Virus record (IMG/VR): IMGVR_UViG_3300022777_000060
Length of the DNA: 24,597 nt
Strand: one strand, 5' to 3'
From: a virus
Shown: positions 1 to 24,597 of the stretch, piece after piece
Numbering within the stretch: position 1 is the stretch's first letter
Layout: the number at the start of each line of letters is the position of its first letter
Position numbers and translations under genes: made by a program
The notes under the pieces: generated by a model
Databases searched by the model: none
Seen by the model: the letters and a program-made list of their open reading frames with translations, nothing else
What the model was told of the DNA's origin: nothing

Positions 1-287
1 TCGTTCTCTTTTTGTTCGCTTACTTTTCTTCCATATTTTGCTGCAGCCGTATGGCTTACATCAGCTTTTTCCTCGATCTCACTATAACTATGTCCTTGTT
101 TTCGCAGCTTTCTTATTTGCTCTATTTTTTTATCGGGTAACTTGTGCTGCTTTTTGCCGATGTCTTCAAGTCCTTCTTGCTTGCAGTGGTAGCTTATCGT
201 TCCCTTTGAACAACCAAGCTCTTCTTCTATTTCGTCATATGTTTTGTCTTGCTTTCGTAGTTTTACTATCTCTTCTTTGTAAGACAT
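1..287 (-). CDS. HTH-repeat protein, N-terminal part of a probable homing endonuclease (runs off the left edge); paralog of 21069..21767
   Basis: Manual translation MSYKEEIVKLRKQDKTYDEIEEELGCSKGTISYHCKQEGLEDIGKKQHKL... shares CSKGTISYHCKQEGLEDIGKKQ exactly with the 21069..21767 protein; absent from the ORF track because it is truncated. Confidence 0.85.
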   Translation of the reverse strand, partial: MSYKEEIVKLRKQDKTYDEIEEELGCSKGTISYHCKQEGLEDIGKKQHKLPDKKIEQIRKLRKQGHSYSEIEEKADVSHTAAAKYGRKVSEQKEN

Positions 288-376
288 GGCAGTTTTTTAC
301 TTGAACCCGATTCATTATTATATATGTTCGTGAGTTCAAATGTTCGGGTTCAAAAACAGTTTTACATAGTTTTCAA
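288..376 (-). promoter_or_regulatory. Conserved endonuclease leader: (T/C/A)(T/C)GAAC repeats, TATATAA box, inverted GTTCAA
   Basis: Aligns along its length with 21768-21859. Confidence 0.7.
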
Positions 377-404
377 CCGCTCTGTCCAACTGAGCTACGA
401 GGCA
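377..404 (-). pseudogene. 5' half of a tRNA (Arg-like, D-loop GGACA/A20), cut at the anticodon stem
   Basis: TGCCTCG TA GCTC AGTTGGACA GAGC GG followed by non-tRNA leader. Confidence 0.8.
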
Positions 405-410
405 TTGTTG

Positions 411-485
411 CTCCCCCGGCAAGATTCGAACTCGCGACACCCGGCTTCGAAGGCCGGTGCTCTGTCCAGGCTGAGCTACGGGGGA
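411..485 (-). tRNA. tRNA-Arg(TCG)
   Basis: Full cloverleaf; anticodon arm CCGGC-CT TCG AA-GCCGG. Confidence 0.95.
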
Positions 486-490
486 ATGTG

Positions 491-568
491 TGGTAGGGAG
501 AGCGAGATTCGAACTCGCGACTTCCTGCTCCCAAAGCAGGGGCTCTGACCGTGCTGAGCTATCTCCCT
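491..568 (-). tRNA. tRNA-Pro(TGG), CCA encoded
   Basis: CCTGC-TT TGG GA-GCAGG; acceptor AGGGAGA/TCTCCCT-A-CCA. Confidence 0.95.
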
Positions 569-580
569 ATCAAGGTGTGA

Positions 581-588
581 TTATATAT
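581..588 (-). promoter_or_regulatory. ATATATAA box (putative phage late-type promoter)
   Basis: Recurrent motif; here 12 nt upstream of tRNA-Pro. Confidence 0.55.
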
Positions 589-642
589 GTCAAAGATCGT
601 CTTTTGTTCCGAGTGCCCTGTCTTCTTCACAGAACCTTTTTG

Positions 643-715
643 CTGCTCGGCAAGGACTCGAACCTTGAACCTCGTGGTCCAGAGCCACGTGCTCTGCCAG
701 TTGAGCTACCGAGCA
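643..715 (-). tRNA. tRNA-Gln(CTG)
   Basis: CGTGG-CT CTG GA-CCACG; U1:A72, G73. Confidence 0.95.
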
Positions 716-834
716 GTGTTTGCGGGATTTGAACCCGCGATTCCATATTTCAGGCGGAGTTCCAAGCCTCTTCTTTCTTTTGCTTGATTGCGATTGCCGT
801 CACAACCGCAAGCCGCTTTCGCGAAAGCGAGCAA
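716..834 (-). ncRNA. Candidate structured RNA: three-way junction followed by a tRNA-like variable arm and T-arm
   Basis: Palindrome 814-829, hairpin 788-811, closing stem TTGCT/AGCAA; T-arm GCGGG-TTCAAAT-CCCGC at 722-738. Confidence 0.45.
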
Positions 835-835
835 G

Positions 836-1093
836 TCAAAGGTCGTTGAGCATTTCGCGAGCACTTTCGGCTTTGTTTTCGTGAAACTCAATATATTCTC
901 GAATCGCCTCGCGAACTTCCTCTTCGTCACGACCACTTCCAACCACACGATCAATGAAGTTCTTGCGGTTTCCCGTGACAAAATGTTCGTATCGGGTGTA
1001 TCCGTCTTTTGAAGTCGAACCCGCCTGAAAGTAGATTCTCGGCGGTTCTTTCGAGTTCGGATCTCCCGAGTAAATCATCCACTGCCGATCCAT
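836..1093 (-). CDS. Hypothetical phage protein (85 aa, start MDRQW)
   Basis: ORF track 836..1216 with the start moved downstream of tRNA-Pro. Confidence 0.75.
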   Translation of the reverse strand: MDRQWMIYSGDPNSKEPPRIYFQAGSTSKDGYTRYEHFVTGNRKNFIDRVVGSGRDEEEVREAIREYIEFHENKAESAREMLNDL

Positions 1094-1128
1094 GATCACA
1101 AAATGTCGAATCCAAAAGAACAAAACAG

Positions 1129-1203
1129 TCGAGCGGGTAGGATTTGAACCTACGGCTCCGTGCTCCCAAAGCACGCGCTCTGACCAGACTGAACTACCGC
1201 TCG
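1129..1203 (-). tRNA. tRNA-Pro(TGG), second copy
   Basis: CGTGC-TT TGG GA-GCACG; C1:G72, A73. Confidence 0.95.
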
Positions 1204-1370
1204 TCAAAGTCTTCAAGATCCTCTTGCATATCCTCCACGTCTTCCTGAATGTCCTCCATTTCTTCGTTCATCTTCCACATGATGATCCACTGGAAGACCT
1301 CAACAACGAAGAGGAACAGTCCAGCAACAATGCCAAGCTGATCGAGAAATACCCAAAATGGCGTATCCAC
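1194..1370 (-). CDS. Small single-TM protein with acidic tail (58 aa)
   Basis: Manual translation (GTG start) VDTPFWVFLDQLGIVAGLFLFVVEVFQWIIMWKMNEEMEDIQEDVEDMQEDLEDFDER*; stop lies inside tRNA-Pro. Confidence 0.65.
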   Translation of the reverse strand: MDTPFWVFLDQLGIVAGLFLFVVEVFQWIIMWKMNEEMEDIQEDVEDMQEDLEDFDER

Positions 1371-1417
1371 AAAAAGTCATTTGACAAAATGTTCGTCGTA
1401 ACCATTTTGGAGGAAAG

Positions 1418-1510
1418 TCGGACGGGATGGATTTGAACCACCGATGGACCCTTTCGGAATCTTCTGCTTTACAGGCAGATGGCTTCGACCAAGCTTACCT
1501 CTACCGTCCG
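1418..1510 (-). tRNA. tRNA-Tyr(GTA), atypical (C1:G72, irregular D-arm, long variable arm)
   Basis: TCTGC-CT GTA AA-GCAGA; acceptor CGGACGG/CCGTCCG-A; T-arm GGTGG-TTCAAAT-CCATC. Confidence 0.8.
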
Positions 1511-1515
1511 AATGT

Positions 1516-1641
1516 TGTCCGTATGGGGCCTGTTGAACTAAACACCCTTGCACTCCCACAGGCCAGCGGGGGGCCGATTCGCTATTCAGCATGTTCGTTT
1601 TGAACGAACATCAGCATAGCCATATCTCCATCGTACGGACA
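1516..1641 (-). ncRNA. Candidate 126-nt structured ncRNA of unknown class
   Basis: Terminal stem TGTCCGTA/TACGGACA; internal helices GGCCTGT/ACAGGCC, GCTAT/ATAGC, ATGTTCGTT/AACGAACAT; strand assumed from context. Confidence 0.55.
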
Positions 1642-1678
1642 CCGGGAGTTTTGGCGTCGGGATTTCACGCGTCTGTCG

Positions 1679-1712
1679 TGGATCGGGGAGGATTTGAACC
1701 TACCGAAGCACA
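1679..1712 (-). pseudogene. 3' remnant of an older tRNA-Tyr (variable-arm end, T-arm, acceptor 3' strand)
   Basis: TGTGCTTCGGTAGGTTCAAATCCTCCCCGATCCA aligns with the 3' end of the adjacent tRNA-Tyr, TGTGCTATGTGGGTTCGATTCCCTCCTAGCCCA. Confidence 0.75.
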
Positions 1713-1719
1713 AATAAAG

Positions 1720-1803
1720 TGGGCTAGGAGGGAATCGAACCCACATAGCACATAGGCAAGTGATTTACAGTCACCTGGACTCACCACACTGTCCAACTAA
1801 CCC
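1720..1803 (-). tRNA. tRNA-Tyr(GTA), bacterial type
   Basis: GGTGA-CT GTA AA-TCACT; G1:C72, A73, long variable arm. Confidence 0.92.
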
Positions 1804-2036
1804 TGTTTGTTTTCTCTTACTGAGTAATAGTACTCTTCCCAAGTGTCTCCAACTTGTTCTTCAAAAGTTTCTATGTCTTCCTTACCGATTTTTCCAGCGT
1901 GAAACAACCTATGGCAGTTTGGGCAAAGATAAGAGAGATTTTCGTGTCTATGCGGATTTTCAATCTCTCTTCCTTCTATATGGTGCAAATCTCCATGTGC
2001 TTCATTCCAACCACATCTACAACACCGATAATCCAT
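1797..2036 (-). CDS. HNH endonuclease (79 aa)
   Basis: CxxCG...LHHI...N(L)...LCPNCHRLFH motif; TAG stop lies in the tRNA-Tyr acceptor stem. Confidence 0.88.
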   Translation of the reverse strand: MDYRCCRCGWNEAHGDLHHIEGREIENPHRHENLSYLCPNCHRLFHAGKIGKEDIETFEEQVGDTWEEYYYSVRENKQG

Positions 2037-2037
2037 G

Positions 2038-2334
2038 TTATCTGCGCCGAATGTCAATGGCTTCTCCAGTGCGAATGAACACGAAGCTCTGAGCTAGCTC
2101 AAGCGAGCCGCTAATCGCTTCCAGCACAGGCGTCGGGGCAAGCCCAACGATCGTCTGAACGGTGCTCTTGACCTTCGCTGGCGTTCCAACACGAGCGGCA
2201 TTCCGAAGCATCGAAAGCGCCCTGTCTCCAGCCATCGTGTGGTCGAGACTGTCGACTCTGGATTCAAGCATTTCTTCGTCGTTCAGAACCGAATCCATGA
2301 GATCGTCCATCATTTCTTCCTTTTGCGTGTCCAT
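2038..2334 (-). CDS. Hypothetical protein (98 aa)
   Basis: ORF with acidic N-terminus, downstream of an ECF-like promoter. Confidence 0.75.
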   Translation of the reverse strand: MDTQKEEMMDDLMDSVLNDEEMLESRVDSLDHTMAGDRALSMLRNAARVGTPAKVKSTVQTIVGLAPTPVLEAISGSLELAQSFVFIRTGEAIDIRRR

Positions 2335-2379
2335 AAGTGGCTGGAAGTTGGTTGGAGCTTCTGTCGAATTTCCACCTGC

Positions 2380-2408
2380 TTACACGCGCAAGTCAGCACT
2401 TTGTTTCA
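2380..2408 (-). promoter_or_regulatory. ECF-sigma-like promoter TGAAAC-N16-CGTGTAA
   Basis: One of three copies with identical spacing. Confidence 0.65.
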
Positions 2409-2435
2409 CGACTTCACTCGGATTCACACAAACTC

Positions 2436-2477
2436 AAAAACCCTCCGCTTTCCGCGCCTTTCCGGAAAAACAGAGGG
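2436..2477 (-). terminator. Rho-independent terminator
   Basis: 13-bp stem CCCTCTGTTTTTC/GGAAAGCGGAGGG followed by TTTTT. Confidence 0.7.
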
Positions 2478-2504
2478 AGATTGAAGAGGCGCGGAGATAG
2501 CGTG

Positions 2505-2552
2505 TCAGCCGTTCACGGGTTCTTGCCGATATTTGCGCCGTTGGACAGTCAT
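2505..2552 (-). CDS. Putative 15-aa micropeptide MTVQRRKYRQEPVNG
   Basis: Lies between the TATATAA box (2579-2585) and the terminator, with an A/C-rich leader. Confidence 0.35.
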   Translation of the reverse strand: MTVQRRKYRQEPVNG

Positions 2553-2616
2553 GATTGTGTGTTTCGCTAACTCATTTATTATATAGGCCGCCGAATCCTA
2601 ACTTTCATTGAAGAAA

Positions 2617-2823
2617 CTATGAGATGCGCTGTGCGGCCGTCGGCCACTCACGCTCCAGCTCTTCAAGCCGCTCTTCCATTTCGCCAATGTCCGACTGAAT
2701 CCGCTGCCGGTTCCACGGCGACTCAATGCTATCAAGAGCGCTGCGCTTGCCTCGAATCGAGCCGCGAAGAACGGCCATTCGAGCAGCGGCTTCTTTTGTG
2801 GAGTCGACTTCGCGACGCTTCAT
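2617..2823 (-). CDS. Hypothetical coiled-coil protein (68 aa)
   Basis: ORF track; downstream of an ECF-like promoter. Confidence 0.75.
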   Translation of the reverse strand: MKRREVDSTKEAAARMAVLRGSIRGKRSALDSIESPWNRQRIQSDIGEMEERLEELEREWPTAAQRIS

Positions 2824-2859
2824 GATCTTTGAGGTCGGTTCATTTGATAACGCACCCCT

Positions 2860-2888
2860 TTACACGCGCCAAGCGAACAAGTGTTCCC
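2860..2888 (-). promoter_or_regulatory. ECF-sigma-like promoter GGGAAC-N16-CGTGTAA
   Basis: One of three copies with identical spacing. Confidence 0.65.
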
Positions 2889-2903
2889 GCCTTCACAGAA
2901 AGT

Positions 2904-4535
2904 TTATGTCGTCGTTACGGAAATCTCGCTGCTTTCTACGGTCTTGCCAGCTCCGGTCACTCTTCCGACGTAATAGTATGTCGTAGCGGAAGAAAGCCCG
3001 TCGTGCGTCCAAGACTCAGTTGAAGAAAGATTCGCGACTTCAGTTTCGGTAAATGTCGCAACCGTCTCGTCATAAGGGCCGCCAGAAGAAGTTCCAGCGA
3101 CAACCTCATACTCGTCAGCGATTGATGGATCTCCAAACGTGATATCACCGGACACGCTGCTTGAAGTTTGTCCAGTTGAAGAAACAGTCGGGCCGCTTGC
3201 TGCTTCAAGTCCAGAACGAACAAGCCCGTCTGTGAGCTTCGGAAATCGCTTGAGAGTCTTGAAGTCTCCGGTGTAAGGCTCGTCCATGTTTGACGTTTCG
3301 CCACCTGTGACAGAGCCTCTATCAACTCCAAGCCGAACCGTTCCGTCTTGATCGTATGTGAAGTCATACGCCTTTGACGCTGAAGTTCCGTTCACGTTGA
3401 GGTTGAGCGTTCCTTCCGACGTTCCAGCTTCAATCGCCAGCTCATTTGCCGACTGGTCAAACGGAACCCGAACCTCTTGGCCGTCTCCCTTGATGAAGAA
3501 AAGATCCGATACGTAACGGTGATACGTTATGAGCTTGCCCTGCCACACATTCGCAAAGCGAAATGGCCCGTTGAAGTTGTTACTGTCAAACTCTGAGTCG
3601 TCAAGGTCTTTCGTCAACGTTGAGCCGTCCCACTTCCAAACTCCGTCGCTTTCGAAAAATCCGAAACGTCCTGCCATATACAAGTCTCCGTCCCAAACGT
3701 GAAAACTGCTCAAATAGCTGCAAGCAGTTCCCTGAAAGTTCCACGTGTCAGCTTGCTTGTCGTATGTCCAGAACTGTCCGCTTTGCGTTCCTGCCACAAG
3801 CGTTCCATCATAAGAACCAAGCGCCACAAATCCGTTGAAGCTGTTTCCAGCGCTTCCTTGCGTTGAAGTATCGATCGCGGCGAACTCTTGCCAGCCGTTT
3901 GTCGGGTCGTAAGAAAGAATGTGGGCAGGCGGCCCTTCGTCATCAACCGCGAGATAAAGCGTTCCCTCGAAGACGCAAAGTCCCCAAGGAAACCCGTCAG
4001 AGAGGAAAGTGAAGTCGCCGCTTTGCAAAAAACTTTCATCCCAAGTGTTTCCGTCGTATTGCGTTACACTGGCGTTATTACCATTCGCCATATATGCGTT
4101 TCCATTGTAGACGACAAAGGATACGTAATACTCACTGGATGCGGTGTGGGGATTTGTCCAGCTTGAACCGTCGTATCGCCAAACCTCTCCGTTCTGAACA
4201 GTCACGTAAAGATCGCCGTCGTAAATACCGAGGCTATCGGGAAATCCGCTGAAAGACTTCGAAACTGTCCACGACGAGCCGTCCCAAAAGAGCACTTCGC
4301 TGTTGTTACCATTCTTCACCCAGAGATTTCCTTTGTAGTTGATTGCGTTTGGAAAGTTATGAGTTGCACTAGGGTTTGTGTTTCCGGAAATGCTGCTCCA
4401 TCGCCGCCATCCTTCAGAACTACTTGAGATTGTCGCGACAAATTGTCGCGACAATCTCATCGTCTTGGTTCCAGACGCGAAGCCCGTCAGACTCAATGAG
4501 CGTTTGTGGCTTTCCTTTGAGATCATCTGGATCAA
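2904..4535 (-). CDS. Adhesin/receptor-binding-like protein B, C-terminal part (beta-propeller, LamG half, FN3); coding frame joins 4420..4863 at about 4441
   Basis: YDGxxW blade repeats; C-terminal FN3 (HDGLSSATTYYY); paralogous to 5332..8178. Confidence 0.8.
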   Translation of the reverse strand: MIQMISKESHKRSLSLTGFASGTKTMRLSRQFVATISSSSEGWRRWSSISGNTNPSATHNFPNAINYKGNLWVKNGNNSEVLFWDGSSWTVSKSFSGFPDSLGIYDGDLYVTVQNGEVWRYDGSSWTNPHTASSEYYVSFVVYNGNAYMANGNNASVTQYDGNTWDESFLQSGDFTFLSDGFPWGLCVFEGTLYLAVDDEGPPAHILSYDPTNGWQEFAAIDTSTQGSAGNSFNGFVALGSYDGTLVAGTQSGQFWTYDKQADTWNFQGTACSYLSSFHVWDGDLYMAGRFGFFESDGVWKWDGSTLTKDLDDSEFDSNNFNGPFRFANVWQGKLITYHRYVSDLFFIKGDGQEVRVPFDQSANELAIEAGTSEGTLNLNVNGTSASKAYDFTYDQDGTVRLGVDRGSVTGGETSNMDEPYTGDFKTLKRFPKLTDGLVRSGLEAASGPTVSSTGQTSSSVSGDITFGDPSIADEYEVVAGTSSGGPYDETVATFTETEVANLSSTESWTHDGLSSATTYYYVGRVTGAGKTVESSEISVTTT

Positions 4536-4863
4536 CCTTCAAAGCGACGCTTTGAGAAACCGAAGAAGACACGTCGTCATTCGTTGAAACGTCCAACTCA
4601 TAACCGTCGTCGATGCCGTCCCATTTCACAGTCGGGTTGCCTTGCCCGTCAGTTACAAGAGAGCCACCTTCAACGATTTTTGCCTTCAGCCCGTCTGGTG
4701 CGCTCGTGTTTCCGGTAGGCCCCGACTGATTGCGAAACTGAACCAACCCGTCAGCGGTTGAACTATTTTGTGTGACGAAAGACACAACAGCGCCAGAGCC
4801 GATTTCGGATGGGCTAAACGTTTGTGTTGCGTCGTCGTCTGTTCGTTGAACGTCAATGCTCAT
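4420..4863 (-). CDS. Adhesin/receptor-binding-like protein B, N-terminal part (frameshifted by a 13-bp duplication)
   Basis: Collinear with the first ~145 aa of 5332..8178 (IGSGxVVSFVTQ, KIVExGSL, DDLKGxPQT, ATI). Confidence 0.8.
   Translation of the reverse strand: MSIDVQRTDDDATQTFSPSEIGSGAVVSFVTQNSSTADGLVQFRNQSGPTGNTSAPDGLKAKIVEGGSLVTDGQGNPTVKWDGIDDGYELDVSTNDDVSSSVSQSVALKVDPDDLKGKPQTLIESDGLRVWNQDDEIVATICRDNLK
4425..4459. repeat. 35-bp inverted repeat formed by a 13-bp tandem duplication within a 22-bp palindrome
   Basis: TGAGATTGTCGCGACAA-A-TTGTCGCGACAATCTCA. Confidence 0.95.
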
Positions 4864-4883
4864 TTCTGTTTGATTGTGATTTG

Positions 4884-5339
4884 CTATTCAATGCTCCAAG
4901 TCAAGTCAGAGTCTTCCGTGCCGCCTTCATCTTCGATTGACCACGTGAGATCGCTTGTGGACGTGTCAGAGAGGTCTTCGATGCCCCAAGCCAAGTCGTA
5001 CTCTGCAGTTGAAGTTGTCGGAGCGAACACGGTGGCCACGCCGGAAAATGGCGTGTCCCCTCCATTTGTATCTATCACTTTGGCTTTGTATTCATACGTT
5101 ACTGGATCCAATCCACTGTCGCTCCAACTTGCTGTTGTGTTGGTTGTTGAAACTTCTTGAACTTTCGAGAACGAAGACGCACTTTGTTTTTTTTCGGAAG
5201 ATTTCGTACCGTTGAAAGTTCCAGTGAATGTCGTTCCATCCACAGAAACCGTTCCACTAACGGAAGTTCCAGAACGGTTCGCCGAGATCGTCGGTGCGCT
5301 GCTTTGTTGATACTCTGCAGCCGCCGAAACTTCACTCAC
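4884..5339 (-). CDS. FN3-like protein with three C-terminal DLxWxIE repeats; probable continuation of 5332..8178
   Basis: WSDSGLDPVTYEYKAKV FN3 signature; repeats YDLAWGIED/SDLTWSIED/SDLTWSIE. Confidence 0.75.
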   Translation of the reverse strand: MSEVSAAAEYQQSSAPTISANRSGTSVSGTVSVDGTTFTGTFNGTKSSEKKQSASSFSKVQEVSTTNTTASWSDSGLDPVTYEYKAKVIDTNGGDTPFSGVATVFAPTTSTAEYDLAWGIEDLSDTSTSDLTWSIEDEGGTEDSDLTWSIE

Positions 5340-8178
5340 TGCTCTCGATTGGACTGACAGAAGTGTACCCAGGCGTGACTCGCGTCTTATAGAAGAAGTC
5401 TTCTCCTGTAGTCAGTCCCGAATGCGTCCAACTCACTTGTTGGTTTGAAGGCGCAATGACTTCCTTGATGACCTGAAATGATCCTCCAGAGTTCGGAGCA
5501 GCGAGAACTTCAATCTTCGTTATGTTTTCAGGGACGATGCTTGTAGAAGCTGTTCCCTTTATAAAGGTGTCCCCAACAGAGCTTATCGAAGTCGTTACGG
5601 TAACACTTCCTTGGTTAATCGCGGCTTCAAGCGGATCTTCCAAAAGTCCAGGATACCAAAGAAACTCTTGAATCGCACCCTTATAACTTTCGTCAACCGG
5701 AGCATGTTGATCAGTTCTTCCCCCTCCGTAGCTAAGACCAAGCCGTACGTTTCCACTCTCTTTATAATCAACATTGTGAGAAACGATTTGTTGCTGCCCC
5801 TCAACGTCGAGGAACAAAACGTCCTCATTCACTGCTGCCGTTATACTGATTTCATCTTTCGTGTCGTCATAGGTGGTAAACAACTCTTCACCATTACCCT
5901 TTCGGTAAATGCCACCACTCCCACTAAATCCACTCGCAGCCCAAAGTTCACCTTTATGGACATTGATTGCCTTCCAGCTAGAACCCGTACCAGAAAGACT
6001 GCTTTTCTCTAATGTTTGTCCGTCCCATTTCCAAACCCCTTCATCGCTGGAGTTACTGAAAAACTCTTCCGTGAGATAGAGATCGCCGTCATAAACAGCC
6101 GATCCAGCTCTGTAGCTAAGTTCTATGCCAGTGGAATCTTCAGAGAACGAAGTTTCGAAAGCTTGATTACCCTCATCTAATACCCCGCTTATTTGTGAAT
6201 CCAGATTTCCGCCAAAGGAAAAGACACTCAGAGTATTGAGTTCACCCTTGTAACTTGGCGCAGATCCCGGAGAATAAATCGGAACACTTTCAGTTTCCTT
6301 TATACCAAAGTCATATTCAAGCTGAAGTCCAGTTTCCGGTGTCCAAGAATACATTGCTCCCAAACCTCGAAGGTGATATCCTGGAATCCACACCTTATCA
6401 TTCCACACCCCCGCTCCATGAGTTCCGGAAACATTATTCTCAAATCCTCCGATTCGAGCAATGGCATTGTTTTCAAACTGTTCTTCGGAAATCGCTTGTG
6501 ACCATTGGTTTCCATCATACCGATGAAGGATCGGATTCTCTGAGTCCAAAAAGTATGCGTCGCCGCGAAAAATGAAGCTGCTGGTGATGTTCGACCCGAA
6601 CCGAGGAAACGCAGACTTTTCAAACGTCCGACTACTTGAATCCCAAGATGATGAAAGACTGTATTGCTTAACAGCGGAGTTTGTGGTTTCTACAGAATCC
6701 GGAATCGGATCACCTGGATCTACGTCCGGATTCTCTGAAGCCACATACAAGTTGTTCCCGTCTGATTTGAAAGCAACCCCCCAAATTCCAGTTCCTTCGA
6801 CATCATCCAAAACTTCATCTAGAGAGTATGTGTTTGTGCTACTAACACTGCTAATGTCCCAAGCGGTCGAAAAGTTCTTCTCTATCAGATCATCAAAAGT
6901 TCCGAAGTATGCCTGAGTACCGTCCGGCCGGAAGAACATTCCCGTGCTGTTATCATCTCCCCCTGTACCGAACGAGTTTCCAGTAAAGGAAGCTGAACTT
7001 GGATCCCAAGCGGTTGAAAGATTATAGCTATACACTCTTGATTCCAGAGTACCGGAACCATCTCTTTCGGACTTGATAAACATTTTCGTTCCATCCGGTT
7101 TAAAGGCAACGCCATTCGGAACCCCAACTTCAGAGTTGAAATCGTATTCCGTTACAAAGGAAAGACTCTCGACTTCCCAAGCTGTCCCAAAGTCAAACTC
7201 AGCAATCGTTCGGCTCTCACTTGTTGAAGCGCCTTTGTCACTTACCCAAATTTTCGTTCCATCCGGTTTAATGTAGCTACCCCCAATCTCTGTAAGCCCA
7301 CTGCTGTCCGATATTGCCGGGAAGGAGTTCCCCCCGACGTACTCTCCAGAGCCAATATCCCAAGGCGTAGAAAGATCGAACTGGTGGATGTTCTCGTCTG
7401 AAACGTAGAGCTTCGATCCGTCTGGTTTGAACTGGAGAGCGCCCCTTCCTTTGGGGAAAACCTGTTCAACAGTCCAGGACGAGCCGTTATACGACTTTAT
7501 CTGAGATTGGTTATCGTTTTGAGCCCAAAGATTCCCGTCATACACGATCATGTCTCCACGCAATGTGCTGCTGAATGCTTCCCCTTGATCAACACTTATA
7601 AGCTGCTCATTCTGTGGATCCCATTTACTGATTTTGAAGCTGCTGAAGTTGAACTTCGTGAAAAAATATACTTCCCCCTCATAAGACTTGATTCCAGCAA
7701 TCGCTGCGGGAACCGGAGTTCGAACCGCTTCAGCATCCAAATCCGGATTTGAGATTGTCGCGAAGATTTTTCCATCCCGTTCCCAAACTTCTAACCCATT
7801 TGAATTTACGATTGTTTGTGGAGACCCCTTCAAGTCATCAACATCGACTGTCAACTCTACGCTTTGTATTCTACTTTGGGAAACTCCAGACGCATTGCTG
7901 AACTCAACTTCGTATCCGTCCTGTTTCTGGCTCCAATTTACTGTTCCACCACCGCCGCTTGTTGCAAGACTTCCACTTTCGACGATTTTCGGATACCTAT
8001 CGAGAGCTGGAGCAAGGGCATTTCCACCTTCAGCAACTTGGTTAAGAAAACGAACTCGGCCGTCAGCATTCGAGTCCTGTTGCGTCACAAAAGACACAAC
8101 CGATCCAGATCCAATGTCGGAAACATTGAATGCTTGAACCGCTCCATCTGTGGATCTTCGAACTTCGATTGCAGACAC
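5332..8178 (-). CDS. Adhesin/receptor-binding-like protein A (split LamG, two nested beta-propellers, FN3), 948 aa
   Basis: FKPDG/LSTAWD repeats, YDGxxW repeats, YKGAIQEFLWYP LamG-like end, HSGLTTGEDFFYK FN3. Confidence 0.8.
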   Translation of the reverse strand: MSAIEVRRSTDGAVQAFNVSDIGSGSVVSFVTQQDSNADGRVRFLNQVAEGGNALAPALDRYPKIVESGSLATSGGGGTVNWSQKQDGYEVEFSNASGVSQSRIQSVELTVDVDDLKGSPQTIVNSNGLEVWERDGKIFATISNPDLDAEAVRTPVPAAIAGIKSYEGEVYFFTKFNFSSFKISKWDPQNEQLISVDQGEAFSSTLRGDMIVYDGNLWAQNDNQSQIKSYNGSSWTVEQVFPKGRGALQFKPDGSKLYVSDENIHQFDLSTPWDIGSGEYVGGNSFPAISDSSGLTEIGGSYIKPDGTKIWVSDKGASTSESRTIAEFDFGTAWEVESLSFVTEYDFNSEVGVPNGVAFKPDGTKMFIKSERDGSGTLESRVYSYNLSTAWDPSSASFTGNSFGTGGDDNSTGMFFRPDGTQAYFGTFDDLIEKNFSTAWDISSVSSTNTYSLDEVLDDVEGTGIWGVAFKSDGNNLYVASENPDVDPGDPIPDSVETTNSAVKQYSLSSSWDSSSRTFEKSAFPRFGSNITSSFIFRGDAYFLDSENPILHRYDGNQWSQAISEEQFENNAIARIGGFENNVSGTHGAGVWNDKVWIPGYHLRGLGAMYSWTPETGLQLEYDFGIKETESVPIYSPGSAPSYKGELNTLSVFSFGGNLDSQISGVLDEGNQAFETSFSEDSTGIELSYRAGSAVYDGDLYLTEEFFSNSSDEGVWKWDGQTLEKSSLSGTGSSWKAINVHKGELWAASGFSGSGGIYRKGNGEELFTTYDDTKDEISITAAVNEDVLFLDVEGQQQIVSHNVDYKESGNVRLGLSYGGGRTDQHAPVDESYKGAIQEFLWYPGLLEDPLEAAINQGSVTVTTSISSVGDTFIKGTASTSIVPENITKIEVLAAPNSGGSFQVIKEVIAPSNQQVSWTHSGLTTGEDFFYKTRVTPGYTSVSPIESSE

Positions 8179-8218
8179 GTATGCTTTTAGTTGTTGTTTG
8201 TACTGTGTTTATGTATCC

Positions 8219-11200
8219 TTACTTCAAGGTAATGCTATCATACCACATTGCGGCGTTAGGGAATCCGGAAGTTGCCCAAGCCTCTCCACCGAAACCTTTG
8301 AACTGGTGAAGTCGGATATCAGTAATATCTACGCCTTGCTGAAGTGATTGCGTTCCCGTTTTTGTAATACCGTCCGCAGTGTTCTCCCAAGTCCAGTTTA
8401 CTTCAGTGTTCCCCCAATCAAACTGTAGATTGACACGGTGCCACGTTTGGTATACGTTAGCTCCACCGCCACTCGAACTGTCGGTTCCATCAAACACCTG
8501 AATGATGTCTGTTTCGTTATCTGTCGGCGCAAAAACCCATTGCGGGTTGTTTGTCGCGACTCCAAGCTCTTGGTTTCCATTGGAGTTAAAAAACCGAACT
8601 CCGGATCCGGGTTGATTGCTCGTCTCGTAATAATAAAACTCTGCTTCCGAAATCTGCTGTGCTGAAGATAGGTTATGGGTTGCGTAAAGGTAAGTGGAGT
8701 TATTTGAAATATCGATCCCCCCACTCTGACTGCCTGCAAATACGTTATCAGTTTTGATTTGGAAGTCAGAGGTATCGACTGACCACTTGCTCAAGTTGGA
8801 TTCGAAGTCTTCATTCAAAATGAAGGCGGCGGCCGTGCTTACCTCGGTTTCTTCGGAAAGAGCTGTTTCGGTAGTGTCATTTCTCACCGCACTGACCTTA
8901 TAGAAGAAGTTCGCGTCAGCGGAAACCGACGAGTCTATGAAGTACTCATTCGTAACATTTGAGCTGCTTACCTCTGTGAAGTTGCCTCCAGAAGAGTCAA
9001 CACGATATACGTTGTAGTGACTAATGTTTGTGCTGTTTGTATCCCAACTGACCGTGACTTCAGTGTTGCCCGAATCAAACGATGTTTGAACATTTGTTGG
9101 AACCTCATACGTAACGCCCGGCGTATTGAACTGGATTCCAACCGCTTCGTCAGTTCCAGTACTCAACGTGTTCATCTCAGTCTTCGTCGTAACATCCCAA
9201 GCAGTCGTCATGAGGTTTTCTGTAATCGTTCCCCCAACTGTTGCTGTGTAAAATCGTGTGCCGTCTTCACGGAAGAACAGCCCGCCCGAAGGGTCGGAAA
9301 CGGATACTTTGTTCTGAAAACTCGCTGTGGAAATGTCCCAAGAGGTTCCAAGTGCGAAGCTGGCAACGTGTCCGGAGTCAAGCGTAGCATAAAGCTCATT
9401 ACCATCCGGTTTGAACGCAATGTCTCCGTTGATTACCTCGCCTGTCTGATTCGGATCATCAAGCGTTGCGGTTTGGTTGAAGCTCGCTGTCGTGATGTCC
9501 CAAGCACCCGATAGGTTGAATGCATATACGTCCATGCTTGACTGTTGAGAAATGAACATCTGAGATCCATCCGGTCGGAAAAATAGCCCATTCGGGTTGT
9601 CGGGGAATGTTGAGAACGTTGTGAGATCCAGAAAGTCGTCGTCATTTTGAGTTGTGAACGTCTCATACGCTTCCGTCAAACTAGCCTGAAACATAGCCGG
9701 TACATCATTCTCTGTATCCCGAAGGAAGAAGATTCGGGTTCCGTCCGACCGGAAGAAGAATCCTTGTGGAGAAAGAAGAACATCATCCGGTCCTCCAGCT
9801 TCTCCTGCGGTAAGCGCAAGATCAACGTTGATTTGAGAAACTTTCGCAGTCTTACTAAGATTCCAAGCATCTGTAATCCGGAAGTGTTGCAAATCTGGCG
9901 AGAAACTTGCTTCTCTGTCTAGGATGTAAGTACTGTTTGTCGGGTTCAGCTCTGCAGACTTGGTTGCGCTCTGAGCGTACTCAGTGCCACTCACTACAAT
10001 TCGGACATAGTAGAAGAACTCTCCGACCCCCGGAGTGTCCGTGTATCCAGTTTTAGAAGATACATTTGCTATTTGCGTGAACGTACCTCCAGCCGTGTCG
10101 GCTCGGTACACATTGTAAGAATCTGGAGTTCGAAGGTCGCTTACTGACCACGTAACTTCTATTTCTTTATCTCTTGCGTTTGCGTCGACATTGAAACTTT
10201 CGAATGTGATGTTTGATGGTTGCTGAGAAGCAGCCGCCGGAATGTTCGTGTTGAAGGATACGTCATTTGGAGGAAAGCTGAAACCTCGTGTTCGCAACTC
10301 AAGATTTGCGTCGTAGCTTTGACCGTATTCCAACTCTTCACTGGAAAGGTTATACTCGCCAATCATCACTGAATCAGACTCAGTGGTAAGCTCTTCTGCA
10401 GTCTGCTTGAAAGATACGTAGATTTCATTGTTATCAGTTACAAAGGAATCAGAGGTCGCTTCTGGATCTTCCGAAGCTGAATCTTGAAACACCTTCTGTA
10501 CGAACGTGAACTGATTATCGAACACATAAAAAGAGTCTCCAACAGTTTGTGATGAGCCCCCGATTGTAAACACAACGCCCCCATTTGGTTTCCAGCTTAC
10601 TGAAGAAGCCGGATCTCCACCGACTCCGGAAGAAAACCACTCCGGTCCTGTACTGAAAGAGCCAACACTGTTCAAAGAGTTATCCCAAACTTCAAAGTTC
10701 TCAGCTGCCGGATCATCGGCCGTATCGTTCATGCCAACAAGGTAGTCTGCATTCGGGCCGCTAAAGTTGTTCCATGCCGCAACACCAATTTTGGAACCAA
10801 AAGTACCAACGACGTTTCTGGCAGAATCAATAACCAAAAGACTTCCTCGGATGTTGTTGGCCGTGTTTCGCTGTAATGCATAAAAGGATCCGTCAGACTC
10901 CCGAAAGTCTATTTCGGTTATGTTTGCTTCTGTGGCAACGTTGCTGTAATCGATGTTCGCGATCCGATTGAAAGATGAGTCATAAAAGAATATCCGGTTT
11001 TCCGAAGTAGCCACCACCATTCGGCTGGTCGCTTCATGAAACGCGATCTCGGTCGCAAATGGAAGTGAGTTGTTGACTTCAAGACCATCACCTCCGGAAA
11101 AAACTTGCGTCAAAGCTCCAGTTTGTGAATCAATCGAATAGACCTGGATTGGCGCGAAGCCTGATCCCCGACCGACGACTCCAATATGCCCGTCTCCACG

Positions 11201-12115
11201 AAATGCTATTCCATTTACGCTATTCTGATCGATCGTGTCGAGAAGGTTGAAAGAAGTGTCCCAAATTCGAACTGAGCTGTTTGTGCGGGAAGCTATGAAG
11301 TTGCCGTTCCAAATGACTTCATTATTAGAGTTCGGGTCATTCCCTGTTCCATTAACCTGAGGATCACCGGATAGAAGAGCGGTTGTCGGACTTTCTGAAT
11401 AGAGAGTAGCGAGATCAATAGAAGGTGTAATCGACGTCGAAGTAACGATCGTATCTGACTCTTTACTATTCTGGAACGTCGATTGGCTGGACTTTTTCCA
11501 TCGAAGAATAGGTTTTGCAGCCTCAAGTTGGGAAAATGATGTCACTTCAACGTCGACCGTTTTCAGTGAAGGGGAAGAGTAGGTAACACTTGAAGTCCCA
11601 ACCTCTACACTGATCAAAGAACTGTCTTCAACTGGTGTGAACTGTGACGTTCCTCCAGCCGACAAAACTGATCGGACTTTATAGAACTTCTTTTCACCTT
11701 CCGAAATACTCGTGTCCGTGTACTGCGTCGATGTCGGTTCAGCGATTATTGAAAAAGTGCCGGTTTCGCTGTCGGATCGATGGACTTCATAACGATCAAC
11801 AAGACTCTCGTTGAATACGTCCCACGTAAGCGTTACTTCATTGCCAGCGTCGTCCGGATTTGTTTGCAGATTGACCGAACGCGCGCCGTCATCAAGCACG
11901 TCGTTTGCATCCCCCGTTTGCGTAAGGCTCCAAAAGATGCTCGGAGAGACTGTTTGAGGATCTGGCTGTCCACCGCTTGTGTCTCCACAACAAACAGCTT
12001 CCCAAGACCCGCTGATTTTGACGTACAGGCACTTGACGATCTCCCAGTTCCCGCCAACCTTTGTGTAGCCTTTTGGAACTCGTTGCCAAGAGCCGTCCTT
12101 GTAATATACAGCCAT
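8219..12115 (-). CDS. Large tail-fibre/adhesin-like protein (1298 aa): KxxGxW N-terminal repeats, FN3 domains, beta-propellers, C-terminal ConA-like domain
   Basis: Start MAVYYKDGSW placed after the terminator; FN3 motifs (YNVYR...YTD...FYKV); FFRxDG/AWDI repeats; EDFES...WYDSI lectin-like end. Confidence 0.8.
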   Translation of the reverse strand: MAVYYKDGSWQRVPKGYTKVGGNWEIVKCLYVKISGSWEAVCCGDTSGGQPDPQTVSPSIFWSLTQTGDANDVLDDGARSVNLQTNPDDAGNEVTLTWDVFNESLVDRYEVHRSDSETGTFSIIAEPTSTQYTDTSISEGEKKFYKVRSVLSAGGTSQFTPVEDSSLISVEVGTSSVTYSSPSLKTVDVEVTSFSQLEAAKPILRWKKSSQSTFQNSKESDTIVTSTSITPSIDLATLYSESPTTALLSGDPQVNGTGNDPNSNNEVIWNGNFIASRTNSSVRIWDTSFNLLDTIDQNSVNGIAFRGDGHIGVVGRGSGFAPIQVYSIDSQTGALTQVFSGGDGLEVNNSLPFATEIAFHEATSRMVVATSENRIFFYDSSFNRIANIDYSNVATEANITEIDFRESDGSFYALQRNTANNIRGSLLVIDSARNVVGTFGSKIGVAAWNNFSGPNADYLVGMNDTADDPAAENFEVWDNSLNSVGSFSTGPEWFSSGVGGDPASSVSWKPNGGVVFTIGGSSQTVGDSFYVFDNQFTFVQKVFQDSASEDPEATSDSFVTDNNEIYVSFKQTAEELTTESDSVMIGEYNLSSEELEYGQSYDANLELRTRGFSFPPNDVSFNTNIPAAASQQPSNITFESFNVDANARDKEIEVTWSVSDLRTPDSYNVYRADTAGGTFTQIANVSSKTGYTDTPGVGEFFYYVRIVVSGTEYAQSATKSAELNPTNSTYILDREASFSPDLQHFRITDAWNLSKTAKVSQINVDLALTAGEAGGPDDVLLSPQGFFFRSDGTRIFFLRDTENDVPAMFQASLTEAYETFTTQNDDDFLDLTTFSTFPDNPNGLFFRPDGSQMFISQQSSMDVYAFNLSGAWDITTASFNQTATLDDPNQTGEVINGDIAFKPDGNELYATLDSGHVASFALGTSWDISTASFQNKVSVSDPSGGLFFREDGTRFYTATVGGTITENLMTTAWDVTTKTEMNTLSTGTDEAVGIQFNTPGVTYEVPTNVQTSFDSGNTEVTVSWDTNSTNISHYNVYRVDSSGGNFTEVSSSNVTNEYFIDSSVSADANFFYKVSAVRNDTTETALSEETEVSTAAAFILNEDFESNLSKWSVDTSDFQIKTDNVFAGSQSGGIDISNNSTYLYATHNLSSAQQISEAEFYYYETSNQPGSGVRFFNSNGNQELGVATNNPQWVFAPTDNETDIIQVFDGTDSSSGGGANVYQTWHRVNLQFDWGNTEVNWTWENTADGITKTGTQSLQQGVDITDIRLHQFKGFGGEAWATSGFPNAAMWYDSITLK

Positions 12116-12161
12116 CGAAAGAAGAGTTGTACTGGTTCTGCTGATAAATATGAGCCGACAT

Positions 12162-12196
12162 AGAAAACCCCGCGACCCGAAACCGGACCACGGGGC
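12162..12196 (-). terminator. Rho-independent terminator downstream of tRNA-Leu(GAG)
   Basis: CCCCGTGGTCCG-GTTT-CGGGTCGCGGGG-TTTTCT. Confidence 0.8.
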
Positions 12197-12222
12197 AAAG
12201 GAACCAACCGACCAAAGTTGAG

Positions 12223-12306
12223 TACCGGTGGAGGGACTTGAACCCACACGCCCTCTCGGACACTGCGCCCTCAACGCAGCGCGTCTACCAATTCCGCCAC
12301 ACCGGC
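12223..12306 (-). tRNA. tRNA-Leu(GAG)
   Basis: CTGCG-TT GAG GG-CGCAG; long variable arm; A73. Confidence 0.95.
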
Positions 12307-12312
12307 ATTTTG

Positions 12313-12443
12313 TACCGAAGACAGGACTCGAACCTGCACGCCAACTCCGGAAGATCTACGCTTGACCAACCACGCAGGATTTCGGCACCGGGTTAGGTGG
12401 TCGTAAGCCGCCCGGCATGTCTACCAAGTTCCATCACTTCGGC
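12313..12443 (-). ncRNA. tRNA-Leu-like RNA with an 18-nt anticodon loop and an approximately 50-nt branched variable region
   Basis: Intact acceptor GCCGAAG/CTTCGGT-A, Leu-type D-arm, T-arm and anticodon stem CCGGG/CCCGG. Confidence 0.8.
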
Positions 12444-12447
12444 ATCA

Positions 12448-12455
12448 TTATATAT
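12448..12455 (-). promoter_or_regulatory. ATATATAA box
   Basis: 4 nt upstream of the Leu-like RNA. Confidence 0.55.
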
Positions 12456-12458
12456 GTG

Positions 12459-12704
12459 TCAACGAGAAAACATATCGTCAAAAGTCTCGCCCTCTTTCTC
12501 TTCGAAGCTGTACGTCACTTCCTCTTTCGCTTCCATCACGGGAACTTTCTTGAACTCGCGATAATCTCCGCTTTCTTCCCACATTTGGGCGATCTCTTTT
12601 TCAAGAGTCACGCCTTTCGTGATCATTTGAGTTTCCTCTGTTCGGTGACGTGCTTCAATCGCCCCTCTGCTGTTGTCTCTGTCTCTAAGGATGTATGCTT
12701 TCAT
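12459..12704 (-). CDS. Hypothetical protein (81 aa)
   Basis: ORF track; ATGA overlap with the upstream gene. Confidence 0.75.
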   Translation of the reverse strand: MKAYILRDRDNSRGAIEARHRTEETQMITKGVTLEKEIAQMWEESGDYREFKKVPVMEAKEEVTYSFEEKEGETFDDMFSR

Positions 12705-13289
12705 TGTGATTTTGAGTTCCAGATTTCAAGGTCAAGGTGAGCAGGATGTCGGCCTCGCCGTTCGGCTTCGTTCAGAAAGTGGTGCTCAAGCCTCTCATAC
12801 TCTCTCGTGGAGCGTGGACCATCCGGATGAACGTCAACGTCAAGGTTCTCGTCCATCCACGATAGAACGTGCGTGTCAAGCGTCGCGACCTCCGTGTCTT
12901 CGCGACTATGCATCACGAAGAACCGTGCCGTCTTATCTCCGATCCCCGGATACTTTTTGAGCGTTTCAACTGGGACGGTTCGAAGCCAGTGCTCTTCCGT
13001 TTCTCGGCTTACAAGTGACATCGCCCGGTAGCAAGGAACGAGAGTTGAGTATTTTCCCAACCGAACATTTCGCATTTCTTGTTCAAGCAAATTGTCGGCG
13101 GCCGCTTTTCTCACAAGGTCAAACGGGCTTGCCCTCTCCAAGCTCCATTTCAAGCCGCTGTAATAGTTCGTTGACCTTGCTTGCTTGAACGTCAGCGGTC
13201 TTCCCCGCCACTGCAGGAGCGAACAAAGCGAACTCTTCAAGCTCGCCGTCTGTGCGGTCGAAGTTTGTTATGTTGCTAGGGTCAATCAT
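12701..13289 (-). CDS. HhH-GPD superfamily N-glycosylase/DNA lyase (8-oxoguanine glycosylase-like), split by a +1 frameshift near 13119-13140
   Basis: HhH motif LKKYPGIGDKTARFF, catalytic LDTHVL, YERLE...LDLEIW; the N-terminus MIDPSNITNFDRTDGELEEFALF is in a different frame. Confidence 0.8.
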
Positions 13290-13617
13290 CGTCGCGATAC
13301 TCTTCTTTGATTTCAAGGATATGTTCACGATGCTCTTCCAGTTTATCTGCGTGGCAGTAATCCGTCATCGATCCTGGCTTTTTGAGCTTCCACTGGAAGT
13401 AATGGCTCCAACCGTCCTCTCTGGTTCGGCCAACAGTGAACTCTTCGTCGACGTTTCCGAAAATCTCTTCAAGCAGTTTCAGCTTGTACTTGATGTAGTC
13501 TTCGTCACTCAAGTCTTCAGTGACTTCAACGACTGCCGCCGCATGGTACTTGTTTTCCCACTGTACGACATCCCCGACTTCAAGATCTTCGGGGTCGATT
13601 TCGTTTTGTCCAATCAT
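13282..13617 (-). CDS. Hypothetical acidic protein (111 aa)
   Basis: ORF track; coupled overlaps. Confidence 0.8.
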   Translation of the reverse strand: MIGQNEIDPEDLEVGDVVQWENKYHAAAVVEVTEDLSDEDYIKYKLKLLEEIFGNVDEEFTVGRTREDGWSHYFQWKLKKPGSMTDYCHADKLEEHREHILEIKEEYRDDD

Positions 13618-13862
13618 ACTTCTCGTAAGCTTACGGGTTGAGGTTCGAGATCATCGATATTCGGGATCTTGTCGTGCGGGTCGGTCTCTTTCTCTTTCGC
13701 CCTCGTCAAATCGGCGTGCTTTGCGTAAAGCGCCGAAGTCCTTCTGGCAAACACGCGGGATTTGGATATATCGTCGACAAATGGCCAATCTGGTTGGCCA
13801 CTTGGATAATACTTTCCCGTTGACGTGTCTTTCAGAACGTATTGCTTGTAAGACTCACTCAT
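13614..13862 (-). CDS. Hypothetical protein (82 aa)
   Basis: ORF track; ATGA overlaps. Confidence 0.75.
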   Translation of the reverse strand: MSESYKQYVLKDTSTGKYYPSGQPDWPFVDDISKSRVFARRTSALYAKHADLTRAKEKETDPHDKIPNIDDLEPQPVSLREV

Positions 13863-14407
13863 GAGAGAAGTTCAGGGTTTTGCCATTTGTTGCCAACGAC
13901 TTCAGCCTCTTTGTCCCATTGAAAATCCGGAGCTGAACTTTCGGGTCCGTGAAATGCCCACTTATGCCCTTCAATGTGATGAATGAAGAATCCCCCTGCT
14001 TCCCAACGAACGACTCCCAGAGCCCCGCTATAATCGTCCACGAAGTCGTCAATGCCATCAATGCCGTCAACATCTTCAATATCGGGCGCCTCGTCGTTTT
14101 CTTCAAGCCACTCTCGCTCGTGTTCAGCGCCCAAGTGGCGAACTCGCTTCAAGACGTCGCCTTCGTAAACGTCGTCGCCGTTCCGGTCGGTCCATCCAGT
14201 GAACCAACTGAACGTAAGCCCTTCCTCTTGGATCTCACGGTAGCTCGCGTAAATCTCGCCGTTTTGGTAGTCTCCCTCACAGCCGAGGCTAACGTACTTG
14301 CCGTCGCCCTGTACAGCCGTCGCTTCGGCAACGAAGATACGATCGGATTTCTCGTCGTACACCCGAAACTTCGGCTCAAAACCTTCGGTCTGGAAACTAC
14401 TAGCCAT
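13859..14407 (-). CDS. YopX family protein
   Basis: KFRVYD...FTGWTDRNGDDVYEGDVL...VVRWEAGGF...EVVGNKWQNPELL. Confidence 0.88.
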   Translation of the reverse strand: MASSFQTEGFEPKFRVYDEKSDRIFVAEATAVQGDGKYVSLGCEGDYQNGEIYASYREIQEEGLTFSWFTGWTDRNGDDVYEGDVLKRVRHLGAEHEREWLEENDEAPDIEDVDGIDGIDDFVDDYSGALGVVRWEAGGFFIHHIEGHKWAFHGPESSAPDFQWDKEAEVVGNKWQNPELLS

Positions 14408-14627
14408 ACTGGCTTCTGCGGAACTTGAGTTCGAGTTTGTCTTTGACGTCTTCCGAGATCTCACCGTTGAGGTTCATGGCAGGAACTTTGGATTTCGACG
14501 AAGGCTTCCACGCTTCGAGCGCTCCATTTCTTGACACTCGAATCCACAGGCTTTCCCCGTCAATCGGTTCTTCAAGCTCGACAAGATGCCGCTTGACGAT
14601 TTCTTTTTCGTAGTTCAGAAGATTCAT
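14400..14627 (-). CDS. Hypothetical protein (75 aa)
   Basis: ORF track; coupled overlaps. Confidence 0.75.
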   Translation of the reverse strand: MNLLNYEKEIVKRHLVELEEPIDGESLWIRVSRNGALEAWKPSSKSKVPAMNLNGEISEDVKDKLELKFRRSQYG

Positions 14628-14947
14628 ACCGTCTCTACGGTGTTGTAGTCCATGAGGTTGATAACGACTGCCGATTCGTCTGGAGCCTCTCCGCGAAGGT
14701 AGCTTTGATGCTCAATCCGCAGCACCTTATTCACGATCACGGATTCGGTGTCGGACGAAAATCGAATCTGTCCCTTGATTGCGGCCGTCGTCAGCGCTTC
14801 GTACAGCCGCTCTTGAGGCTCAGAAGTGTCGGGAATGCTTGAATCAGAGCCAGTGTCGCCGCCGATGGCTCCAATAGAGCTTTGAAGCTCAGATACGGCA
14901 AACTGAAACTCGTCGAGTCGGGTTTGAAGGGTTCGATCGTTGACCAT
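14624..14947 (-). CDS. Hypothetical protein (107 aa)
   Basis: ORF track. Confidence 0.75.
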   Translation of the reverse strand: MVNDRTLQTRLDEFQFAVSELQSSIGAIGGDTGSDSSIPDTSEPQERLYEALTTAAIKGQIRFSSDTESVIVNKVLRIEHQSYLRGEAPDESAVVINLMDYNTVETV

Positions 14948-14957
14948 AGTTTTTCTG

Positions 14958-15251
14958 CTATTGAATGATGATACGTTCAGCGTCGATGAACTCTCGTCCG
15001 TCTTGAAACGTGACGAACACCGCGAAGTCTACGTTTTGGTATGGCAACTTGCCTACCTGAATCTTTTCAATGGTCCCATGAACTTCGCCAACCCGATCTC
15101 CTTCAGACTGTCCTTCTTGAAACGGATAAATGAGTTTTACCGTTTCACCTACGAGTTGATTGTTCAGTTCACGTCGAGCTGCGCGATAGGCGGCATTGAC
15201 TTGATCTTGAAATCGTTCTCTGGCGTCGGAAAGCACGTCTTCTTCAGGCAT
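14958..15251 (-). CDS. Hypothetical protein (97 aa)
   Basis: ORF track; A/C-rich leader. Confidence 0.75.
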   Translation of the reverse strand: MPEEDVLSDARERFQDQVNAAYRAARRELNNQLVGETVKLIYPFQEGQSEGDRVGEVHGTIEKIQVGKLPYQNVDFAVFVTFQDGREFIDAERIIIQ

Positions 15252-15332
15252 CGTCTTGTTGGGTTGGTTCGATTATAGCGCATATGCTTCAACTGATCAG
15301 CCGCCTGTTTGTTCGTGAAGGAAGTGTGAAAT

Positions 15333-15704
15333 CTACTTGGGCCGCACAACCAAGTCTTCTCTCTTCGGCCGCCAAATATCGTCAGTGACCTCAATCACGA
15401 CCTCCACTTTCGTCGTGTCTTCGAAGTTTTCGTAGAGATAAGCGTCAGTAGTGCGGTAGATGCCCTTCGGATGCATGACGTAAAGATTGCTTTGCCCGTC
15501 AACTGTCATGCGCTCTGCAAAGACTTGAGATCGGTCAGTAGGCTTATAGGTCGTTTTGGTTGTGACTACTCCTAATACGACGAATCCACAAACCGCGATA
15601 AGCGAACCTATCGCCAATCCTTCGCCCTTTCTATGACGTTCAGCAAAAATGACTGGAATGATAAGGCAGAGAAAAAGGATTACCAATCCCGACCACGTGC
15701 TCAT
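15333..15704 (-). CDS. Membrane protein with two N-terminal TM segments
   Basis: Hydrophobic segments; start moved downstream of tRNA-Thr. Confidence 0.7.
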   Translation of the reverse strand: MSTWSGLVILFLCLIIPVIFAERHRKGEGLAIGSLIAVCGFVVLGVVTTKTTYKPTDRSQVFAERMTVDGQSNLYVMHPKGIYRTTDAYLYENFEDTTKVEVVIEVTDDIWRPKREDLVVRPK

Positions 15705-15737
15705 TTGACAAAAAAGCCCGTAAGAAAGAAAATAAAG

Positions 15738-15814
15738 AGCCACCGGACGGATTCGAACCGCCGACTTCGCCCTTACGAGGGGCGCGCTCTGGACCGAACT
15801 AAAGCTACGGTGGC
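15738..15814 (-). tRNA. tRNA-Thr(CGT)
   Basis: CGCCC-CT CGT AA-GGGCG; U73. Confidence 0.95.
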
Positions 15815-15819
15815 TTGCA

Positions 15820-16020
15820 TTACAGGATGAGCCAGAGAAGCAAGGCGGTGATCATCAAGTACCCGATAACCATCGCCCAAAACATGCTTCTACCTGGCGC
15901 GCCGTGAGCGCCAAAAGCCGTAGGCTCGTAGAAGAAATAGTCGTACACTCGAAGCGCAACCCAAGCAGGAATGGCTCCAACGACCATCGCCGTCAAATGT
16001 GCCCAAACAAAGGTTCTCAT
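15820..16020 (-). CDS. Small 2-TM membrane protein (66 aa)
   Basis: Two hydrophobic segments. Confidence 0.7.
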   Translation of the reverse strand: MRTFVWAHLTAMVVGAIPAWVALRVYDYFFYEPTAFGAHGAPGRSMFWAMVIGYLMITALLLWLIL

Positions 16021-16023
16021 CAG

Positions 16024-16338
16024 TCAGTACTCCATTTCTTCAACTTCAAGTCCAAGCTCTTCGGCAAGGCTCGGGTCGCCGTCCGCAGACCAGGTCGTGA
16101 TTTCCGTGACTGGCGTTCCGTCTTCGCCACAGTAGTTCGGGCCGTTCTTGTAGTTCCAAACCACAAGAGGGCGTCCGGTGTCAGCATCCCTCACGTCCCA
16201 CTGAACGTCAATCTTGTACGTCTTTCCAGAAAGATCCTCTGGATAGCCGAGAGCGTCGACCAGCTCTTTGTAGCTGGCGTGGATCGTCATTGTTCGGCTG
16301 GTGCCGCCTGAACTGCCCTTTTGAATGTTCATGTTCAA
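16024..16338 (-). CDS. Hypothetical phage protein (104 aa)
   Basis: ORF track; GTS...ASY.EL...G.P...K.D..W pattern typical of small phage proteins. Confidence 0.8.
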   Translation of the reverse strand: MNMNIQKGSSGGTSRTMTIHASYKELVDALGYPEDLSGKTYKIDVQWDVRDADTGRPLVVWNYKNGPNYCGEDGTPVTEITTWSADGDPSLAEELGLEVEEMEY

Positions 16339-16367
16339 AAGTAAGTGGTTATGAGCAAAAGGTCAAG

Positions 16368-16443
16368 AGCACGGGGTGAGATTTGAACTCACGTTGACGC
16401 GGCTTTGCAGGCCGCCGCCTAAACCGGACTCGGCCACCCGTGC
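16368..16443 (-). tRNA. tRNA-Cys(GCA)
   Basis: GCGGC-CT GCA AA-GCCGC; U73. Confidence 0.95.
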
Positions 16444-16447
16444 ATTG

Positions 16448-16520
16448 AGGTGAGGGGTGGATTCAAACCACCGTAACAACCCTTGCGGGGCTGCGCCTAA
16501 TCGGACTCGGCCACCTCACC
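16448..16520 (-). tRNA. tRNA-Cys(GCA), atypical (C33, A19:U56)
   Basis: CAGCC-CC GCA AG-GGTTG; T-loop TTTGAAT; perfect acceptor stem; U73. Confidence 0.7.
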
Positions 16521-16592
16521 ATTGTTGTTACGTGCGTGTTTAATCGCTTGTTCCAGTGACTCGCACAACTTGTCGAAAACTTCAGCTTCCAT
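16497..16592 (-). CDS. 31-aa peptide resembling the HigA antitoxin N-terminal helix
   Basis: Manual translation MEAEVFDKLCESLEQAIKHARNNNGEVAESD*; fills the gap between the previous gene and the tRNA. Confidence 0.6.
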   Translation of the reverse strand: MEAEVFDKLCESLEQAIKHARNNNGEVAESD

Positions 16593-16596
16593 TGTC

Positions 16597-16788
16597 TTAT
16601 GTGATTATGGTCCAAGCTCCAACGAAGAAACACGCCACTGTGAAAATCCCAAACAGTAGGCAAATCATTCCGGAAACTTCTTTCGAAGGCTCAATGCCCA
16701 CTGCTCCAAGCAAAAACGCCAGAATCAACGTGAGCGGAGCACCTGCCCACATAAGCCCACGAAGCGTTTTTTCGAGAACCGAAAACAT
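16597..16788 (-). CDS. Small 2-TM membrane protein (63 aa)
   Basis: Two hydrophobic segments. Confidence 0.7.
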   Translation of the reverse strand: MFSVLEKTLRGLMWAGAPLTLILAFLLGAVGIEPSKEVSGMICLLFGIFTVACFFVGAWTIIT

Positions 16789-16790
16789 GG

Positions 16791-16979
16791 TCAGTTTTCG
16801 TGACTTGAGAAATAGTTCTCGCCGCTGATCGTTTCGGACTCTTCCCGAACGCCTTCCCGAATCTTTTGAGCAACTGCTTCTCGCGCCGCCTCTGATTCGA
16901 GATTCGCGTCACCGAACTGCTCTAAGGCGTCACGTGTAATATCGAGAAGGTCTTTCTCTTCAAAAAGAATCATTTCCAT
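16791..16979 (-). CDS. Hypothetical acidic protein (62 aa)
   Basis: ORF track. Confidence 0.7.
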   Translation of the reverse strand: MEMILFEEKDLLDITRDALEQFGDANLESEAAREAVAQKIREGVREESETISGENYFSSHEN

Positions 16980-17005
16980 ATCGGAGTGAGGAAGGTATAT
17001 TGTTG

Positions 17006-17081
17006 TAACCCCCCCGGGACTCGAACCCGGAAGCGTCGCGTTTTGAGCGCGACAGGTCTGCCAAATTCCCGTCAGGGGGCC
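17006..17081 (-). tRNA. tRNA-Leu(CAA) with short variable loop
   Basis: TCGCG-CT CAA AA-CGCGA; 5-nt variable loop; A73. Confidence 0.85.
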
Positions 17082-17091
17082 ATGTTATAAG

Positions 17092-17186
17092 TACCCCCGA
17101 GAGGACTCGAACCTCCAATCCCAAACCGATAGGCATTGGGCACAGGATCTTAAATCCCGCGTGTATACCAGTTCCACCACGAGGGC
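17092..17186 (-). tRNA. tRNA-Leu(TAA) with very long variable arm
   Basis: CGGGA-TT TAA GA-TCCTG; 26-nt variable region. Confidence 0.92.
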
Positions 17187-17191
17187 ATTCT

Positions 17192-17458
17192 TTACTCCAC
17201 TGGATAGTAACTGTACGTCAAGTGGCGGCCAACGTTGCTTTCTTCTGCCAAGCAGCTTCGAGTTGATAAATCAACTCTCGCCCAACGTTCATCTTTTTTG
17301 TGACCGTACTCAACAGCAGTTTCTAGCCTCACGGTTTCAAACATCCGAACCGTGCCGTCTTCGAGTTCTCTCGGAAGGATGATGAACACTTTTTCTTCGT
17401 CTTTGGCGAGCCACTCTTTGACCCGCTCAAGATTGTCGTCCTTCGACGTCAGAATCAT
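17192..17458 (-). CDS. Hypothetical protein (88 aa)
   Basis: ORF track 17192..17515 with ATG start at MILTSK. Confidence 0.65.
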   Translation of the reverse strand: MILTSKDDNLERVKEWLAKDEEKVFIILPRELEDGTVRMFETVRLETAVEYGHKKDERWARVDLSTRSCLAEESNVGRHLTYSYYPVE

Positions 17459-17654
17459 CGTTGCAGTTCCGAAGATTCGGAATCTCGTGAGCGTACTTGC
17501 GAGTGCCGTCTTCAAACATCAAAAGAAGATCTGGATTGCACTCTCCGGGGACACAGAAGCTTTCGTTTTTGAACATCCAACTTTCCAGCTTCTTACACTC
17601 GTTCCCTACGTCAATCCACTTCGTATCTGTAAAGTCGTTGAGCTGTACAGACAT
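17427..17654 (-). CDS. Hypothetical protein (75 aa)
   Basis: ORF track 17427..17714 with the start moved downstream of the tRNA. Confidence 0.6.
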   Translation of the reverse strand: MSVQLNDFTDTKWIDVGNECKKLESWMFKNESFCVPGECNPDLLLMFEDGTRKYAHEIPNLRNCNDDSDVEGRQS

Positions 17655-17655
17655 G

Positions 17656-17730
17656 TGCGGAGGGAGGGGATCGAACCCCCATGCGCCACGGTCTGAACGT
17701 GACAGGTCTGCCAATTCCCGTCACCTCCGC
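17656..17730 (-). tRNA. tRNA-Leu(CAG) with short variable loop
   Basis: TCACG-TT CAG AC-CGTGG; 5-nt variable loop; A73. Confidence 0.85.
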
Positions 17731-17740
17731 GTATATAAAG

Positions 17741-17847
17741 TGCCGAGGACAGGAGTCGAACCTGCACGTGGCGCTGAGTGGCGCCACACTGGATCCTCAG
17801 TCCAGCACGTCTACCACGGGCTGAAAACCCTATTCCGTCACCCCGGC
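17741..17847 (-). tRNA. tRNA-Leu(GAG) with an extra hairpin in the D-loop
   Basis: CTGGA-CT GAG GA-TCCAG; D-loop insert GGGTT-TTC-AGCCC. Confidence 0.8.
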
Positions 17848-18093
17848 ATGTACCTGAACCTCTCCCCCAAGCTTCTTATACTCTTCCTCTGCGTACCGCT
17901 CAGAAACGTCCAGAGCCGTTCCATCATTTCTCTCCATCCGGTAGCGGACATCGCCCGTCCAGCTGTTCTCTTCTTTGATGATGTAAACCTTCCGAACGCT
18001 CTCTTGGCCGAACGCATTTCCGAAGACACCGTACTCTGACTCACAGCCAAGCTCTTCCCAAGTGCCGAGAAGATTCTTGATGGAACGAAGCAT
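17830..18093 (-). CDS. Hypothetical protein (87 aa)
   Basis: ORF track; stop lies inside tRNA-Leu(GAG). Confidence 0.7.
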   Translation of the reverse strand: MLRSIKNLLGTWEELGCESEYGVFGNAFGQESVRKVYIIKEENSWTGDVRYRMERNDGTALDVSERYAEEEYKKLGGEVQVHAGVTE

Positions 18094-18129
18094 AGAATGT
18101 CAAAACCTGTTGAGGAAAACAGTAAGTCG

Positions 18130-18216
18130 TAGGGACGGAGGGAATCGAACCCCCAATCCATATTTCAGGCGCTGGCTCCTAAGGCCAGTGCGTATGCCTA
18201 ATTCCGCCACGCCCCC
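18130..18216 (-). tRNA. tRNA-Leu(TAG)
   Basis: CTGGC-CT TAG GA-GCCAG; long variable arm. Confidence 0.95.
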
Positions 18217-18222
18217 ATTATG

Positions 18223-18567
18223 TCAAAACTCCATTTCGATGACGTACTCCCCTTTCGGAATGTGTCCATCTTGAGCGAGCTTGTTCAAAAGCGGGCCGGT
18301 CATGTGCCGGGTGTCCGGAGCGACGTAATACTCTTTGTCTCTTTGCTCTTCAAGCTGCTCGAAAAAGTCTTGAATGCCTTTCTGGTCGTAATCAGAAATC
18401 TCCCCGTTCACGCTTACCGTGTAGCTTCCACCCGGTGACGCGCTTTCTTCAAGGTCAGAGGGAACGTTGAAATGCGGAACGTCATATTGCTCCTGCAGCC
18501 ACTCTTCAACGTCCCACTGCTTGATGAAGTATTTCGTCTTCGACTTCGGTTCGTACGTCGTACCCAT
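18223..18567 (-). CDS. Hypothetical acidic protein (114 aa)
   Basis: ORF track. Confidence 0.8.
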   Translation of the reverse strand: MGTTYEPKSKTKYFIKQWDVEEWLQEQYDVPHFNVPSDLEESASPGGSYTVSVNGEISDYDQKGIQDFFEQLEEQRDKEYYVAPDTRHMTGPLLNKLAQDGHIPKGEYVIEMEF

Positions 18568-18593
18568 AAGTATAACCTAGCTGATTGAAAAAG

Positions 18594-18842
18594 TCAAATT
18601 TCTCGGGTTTCCCAATATGAGGTTATTTCAATCTCTGGATTCTCTCGCGCCCACTCGGCGAAAGCGATCGGATCACGAAATATCTCTTCCATAGCGTCTT
18701 CCGCCTCTTTCTCGTAAACGTCATTGATGTCGACGATATCTTCGGCGTGCTCTACTGGAGCGATATAGTACGTAACCCATCCGTCGTGGTGATCACCTGA
18801 ACTTCCATAGGAGCCTTTTTTGTTATCAGAAAAAACTAGCAC
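18594..18842 (-). CDS. Hypothetical acidic protein, start uncertain (GTG at the tRNA-Trp 3' end, or TTG at 18920 reading through the tRNA)
   Basis: Acidic, protein-like C-terminal 80 aa of ORF 18594..18920. Confidence 0.55.
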   Translation of the reverse strand: MLVFSDNKKGSYGSSGDHHDGWVTYYIAPVEHAEDIVDINDVYEKEAEDAMEEIFRDPIAFAEWARENPEIEITSYWETREI

Positions 18843-18913
18843 GACCGGCAGGACTCGAACCCGCAACCGGAGGATTTGGAGTCCCCTGCTCTGCCAAATT
18901 GAGCTACGGCCGT
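18840..18913 (-). tRNA. tRNA-Trp(CCA)
   Basis: GGGGA-CT CCA AA-TCCTC; A1:U72, G73. Confidence 0.95.
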
Positions 18914-18916
18914 ATG

Positions 18917-19219
18917 TCAAAAGTCTTCGTAGTCTAAAACGGGCTTCTCGAACGCCTGTTTCATCATTTCGACGTCCTTCTTCAAAACTTCAATGTCTTC
19001 GCCAGCGACCGGAACAGGATTCTTCGTGCAGGATCGGGGCTCGTCTTGTGAGTTGTAATACACTTCGTGAATCGCAATCTTCTCGCCGTGTTCGGTTTGG
19101 CGACGAATCAAACGGTAGTTCCAACCGCCCCCGATAATGTCCAGTGTCGAGCCTTCCGGATCTTCCTCGCGGCTCATACCGTCAGTTTCGTCAATCCACT
19201 CTTCGATGTCATCACTCAT
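18917..19219 (-). CDS. Conserved-looking hypothetical phage protein
   Basis: WNYRLIR...IHEVYYN...P pattern; start MSDDIEE coupled to the upstream stop. Confidence 0.8.
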   Translation of the reverse strand: MSDDIEEWIDETDGMSREEDPEGSTLDIIGGGWNYRLIRRQTEHGEKIAIHEVYYNSQDEPRSCTKNPVPVAGEDIEVLKKDVEMMKQAFEKPVLDYEDF

Positions 19220-19484
19220 TCTTGTATTCCTCCAGCTCTGTTTCAAGCTGCTTTTTGAAGCGAATAAGGGATTCTAATGAAAGCACTGCGTTGTAGTTTG
19301 TTTCGTCCTCGTTTACTTCTTCACGGAGACTTTCAATCCGCTTTTCGGCTTCTTTGATTTTGGCACGCAACCGCCCTTCCGCAGCAGTATCGAAGACCCG
19401 TTCGAAAAACTCTTCCCACTCTTCATCGGAAAGATCCTCAATGTCTTCAAGTCGAAAACTGCCCATATCCGGAACCGCTTTCAA
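19212..19484 (-). CDS. Acidic coiled-coil protein; possibly the C-terminal part of a gene starting at 19604 and interrupted by TAA
   Basis: ORF track; in frame with ATG at 19604. Confidence 0.65.
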   Translation of the reverse strand: MKAVPDMGSFRLEDIEDLSDEEWEEFFERVFDTAAEGRLRAKIKEAEKRIESLREEVNEDETNYNAVLSLESLIRFKKQLETELEEYKNE

Positions 19485-19641
19485 GCAAACCCATAAACGG
19501 CAGGCTTCGCCGTATTTTCTTGTTTCAAGTGATTATCGGTCCAAGCAGCGTGCGCCTCCGTAAAGGAAAAGCACAAAACCACCGAGGACGAATACCTCAA
19601 ACATAAGGTTGGGTTTGCTTTTGAATGAGAAAGAAAGCTAG

Positions 19642-19717
19642 AGCGGCAGGTCGGATTTGAACCGACGGCCTCCAGCATGGCAAGCTAGCGCCCTAGACCG
19701 AACTAGACCACTGCCGC
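19642..19717 (-). tRNA. tRNA-Gly(GCC)
   Basis: CTAGC-TT GCC AT-GCTGG; G1C2G3, U73. Confidence 0.95.
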
Positions 19718-19956
19718 TTTTTTGAAGAGTACCCCCTTTCTTCTACGAGCCTCTGTACGGTAACTCCCCAAGGCTTCGGATCTTCAACAACGTCCCTGTC
19801 TCCAACCCGAAGCGATTTTCCGTTTCCTTCGCCGGGATGAATCTCTTTCTCTACTTTCTTTTTGCCACCATCTTCCACGACGACACAAGGCATGTTTGGC
19901 CCCCCATACCAACGGACATATACACGATCTCCGATTTCGAAATCAGAAAGGTTCAT
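19693..19956 (-). CDS. Hypothetical protein (87 aa)
   Basis: ORF track; stop lies inside tRNA-Gly. Confidence 0.7.
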   Translation of the reverse strand: MNLSDFEIGDRVYVRWYGGPNMPCVVVEDGGKKKVEKEIHPGEGNGKSLRVGDRDVVEDPKPWGVTVQRLVEERGYSSKKRQWSSSV

Positions 19957-19988
19957 AGCAAAATCAAACAGGTTGAGAAAGAAAAGAG

Positions 19989-20063
19989 TACCCCCGGAAG
20001 GATTCGAACCCTCGTCAGAACCGATTAGAAGTCGGTTGCCTATCCTGGCTCGGCCACAGGGGC
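19989..20063 (-). tRNA. tRNA-Arg(TCT)
   Basis: ACCGA-CT TCT AA-TCGGT; A20. Confidence 0.95.
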
Positions 20064-20073
20064 ATTTCGAATG

Positions 20074-20163
20074 TTATATATAGAGCAACGCAATCAAAGT
20101 TCCGAGAAGAGTACCAAGAATGAAAAGTCCAAGTGGCCACTCTTGTTTCAGGTACTCAAGCAT
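20074..20163 (-). CDS. Single-TM micropeptide (29 aa)
   Basis: MLEYLKQEWPLGLFILGTLLGTLIALLYI*. Confidence 0.55.
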   Translation of the reverse strand: MLEYLKQEWPLGLFILGTLLGTLIALLYI

Positions 20164-20380
20164 ATTCAGGTTGAACGAGGTTGCGTTGCTTTTGAGCAGT
20201 AGACCGTACGTAGACGAAAACCGCGCACCCGTTTTCGTACTGCCCGTTGAACTGGTATATCGATACCTTGTCACGGCTGTACATTCCGCCTTCTTTTGTC
20301 TGGATCTTGATCCGATCCGGCCGGTGATTGAACTTGAAGTGTTCGCTTGTGTGTTTGCCGCCATCGAGAACGGCGATCAT
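20156..20380 (-). CDS. Hypothetical protein (74 aa, start MIAVLDGG)
   Basis: ORF track 20156..20419 with an ATGA-coupled start. Confidence 0.65.
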   Translation of the reverse strand: MIAVLDGGKHTSEHFKFNHRPDRIKIQTKEGGMYSRDKVSIYQFNGQYENGCAVFVYVRSTAQKQRNLVQPEYA

Positions 20381-20466
20381 AGCAAACTGAAAAGCGTTAT
20401 GATTGCAACAAGAACGCAACCCACGGCAAATCCCGCAAGCATAGCGTGTTTCGTATCTCTACTCAT
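20377..20466 (-). CDS. Single-TM micropeptide (29 aa)
   Basis: MSRDTKHAMLAGFAVGCVLVAIITLFSLL*; ATGA overlaps on both sides. Confidence 0.6.
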   Translation of the reverse strand: MSRDTKHAMLAGFAVGCVLVAIITLFSLL

Positions 20467-20549
20467 ATCAGTATAAGCGTGTATAGCAAAAATGTCAAGG
20501 CCACGCCGACTGTAAACCCCGTGGCAAACGAGCTTTCCTTAGTCTTCAT
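20463..20549 (-). CDS. Single-TM micropeptide (28 aa)
   Basis: MKTKESSFATGFTVGVALTFLLYTLILI*. Confidence 0.55.
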   Translation of the reverse strand: MKTKESSFATGFTVGVALTFLLYTLILI

Positions 20550-20826
20550 GTTGGCTAAAGAACTCTTGAAAGCGCTCAAACTCTTCGCTATCCACCGTGA
20601 ACATCGTGTGGTCCCAACCTCCATGCCGTCCAGTGAACACGTACTTCAAAGCTTCCCAAACCCTCTTGTACCACGAAAGATACTCACGCATCTGAACGTG
20701 CATAGAGTAAAAAGCAGGAAAGTCGTCAGACTCTTCGTTACCTGAATACGTCACCCGTAAACTGTGTGCGTCAAGGTGACAGTCACAATCAAAATGCTCA
20801 GTCTTCAATGTTTCCTCGTGTTCCAT
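20539..20826 (-). CDS. Hypothetical phage protein (95 aa)
   Basis: ORF track; CDC...H and WYKRVWEALKYVF. Confidence 0.8.
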   Translation of the reverse strand: MEHEETLKTEHFDCDCHLDAHSLRVTYSGNEESDDFPAFYSMHVQMREYLSWYKRVWEALKYVFTGRHGGWDHTMFTVDSEEFERFQEFFSQHED

Positions 20827-20971
20827 AACCGATTTCTAGTTTTTGAGATTGATCAACTAGTTTTTGTAGTGCCTCAACTTGCTTTCTGGCCTCTTCGATC
20901 GCCTCTTCCATAGAATCAGACTCTCCGTGTTTGAGGCGTCTCAAAGCAATGTCGTGGATTGTGCGTTTCAT
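20798..20971 (-). CDS. Hypothetical protein (57 aa)
   Basis: Manual translation MKRTIHDIALRRLKHGESDSMEEAIEEARKQVEALQK... Confidence 0.55.
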   Translation of the reverse strand: MKRTIHDIALRRLKHGESDSMEEAIEEARKQVEALQKLVDQSQKLEIGYGTRGNIED

Positions 20972-20972
20972 G

Positions 20973-20992
20973 AGCCAGAAGCGAGATTTGAA
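20973..20992 (-). pseudogene. 3' remnant of an older tRNA (T-loop, T-stem 3' strand, acceptor 3' strand, U73; Thr-like)
   Basis: TTCAAAT-CTCGC-TTCTGGC-T, 1 nt after tRNA-Thr. Confidence 0.6.
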
Positions 20993-20993
20993 G

Positions 20994-21068
20994 AGCTGGA
21001 GGTCAGATTCGAACTGACGGATCTGCTAGATACCAACTAGCTGCCTTACCGAGCTTGGCCACTCCAGC
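20994..21068 (-). tRNA. tRNA-Thr(GGT)
   Basis: GCTAG-TT GGT AT-CTAGC; acceptor GCTGGAG/CTCCAGC-T. Confidence 0.95.
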
Positions 21069-21767
21069 TTACAAAACAAAATCTTTTGCCATTCTACACT
21101 CTTGTCCGTTTTTCGGAAGTTCTATTCTAAGGTGAAAACTGTGATGGCAGTTTTCAACTTCTTCAAACGGAACAAGATAACACTCACCCGTTTCTTTTGA
21201 GTATGTTGCAAAATAGTCTACTTGACCGTGATAAGTATAAGTTTTTCCACCCGATACACTACACGTTCTTATTTGAAGTCTTTCTCCATTTTTTGACTTC
21301 GGAGTTTTACATTGAACCCTCTGAAAGTTTTCGTTCTCATCTTCAAAAACAATGTCATATCTATCATTCTCTCCATAAGGTTCCAGCACAGTGTGACCGA
21401 GTTCAACAAGTCTTGTTGCTACTTTCAACTCGGTCAGGTCACCCTTATCTTTTTTATGTTGTGTCGGTCCAGAGTTCTCTTTTACTTTTCGGACTTTTTT
21501 CTTTTTATCTCCATACTTTTGAACCGTGCTTTCACTTACATCAAAGCGGTCTGCAGTTTGTTCTTTTGTATAGTTTTTGTAATATTCGCGTATTTTTTCT
21601 TGCTCTTCTTCGCTTATTTCTTTTTGCTTCTTGCCTATATCTTCAAGTCCTTCTTGCTTGCAATGGTAAGATATCGTCCCTTTCGAACAATCAAGCTCTT
21701 CTTTTATTTCGTTATAGGTCTTGCCTTCCTTTCGAAGTCGTATGATGTCTTTCTTATACTTGCTCAT
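21069..21767 (-). CDS. Tandem-HTH plus PD-(D/E)XK endonuclease (I-Ssp6803I / group I intron-associated PDDEXK_5-like), free-standing
   Basis: KGDLTE...PYGENDRYDIV...RVQCKT...VDYFATY...YLVP; two N-terminal HTH-like repeats; AT-rich relative to flanks. Confidence 0.85.
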   Translation of the reverse strand: MSKYKKDIIRLRKEGKTYNEIKEELDCSKGTISYHCKQEGLEDIGKKQKEISEEEQEKIREYYKNYTKEQTADRFDVSESTVQKYGDKKKKVRKVKENSGPTQHKKDKGDLTELKVATRLVELGHTVLEPYGENDRYDIVFEDENENFQRVQCKTPKSKNGERLQIRTCSVSGGKTYTYHGQVDYFATYSKETGECYLVPFEEVENCHHSFHLRIELPKNGQECRMAKDFVL

Positions 21768-21859
21768 TGAACTTTACTTATTTTGAACGCTCACTCAATA
21801 GTATATATAAACCAAACGTTCAAAGTTCGAGTTCAAACAGGACTTTACACAAAGTTCAA
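21768..21859 (-). promoter_or_regulatory. Conserved endonuclease leader with GTTCRA repeats around a TATATA box
   Basis: Homologous to 288-376. Confidence 0.7.
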
Positions 21860-21892
21860 AGAAGCGTTCTGGCCGAGCTGAACTATGCAGGC
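21860..21892 (-). pseudogene. 5' half of a tRNA (positions 1-31; Thr-like, but Val or Phe not excluded)
   Basis: GCCTGCA TA GTTC AGCTCGGCCA GAAC G CTTCT followed by the leader. Confidence 0.8.
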
Positions 21893-21897
21893 ATTTT

Positions 21898-22149
21898 CTA
21901 AAGGTATCTGAGCACAAGATACGCGTAAGCGTCGCGAAGAATCCGGTTGCTCACCTGTTCCCACGTTTCGTCTTGGTAATGAGCAACCAGATCTTGAACT
22001 TCTGCTTTCGTGATTTCAAGTCCGACGCGTTCGTCTCCGTTCCAGAACACCAAGGTTCCATCGGCGCGCCGAACCTCTATATCGGTTGGGCCAAGAGTTT
22101 CTTGAAACCCTTTGTGAAGCTCTTCAAATCGTTTTTGAATGTCAGCCAT
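21898..22149 (-). CDS. Hypothetical protein (83 aa)
   Basis: ORF track. Confidence 0.75.
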   Translation of the reverse strand: MADIQKRFEELHKGFQETLGPTDIEVRRADGTLVFWNGDERVGLEITKAEVQDLVAHYQDETWEQVSNRILRDAYAYLVLRYL

Positions 22150-22169
22150 AAAATTTGTATAAAAAGTCG

Positions 22170-22246
22170 TTGTCCCGGATAGATTTGAACTACCGCCCTT
22201 TCGCTTATCAGACGACTGCTCTAAGACCAGACTGAGCTACGGGACA
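22170..22246 (-). tRNA. tRNA-Ile(GAT)
   Basis: GTCGT-CT GAT AA-GCGAA; acceptor TGTCCCG/CGGGACA-A. Confidence 0.92.
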
Positions 22247-22260
22247 GTGTTTCGCATTTG

Positions 22261-22268
22261 TTATATAT
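22261..22268 (-). promoter_or_regulatory. ATATATAA box
   Basis: 14 nt upstream of tRNA-Ile. Confidence 0.55.
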
Positions 22269-22487
22269 GATTCAATATTCGCTACCACCGTTCCAAGCGT
22301 GCTCTTCACGCGAGTTGAATCCCGGAAGCACAAGATAGTTCGTGTCGTCTTGGAAGTCCATTGTTGTCCGCTTTCTTGTAACAGCGCCGGACGTTCCACG
22401 GATTTCATATCCGTCGATATGCCGCGGCAAGTTGCCTTGCGCCTTTGATGTACTCGGTTTCGTGATTTTTGATTAGCGTTCTCGGTT

Positions 22488-22715
22488 TCATGACAACGCT
22501 TTCGCAGCACCGATCTCAATCATGTTACCAAGTCCACATCCGATACCCACAGAAGCCCCGAAGCCAATCGCGAGCATTCCGACTGGAATGAACGTTGCCG
22601 TAAACGTTCCGAGAAGAAACGCAAGGATAGCCGCGAAAATCCCAACTCCAAAAATCTCTCCAAACGTATCAACGAACAAAAGGAAAATCGCGTACATGTT
22701 ATAGAAACCGTTCAT
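22488..22715 (-). CDS. Small membrane protein (75 aa)
   Basis: Strongly hydrophobic, Gly-rich. Confidence 0.7.
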   Translation of the reverse strand: MNGFYNMYAIFLLFVDTFGEIFGVGIFAAILAFLLGTFTATFIPVGMLAIGFGASVGIGCGLGNMIEIGAAKALS

Positions 22716-23343
22716 TTTGAAGTCTACTGGATTCGCCGTTGTTTTTGCTTCGATGCAAAAAGTTTTTGCTTCTCGAAGCCATCAAGTCTCGTTCAGCTCC
22801 AACTTTCGTTTCCATGATTTCTTCGTCAGAGAACTTGGCGTCGATCATTCCGTCAACGGTTTGTGGTTCTTCTTCAAACTTGAACGGCGCGATAAGCCGC
22901 TGGCCGATTTTCATCGGCTCATATGACTTCGGTTCAAAAAACGTCGGGGTTCCTCGCCAAAACGTTCCGGCATACCCATTTGACGAAACCTGTTTGATTT
23001 CTTTCTCTTCAAGTTCTTCAATCTTACGTTTCGCTCCCTCAAATGAACGAAACCCGTAAAGGCTCGGATACCTTATTGAAGTCTTCTGTGGAAAATTTTG
23101 AGTTTCCCAACCGTCTTTGCCATATGTGGAAGTTCTACACATTGTCCGGTAAGCAAACAGATCTCGCTTGATTGGGAAATAATCTCCCCCATACTCCACA
23201 ATCACATATTCCGGTTTTCGCTTAAACAGCATAAGCAGCCACCGCAACACAACTCGCGGTCCGGCCATAATAAGTCCAGTAATCAGTCCCGAAAGGCAGA
23301 ATGTTCCGAGAACTCCCAAAAATATTTCAACCAACATACTCAT
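22699..23343 (-). CDS. Membrane-anchored hypothetical protein (214 aa)
   Basis: N-terminal TM segment; ORF track. Confidence 0.8.
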   Translation of the reverse strand: MSMLVEIFLGVLGTFCLSGLITGLIMAGPRVVLRWLLMLFKRKPEYVIVEYGGDYFPIKRDLFAYRTMCRTSTYGKDGWETQNFPQKTSIRYPSLYGFRSFEGAKRKIEELEEKEIKQVSSNGYAGTFWRGTPTFFEPKSYEPMKIGQRLIAPFKFEEEPQTVDGMIDAKFSDEEIMETKVGAERDLMASRSKNFLHRSKNNGESSRLQNERFL

Positions 23344-23759
23344 ACCGTCTCAAACTGCTCTATTTTGTCGCTGTGAGCTTCTTTGTCGTGAGGATGGGGA
23401 ACGAGCCGATGATCGATTTCAGCCTCTCTCAGCCGCTCCAGCTCATTCATGTCGTCGTCAAAATGAAGGTCGCTTCCCAACTCTTGAAGCGTCGGAAGTT
23501 TGTCTTCCCCGTTCGTGAAGTGAACATCCCGCACTGGAAGAGAGTGTTCATCGATGAACTCAAACACTTCCTCACAGTTTCGGCGGTCACGTGTTGTCAC
23601 CACATGAACAGTATGCCCTTGACTCGCAAAACTCCGAACGAGTTCAAGGATATCCTCACGCGGCTGAGTGGATGACTCCCAAAACGTCGTGTCCTGCCAA
23701 GCGAAACTTTCCTTGACAGGTTTGGTAAGTGTGGAGTCGAAATCGAAAGTAACGAGCAT
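23340..23759 (-). CDS. HAD-superfamily hydrolase/phosphatase (capless type)
   Basis: Motif I FDFDSTL, motif II VVTTR, motif III K, motif IV LHFDDD; start at MLVTF. Confidence 0.85.
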   Translation of the reverse strand: MLVTFDFDSTLTKPVKESFAWQDTTFWESSTQPREDILELVRSFASQGHTVHVVTTRDRRNCEEVFEFIDEHSLPVRDVHFTNGEDKLPTLQELGSDLHFDDDMNELERLREAEIDHRLVPHPHDKEAHSDKIEQFETV

Positions 23760-23869
23760 GTTTCTACTTGCGGTTGATGCGGAGCGCATCAACTCTGCGC
23801 TCACGCTGGGCGGTGTCCGTCTCTTCGTTTTTCCGAATCTCACGAGATGATCCAGTGGATCGATCCATT

Positions 23870-24130
23870 TCAATCTTCATAAGGATCTGGAAGTTCTTTC
23901 CATGCGATCACAGTTGCGGATCCGTCCGATTGAAGCCACTCGTAGTTGTCGTTCCACACTTGCGGCAAAAGCGAAGATTGGAGAACTTTCCGCTCTCCGT
24001 CTTCTGCCTTGATTGCGGAATTGATCTCTACGGTCACGAGCACGTTTTCGTCCGGCTCGGGGTACGGCCCGTTCTTAACTTCTTCGGGCGTAATATCCTT
24101 TTGCTTGTCGGGAACCGTTGTCCAGCTCAT
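23870..24130 (-). CDS. DUF551-like phage protein
   Basis: MSW...PE...VLV...VIAWKELPDPY. Confidence 0.7.
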   Translation of the reverse strand: MSWTTVPDKQKDITPEEVKNGPYPEPDENVLVTVEINSAIKAEDGERKVLQSSLLPQVWNDNYEWLQSDGSATVIAWKELPDPYED

Positions 24131-24459
24131 GAATTCGGAGTGTGTGTCGGTTCGGGAAGATCGTTGGCGTTTGAGACTTCGTTCGCTCCCGCCACCGGAC
24201 CCCGGGCGAGGTTCGCGTTCTGAGTGCTCTGGAATGCTTCCTTCGTGTACAGCTCAAAGTAACTGCCGCCACGAAACTCTGTGTCACCGTTCAACAACTT
24301 CTTGGTGTCGAGGCGGTACGTCTTATCCCGCGTGGAATCCTCCACCGCGACCGTCTTTCCCGTCGAGGACGTTTTTCCCTCCACGATCGTCGGGGAGTGC
24401 ATGAGCCGCTGCACGCCCGAAATCAGAAGAATGGTTTCGTTTTTGGGAAGGTCAGCCAT
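24127..24459 (-). CDS. Hypothetical protein (110 aa)
   Basis: ORF track; first gene after an ECF-like promoter. Confidence 0.75.
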   Translation of the reverse strand: MADLPKNETILLISGVQRLMHSPTIVEGKTSSTGKTVAVEDSTRDKTYRLDTKKLLNGDTEFRGGSYFELYTKEAFQSTQNANLARGPVAGANEVSNANDLPEPTHTPNS

Positions 24460-24518
24460 TGTCTCAAGGTCGGTTGGTTGGAAAGTCTCTCAAGTCCCCC
24501 TCTTTCTAAATCCACTAC

Positions 24519-24546
24519 TTACACGCAACAAACGGCAGCCCGTTCC
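24519..24546 (-). promoter_or_regulatory. ECF-sigma-like promoter GGAAC-N16-CGTGTAA
   Basis: One of three copies with identical spacing. Confidence 0.65.
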
Positions 24547-24597
24547 GCAAGTTTTGTGAAGACTCTACGAAGTCGCAAGAGCGTAGATAATCATATC

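Follow-up and report, generated by a model that had tools for sequence, protein, structure and literature searches.

What broke the tRNA gene at the left edge of a viral tRNA array, and what has come to lie between its remains, is the question raised by the first few hundred nucleotides of the window, by which we mean the whole 24,597-nt stretch of DNA analysed (IMG/VR record IMGVR_UViG_3300022777_000060). A tRNA array fills most of the window, every gene lies on the minus strand, and 17 tRNAs were called by ARAGORN and 18 by Rfam. Two tRNAs found by Rfam on the minus strand (15738..15814 and 22170..22246; 53.6 and 59.4 bits) were missed by ARAGORN, and the tRNA-Tyr at 1417..1510, with a length of 94 nt, reaches a score of only 30.6 bits. 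Our reading of the unit at the left edge, hereafter copy A, is that a large uncultured phage carries here, within its tRNA array, a free-standing homing endonuclease cassette, which moves together with a same-isotype tRNA allele presumed to be resistant and leaves the cut gene as two pieces; we assign this reading a probability of about 80%. It is supported directly by the anatomy of the unit, the family and fold of its nuclease, the partnership between the tRNA half and the scar, the lack of an intron and a pair of occupied and empty sites within the family.

The window ends inside the open reading frame (ORF) of copy A, and several routes toward the adjacent sequence were unproductive. Positions 1-3000 gave no match by megablast against phage records, an exact 60-mer scan of viral contigs returned no match for the window, the exact-protein look-up of a 98-aa ORF at 2041-2334 found no record, and a Logan contig around 4423-4863 ended at about window position 2423, short of the left edge. 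A protein search with the full-length paralogue of the window, P0002, retrieved P0014 (250 aa). Both proteins are recorded on one contig of 110,967 bp, and residues 1-95 of P0014 are identical to the partial ORF of the window. The public contig of 1,587 bp that encodes P0014 (L003) is 100% identical to window 463..1 and then continues for 1,124 bp, window positions being obtained as 464 minus the L003 position. In the region of the Logan contig, a 147-aa ORF (4420..4863, minus strand) has the same N-terminus as a 948-aa protein (5332..8178) and overlaps, in another frame, the start of a 543-aa ORF (2904..4535); the stretch 2904..4863 looks like a paralogue of the large fibre-like protein that is either frameshifted or in two parts.

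All features of copy A are given as read on the minus strand of the window. The upstream neighbour, an intact tRNA-Arg(tcg) (410..485; ARAGORN; Rfam 62.4 bits), ends 5 nt before the broken tRNA. The 5' half of the latter, which the sequence-only reading had placed at 377-404, is present and its coordinates are corrected here to 373..404 (L003 60-91). Its 32 nt, read directly, are composed of TGCCTCG, TA, the D-arm GCTC/AGTTGGACA/GAGC, G and GTTGA, corresponding to the acceptor strand, the D-arm, position 26 and the 5' strand of the anticodon stem, or about positions 1-31 of an Arg-type tRNA, and the D-stem forms 4/4 Watson-Crick pairs. It is followed by a leader of 85 nt delimited by alignments (288..372; L003 92-176) and by the ORF of P0014, which starts at an ATG at 287 and runs off the left edge (1..287), leaving in the window the first 95 of its 250 codons, which encode two helix-turn-helix (HTH) modules; the full ORF spans L003 177-929. 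The linker, the PD-(D/E)XK domain, the cargo tRNA and the scar lie 1-566 nt past the left edge. The cargo is an intact tRNA-Arg(gcg) (L003 920-994; ARAGORN; Rfam 59.9 bits) that contains the final three codons of P0014 and its TAG stop, which is U8-A9-G10 of the tRNA. Directly after the cargo stands a T-arm/acceptor scar of 35 nt (L003 995-1029), with ten bases, the T-arm GTGGG/TTCGAAT/CCTAC, the strand CGAGGCA and an A. The carried unit comprises a leader with a promoter-like box of its own, the enzyme of 250 aa and the intact tRNA-Arg(gcg), and the earlier expectation that the ORF would end at or within an intact tRNA, probably Arg, followed by a 3' tRNA scar, was borne out in L003. Between this scar and a tRNA-Glu, a conserved non-coding stretch (L003 1040-1200, about 580-740 nt left of the window start) has counterparts in two related loci (L008 5586-5657 and L011 3790-3940). 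The L003 and L008 versions share 90% identity, the stretch includes a repeated GGATAAG-CCT word, and no Rfam model matched it at E up to 1; by analogy with the species I/II RNAs of T4, it may give rise to a small stable RNA.

The relationship between the two pieces of the broken gene is given by their acceptor strands. The strand CGAGGCA of the scar (L003 1022-1028) forms 7/7 Watson-Crick pairs with TGCCTCG of the 5' half, an outcome with a chance probability of about 6e-5 in one fixed register, and because the pairing is perfect we consider the half and the scar to be opposite ends of a single former tRNA gene. A T1-A72 pair is peculiar to these two pieces, the otherwise similar half in L008 beginning with A. 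Between them lie the leader, the ORF and a complete tRNA, while neither piece retains the anticodon loop or the 3' strand of the anticodon stem, and the variable loop may be lost as well. The D-arm word TAGCTCAG-N(1-4)-GGACAGAGC occurs in 4/45 tRNA-Arg and in 0/446 other tRNAs (491 distinct tRNAs from all fetched loci), and the T-arm and acceptor of the scar differ at two positions from the tRNA-Arg(gcg) of L008; on account of this signature and this likeness, the old gene is assigned as an Arg tRNA. With its anticodon lost, the replacement of Arg by Arg at copy A is a probable assignment that rests on the D-arm signature and the T-arm/acceptor resemblance. A search of viral contigs for the intact allele of the broken gene yielded a single match to the pattern of the 5' half, an intact tRNA-Arg(tct) of an unrelated contig that shares the D-arm, and an empty-site allele was found for the Cys relative described below and none for copy A. 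Moreover, L008 carries a 5' half alike at 28/32 positions, placed before an enzyme 41% identical and without a scar, which indicates that the half of copy A may travel with the element instead of marking a fresh event at this site.

The nuclease domain that had been predicted past the edge, as either HNH or PD-(D/E)XK, proved to be of the latter type. Residues 112-241 of P0014 match PF11645 (PDDEXK_5) with E 1.6e-28 and 99.9 bits (cut-off 26.1), and P0002 matches the same family with E 1.9e-28; the Pfam matches of both proteins comprise HTH families and PF11645 only, without a GIY-YIG domain, and the 95 residues available in the window match HTH families only. A profile built from 18 relatives had I-Ssp6803I (2OST) as its sole match in the PDB (E 2.9e-14). 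In the AlphaFold2 model of P0014 (pLDDT 82.5), two three-helix HTH modules, which resemble LuxR/sigma-70 region 4, are joined by a disordered lysine-rich linker (residues 90-98) to an alpha/beta nuclease domain, and the four chains of 2OST take the first four places among the Foldseek matches of the model (best E 9.6e-9, probability 1.00, target-normalised TM 0.63-0.68). Residues D144, Q157 and K159 are invariant across the 18 relatives and align to the YDLVF and VQVK stretches of 2OST, whose D and QxK residues we take to be the catalytic residues of I-Ssp6803I. As judged from profile matches and a predicted structure, the nuclease of P0014 is a PD-(D/E)XK enzyme related to I-Ssp6803I.

The leader of copy A (372..288) aligns with that of copy B, the second cassette of the window (21859..21768), in agreement with the homology noted in the sequence-only reading, and also with those of five further relatives; over about 85 nt, six leaders can be aligned. 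It contains a TATAAT box (317..322) located in the loop of a 10-bp inverted repeat, TTGAACCCGA/TCGGGTTCAA (344..353 and 301..310), which includes the T-loop-like word GGTTCAA; in L003, the T-loop word GGTTCRA was observed 5 times against 0.61 expected. The inverted-repeat arrangement is present in five scanned leaders (copy A, L006, L008, L011a and L050), and in the leader of copy B a repeat of 8 bp, TTTGAACG/CGTTCAAA, was read by eye. The bases flanking the core of the repeat co-vary as CG/CG, CCG/CGG, CTG/CAG and CTT/AAG. A sigma-70 consensus scan of the leader found no canonical promoter, the TATAAT having no -35 partner at 16-18 nt, and the box is called promoter-like on the basis of its conservation. 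The repeat may act as an RNA hairpin, as an operator for the HTH modules of the enzyme itself, or as both. A transcript starting just past the TATAAT box would be devoid of the 5' arm of the repeat, while read-through transcripts of the array would have both arms, a two-arm versus one-arm scheme that resembles the control proposed for T4 endonuclease genes.

Copy B repeats this layout at a different tRNA. On the minus strand, it consists of a stranded 5' half of a Thr-like tRNA (21860..21892, read directly), whose best match among the 491 tRNAs is a tRNA-Thr(cgt) of L050 (score 23; next 14), the leader (21768..21859), the 232-aa HTH-HTH and PD-(D/E)XK enzyme P0002 (21069..21767) and an intact tRNA-Thr(ggt) (20993..21068) that begins right after the TAA stop. 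A probable degenerate 3' scar at 20973..20992, also read directly, is weaker than that of copy A; recognisable in it are a T-loop (TTCAAAT) and the 3' strand of the T-stem, together with an acceptor-like strand able to pair with the 5' half at 5/7 positions. The ORFs of the two copies are identical at 46/84 positions (BLASTP E 3e-28) and diverge in the second HTH, and the stretch of 22 identical residues that had drawn attention to them, CSKGTISYHCKQEGLEDIGKKQ, is indeed common to 287..3 (minus strand) and 21069..21767.

The locus L050 provides the occupied counterpart of a site that is empty in the window. Its order is an intact tRNA-Cys, a Cys 5' half, the leader, a 40%-identical enzyme, a new tRNA-Cys and a Cys T-arm/acceptor scar, and the acceptor strands of half and scar pair at 7/7 positions, one pair being G-U. 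L050 is syntenic with window 17122..13940, where an intact tRNA-Cys(gca) (16367..16443, minus strand), flanked on either side by syntenic BLAST matches, represents the empty-site allele of the gene split in L050. The scar of L050 is 96.6% identical to window 16365..16393 (the last 29 nt of the tRNA-Cys), and its 5' half aligns to positions 1 to about 31 of the same tRNA. Judged by these alignments, the pair is direct evidence that everything between the Cys pieces, the new tRNA included, was inserted into a once-intact gene. The suggestion of an element family, initially based on two insertions in different tRNAs, was thus strengthened by the recurrence of the layout at a Thr-like tRNA (copy B) and at tRNA-Cys (L050), with the window as the empty site. 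Additionally, the old and cargo Cys alleles of L050 share the T-arm and differ at 5/5 positions of the 5' strand of the anticodon stem, which, at the level of sequence comparison, agrees with preferential cutting in the anticodon arm.

Other relatives, located in tRNA arrays of other large phage contigs, depart from this arrangement in part. L004, L006, L011a and L011b have only a T-arm/acceptor scar directly after the stop, and L004, L006 and L011a have no 5' half, their leader abutting a complete tRNA; with these three relatives lacking the half, the layout is not uniform. In L008, the Arg-type 5' half is accompanied by an intact tRNA-Arg(tcg) that overlaps the stop, without a scar, as if the right-hand crossover had fallen inside the tRNA. 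The broken tRNA beside each copy is probably not an arbitrary target, since the isotype of the cargo, as deduced from sequence, matches that of the broken tRNA each time. In L011, a tRNA-shaped stretch on which ARAGORN was silent (4027-4105), whose variable region is 9 nt long and whose anticodon-like loop carries TTC, is found just upstream of a second PD-(D/E)XK cassette, and a T-arm/acceptor scar follows immediately after the stop of that cassette. The window itself holds a third cassette of the same logic (1678..2057, minus strand), in which the ORF is small (about 79-86 aa) and of HNH type (PF01844, E 9.6e-5; several PHROG HNH families) and its TAG lies inside the 5' end of a tRNA-Tyr (1803..1719). 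The stretch 1705..1678, 13 bases past this tRNA-Tyr, is 100% identical to the last 28 nt (T-arm and acceptor) of the intact tRNA-Tyr of L008 and is accordingly read as a scar of the old Tyr gene.

The N-terminal HTH module of these enzymes, of about 45 residues (consensus MSKYK.DII.LRK.GKSY.EI..ELGCSKGTI.YHC), was found by scans of viral and metagenome contigs at about 100 loci, with C-termini of PD-(D/E)XK, HNH_4 or unrecognised type. The ORFs with this module end between -20 and +15 nt from the 5' end of a same-strand tRNA in 41/93 distinct cases, compared to 23/234 among the remaining ORFs (90 aa or longer) of these loci. Orphan T-arms were also more frequent in the 170 nt around and after the stops of HTH-module ORFs (15 versus about 4.5 expected, a 3.4-fold enrichment; background elsewhere in such loci, 0.28 per kb). 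In eight loci (L019, L034, L057, L058, L059, L102, L126 and L003), the ORF overlaps the downstream tRNA by exactly 10 nt and its stop is the U8-A9-G10 (TAG) of the tRNA, so that cleavage by RNase P would leave an mRNA without a stop codon.

For the cassette reading, the following course of events can be proposed. In a mixed infection, the enzyme would cut a sensitive allele of the same tRNA in a cassette-free phage, in or near the anticodon arm, and the cassette-bearing genome would serve as the template for repair of the break. With poor flanking homology, the unit would be copied between the broken ends, leaving the resident gene as a 5' half (1 to about 31) and a 3' scar (T-arm and acceptor strand). 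The cargo tRNA would then supply the isotype, and the broken target could no longer be cut. We infer the position of the cut, in or near the anticodon arm, and also that the HTH modules bind the T-arm word GGTTCRA both in tRNA genes and in the inverted repeat of the leader, the latter resulting in self-repression. The T-arm word alone cannot tell sensitive from resistant alleles. Expression may further be damped by RNase P, whose cut at the 5' end of the tRNA would remove the last three codons and the stop of the enzyme.

Alternatively, the half and the scar could be the exons of one tRNA gene around a group I or other intron coding for the endonuclease, an arrangement with which the I-Ssp6803I family of the nuclease, the break at the anticodon arm and the origin of both halves from one tRNA would agree. 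However, no group I or other intron family was detected in the window (Rfam, gathering score) or in L003 (E up to 1), and ARAGORN, allowing introns of up to 1500 nt, assembled no tRNA from the halves of copy A, copy B or L050. The interval of copy A is filled by the ORF and the complete nested tRNA, with only the 85-nt leader left for any ribozyme, and neither half contains the anticodon loop or the 3' strand of the anticodon stem. A group I core with a joinable 3' half, the finding that would have turned the element into a spliced intron, was not found in these searches, and we regard this explanation as extremely improbable; the ORF of copy A lies outside any intron or intein and is sited inside its presumed target gene. 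A bulge-helix-bulge intron or a split tRNA in an archaeal virus, considered on account of the TATA-like box and acidic proteins, was likewise dropped, given that the 3' piece offers no pairing partner for the 5' strand of the anticodon stem, that a complete tRNA is nested between the pieces and that the gene content points to a T4-like phage.

Two further explanations keep the fragments but remove the homing. The fragments could be ordinary tRNA pseudogenes, produced as the array duplicated and lost segments between its conserved D-arm and T-arm boxes, with the endonuclease located in a tolerant spacer without being the cause; the duplicated isoacceptors of the window array (two each of Pro, Tyr and Cys) and the background of orphan T-arms in such loci speak for such decay. 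It does not account for the nested order of half, leader, enzyme, same-isotype tRNA and, about 10 nt later, scar, which is shared by the Arg, Thr and Cys cases even though their enzymes have only 40-43% mutual identity, nor for the excess of orphan T-arms after HTH-module ORFs, and the pair formed by L050 and the window shows insertion into an intact gene, which makes chance decay unlikely. The protein could also be a domesticated, immobile regulator or a processing or defence factor, with the fragments as old scars. HTH modules of the LuxR/sigma-70 region 4 kind, a conserved inverted repeat around a promoter-like box and the benefit reported for the phage endonuclease SegB in tRNA gene amplification would suit a resident role of this kind. 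Against it stand the patchy distribution, the two diverged copies at different tRNAs of one genome, the retained catalytic residues and the existence of the occupied and empty pair, in which the 96.6% identity of the L050 scar to the intact allele indicates a recent event; a domesticated factor is accordingly quite unlikely. Mobility with a replacement tRNA, that is, the cassette reading, is thus the explanation retained here.

A broader and speculative idea, which we consider doubtful, is that the HTH module is a portable reader of tRNA genes combined with at least three nuclease classes (PD-(D/E)XK, HNH and the unrecognised C-termini), and that such cassettes drive a continual like-for-like exchange of tRNA alleles between phages that could be kept by selection. 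Since the exchanged alleles differ mainly in the anticodon stem, this traffic could supply phage tRNAs that escape host anticodon or tRNA nucleases. If true, the element would be partly mutualistic, as in the tRNA amplification driven by SegB.

Homing endonucleases are thought to persist in essential genes by means of self-splicing introns or inteins. Copy A would solve the same survival problem at an RNA gene without splicing, by breaking the resident gene and supplying its own copy of the same isotype. Splice-free homing has been described for the WHO elements of Torulaspora and Lachancea yeasts, whose integration swaps part of the target for a carried copy (PMC7282813). Similarly, copy A nests an intact tRNA-Arg(gcg) between the stranded ends of an Arg-type tRNA, and the L050 element does likewise for Cys. 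The WHO elements, however, are eukaryotic and nuclear, have an intein-like nuclease and replace the 3' end of the protein-coding gene FBA1, whereas copy A supplies a whole RNA gene and leaves both ends of the old one. Our literature search turned up no account of phage homing endonucleases accompanied by split tRNA genes that enclose a replacement tRNA. Such events could explain why the tRNA sets of large phages are duplicated, fragmentary and quick to change, and split-tRNA scars could act as a simple mark of them in annotation.

The intron that harbors I-Ssp6803I is located in an anticodon loop. The enzyme is a PD-(D/E)XK homing endonuclease of a group I intron in the tRNA-fMet of Synechocystis (PDB 2OST; PMC3384342), with about 150 aa, a tetrameric form and a 23-bp pseudo-palindromic target, and such intron-encoded enzymes are described as generally cyanobacterial (PMC3384342). 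P0014 has the same nuclease family and predicted fold, and a tRNA gene is the target in both, by prediction in the case of P0014. In contrast to I-Ssp6803I, which has no extra DNA-binding module and relies on splicing of the intron that encodes it, the nuclease domain of P0014 is fused to two HTH modules and is free-standing, the function of the gene being restored by the cargo tRNA. The habitat of this rare, mainly cyanobacterial and intron-borne family would thus be widened to free-standing genes of phage tRNA arrays, and the shared HTH module seems dedicated to tRNA genes.

Judged by analogy, the closest working counterpart of copy A is SegB of phages T4 and T6, although copy A is not a member of that family. 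SegB is a free-standing GIY-YIG homing endonuclease of the T-even tRNA cluster that recognises the T-arm word GGTTCRANTCC and co-converts neighbouring tRNA genes; its stop is at the 5' processing site of a tRNA-Arg, which has been proposed to limit expression, its homologues are enriched beside tRNAs, and a beneficial role in tRNA gene amplification has been reported (PMC2330249; PMC13096335). Copy A is also free-standing in a phage tRNA array, is predicted to target tRNA genes and has an ORF that ends at a tRNA-Arg. The two differ in that SegB combines a GIY-YIG domain with NUMOD and cuts at the 3' end of tRNA genes, whereas copy A has a PD-(D/E)XK domain with N-terminal HTH modules, and no description was found for SegB of a split resident tRNA with a nested like-for-like replacement. 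Altogether, intronless homing in a phage tRNA cluster is a kind of behavior already known, of which copy A would be a variant with an unusual nuclease family and with the splitting and replacement of an RNA gene as its outcome.

What the first reader, a model, noticed from the sequence alone, without database searches (positions are those of the whole stretch)
12313..12455. 131-nt tRNA-Leu-like RNA with no anticodon and a branched giant variable arm
Seen: the acceptor (A73), Leu-type D-arm, anticodon stem and T-arm all pair. The anticodon loop is 18 nt (CGGCTTACGACCACCTAA). The variable region is about 50 nt with nested helices (GCCGA/TTGGC enclosing CTGCG/CGTAG and a small CTTCCGGAG hairpin). 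It has its own ATATATAA box. Retained pairing argues against random decay. Known: bacterial LeuRS largely ignores the anticodon. Inference: a chargeable but non-decoding tRNA mimic, for example a decoy for anticodon nucleases, LeuRS or EF-Tu, or a Leu donor or scaffold.
Basis: partly seen in the sequence, partly recalled or inferred. Interest (0 to 1): 0.8.

Follow-up and report, generated by a model that had tools for sequence, protein, structure and literature searches.

The report
Oversized, non-decoding leucine-tRNA-shaped phage gene
A salt-lake phage carries a 131-base gene with the intact upper body of a leucine tRNA whose anticodon loop and variable arm are swollen by extra sequence, so it cannot read codons; the nearest relative lacks it, and whether it is a disabled tRNA copy or a working tRNA-shaped RNA cannot be settled from sequence.

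Summary
Window 12313-12443 (minus strand) has a flawless class II tRNA-Leu frame: a 7/7 acceptor stem with A73, a Leu-type D arm, a 5-bp anticodon stem and a canonical T arm. It carries an 18-nt anticodon loop and a 47-nt variable arm. A covariance model built from it aligns end to end with ordinary phage Leu tRNAs (up to 59.9 bits). ARAGORN and Rfam do not call it.

The helices inside the inserts are no better than chance (z 0.02 to -0.85).

It lies between a conserved TATATA box and tRNA-Leu(GAG), which is followed by a terminator. The only syntenic relative (L019) has the same box directly in front of tRNA-Leu(GAG) and lacks the whole unit. I found no copy anywhere else.

This scan has noted oversized Leu-tRNA-framed phage RNAs on other DNA before. 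My own IMG/VR search recovered 94 of them with intact acceptor stems. None resembles this element's middle overall. In two multi-copy clusters the middles are conserved.

For this singleton no selection test is possible. I put it at about 45% a disabled, dispensable tRNA-Leu copy that is still co-transcribed, and 40% a working non-decoding tRNA-framed RNA. The decoy or leucine-donor idea has no direct support.

The parts
12448..12461 (-). AT-rich TATATA box (TGACACATATATA), putative promoter of the two-gene RNA operon
   Evidence: Read. The same box with about 40 nt of flank is conserved in L019, where it lies directly in front of tRNA-Leu(GAG). It is not a sigma-70 match. A similar box lies at 22262-22274 upstream of a tRNA.
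12313..12443 (-). 131-nt tRNA-Leu-framed, non-decoding element (whole unit)
   Evidence: Not called by ARAGORN or by Rfam at gathering score.
12437..12443 (-). acceptor stem, 5' strand GCCGAAG
   Evidence: Pairs 7/7 with 12314-12320. Pair probability 0.92-1.0.
12417..12434 (-). Leu-type D arm (3-bp stem AUG/CAU, loop GAACUUGGUAGA)
   Evidence: Aligns with D arms of class II Leu tRNAs. The stem differs from paralogues by compensatory changes.
12388..12415 (-). anticodon-arm homologue: 5-bp stem CCGGG/CCCGG with an 18-nt loop
   Evidence: The loop is about 11 nt longer than normal. An inner GG/CC pairing would present CUUACGA.; fold z -0.55.
12340..12386 (-). enlarged variable arm: stem GCCGA/UUGGC enclosing a 37-nt insert (12345-12381)
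   Evidence: The stem sits where class II variable stems sit, followed by GU and then the T stem. Fold z -0.85 for the arm and 0.02 for the insert.
12356..12377 (-). hairpin CUGCG-UGGUUGGUCAAG-CGUAG inside the variable arm, D-arm-like
   Evidence: The Rfam tRNA model aligns it weakly as a D arm after a second GCCGAA. A similar hairpin lies in the enlarged variable arm of an unrelated oversized element, L087.
12321..12337 (-). canonical T arm GCAGG-UUCGAGU-CCUGU
   Evidence: Identical to the T arm of tRNA-Leu(TAG) of LR756501. Its stem strands GCAGG/CCUGU equal those of the Leu(GAG) copy at 17741-17847, whose T loop differs at one base (UUCGACU).
12313..12320 (-). acceptor stem 3' strand CUUCGGU plus discriminator A73
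12222..12306 (-). canonical tRNA-Leu(GAG), 6 nt downstream, co-transcribed partner
   Evidence: ARAGORN. Rfam 49.9 bits. Conserved in L019, with compensatory stem changes visible in the aligned sequences.
12167..12196 (-). intrinsic terminator closing the operon
   Evidence: 13-pair stem followed by a T run. Conserved in L019.

Best explanation
The element is a paralogue of the phage's class II leucine tRNAs that can no longer decode. About 11 extra nucleotides sit in its anticodon loop, and a 37-nt piece sits in the loop of its variable arm. That piece looks like a decayed 5' part of a tRNA.

Shown:
- It is tRNA-Leu-derived.
- The acceptor, D, anticodon-stem and T helices and the tertiary-contact nucleotides are intact.
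- It has no anticodon loop in register.
- It is the promoter-proximal unit of a small operon: TATATA box, element, 6-nt spacer, tRNA-Leu(GAG), terminator.
- The one syntenic relative does without it.

Inferred:
- It is transcribed with tRNA-Leu(GAG) and released when RNase P cuts at the 5' end of that tRNA.
- Its own tRNA-like ends probably let it be trimmed like a tRNA.
- Most likely it is a disabled, dispensable extra Leu gene. It would be a product of the frequent rearrangement of this phage's tRNA cluster, young enough that its frame has not decayed, rather than an RNA selected for a new job.

The margin over the functional reading is small.
For: - Homology of the frame to ordinary Leu tRNAs, with both inserts absent from every homologue.
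- The closest relative, L019, shares the glycosylase-like gene at 85% aa and the large downstream gene at 70% aa. It has the same promoter box, tRNA-Leu(GAG) and terminator at about 93% nt identity by my count from the alignment, but lacks the roughly 139-nt unit cleanly.
- No other copy was found in 130 kb of related loci, in IMG/VR or in metagenome contigs. The flanking 81-aa ORF is an orphan.
- Insert sequences fold no better than shuffles.
- Five Leu anticodons are already supplied by other genes in the window: GAG, CAA, TAA, CAG and TAG.
- The same window holds several tRNA relics and aberrant copies. These are 5' halves at 21860-21892 and 377-404, a 3' module at 716-760, and a Leu(GAG) with a D-loop insert at 17741-17847. 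Relatives carry degenerate Leu-like units beside good ones.
- The variable-arm insert begins with a second GCCGAA followed by a D-arm-like hairpin. That fits an origin by partial duplication or recombination among tRNA genes.
Against: - The frame is flawless. There are 7/7, 3/3, 5/5 and 5/5 pairs, and U8, A14, G18G19, U48, the T loop and A73 are all present.
- It differs from its paralogue at 17741-17847 by four compensatory double changes and has no disrupting change. A long-dead gene would not look like this.
- If the variable-arm insert really is a decayed tRNA 5' part, its decay contrasts with the intact frame. That would imply selection on the frame after the insertion.
- Oversized Leu-framed, non-decoding elements with intact acceptor stems are common in phages (94 of 117 pattern hits).
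- In two multi-copy clusters of such elements the middles are as invariant as the frames while the flanks vary.
- More than half of those middles are as unstructured by z-score as this one. A unique, unstructured insert and patchy distribution are therefore also what a working member of that class would show.
- tRNA content varies widely among the relatives anyway, so absence from L019 is weak evidence.
Confidence: 0.45

Rival explanations
1. It is a working, non-decoding tRNA-framed RNA, one more member of the large and poorly described set of oversized tRNA-shaped genes in phage tRNA clusters. The intact acceptor/T minihelix and D/T elbow would recruit RNase P, 3' trimming and CCA addition, and possibly LeuRS and EF-Tu. 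That would give a stable RNA with defined ends. The two inserts would be the functional or at least tolerated part, and the anticodon would be deliberately unusable.
For: - The frame and tertiary nucleotides are flawless, with compensatory changes relative to paralogues.
- It sits first behind a conserved promoter box.
- 94 oversized Leu-framed elements of 107-135 nt with at least 6/7 acceptor pairing exist in IMG/VR. None is called as a tRNA by ARAGORN.
- Middles are conserved against variable flanks in two clusters.
- A five-contig family (L080) has a compensatory change in its variable stem.
- There are two local resemblances to class members. The first 13 loop nucleotides match L080 at 10 of 13 positions. 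Hairpin B resembles a hairpin in the enlarged variable arm of L087.
- A 5-7 bp complementarity exists between the anticodon loop (GACCACC) and the hairpin B loop (GGUUGGUC).
- LeuRS does not need the anticodon arm for charging (PMC2377443).
Against: - It is a singleton. It is absent from the only syntenic relative and has no orthologue with the inserts anywhere searched.
- Inserts are at chance level for folding.
- Overall its middle matches none of the 94 class members by BLAST.
- The two local resemblances have rough p-values of about 0.01 each after multiple looks.
- The loop-loop complementarity is expected by chance about once in ten.
- The enlarged variable arm may hinder LeuRS.
- There is no expression data.
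Confidence: 0.4
2. The inserts are removed after transcription, as intron-like elements, to give a normal decoding tRNA.
For: - ARAGORN with introns allowed and a lowered threshold can draw Ser(GCU) with a 52-nt intron.
- After deleting both inserts by hand it calls a class II tRNA.
- Some oversized relatives elsewhere (L080) keep a good anticodon-loop sequence, AUUAAAA, at the 3' end of the expanded loop.
Against: - No contiguous 11-nt deletion from the loop leaves U33 (one search gives CACCUAA, CGCCUAA, CGGCUAA and CGGCUUA only).
- Two separate inserts would both have to be excised.
- From general knowledge, known bacterial and phage tRNA introns are group I introns of more than 200 nt, and no bulge-helix-bulge motif is present.
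- Rfam finds no intron family here.
- tRNA-Tyr is class II in this cluster, so the host is bacterial.
Confidence: 0.05
3. It acts in cis as a structured 5' leader that helps processing or stability of the downstream tRNA-Leu(GAG) and has no life of its own.
For: It lies 6 nt upstream of tRNA-Leu(GAG) in one transcription unit. A second aberrant Leu-like unit lies 10 nt upstream of tRNA-Leu(CAG).
Against: L019 expresses the orthologous tRNA-Leu(GAG) from the same box without any such leader. Nothing in the element pairs with the downstream tRNA.
Confidence: 0.05

Closest known systems
Bacterial and phage class II tRNA-Leu (Rfam RF00005)
   Same: - Acceptor stem with A73.
- 3-bp D stem with a Leu-type D loop.
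- 5-bp anticodon stem.
- Variable stem followed by GU and the T stem.
- Canonical T loop.
- End-to-end alignment to Leu tRNAs with the element's own covariance model.
   Different: - 18-nt instead of 7-nt anticodon loop, with no U33 or anticodon in register.
- 47-nt branched variable arm instead of about 12-21 nt.
- Below the Rfam gathering score (15.2 against 29 bits, and only for the 3' 74 nt).
- Not called by ARAGORN.
Phage T4 small stable RNAs rnaC (species 1, 139 nt) and rnaD (species 2, 119 nt) of the tRNA cluster
   Same: - Similar size.
- Location inside a T4-type phage tRNA cluster next to tRNA genes and homing endonuclease genes.
- rnaC ends in a tRNA-like T arm and acceptor-like 3' end.
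- Function unknown.
   Different: - No detectable sequence or structure homology: the element's model does not hit rnaC or rnaD at E up to 10.
- The element keeps a complete Leu D arm, anticodon stem and variable stem.
- I could not check T4 RNA stability and processing data in the open library.
Oversized Leu-tRNA-framed phage RNAs with variable middles
   Same: This kind was noted repeatedly by this scan on other DNA and recovered independently here.
- Leu-type D loop and T loop.
- 7-bp acceptor stem, mostly with A73.
- 107-135 nt.
- No callable anticodon arm.
- In phage tRNA clusters.
- The middle is unique to each lineage.
   Different: - This element retains both the anticodon stem and the variable stem in their homologous places, so it reads as a tRNA with two loop insertions rather than a frame with a replaced middle.
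- Its acceptor stem resembles its neighbouring true tRNAs, not the recurrent AGUCAGG chassis (20 of 94).
- No relative carries it, so conservation of its middle cannot be shown.
YrlA-type Y RNAs (Rfam RF02553), tRNA-like RNAs bound by Ro60/Rsr
   Same: A tRNA-like acceptor/T/D module joined to extra structure. They are encoded by bacteria and phages. My control search with a class I frame recovered many oversized elements that carry an ACAGCAA motif.
   Different: - No RF02553 match on the element.
- No ACAGCAA motif.
- No Ro60-like gene among the ORFs scanned.
- The frame is Leu class II rather than class I.
tRNA pseudogenes and relics left by homing-endonuclease traffic in T-even-type tRNA clusters (for example around segB in T4)
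   Same: The cluster has PD-(D/E)XK endonuclease genes and stranded tRNA halves. The element is a present/absent unit between close relatives.
   Different: The other relics in this window are plainly truncated. This unit is complete at both ends, and no endonuclease gene adjoins it.

Membership tests
Canonical tRNA-Leu (class II, RF00005) | 7-bp acceptor stem with discriminator A73 | tested here: met
   GCCGAAG/CUUCGGU gives 7/7 pairs including G1.U72, with A73 at 12313.
Canonical tRNA-Leu (class II, RF00005) | D arm, T arm and tertiary-contact nucleotides (U8, A14, G18G19, U48, G53-U54-U55-C56, A58, C61) | tested here: met
   All read directly in the sequence. Aligned with high posterior to Leu tRNAs.
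Canonical tRNA-Leu (class II, RF00005) | 7-nt anticodon loop with U33 and a Leu anticodon on a 5-bp stem | tested here: not met
   The loop is 18 nt. No 11-nt deletion restores U33. The inner CUUACGA loop would sit on an irregular 8-bp stem with a 5-nt bulge.
Canonical tRNA-Leu (class II, RF00005) | Score at or above the family threshold in standard finders | tested here: not met
   Not called by ARAGORN. Nothing in Rfam at gathering score. 15.2 bits against 29 for the 3' part only.
T4 rnaC/rnaD-type stable RNAs | Sequence or structure homology to rnaC or rnaD | tested here: not met
   Model R1 gives no hit on rnaC or rnaD in the T4 locus at E up to 10.
T4 rnaC/rnaD-type stable RNAs | Accumulates as a stable processed RNA during infection | not testable with these tools
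Oversized Leu-framed phage RNAs | Leu-type D loop and T loop, paired 7-bp acceptor stem, length above about 105 nt, no callable anticodon arm, in a phage tRNA cluster | tested here: met
   Element. Class: 94 of 117 hits with at least 6/7 acceptor pairing, and 0 of 94 called by ARAGORN.
Oversized Leu-framed phage RNAs | Middle conserved among related phages relative to flanks (evidence of a selected gene) | tested here: not met
   Met in two class clusters. For this element the only syntenic relative lacks the unit, and no other copy exists in the collections searched.
YrlA / Y RNA-like | RF02553 match, Ro-binding stem, linked Ro60/Rsr gene | tested here: not met
   No RF02553 hit on the element. 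No TROVE-like domain among the 18 ORFs scanned; not all ORFs were scanned.
Intron-bearing tRNA (group I or bulge-helix-bulge) | A recognisable intron whose removal restores a normal anticodon loop | tested here: not met
   The inserts are 11 and 37 nt. No intron family is found in Rfam. No deletion restores U33.
tRNA pseudogene | Loss of decoding capacity, redundancy, and no conservation in relatives | tested here: met
tRNA pseudogene | Decay of stems and invariant nucleotides | tested here: not met
   The frame has no disrupting change. This is compatible only with a recent disabling event.

The most novel reading that the evidence does not exclude
The element is a selected, leucine-chargeable but non-decoding tRNA-shaped RNA. 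Its expanded anticodon loop pairs with the hairpin in its enlarged variable arm, hiding the anticodon end. On this reading it would serve the phage as a decoy for tRNA-targeting host defences or as a carrier of activated leucine. It would then be a hypersaline member of a very large, undescribed family of tRNA-framed phage RNAs.
Probability: 0.15. Interest if true: 0.75.

Novelty: new variant of a known kind. Interest (0 to 1): 0.35.

Why it matters
On its own this copy matters little. It is a singleton that the nearest relative does without.

It matters as one more data point for a wider pattern that I could confirm independently. Phage tRNA clusters hold many oversized genes that keep a perfect tRNA frame but cannot decode, and standard tRNA finders miss them. 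Some of these have conserved middles. Apart from T4 rnaC/rnaD and the Y RNA-like YrlA family, I found no description of them in the papers I could search.

If such RNAs are charged or bound by tRNA-handling proteins, they bear on how phages deal with tRNA-cleaving defences and on non-translational uses of aminoacyl-tRNA.

This element also shows a possible route of origin: a normal Leu tRNA gene altered by loop insertions while the frame stays intact.

Tried and rejected
- Intron reading. ARAGORN with introns finds nothing at default settings. At a lowered threshold it draws Ser(GCU) with a 52-nt intron and G33. Rejected.
- tmRNA, YrlA and other Rfam families. Nothing on the element at E up to 10.
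- Source of the inserts. BLAST of the variable arm against 50,697 phage records gave only chance hits. The exact 23-mer was absent from 185,579 prokaryote genomes. There is no second copy in the window.
- Search for the element elsewhere:
  - a 17-mer of the loop in IMG/VR gave 8 chance hits;
  - a 21-mer junction in metagenome contigs gave one chance hit inside a coding region;
  - a conserved 20-mer of the neighbouring terminator was absent from IMG/VR, so this phage lineage is not in that collection.
- Protein-anchored searches in IMG/VR with three neighbouring proteins found no relatives.
- Relatives L009, L010, L014, L015, L022, L023 and L024, reached through the glycosylase-like gene, lack the whole segment from about 12700 to about 1800 of the window. 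They are therefore uninformative.
- Internal duplication of the 5' part into the variable arm. The local alignment is not significant (p 0.5). A global alignment with boundaries chosen after the fact gives p 0.003. Left open.
- Loop-loop pairing between the anticodon loop and hairpin B. 5 Watson-Crick pairs, or 7 with a bulge. My estimate of the chance expectation is about 0.1, so it is not evidence.
- Thermodynamic support for the cloverleaf. Pair probabilities of D and T arms are near zero for the true Leu tRNAs as well, so this test does not discriminate.
- Leu-specificity of oversized frames. A class I control pattern also saturated the search, so the phenomenon is not specific to Leu frames.
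- No whole genome is held for the window.

Full report
SETTING

All genes in the window run on the minus strand. ARAGORN tRNAs. Rfam adds two more, Thr(CGU) at 15738-15814 and Ile(GAU) at 22170-22246. tRNA-Tyr has a long variable arm, so the host is a bacterium. Earlier notes of this scan on the same genome describe a large T4-like salt-lake phage whose tRNA cluster is riddled with homing-endonuclease cassettes and stranded tRNA pieces. I re-read three of those relics: 21860-21892, 377-404 and 716-760. A PD-(D/E)XK endonuclease gene lies at 21069-21767.

THE OBSERVATION

On the minus strand, 12443 to 12313 reads as follows:
- acceptor strand GCCGAAG, then UG;
- D arm AUG-GAACUUGGUAGA-CAU, then G;
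- anticodon stem CCGGG, an 18-nt loop, CCCGG, then U;
- variable stem strand GCCGA, then AAUC;
- hairpin CUGCG-UGGUUGGUCAAG-CGUAG, then AU;
- CUUCCGGAG, then variable stem strand UUGGC, then GU;
- T arm GCAGG-UUCGAGU-CCUGU;
- acceptor strand CUUCGGU, then A.

ARAGORN and Rfam at gathering score do not call the element. In E-value mode Rfam aligns only the last 74 nt, at 15.2 bits. It treats a second GCCGAA and the inner hairpin as an acceptor strand and D arm.

IS THE FRAME REAL?

I searched it against 130 kb of related and comparison loci. It aligns over all 131 positions with ordinary class II Leu tRNAs:
- 59.9 bits, Leu(CAA) of LR756501;
- 56.9 bits, Leu(CAG) of L011;
- 53.2 bits, the neighbouring Leu(GAG).

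In each alignment CCGGG/CCCGG falls on the anticodon stem and GCCGA/UUGGC on the variable stem. The two extra stretches show up as deletions in every homologue: 17-18 nt becomes 6-7 nt, and 37-41 nt becomes 2-5 nt. A MAFFT alignment agrees.

Compared with the paralogue at 17741-17847, the element has compensatory double changes at pairs 6-67, 11-24, 28-42 and 31-39 and no disrupting change. The frame is therefore a genuine, intact tRNA-Leu frame.

ARE THE INSERTS STRUCTURED?

No. Fold z-scores against dinucleotide shuffles:

| Stretch | z-score |
|---|---|
| Variable arm | -0.85 |
| 37-nt insert | 0.02 |
| Anticodon hairpin | -0.55 |
| Whole element | 0.06 |
| tRNA-Leu(GAG) | -2.34 |
| D-loop-insert Leu(GAG) copy | -2.20 |

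That gap is slightly larger than for any called tRNA of the window, where it is 0-12 kcal/mol. Pair probabilities do not discriminate, because true Leu tRNAs also score near zero for the D and T arms.

DECODING

No contiguous 11-nt removal from the loop gives U33. The loop can present CUUACGA on two G-C pairs, but only on top of an irregular 8-bp stem with a 5-nt bulge. When I removed the variable-arm insert by hand, ARAGORN drew that form as Val(UAC). This shows only how permissive the parse is. Normal decoding is excluded. The window already supplies Leu anticodons GAG, CAA, TAA, CAG and TAG.

CONTEXT AND RELATIVES

The element is followed after 6 nt by tRNA-Leu(GAG) (12222-12306). A 13-pair intrinsic terminator follows at 12167-12196. 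The unit is therefore the first gene of a two-RNA operon.

Homologues of the upstream glycosylase-like gene led to seven related contigs. All of them lack the whole window segment from about 12700 to about 1800.

The large downstream gene has one 70%-identical homologue. It lies on a 10.7-kb contig, L019. L019 shares:
- the glycosylase-like gene at 85% aa;
- the promoter box with about 40 nt of flank;
- tRNA-Leu(GAG), the terminator and the leader of the large gene at roughly 93-95% nt by my count from the alignment.

In L019 the box abuts tRNA-Leu(GAG) directly, and the roughly 139-nt unit is cleanly absent. The small ORF just upstream is unrelated in the two phages. The direction of the event, loss in L019 or gain here, cannot be determined.

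Tandems of a class II tRNA followed by Leu(GAG), with the same T arm in the upstream member, occur in unrelated phages. This suggests the tandem is old and the upstream member was once an ordinary tRNA.

No other copy of the element or its inserts was found.

THE WIDER CLASS

A word search of this scan's earlier notes returned many reports, on other genomes, of phage RNAs that keep the upper half of a leucine tRNA around a variable middle. T4 rnaC/rnaD was named there as the nearest known. I treated these notes as leads and tested them.

- The pattern does not impose acceptor pairing. Even so, 94 of 117 hits have at least 6/7 acceptor pairs and a good T stem. 69 of those have A73, and lengths are 107-135 nt.
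- ARAGORN calls none of them as tRNAs.
- Their middles fall into 73 unrelated clusters.
- The median fold z of the middles is -0.38 and 19% are below -2. This element's middle scores +0.32.
- In the two largest clusters the middle is as invariant as the frame (0.98), while the flanks are not (0.32-0.65 upstream).
- A class I control pattern also saturated the search. It gave 76 of 118 hits with intact frames, many with an ACAGCAA motif reminiscent of YrlA Y RNAs.

Oversized tRNA-framed genes are thus common in phages, are not confined to Leu frames, and at least some are under selection.

T4 rnaC and rnaD are annotated in the T4 tRNA cluster. rnaC ends in a T arm. R1 does not detect either.

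Two class members share local features with this element:
- L080 is a five-contig family with one compensatory change in its variable stem. The first 13 nt of its expanded anticodon loop match at 10 of 13 positions.
- L087 has an enlarged variable arm containing CCUACCG...CGGUAGA, similar to CCUGCG...CGUAGA here.

Each resemblance is worth roughly p = 0.01 after multiple looks. They are suggestive only.

WEIGHING

For a disabled, dispensable copy:
- it is absent from the nearest relative;
- it is a singleton;
- the inserts are at chance level;
- the Leu set is redundant;
- relics abound in this cluster and in relatives.

For a working tRNA-framed RNA:
- the frame is flawless;
- it sits first behind a conserved promoter box;
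- a large class exists whose members typically have unique, often unstructured middles and patchy distribution;
- if the variable-arm insert is a decayed tRNA 5' part (weak), its decay contrasts with the preserved frame.

If the disabling events happened after the split from L019 (about 7% nucleotide divergence), an undamaged frame is expected about half the time even without selection. The intact frame therefore decides little.

I end near parity: 0.45 relic, 0.40 functional, 0.05 spliced, 0.05 cis leader.

Charging is plausible because A73 and the tertiary core are the main LeuRS determinants and the anticodon arm is dispensable. The same study reports that the variable arm's orientation and maximal length must be preserved (PMC2377443).

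VERDICT

The feature is real and accurately described. It is a tRNA-Leu derivative that cannot decode, and its function is undetermined. As a single, unconserved copy it is of modest interest. Its main value is as another instance of a widespread, poorly described kind of phage gene.

Noticed in passing
window 17741-17847 (-): A second tRNA-Leu(GAG) with a 15-nt hairpin inserted in the D loop. Everything else is intact, including the anticodon loop CUGAGGA and a 7-bp variable stem. ARAGORN misses it and Rfam scores 28.4 bits, just under threshold. Fold z is -2.2. It lies 10 nt upstream of tRNA-Leu(CAG), and the stop codon of ORF 17830-18093 falls in the insert.
   Followed up: partly
window 17005-17081 and 17655-17730 (-); L009, L010, L011, L015: Leu tRNAs (CAA, CAG, TAA, TAG) with 4-5-nt variable loops, that is type I-like Leu tRNAs, sit beside class II ones in this phage clade. 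LeuRS charging of both types is described for Streptomyces coelicolor (PMC6614811, seen).
   Followed up: no
L009 6573-6656; L015 6601-6692 and 7018-7107; L010 2944-3032 and 6959-7044: In relatives of this phage, tRNAs that are normally class I (Pro, Gln, Thr, Cys, His, Arg) have variable regions of 7-15 nt, some with a stem. Total lengths are 80-92 nt.
   Followed up: no
window 12100-12221 (-) and L019 1574-1700: The non-coding stretch after tRNA-Leu(GAG), made up of the terminator and the leader of the 1311-aa gene, is about 95% identical between the two phages by my count. The gene it precedes is only 70% identical in protein.
   Followed up: no
IMG/VR loci L026-L140: At least 94 oversized (107-135 nt) Leu-tRNA-framed elements have intact acceptor stems and unrelated middles. 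20 share the acceptor AGUCAGG/CCUGACU, starting with A1. In two clusters the middle is as conserved as the frame while the flanks vary.
   Followed up: partly
IMG/VR loci L141-L257: A control search with a class I frame (TGGTAGAGC ... GGTTCGAATCC, 47-77 nt apart) also saturated. 76 of 118 hits have intact acceptor stems at 94-123 nt. Many carry ACAGCAA in the middle, which resembles tRNA-like Y RNAs (YrlA).
   Followed up: no
L080 1327-1459 (-); L258-L261: A 133-nt tRNA-Leu-like gene is conserved in five contigs of one metagenome. It has a roughly 49-nt hairpin insertion on the 5' side of the anticodon loop, and the loop still ends in AUUAAAA (a UAA anticodon context). There is one compensatory change in the variable stem. 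It lies 20 nt upstream of tRNA-Tyr.
   Followed up: partly
L015 445-530; L010 736-820: Degenerate class II Leu-like units, with acceptor and T-stem mismatches and not called by ARAGORN, lie directly after tRNA-Leu(TAG). They are at the same place in two relatives.
   Followed up: no
window 12459-12704 (-) and L019 1181-1420: The small ORF between the glycosylase-like gene and the promoter box is an orphan here (81 aa, with no homologue among 5.8 billion proteins). It is replaced by an unrelated 79-aa ORF in L019.
   Followed up: partly
window 5332-12154 (-); L020: Two very large genes (948 and 1311 aa) have only faint Pfam hits (SGL, RGI lyase beta-sheet). A 42%-identical homologue sits among phage tail beta-helix genes on a 468-kb contig. 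They are likely tail fibre or receptor-binding proteins inserted in the tRNA region.
   Followed up: no

Follow-up and report, generated by a model that had tools for sequence, protein, structure and literature searches.

A free-standing homing-endonuclease cassette that likely replaced a phage tRNA-Thr gene by a divergent gene of the same isotype

Described homing systems closest to the locus

Homing endonucleases usually spare their host, either by hiding in a self-splicing intron or intein or by sitting between genes. In intronless homing, the nuclease cuts a conserved neighbour gene in genomes that lack the nuclease gene, and repair copies in the nuclease together with a resistant allele (PMC3984707). 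T4 SegB, a free-standing nuclease of a phage tRNA array, cuts tRNA genes of related phages and is inherited with the neighbouring tRNAs; the segB ORF runs into the next tRNA, and maturation of this tRNA is proposed to cleave the message at the stop codon (PMC2330249). SegB homologues are widely associated with phage tRNAs, and SegB has been linked to escape from tRNA-cleaving defences (PMC13096335). I-Ssp6803I targets the anticodon region of a tRNA gene (Bonocora and Shub 2001, as cited in PMC3984707), and the enzyme is a tetramer acting on a 23-bp pseudo-palindrome (PMC3384342).

We have analysed a 24,597-nt stretch of viral DNA (the window) in which a nuclease gene and an intact tRNA-Thr(GGT) gene lie between the two ends of a broken tRNA gene. 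Comparison with related contigs makes it likely that a free-standing homing-endonuclease cassette overwrote a phage tRNA gene here with a different copy of the same tRNA. The catalytic domain of the window nuclease is homologous to that of I-Ssp6803I. The Synechocystis enzyme, however, has 151 residues, lacks HTH modules and has its gene within a self-splicing group I intron, whereas the window nuclease has two extra HTH modules, no intron, and a second tRNA gene where I-Ssp6803I relies on splicing. The I-Ssp6803I intron interrupts the anticodon loop of tRNA-fMet, and known cyanobacterial tRNA introns sit inside the anticodon loop.

T4 segB already provides an example of a nuclease ORF adjoining a tRNA (PMC2330249), and the window nuclease would work like SegB without belonging to its family, since SegB has the GIY-YIG fold and the window nuclease combines PD-(D/E)XK with HTH modules. 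SegB recognises a T-arm motif and cuts the 3' end of many tRNA genes. Moreover, T4 segB lies between intact tRNAs, and no broken tRNA of the same isotype enclosing nuclease and replacement has been described there. The cassette shares a free-standing nuclease with intronless homing by T4 SegF and SegG. In the classical case, however, homology in the flanks leads to a clean replacement of the sensitive allele, whereas here both ends of the sensitive gene persist round the inserted DNA, and a 75-nt RNA gene is targeted. MobE of Aeromonas phage Aeh1 is a free-standing nuclease inside a ribonucleotide reductase gene, with no intron or intein involved. The split pieces of that gene still make a working protein, whereas the split tRNA of the window is dead and a separate intact copy supplies its function.

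Organization of the Thr cassette

All elements that had been described in the original prediction were present in the window, on the minus strand, in the order 36-nt tRNA 5' half, 89-nt leader, nuclease gene, tRNA-Thr(GGT), one base and 20-nt tRNA 3' scar. The unit is flanked by an ORF of 83 aa with no family (ORF83, 21898..22149) and by an ORF of 57 aa (20798..20971), both on the same strand, which served as synteny anchors. The orphan 5' half (21857..21892) corresponds to tRNA positions 1-34 and the scar (20973..20992) to positions 54-73 of the resident tRNA-Thr(GGT), hereafter type A; positions 35-53 are missing. Between them lies the intact replacement copy, type B (20994..21068), detected by ARAGORN and by Rfam with 56.8 bits. 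The TAA stop of the nuclease (21071..21069) directly abuts G1 of this tRNA at 21068, with 0 nt in between, as had been claimed.

The 5' half was real, but its end had been misplaced. Instead of stopping at 21860 (position 31), it extends to 21857 (position 34), as judged from its 35/36 identity to the tRNA of a related contig; hence the leader measures ~89 nt and not 92 nt. The scar comprised the T-loop, the 3' strand of the T-stem, the 3' strand of the acceptor and U73, and started one base after the intact tRNA. The predicted acceptor pairing of half and scar (5/7) was reproduced, although the evidence is weak alone, with a chance probability of ~0.07. U73 was found in each of the two Thr tRNAs of the window; one of them, Thr(CGT) at 15814..15738, was detected by Rfam and missed by ARAGORN. 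Neither ARAGORN nor Rfam called the half or the scar as a tRNA. When compared with 455 tRNAs, the half matched with E=4.5e-14 and the scar with E=1.9e-5, and both fragments can be taken as real because they are near-identical to intact tRNA-Thr(GGT) genes elsewhere. The 20-mer that opens the half occurs once in the window (0 expected). We have also considered the scar as a repeated motif and rejected it: a similar 11-mer at 15828..15838 is part of a coding ORF, and the matches are just as numerous as expected by chance.

The left junction, after position 34, lies inside the anticodon loop, and the nuclease family fits an intron origin. Both features would be compatible with a decayed group I intron, that is, a nuclease formerly encoded in an intron of the tRNA-Thr anticodon loop, the ribozyme of which has since been lost. 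However, the Rfam search of 19500..24597 yielded no match to a group I intron or any other ribozyme at E up to 1, and the 3' exon is incomplete, being without positions 35-53. The non-coding part amounts to just ~89 nt, common to all family members as a leader, and an intron would leave the complete second tRNA inside it unexplained. We therefore give this explanation almost no credit. On its sequence, the nuclease gene appears to be free-standing: its ORF lies outside any intron or intein and has its own conserved upstream leader.

The nuclease gene (21069..21767) encodes a homing-endonuclease-like protein of 232 aa. In line with the HTH-HTH-PD-(D/E)XK architecture originally proposed, a Pfam search matched residues 104-228 to PF11645 (E=1.9e-28; 99.6 bits against a curated cut-off of 26.1) and revealed two N-terminal HTH matches, with HTH_23, HTH_38 and HTH_7 as the families hit. 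A profile built from 18 nuclease homologues matched I-Ssp6803I (PDB 2OST) with E=2.9e-14. Residues D138, Q152 and K154 were invariant in the 18 homologues and aligned to the corresponding D, Q, K stretch of 2OST; their catalytic role in the phage nuclease is assumed from the family. No GIY-YIG domain was found in the protein with Pfam or PHROGs. In a protein search of deposited phages, the relatives were mostly nuclease-domain-only or HTH-only, with one full-length relative in an unannotated 484-kb uncultured phage. On this evidence, the I-Ssp6803I family reaches beyond the introns of cyanobacteria and includes free-standing genes of phages, in which DNA-binding modules have been added.

IS30/IS630-type transposases and invertases have HTH modules similar to those of the protein, and tRNA genes are classic integration targets. 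Integrative elements at tRNA genes bring tRNA sequence with them, which compensates the damage. One could thus view the protein as a transposase- or integrase-like enzyme that inserted the unit into a tRNA gene, as integrative elements do. Those elements, however, depend on a recombinase, integrate at a precise site of attachment and exchange no more than the 3' part of the tRNA, for near-identical sequence, whereas the cassette has no recombinase, variable junctions and a whole divergent tRNA. The sole protein gene of the cassette contains no DDE, serine or tyrosine recombinase domain, and its invertase/resolvase matches are confined to the HTH modules, whereas its catalytic domain matches a characterised homing endonuclease. 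Neither terminal inverted repeats nor a target-site duplication were found at the cassette, and the junction positions differ among the homologous loci described below. We consider insertion of the transposon type highly improbable.

The leader (21768..21856), which lies upstream of the nuclease ATG, aligned with the leaders of seven other nuclease loci with a mean column identity of 61%. It holds an A/T-alternating box ~35-45 nt before the ATG, common to the eight nuclease loci, and 7-nt motifs repeated in both orientations. The A/T box pattern occurs four times in the window, against 0.06 expected. A sigma-70 promoter scan of the leader gave no match; this ~90-nt conserved region probably carries the phage-type promoter. 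The window leader folded slightly better than its shuffles (z=-1.7), which is weak evidence of structure, and the alignment fold contained one 7-bp helix with covariation almost absent.

Uninterrupted alleles at the Thr site

An empty allele had been predicted to consist of one intact tRNA that begins like the orphan half. This is what we have found in five related phage contigs (L001-L005), in which a single intact tRNA lies between homologues of 21898..22149 and 20798..20971, 8 nt after the ORF83 homologue. It begins like the half and carries the anticodon GGT (Thr), the same as the intact copy of the window, and no second tRNA-Thr(GGT) stands beside it. The isotype of the orphan half, which had been left uncertain, is thus Thr(GGT). 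The ORF83 homologues are 57-87% identical, and the right anchor of L001-L005 is a similar 49-aa ORF downstream of the intact tRNA, the likeness of which was judged by eye. At the Thr site, the cassette is present in the window, L006 and L007, and L001-L005 have the intact tRNA only. The closest uninterrupted allele sits in a phage with a flanking protein 70% identical, and we found no genome that lacks the cassette and is identical in all other respects.

The orphan half matched L001:6252-6287 in 35/36 positions, and the match stopped after the first anticodon base (position 34). The scar was closest to the 3' end of another tRNA-Thr(GGT), that of L010 (20/21, vs. 17/22 for L001), and the DNA downstream of the scar is syntenic with L010. 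With the half matching the tRNA-Thr(GGT) of L001 and the scar that of L010, it follows that the broken and the intact genes share isotype and anticodon. The combination of an L001-like half with an L010-like scar is what a move of the cassette from one lineage to another, with a single crossover near it, would be expected to leave.

Type B was only 56-59% identical to the type A tRNA-Thr(GGT) alleles, the two differing in the D arm and the anticodon stem. This bears on the possibility of a nuclease-driven segmental amplification or tandem tRNA duplication after which one copy decayed, as with SegB and tRNA-Tyr in phage T6. SegB activity does make tandem repeats of tRNA and nuclease through microhomology (PMC13096335), and the same-isotype tRNA pairs present in the window (Pro, Tyr, Cys and Leu) would also fit. 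A recent duplicate, however, would be near-identical, whereas an old one would not have kept a pristine half; the half is 97% identical to its orthologue, the flanking protein 70%. Furthermore, the broken copy encloses the intact one instead of lying side by side with it. Such a duplication seems to us very unlikely. Under the preferred reading, in which the cassette overwrote the gene, type A and type B genes would be natural pairs of presumed sensitive and resistant targets for specificity studies.

In one further contig (L011), a type B-like tRNA starts right behind the ORF83 homologue, and neither the nuclease nor an orphan half lies between them; only its first 18 nt are covered before the contig ends. 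L011 comes from the same sample as the cassette-bearing contig L007. The intact tRNA had been presented as cargo of the element, divergent and of the same isotype. Divergence and isotype stood, but the word cargo is perhaps too strong: since a type B-like start occurs without the nuclease, type B may be a native allele. It may simply have belonged to the donor lineage and have been co-converted, as happens in classical intronless homing.

The locus had no close relative among 50,697 deposited phage records, in which the matches were of tRNA size only. Likewise, neither the flanking ORF nor the nuclease, the 5' half, the 5' half of the sister cassette or the type B tRNA had a match in scans of viral contigs.

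Recurrence of the nested layout and proposed mechanism

A second cassette of the same family occupies one end of the window (1..404, minus strand), where an orphan 5' half (404..374) is followed by a homologous leader and by the first part of a paralogous nuclease (287..1), which is cut by the window edge and continues in another contig of the same phage (L014). There, the nuclease stop falls on positions 8-10 of an intact tRNA-Arg(GCG), which is followed by a 3' remnant. For a sister cassette in L053, the window itself provides the uninterrupted allele, an intact tRNA-Cys(GCA) at 16367..16443 on the minus strand. L053 is collinear with 17086..15725 of the window, except for an extra ORF of the window (16024..16338). 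It has an additional 925-bp block, absent from the window, with the rest of the 5' half, leader, nuclease and another tRNA-Cys(GCA), and its scar matches the window in 28/29 positions.

That homologous nuclease genes would be flanked by tRNA halves was borne out in the 14 homologous loci with readable flanks. Seven were fully nested, meaning that nuclease and intact tRNA lay between matching halves of a broken tRNA, and six more had a one-sided fragment. The nested loci cover five isotypes. The order half-nuclease-tRNA-scar was found in L014 (Arg) and L053 (Cys), and the order half-tRNA-nuclease-scar in L015 and L139a (His), L137b (Gly GCC) and L140 (Gly TCC). Acceptor pairing between half and scar is complete (7/7) in all six loci (chance ~0.001 each). 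The best match of the broken tRNA was of the same isotype as the adjacent intact tRNA in 8/8 assignable loci, although for L014, L133 and L139a the assignment depends on short matches that consist largely of the D arm, which is widely conserved. Across loci, the broken half was 38-72% identical to the intact copy over the same positions. A strict automatic screen for nested remnants among 123 HTH-module ORFs retrieved four loci, vs. none in the control; the manual count is higher because many scars have decayed T-loops. For annotation, this suggests that tRNA halves beside nuclease genes should be regarded as meaningful scars and not as noise.

As the same layout occurs at Arg, Cys, His and Gly tRNAs, it looks like a recurring invasion of useful genes with function kept. 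Besides the intron or intein and the intergenic position, a third solution would recur at five or more tRNA isotypes in uncultured large phages, namely an element inside a small RNA gene that brings a working, divergent copy. From these alleles and remnants we infer cleavage, resistance of type B and transfer. In a mixed infection, the nuclease would cut the type A genes that related phages carry, within the anticodon arm or close to it, and the cassette-bearing genome would be the template for repair of the break. Homology arms would be provided by the half that was kept, by the scar and by the genes next to them, so that the nuclease gene enters along with the type B tRNA. Type B, which differs in D arm and anticodon stem, would presumably remain uncut, and it would restore decoding without splicing. 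Such transfer would offer a concrete mechanism for rapid tRNA-allele turnover in phage tRNA arrays, a topic that has become more active since SegB was connected with defence (PMC13096335).

The same data can be read as ordinary intronless homing with co-conversion, in which type B is the native allele of the donor and the type A fragments are leftovers of imprecise microhomology repair between diverged phages and not a selected design. SegB acts in this way in the T4 tRNA cluster (PMC2330249). The type B-like start in L011 without nuclease or half would fit, as would L142, in which the nuclease lies beside an intact tRNA-His with no remnant, and the variation among loci in the exact break point and in whether tRNA or nuclease comes first within the broken gene. 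Against it stands that matching 5' and 3' remnants enclose nuclease and intact tRNA in seven independent loci of five isotypes, and we judge this account unlikely. It differs from the overwriting cassette mainly on origin and selection, not on mechanism: once formed, the remnants are homology arms, and the unit would therefore move as a nested cassette in either case.

A broader proposal, which we put forward tentatively and hold to be improbable, is that the two-HTH module marks a large nuclease superfamily of phage tRNA arrays (PD-(D/E)XK, HNH and others) that routinely overwrites tRNAs with divergent copies of the same isotype. This turnover might then be a main source of unusual anticodon-arm and D-arm variants of phage tRNAs, hence of phage escape from tRNA-cleaving host defences, and the nuclease might be a partly domesticated tRNA-allele exchanger, not purely selfish.

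In the nuclease tree, the His-associated nucleases formed one cluster and the Gly-associated ones another, the Arg-associated nucleases were not resolved, and the Thr nuclease was sister to an Ile-associated one. This topology indicates that specificity is not simply inherited.

Anatomy of the Thr locus and origin of its tRNA fragments

All parts of the locus lie on the minus strand. In the 5' to 3' direction, a tRNA-Ile(GAT) (22246..22170) is followed by an 83-aa ORF (ORF83, 22149..21898) and, five bases later, by a tRNA 5' half that starts at 21892 and extends to 21857 (tRNA position 34). A non-coding leader of ~89 nt separates this half from the 232-aa nuclease ORF (21767..21069), with the base right after its TAA stop being G1 of an intact tRNA-Thr(GGT) (21068..20994). 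One further base precedes a scar of 20 nt (20992..20973) resembling the last third of a tRNA, and a 57-aa ORF starts at 20971. The locus is thus as described in the original prediction, except that the 5' half had been ended at tRNA position 31 and the leader given as 92 nt. The tRNA-Ile(GAT) and a tRNA-Thr(CGT) (15738-15814) were found by Rfam only (59.4 and 53.6 bits, respectively) and missed by ARAGORN, so tRNA counts from a single program are too low for the window.

The nuclease carries two HTH matches at its N-terminus, and its residues 104-228 match PF11645 (E=1.9e-28). A profile of 18 homologues, in which D138, Q152 and K154 are invariant, matched the I-Ssp6803I structure (PDB 2OST, E=2.9e-14).

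Individually, the half and the scar are too short to score as tRNA, and their acceptor strands pair at 5/7 positions (chance probability ~0.07). The decisive evidence came from relatives of the window, gathered through ORF83 homologues (57-87% identity). In five contigs sharing one such homologue (L001-L005, 70% identity), a single intact tRNA-Thr(GGT) lies 8 nt after the ORF, which is the uninterrupted allele that related genomes had been expected to hold. The window half matches the first 36 nt of this tRNA at 35/36 positions (E=4.5e-14 against 455 tRNAs), the similarity to L001 ending exactly past the first anticodon base; farther downstream, L001 encodes a 49-aa ORF similar to the 57-aa ORF. 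A second uninterrupted tRNA-Thr(GGT) allele (L010:888-963) matches the scar with its 3' end at 20/21 positions, and synteny between L010 and the window is seen ~250 nt beyond the match. Based on these matches, both fragments derive from tRNA-Thr(GGT) genes native to the locus, settling the isotype of the 5' half, which had been left open.

Divergent tRNA types and polymorphism of the site

We have then compared the resident tRNA (type A, uninterrupted in L001 and L010) with the intact tRNA of the window (type B). The two type A alleles are 79% identical to each other and only 56-59% identical to type B. The types share their anticodon loop but are different along the whole D arm and anticodon stem. 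In E. coli, the threonine identity elements are G1-C72 and C2-G71 plus the anticodon; read from the alignment, both base pairs are present in type A and type B. Given the shared anticodon and identity pairs, type B would thus be a functional equivalent of type A. Around the break in the resident gene, its DNA sequence is very different. The window half is L001-like and the scar L010-like, which accounts for their two acceptor mismatches; we infer that such a mixture would be left by an earlier transfer in which a crossover fell near the cassette.

The Thr site is polymorphic. The cassette is present in L006 and L007, from the same phage as the window. In L011, from the same sample as L007, a tRNA begins three bases past ORF83 (87% identical), and its first 18 nt, after which the contig ends, are type B; neither nuclease nor half lies between the two. 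In L012, no tRNA lies at the site. Type B therefore appears to exist also without a nuclease, and this weakens the word "cargo" that had been applied to it.

Together with the family membership of the nuclease, the polymorphism suggests that type A would be cleaved, that type B would be immune and that the cassette has probably been transferred. The main rival reading takes type B as the native allele of the donor and the remnants as by-products of repair, and it differs from cassette transfer only in emphasis. Each of three further readings was contradicted by specific observations: duplication followed by decay, transposition and a dead intron.

Recurrence at other tRNA genes

Nuclease homologues were gathered and the contigs around them read. 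As had been predicted, tRNA fragments flank homologous nuclease genes on both sides at six loci. Locus L014, which continues the window (404..1, minus strand) in the same phage, comprises a half, a homologous leader, a paralogous nuclease (P0021, 43% identical), an intact tRNA-Arg(GCG) and a 3' remnant, the TAG stop of the nuclease forming positions 8-10 of the tRNA. The same order is found in L053, with tRNA-Cys(GCA) and a scar. At the other four, the intact tRNA stands between the half and the leader, followed by the nuclease and the remnant: tRNA-His(GTG) in L015/L055 and L139a (G-1 opposite C73), tRNA-Gly(GCC) in L137b and tRNA-Gly(TCC) in L140. At all six of these loci, the acceptor strand of the half pairs with that of the remnant at 7/7 positions. 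A fragment on one side only was seen in L013, L133, L135a, L135b, L137a and L139b, and the contig end cuts the locus in L054. At eight loci, the broken pieces find their best match in a tRNA of the same isotype as the neighboring intact one, an agreement that cannot be chance given the ~twenty isotypes in the comparison set. Being recurrent, mechanistically clear and open to direct testing, the nested cassette is of interest.

L053 is collinear with window 17086..15725, save for a 104-aa ORF (16024..16338) that the window has in addition, downstream of tRNA-Cys. At the position of the intact tRNA-Cys(GCA) of the window (16443..16367, minus strand), L053 has an insert of 925 bp, and the L053 scar matches the window at 28/29 positions. 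The window tRNA thus represents the uninterrupted allele of this sister cassette.

In three contigs, two family members lie within 1.5 kb of each other (L135, 82-784 and 1501-2247; L137, 872-1636 and 1908-2624; L139, 1201-1950 and 2360-3118). The first member in L135 is split by a frameshift, and the first nuclease ORF in L137 ends ~32 nt inside a tRNA(CAT), which is intact and has 84 nt. In L142 (LR756508.1, a 484-kb uncultured phage), a full-length homologue (1201-1935) follows an intact tRNA-His, with no tRNA fragment beside it. With the standard bacterial code, its frame is closed by a stop after 57 codons, although the protein match goes on; the gene may have become a pseudogene, or a stop codon may be sense in this phage.

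Wider family, leader and known systems

The two-HTH module is common to more than 100 distinct metagenome ORFs, most with other C-terminal domains, other nuclease domains included. A tRNA lies within ~3 kb of 91/105 two-HTH ORFs and starts -40 to +15 nt from the stop in 44/105. The offset -10 recurs, the TAG stop coinciding with the conserved U8-A9-G10 of the tRNA. Matching orphan tRNA ends also flank both sides of a two-HTH ORF devoid of the PD-(D/E)XK domain (L019).

T4 SegB is a GIY-YIG nuclease, encoded by a free-standing gene within a tRNA cluster, and recognizes the T-arm motif. In phages lacking segB, it cleaves tRNA genes at their 3' ends, and segB is co-inherited with neighboring tRNA genes; maturation of the next tRNA cuts the segB ORF at its stop codon (PMC2330249). 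An association with phage tRNAs is widespread among SegB homologues, which can also amplify tRNA genes and so allow escape from a tRNA-cleaving defense (PMC13096335). I-Ssp6803I is intron-encoded and recognizes a 23-bp pseudo-palindrome as a tetramer (PMC3384342), and intronless homing is an established pathway (PMC3984707). In a partial coverage of the literature, we came across neither the nesting of a nuclease and a same-isotype tRNA within a disrupted tRNA gene nor, in phage tRNA arrays, I-Ssp6803I relatives that are free-standing and HTH-fused.

Eight nuclease leaders could be aligned. An alternating A/T box is common to them, as are 7-nt motifs repeated in both orientations. In the window, the nine-mer of this box is far commoner than expected (4 matches vs 0.06 expected; 316-324, 2577-2585, 20074-20082 and 21802-21810), with two matches falling in its two nuclease leaders. 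A sigma-70 scan of the leader gave no match and RNA folding no convincing structure. The A/T box is probably a phage-type promoter, a candidate promoter element of this phage.

Three long ORFs of 543, 948 and 1351 aa, on the minus strand at 2904-12274, fall in the tRNA region of the window. They have no PHROGs match; the 543-aa ORF, scanned against Pfam as well, gave no match there either. A small HNH ORF (1797..2057, minus strand; PF01844, E=9.6e-5) ends inside a tRNA-Tyr(GTA) (1803..1719). No 5' tRNA half is visible upstream of this ORF, and a tRNA 3' remnant (~1712..1678, minus strand) lies ~7 nt past the tRNA.

Follow-up and report, generated by a model that had tools for sequence, protein, structure and literature searches.

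T-loop-like repeats and a predicted hairpin ahead of a free-standing endonuclease gene in a phage tRNA array

Endonucleases of phage tRNA clusters

The tRNA arrays of phages have a rapid turnover and often contain endonuclease genes. To our knowledge, SegB is the only endonuclease of such an array for which a recognition site has been mapped. SegB lies in the tRNA cluster of phage T4 and recognizes 27 bp, the conserved core of which, GGTTCRANTCC, is the T-psi-C box; the tRNA genes of T4 itself hold many SegB sites, which are tolerated (PMC2330249). No promoter maps near segB (PMC2988022; PMC2330249), and hairpins that sequester the ribosome-binding site have been reported or predicted for segB as well as for I-TevI, I-TevII, I-TevIII, and Aeh1 mobE (PMC2988022). 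I-TevI of phage T4 is an autorepressor as well; the operator to which it binds lies across its late promoter and is similar to its homing site (PMC2988022).

The DNA analyzed here, referred to as the window, is the whole 24,597-nt stretch of virus record IMGVR_UViG_3300022777_000060. It holds two genes for nucleases with HTH modules, each preceded by a leader, leader 1 and leader 2 (Table 1). Like I-TevI, the 232-aa protein encoded behind leader 2 has a DNA-binding module on a flexible linker and candidate operator sites at its own putative -10-only box that resemble a conserved part of its presumed target, and, as in the T4 endonuclease genes, an inverted repeat would place the promoter inside a hairpin reaching the start codon. 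However, I-TevI is a GIY-YIG enzyme encoded in an intron, whereas the window's protein has a PD-(D/E)XK domain, an N-terminal tandem LuxR/sigma-4-like HTH, and a free-standing gene; where I-TevI has a single 20-bp operator, the leader has several short repeats, and it lacks a Shine-Dalgarno sequence that a hairpin could sequester. With SegB it has in common that it appears to be a free-standing homing endonuclease in a phage tRNA cluster, with a predicted hairpin over the translation start and with the box present in the phage's own tRNAs. SegB, in contrast, is a GIY-YIG enzyme with no reported operator or nearby promoter, and the enzyme of the window is an analogue rather than a member of that group. 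The T-loop-like word lies in the recognition site of SegB, but in the window it lies in the enzyme's own leader, and a role in the target is what we infer for it. A further likeness is to I-Ssp6803I (PDB 2OST), from an intron in Synechocystis tRNA-fMet, which has a homologous nuclease domain and the same tie to tRNA genes; unlike that intron-encoded protein of about 150 aa without an HTH, the window's enzyme has two N-terminal HTHs, a free-standing gene, and a repeat-bearing leader. The control logic, an operator combined with a hairpin, is already known from T4, and the nuclease family, the modular HTH, and the repeat-type candidate operator are new variants. A simple conserved word by the promoter offers a direct route to the DNA that the shared HTH recognizes. 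Should this word act as an anchor on the target as well as an operator, one could understand how different nucleases travel through tRNA clusters on a single DNA-binding module and how the phage's own tRNA genes escape damage by these enzymes.

TABLE 1 Coordinates of the two nuclease genes, their leaders, and neighboring tRNA features in the window
Feature	Position	Strand	Remarks
Intact tRNA-Thr(GGT)	20993-21068	-	Abuts nuclease stop codon
Nuclease gene, 232 aa	21069-21767	-	HTH1, aa 5-38; HTH2, aa 53-86; disordered linker; I-Ssp6803I-type PD-(D/E)XK, aa 101-232
Leader 2, 92 nt	21768-21859	-	Precedes 232-aa gene
GTTCAA site F2; outer stem 3' arm	21767-21772	-	Last A is the A of ATG 21765-21767
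GTTCAA site F1; inner stem 3' arm	21783-21788	-	Conserved in 8/9 aligned leaders
TATATATA box	21802-21809	-	Promoter-like, putative -10-only element in predicted hairpin apical loop
Three tandem sites upstream of TATATA box	TTGAAC 21831-21836, TCGAAC 21825-21830, TTGAAC 21818-21823	-	
TTGAAC at tRNA break point; outer stem 5' arm	21854-21859	-	From sequence and minimum-energy fold
Orphan tRNA 5' half (acceptor strand, D-arm, start of anticodon stem)	21860-21892	-	From sequence; directly upstream of leader 2
Second HTH-PD-(D/E)XK nuclease gene, first 95 codons	3-287	-	Runs off window; full form P0014, 250 aa
Leader 1	288-376	-	Precedes second nuclease gene
Leader 1 GTTCAA	301-306	-	
Leader 1 TATATA box	319-324	-	
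Leader 1 GAAC cores	348-353, 342-346, 334-339, 326-330	-	
Orphan tRNA 5' half upstream of leader 1	378-403	-	

The nuclease, its HTH module, and the broken tRNA genes

On the minus strand, the order going downstream is an orphan tRNA 5' half, leader 2, the 232-aa gene, and an intact tRNA-Thr. The 232-aa protein matched PF11645 with an E value of 1.9e-28 (99.6 bits against a cut-off of 26.1) over residues 104 to 228, its best Pfam HTH matches were Sigma70_r4, HTH_23, GerE/LuxR, and HTH_38, and Pfam identified no GIY-YIG domain in it. The AlphaFold model of the protein (mean pLDDT, 81.6) placed two three-helix bundles, at residues 5 to 38 and 53 to 86, ahead of the nuclease domain, with low-confidence linkers at residues 45 to 48 and 89 to 101. 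The top Foldseek match was 2OST (E value of 4.2e-9, probability of 1.00, target TM-score of 0.70 over 132 columns), and homology to 2OST was also detected by phmmer with an E value of 0.006. Residues D138, Q152, and K154, forming a D ... Q-x-K pattern, were invariant in 18 homologs and align with the YDLVF ... VQVK segments of 2OST; by analogy with 2OST, they are the putative catalytic residues. The nuclease gene is free-standing and not intron-encoded. A group I intron in the tRNA gene was considered and rejected, as the window contains no Rfam intron family and a complete tRNA follows the open reading frame.

Across the whole homolog set HTH1, which is LuxR/sigma-4-like, is nearly invariant, and what follows it differs between groups. 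In the window's clade it is followed by a second HTH and PD-(D/E)XK, in three other loci (L090, L091, and L033) by HNH domains, and in another group by short Cys-rich tails, giving proteins of about 131 aa. The preliminary description of this DNA had proposed that a conserved HTH module carries interchangeable nucleases, and the PD-(D/E)XK and HNH versions bear this out. The phage contigs that contain the HTH-nuclease family number well above a hundred and belong to phages that infect several bacterial phyla, and in most loci the cassettes lie flush between tRNA genes. Word searches of the papers examined returned no prior description of it.

The orphan tRNA halves end in or just before the anticodon arm, and neither ARAGORN nor Rfam called a complete tRNA at the half that precedes leader 2. 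Leaders 1 and 2 are homologous, and comparison of their sequences confirmed that both open with TTGAA directly after the orphan half, at the tRNA break, and align in the way the preliminary description had laid out. The 3' scar of the broken tRNA begins in its T-loop, with TTCAAAT. A stump nearly identical to the half that precedes leader 1 is found ahead of the homologous gene in three further loci (L005 to L007). An origin of the orphan halves by duplication of the 5' half of the downstream tRNA was rejected, as the sequences differ. Among the viral contigs searched there was no intact allele of the broken tRNA and no allele without the endonuclease gene.

Distribution of the repeats and their likeness to the T-arm

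The preliminary description had also placed GAAC sites upstream of the TATATA box, with inverted copies downstream of it, and reading the coordinates in both leaders verified this arrangement. The mean frequency of GTTCRA or its complement TYGAAC in the window is 0.31 per 92 nt. The best 92-nt stretch, 21763 to 21854, contains 6 hexamers, which is the maximum for the window, and 200 first-order Markov simulations never gave more than 5; by pentamer count, leader 1 ranks second in the window. None of the window's other six TATATA boxes has a GAAC cluster. Four tRNA genes of the window (starts at 22246, 20063, 17730, and 568) have a TATATA box 1 to 15 nt upstream, and another box lies beside a tRNA-Leu-like gene near 12454. 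The TATATA boxes of the window have no -35 in common, a sigma-70 promoter scan of 20900 to 22300 returned no site, and the word TATAAATA is absent from the window. On these sequences, the TATATA box is predicted to behave like a -10-only element. No Shine-Dalgarno sequences were seen in this phage, and an open start region therefore probably matters for translation.

Relatives of the 232-aa protein were collected, and an alignment-based scan of viral and metagenome contigs then yielded 90 distinct leaders; a contig scan with the single protein as query had given no related loci. Most of these leaders (62/90) lie no more than 150 nt downstream of a tRNA gene. Outside tRNA sequence, the density of the hexamer in the 90 leaders was 10.7 times the background of the same loci, an enrichment upstream of homologs of the kind that the preliminary description had named as a check. 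In an unbiased, strand-collapsed count of hexamers, GTTCGA came first, with 67 occurrences in 46 leaders against 4.3 expected, or about 15-fold, followed by TATATA and then GTTCAA. As a control, 195 other tRNAs of these loci had a density of 0.002 per nt in their 3' flanks, compared with 0.017 per nt in the leaders. Background clusters numbered just 16 in the 221 kb around the homologs, mostly in coding sequence or missed tRNAs, and repeats of this kind upstream of unrelated genes, which the preliminary description had named as the case against its reading, were not seen. When leaders of 25 nt or more were counted together with those for which no upstream tRNA was called in the locus, 61 of 82 had one or more sites; leaders under 25 nt, which are too short for a promoter, had none. 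A single site was present in 24/90 leaders. Where GTTCRA is followed by TYGAAC, the start-to-start spacing was 19 to 22 nt in 18 of 30 pairs. The block homologous to 21818-21836 is kept in 7 other phage contigs; a scan of viral contigs for the exact pattern of the repeat block gave two matches, both in unrelated sequence and one of them coding.

The sites accompany the PD-(D/E)XK, the HNH, and the Cys-rich-tail versions of the HTH1 genes, and relatives of the three HNH-bearing loci carry them as well. Six PD-(D/E)XK relatives that lack the HTH had no leader sites. Four of these six nevertheless sit in tRNA arrays, two of the relatives adjoining tRNA 5' stumps, which indicates that the HTH is not needed for location in a tRNA array; the nuclease domain may suffice to find tRNA genes. 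In nine loci there is a canonical TTGACA-N17-TATAAT promoter with its -10 element 6 nt before the ATG, and a site pair brackets this -10, with (G/A)TTCRAT in the promoter spacer and CGAACY between the -10 and the ATG. The position of the -10 element suggests a leaderless mRNA. Streptomyces phage Daubenski has GTTCAA-N14-TTGAAC ahead of TATAAT-N6-ATG, and Tenacibaculum phage Gundel_1 has a site pair around a TATATTTG box. Together, the sequence comparisons give good support to the view that the GAAC/GTTC sites form a cis element common to the family, which goes with the shared HTH module and not with the type of nuclease or host. As HTH1 is the one trans-acting candidate that is conserved next to the sites in all these phages, we infer that the sites are its operator. 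Autorepression would be their most economical function.

The likeness to the T-arm that had been claimed for the hexamer held in part. Among the window's 19 tRNA genes, 18 have GTTCRA in the T-arm, and the consensus of the leader sites, approximately RGTTCRAWT, matches T-arm positions 52 to 60 (R52, G53 to A58, and T at +7). The match stops at about 9 nt: C61, invariant in tRNAs, is a C in only about 30% of leader sites, and the usual C62 is missing as well. The further claim that the box is a target signal by itself did not hold, given that 5 of the phage's own 19 tRNAs carry exactly the GTTCAAAT of the leader. For the same reason, an avoidance of the leader's box variant by the phage's own tRNAs was rejected, and the T-loop box alone cannot define the target, so that further specificity is needed. 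With the precedent of SegB, and on a likeness of 6 to 9 nt, a contribution of the T-arm as target signal is plausible.

Predicted pairing in the leaders and the control of expression

The repeats of the leaders are also arms of inverted repeats. Leader 2 has a perfect 8-nt inverted repeat (21782-21789/21817-21824) and a 12-nt inverted repeat over the ATG that is 92% complementary (21764-21775/21851-21862), and leader 1 has a perfect 10-nt inverted repeat around its TATATA box (301-310/344-353). Folded singly, all 7 of 7 near-relative leaders formed a hairpin whose apical loop contains the TATATA box (z of -2.5 to -5.0), and in five an outer stem is nested around this hairpin; the fold of leader 2 has an energy of -25.2 kcal/mol and a z of -3.0, with the AUG in the outer stem. 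In leader 1 and two relatives (L046 and L005), the outer stem is built of non-GAAC sequence. Since MAFFT does not place the pairing sites of the 9 aligned leaders in register, RNAalifold returned no consensus pairs for them. Beyond the GAAC core, complementarity extended for a mean of 3.38 bp within leaders compared with 2.20 +/- 0.27 bp for arms paired between leaders, the within-leader value being reached by none of 2,000 permutations, and the flanking bases of the extended complementarity differ from leader to leader. This flank complementarity speaks for selection on pairing as well, and RNA pairing fits it better than protein contacts do. In models of 8 near relatives, read-through RNA exposed the AUG region less than RNA starting after the TATATA box did in 7, and in five of these the difference was clear. 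For leader 2, access was 0.25 in read-through RNA and 0.61 in short RNA, for leader 1 the change was weak (0.43 versus 0.51), L005 barely changed, and L008 was reversed. The hairpin is predicted to be an added layer of control, one that the preliminary description had missed.

The reading that we prefer, and to which we give about an even chance, is a two-layer negative control like that of T4 I-TevI and segB, consisting of an HTH operator and an RNA hairpin. Leader 2, with its 92 bases, would control a free-standing homing-endonuclease cassette within a phage tRNA array, and two layers drawing on the same bases would hold nuclease expression down. In the first, the enzyme's own HTH module would bind the RGTTCRAWT sites flanking TATATA and block RNA polymerase, resulting in autorepression; these sites resemble the tRNA T-loop box, which is plausibly part of the enzyme's homing site. 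In the second, within transcripts reading through from the upstream tRNA genes, the TYGAAC arms are predicted to pair with the downstream GTTCRA arms, a pairing that would place the start codon of leader 2 in a stem, and in transcripts starting just after TATATA, from which the 5' arms would be missing, the start codon would stay unpaired.

The hairpin could also be all there is, in which case the repeats would be complementary arms that bury the start region during read-through, and no protein would read the hexamer as DNA. The mechanism is established in T4, the stems into which the leaders fold and the leader-specific complementarity past the core are what it predicts, and the outer stems of non-GAAC sequence point to pairing being kept rather than the word. 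We nonetheless consider it unlikely, since it leaves unexplained that the same hexamer recurs in phages whose hosts are Bacteroidota, Actinomycetota, or of the sigma-70 type and whose leaders otherwise cannot be aligned, and it does not account for the single-site leaders or for the tandem copies in one orientation in leader 2. In addition, the own transcript of the nine leaderless loci contains neither arm, and in 3 of 8 near relatives the AUG is occluded weakly or not at all.

A quite improbable alternative is that the sites serve homing or insertion and not expression, either as T-arm-derived relics or as border sites for the nuclease or for recombination. The start of the leaders exactly at the tRNA break, the 3' scar starting in the T-loop, and the flush position of most cassettes between tRNA genes would agree with such an origin. 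However, many lineages share a fixed arrangement of the sites relative to the -10 and the ATG, as expected of a control element and not of a border scar, leaders that follow an intact tRNA (L004 and L008) carry sites too, and no local T-stem complementarity flanking the sites was seen by eye. GGAAC is the classic -35 element of ECF sigma factors, and TGTAAA follows GAAC/GGAC by 14 to 15 nt in both leaders, but it is highly improbable that the sites belong to another factor, be it an ECF-type sigma with a GAAC-containing -35 or a phage or host regulator shared with other genes, since the window has no second such cluster outside the leaders and none at other TATATA boxes, clusters are rare in the 221 kb, the motif persists across hosts of unrelated promoter types, and a GRAAC-N16-CGTGTAA promoter was rejected as the main reading, the partial matches having a spacing of 14 to 15 nt instead of 16 and TGTAAA not being kept in relatives (L004, L008, and L047).

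Along with two-layer control of the single cassette, a wider and more tentative reading, which we regard as possible but doubtful, is that these genes form a widespread, undescribed superfamily in which one sigma-4/LuxR-like HTH reads the T-loop box, moves interchangeable PD-(D/E)XK and HNH nucleases between tRNA genes, reshapes the arrays, and represses its own promoter through T-loop-box operators, with a sister group retuned to the anticodon loop of tRNA-Asn. That sister group has the same HTH1 and no GAAC sites, carrying TTAAC-N7-GTTAA downstream of tRNA-Asn instead, and HTH1 and the GAAC motif are therefore not strictly coupled. Of the Asn-adjacent leaders, 7 of 13 were of the TTAAC type, versus 1 of 77 others (Fisher p of 1.7e-6, uncorrected for relatedness). 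The tRNA-Asn anticodon loop has the sequence CTGTTAA, and the sub-group may provide a second example of leaders that copy a stretch of the adjacent tRNA gene.

Fit of the nuclease cassettes to tRNA genes

In many of the loci that carry relatives of the window's nuclease, the end of the nuclease ORF overlaps the downstream tRNA, and the stop codon is the conserved T8-A9-G10 of that tRNA, so the cassette occupies exactly the spacer between two tRNAs. A tRNA 3' scar (L003:995-1027) lies behind the tRNA-Arg(GCG) that comes after the second nuclease gene, and it comprises a variable region, a full T-arm and an acceptor strand. This scar and the orphan tRNA 5' half at 378-403 of the window are paired at 6/7 positions, indicating that the second nuclease cassette replaced only the anticodon arm.

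Arrays of tRNA genes also house PD-(D/E)XK (PF11645) genes that lack the HTH, as seen for four of six such relatives, and tRNA 5' stumps directly precede or overlap two of these genes (L131:330-400 and L132:380-400), so the nuclease domain by itself may target tRNA genes.

Leaders without GAAC sites

The GTTCRA/TYGAAC (GAAC) hexamers are absent from the leaders of one sub-group of this HTH-nuclease family (L070, L103, L118, L122, L058 and L017), where they are replaced by an inverted repeat, TTAAC-N7-GTTAA, about 40 to 65 nt 5' of the ATG. A tRNA-Asn(GTT), with the anticodon loop CTGTTAA, is located 53 to 68 nt upstream of this sub-group. Adjacency to tRNA-Asn was associated with the repeat (7/13 Asn-adjacent leaders versus 1/77 others; Fisher P = 1.7e-6, uncorrected for relatedness).

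tRNA genes, TATATA boxes and start sites of the window

The sequence of the first of the two tRNAs found by Rfam only corresponds to a tRNA-Ile(GAT) whose anticodon stem has a mismatch at its top. The GTTCRA box is missing from a single tRNA of the window, the second tRNA-Cys, which has GTTTGAA in its T-loop instead.

Coordinates of tRNA genes, overlaps and boxes
Feature	Position or locus	Strand	Remark
tRNA gene	22170-22246	(-)	Rfam 59.4 bits; missed by ARAGORN
tRNA gene	15738-15814	(-)	Rfam 53.6 bits; missed by ARAGORN
Second tRNA-Cys	16447-16520	(-)
ORF/tRNA overlap	L003:920-929
ORF end 9 nt inside next tRNA	L017, L052, L083, L015, L065, L094, L032, L111
TATATA(A/T) boxes	22262-22267, 20077-20082, 17732-17737, 12449-12454, 582-587, 2580-2585

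Four tRNA genes of the window have a TATATA(A/T) box 1 to 15 nt upstream, one box adjoins a tRNA-Leu-like gene near 12454, and one precedes an ORF region. No common -35 element was found among the six boxes, and TATAAATA is absent from the window; the boxes look like a phage-specific class of -10-only promoters. None of the approximately 35 larger minus-strand ORFs of the window is preceded by a Shine-Dalgarno-like sequence, and translation in the host is probably initiated without one.

Separately, TATAATCGAACC occurs at 15267-15278 (-), 16 nt 5' of the ATG of an unrelated ORF (14958-15251; 97 amino acids), and is identical to a word in the leaders of "leaderless" HTH-nuclease genes from other phages.
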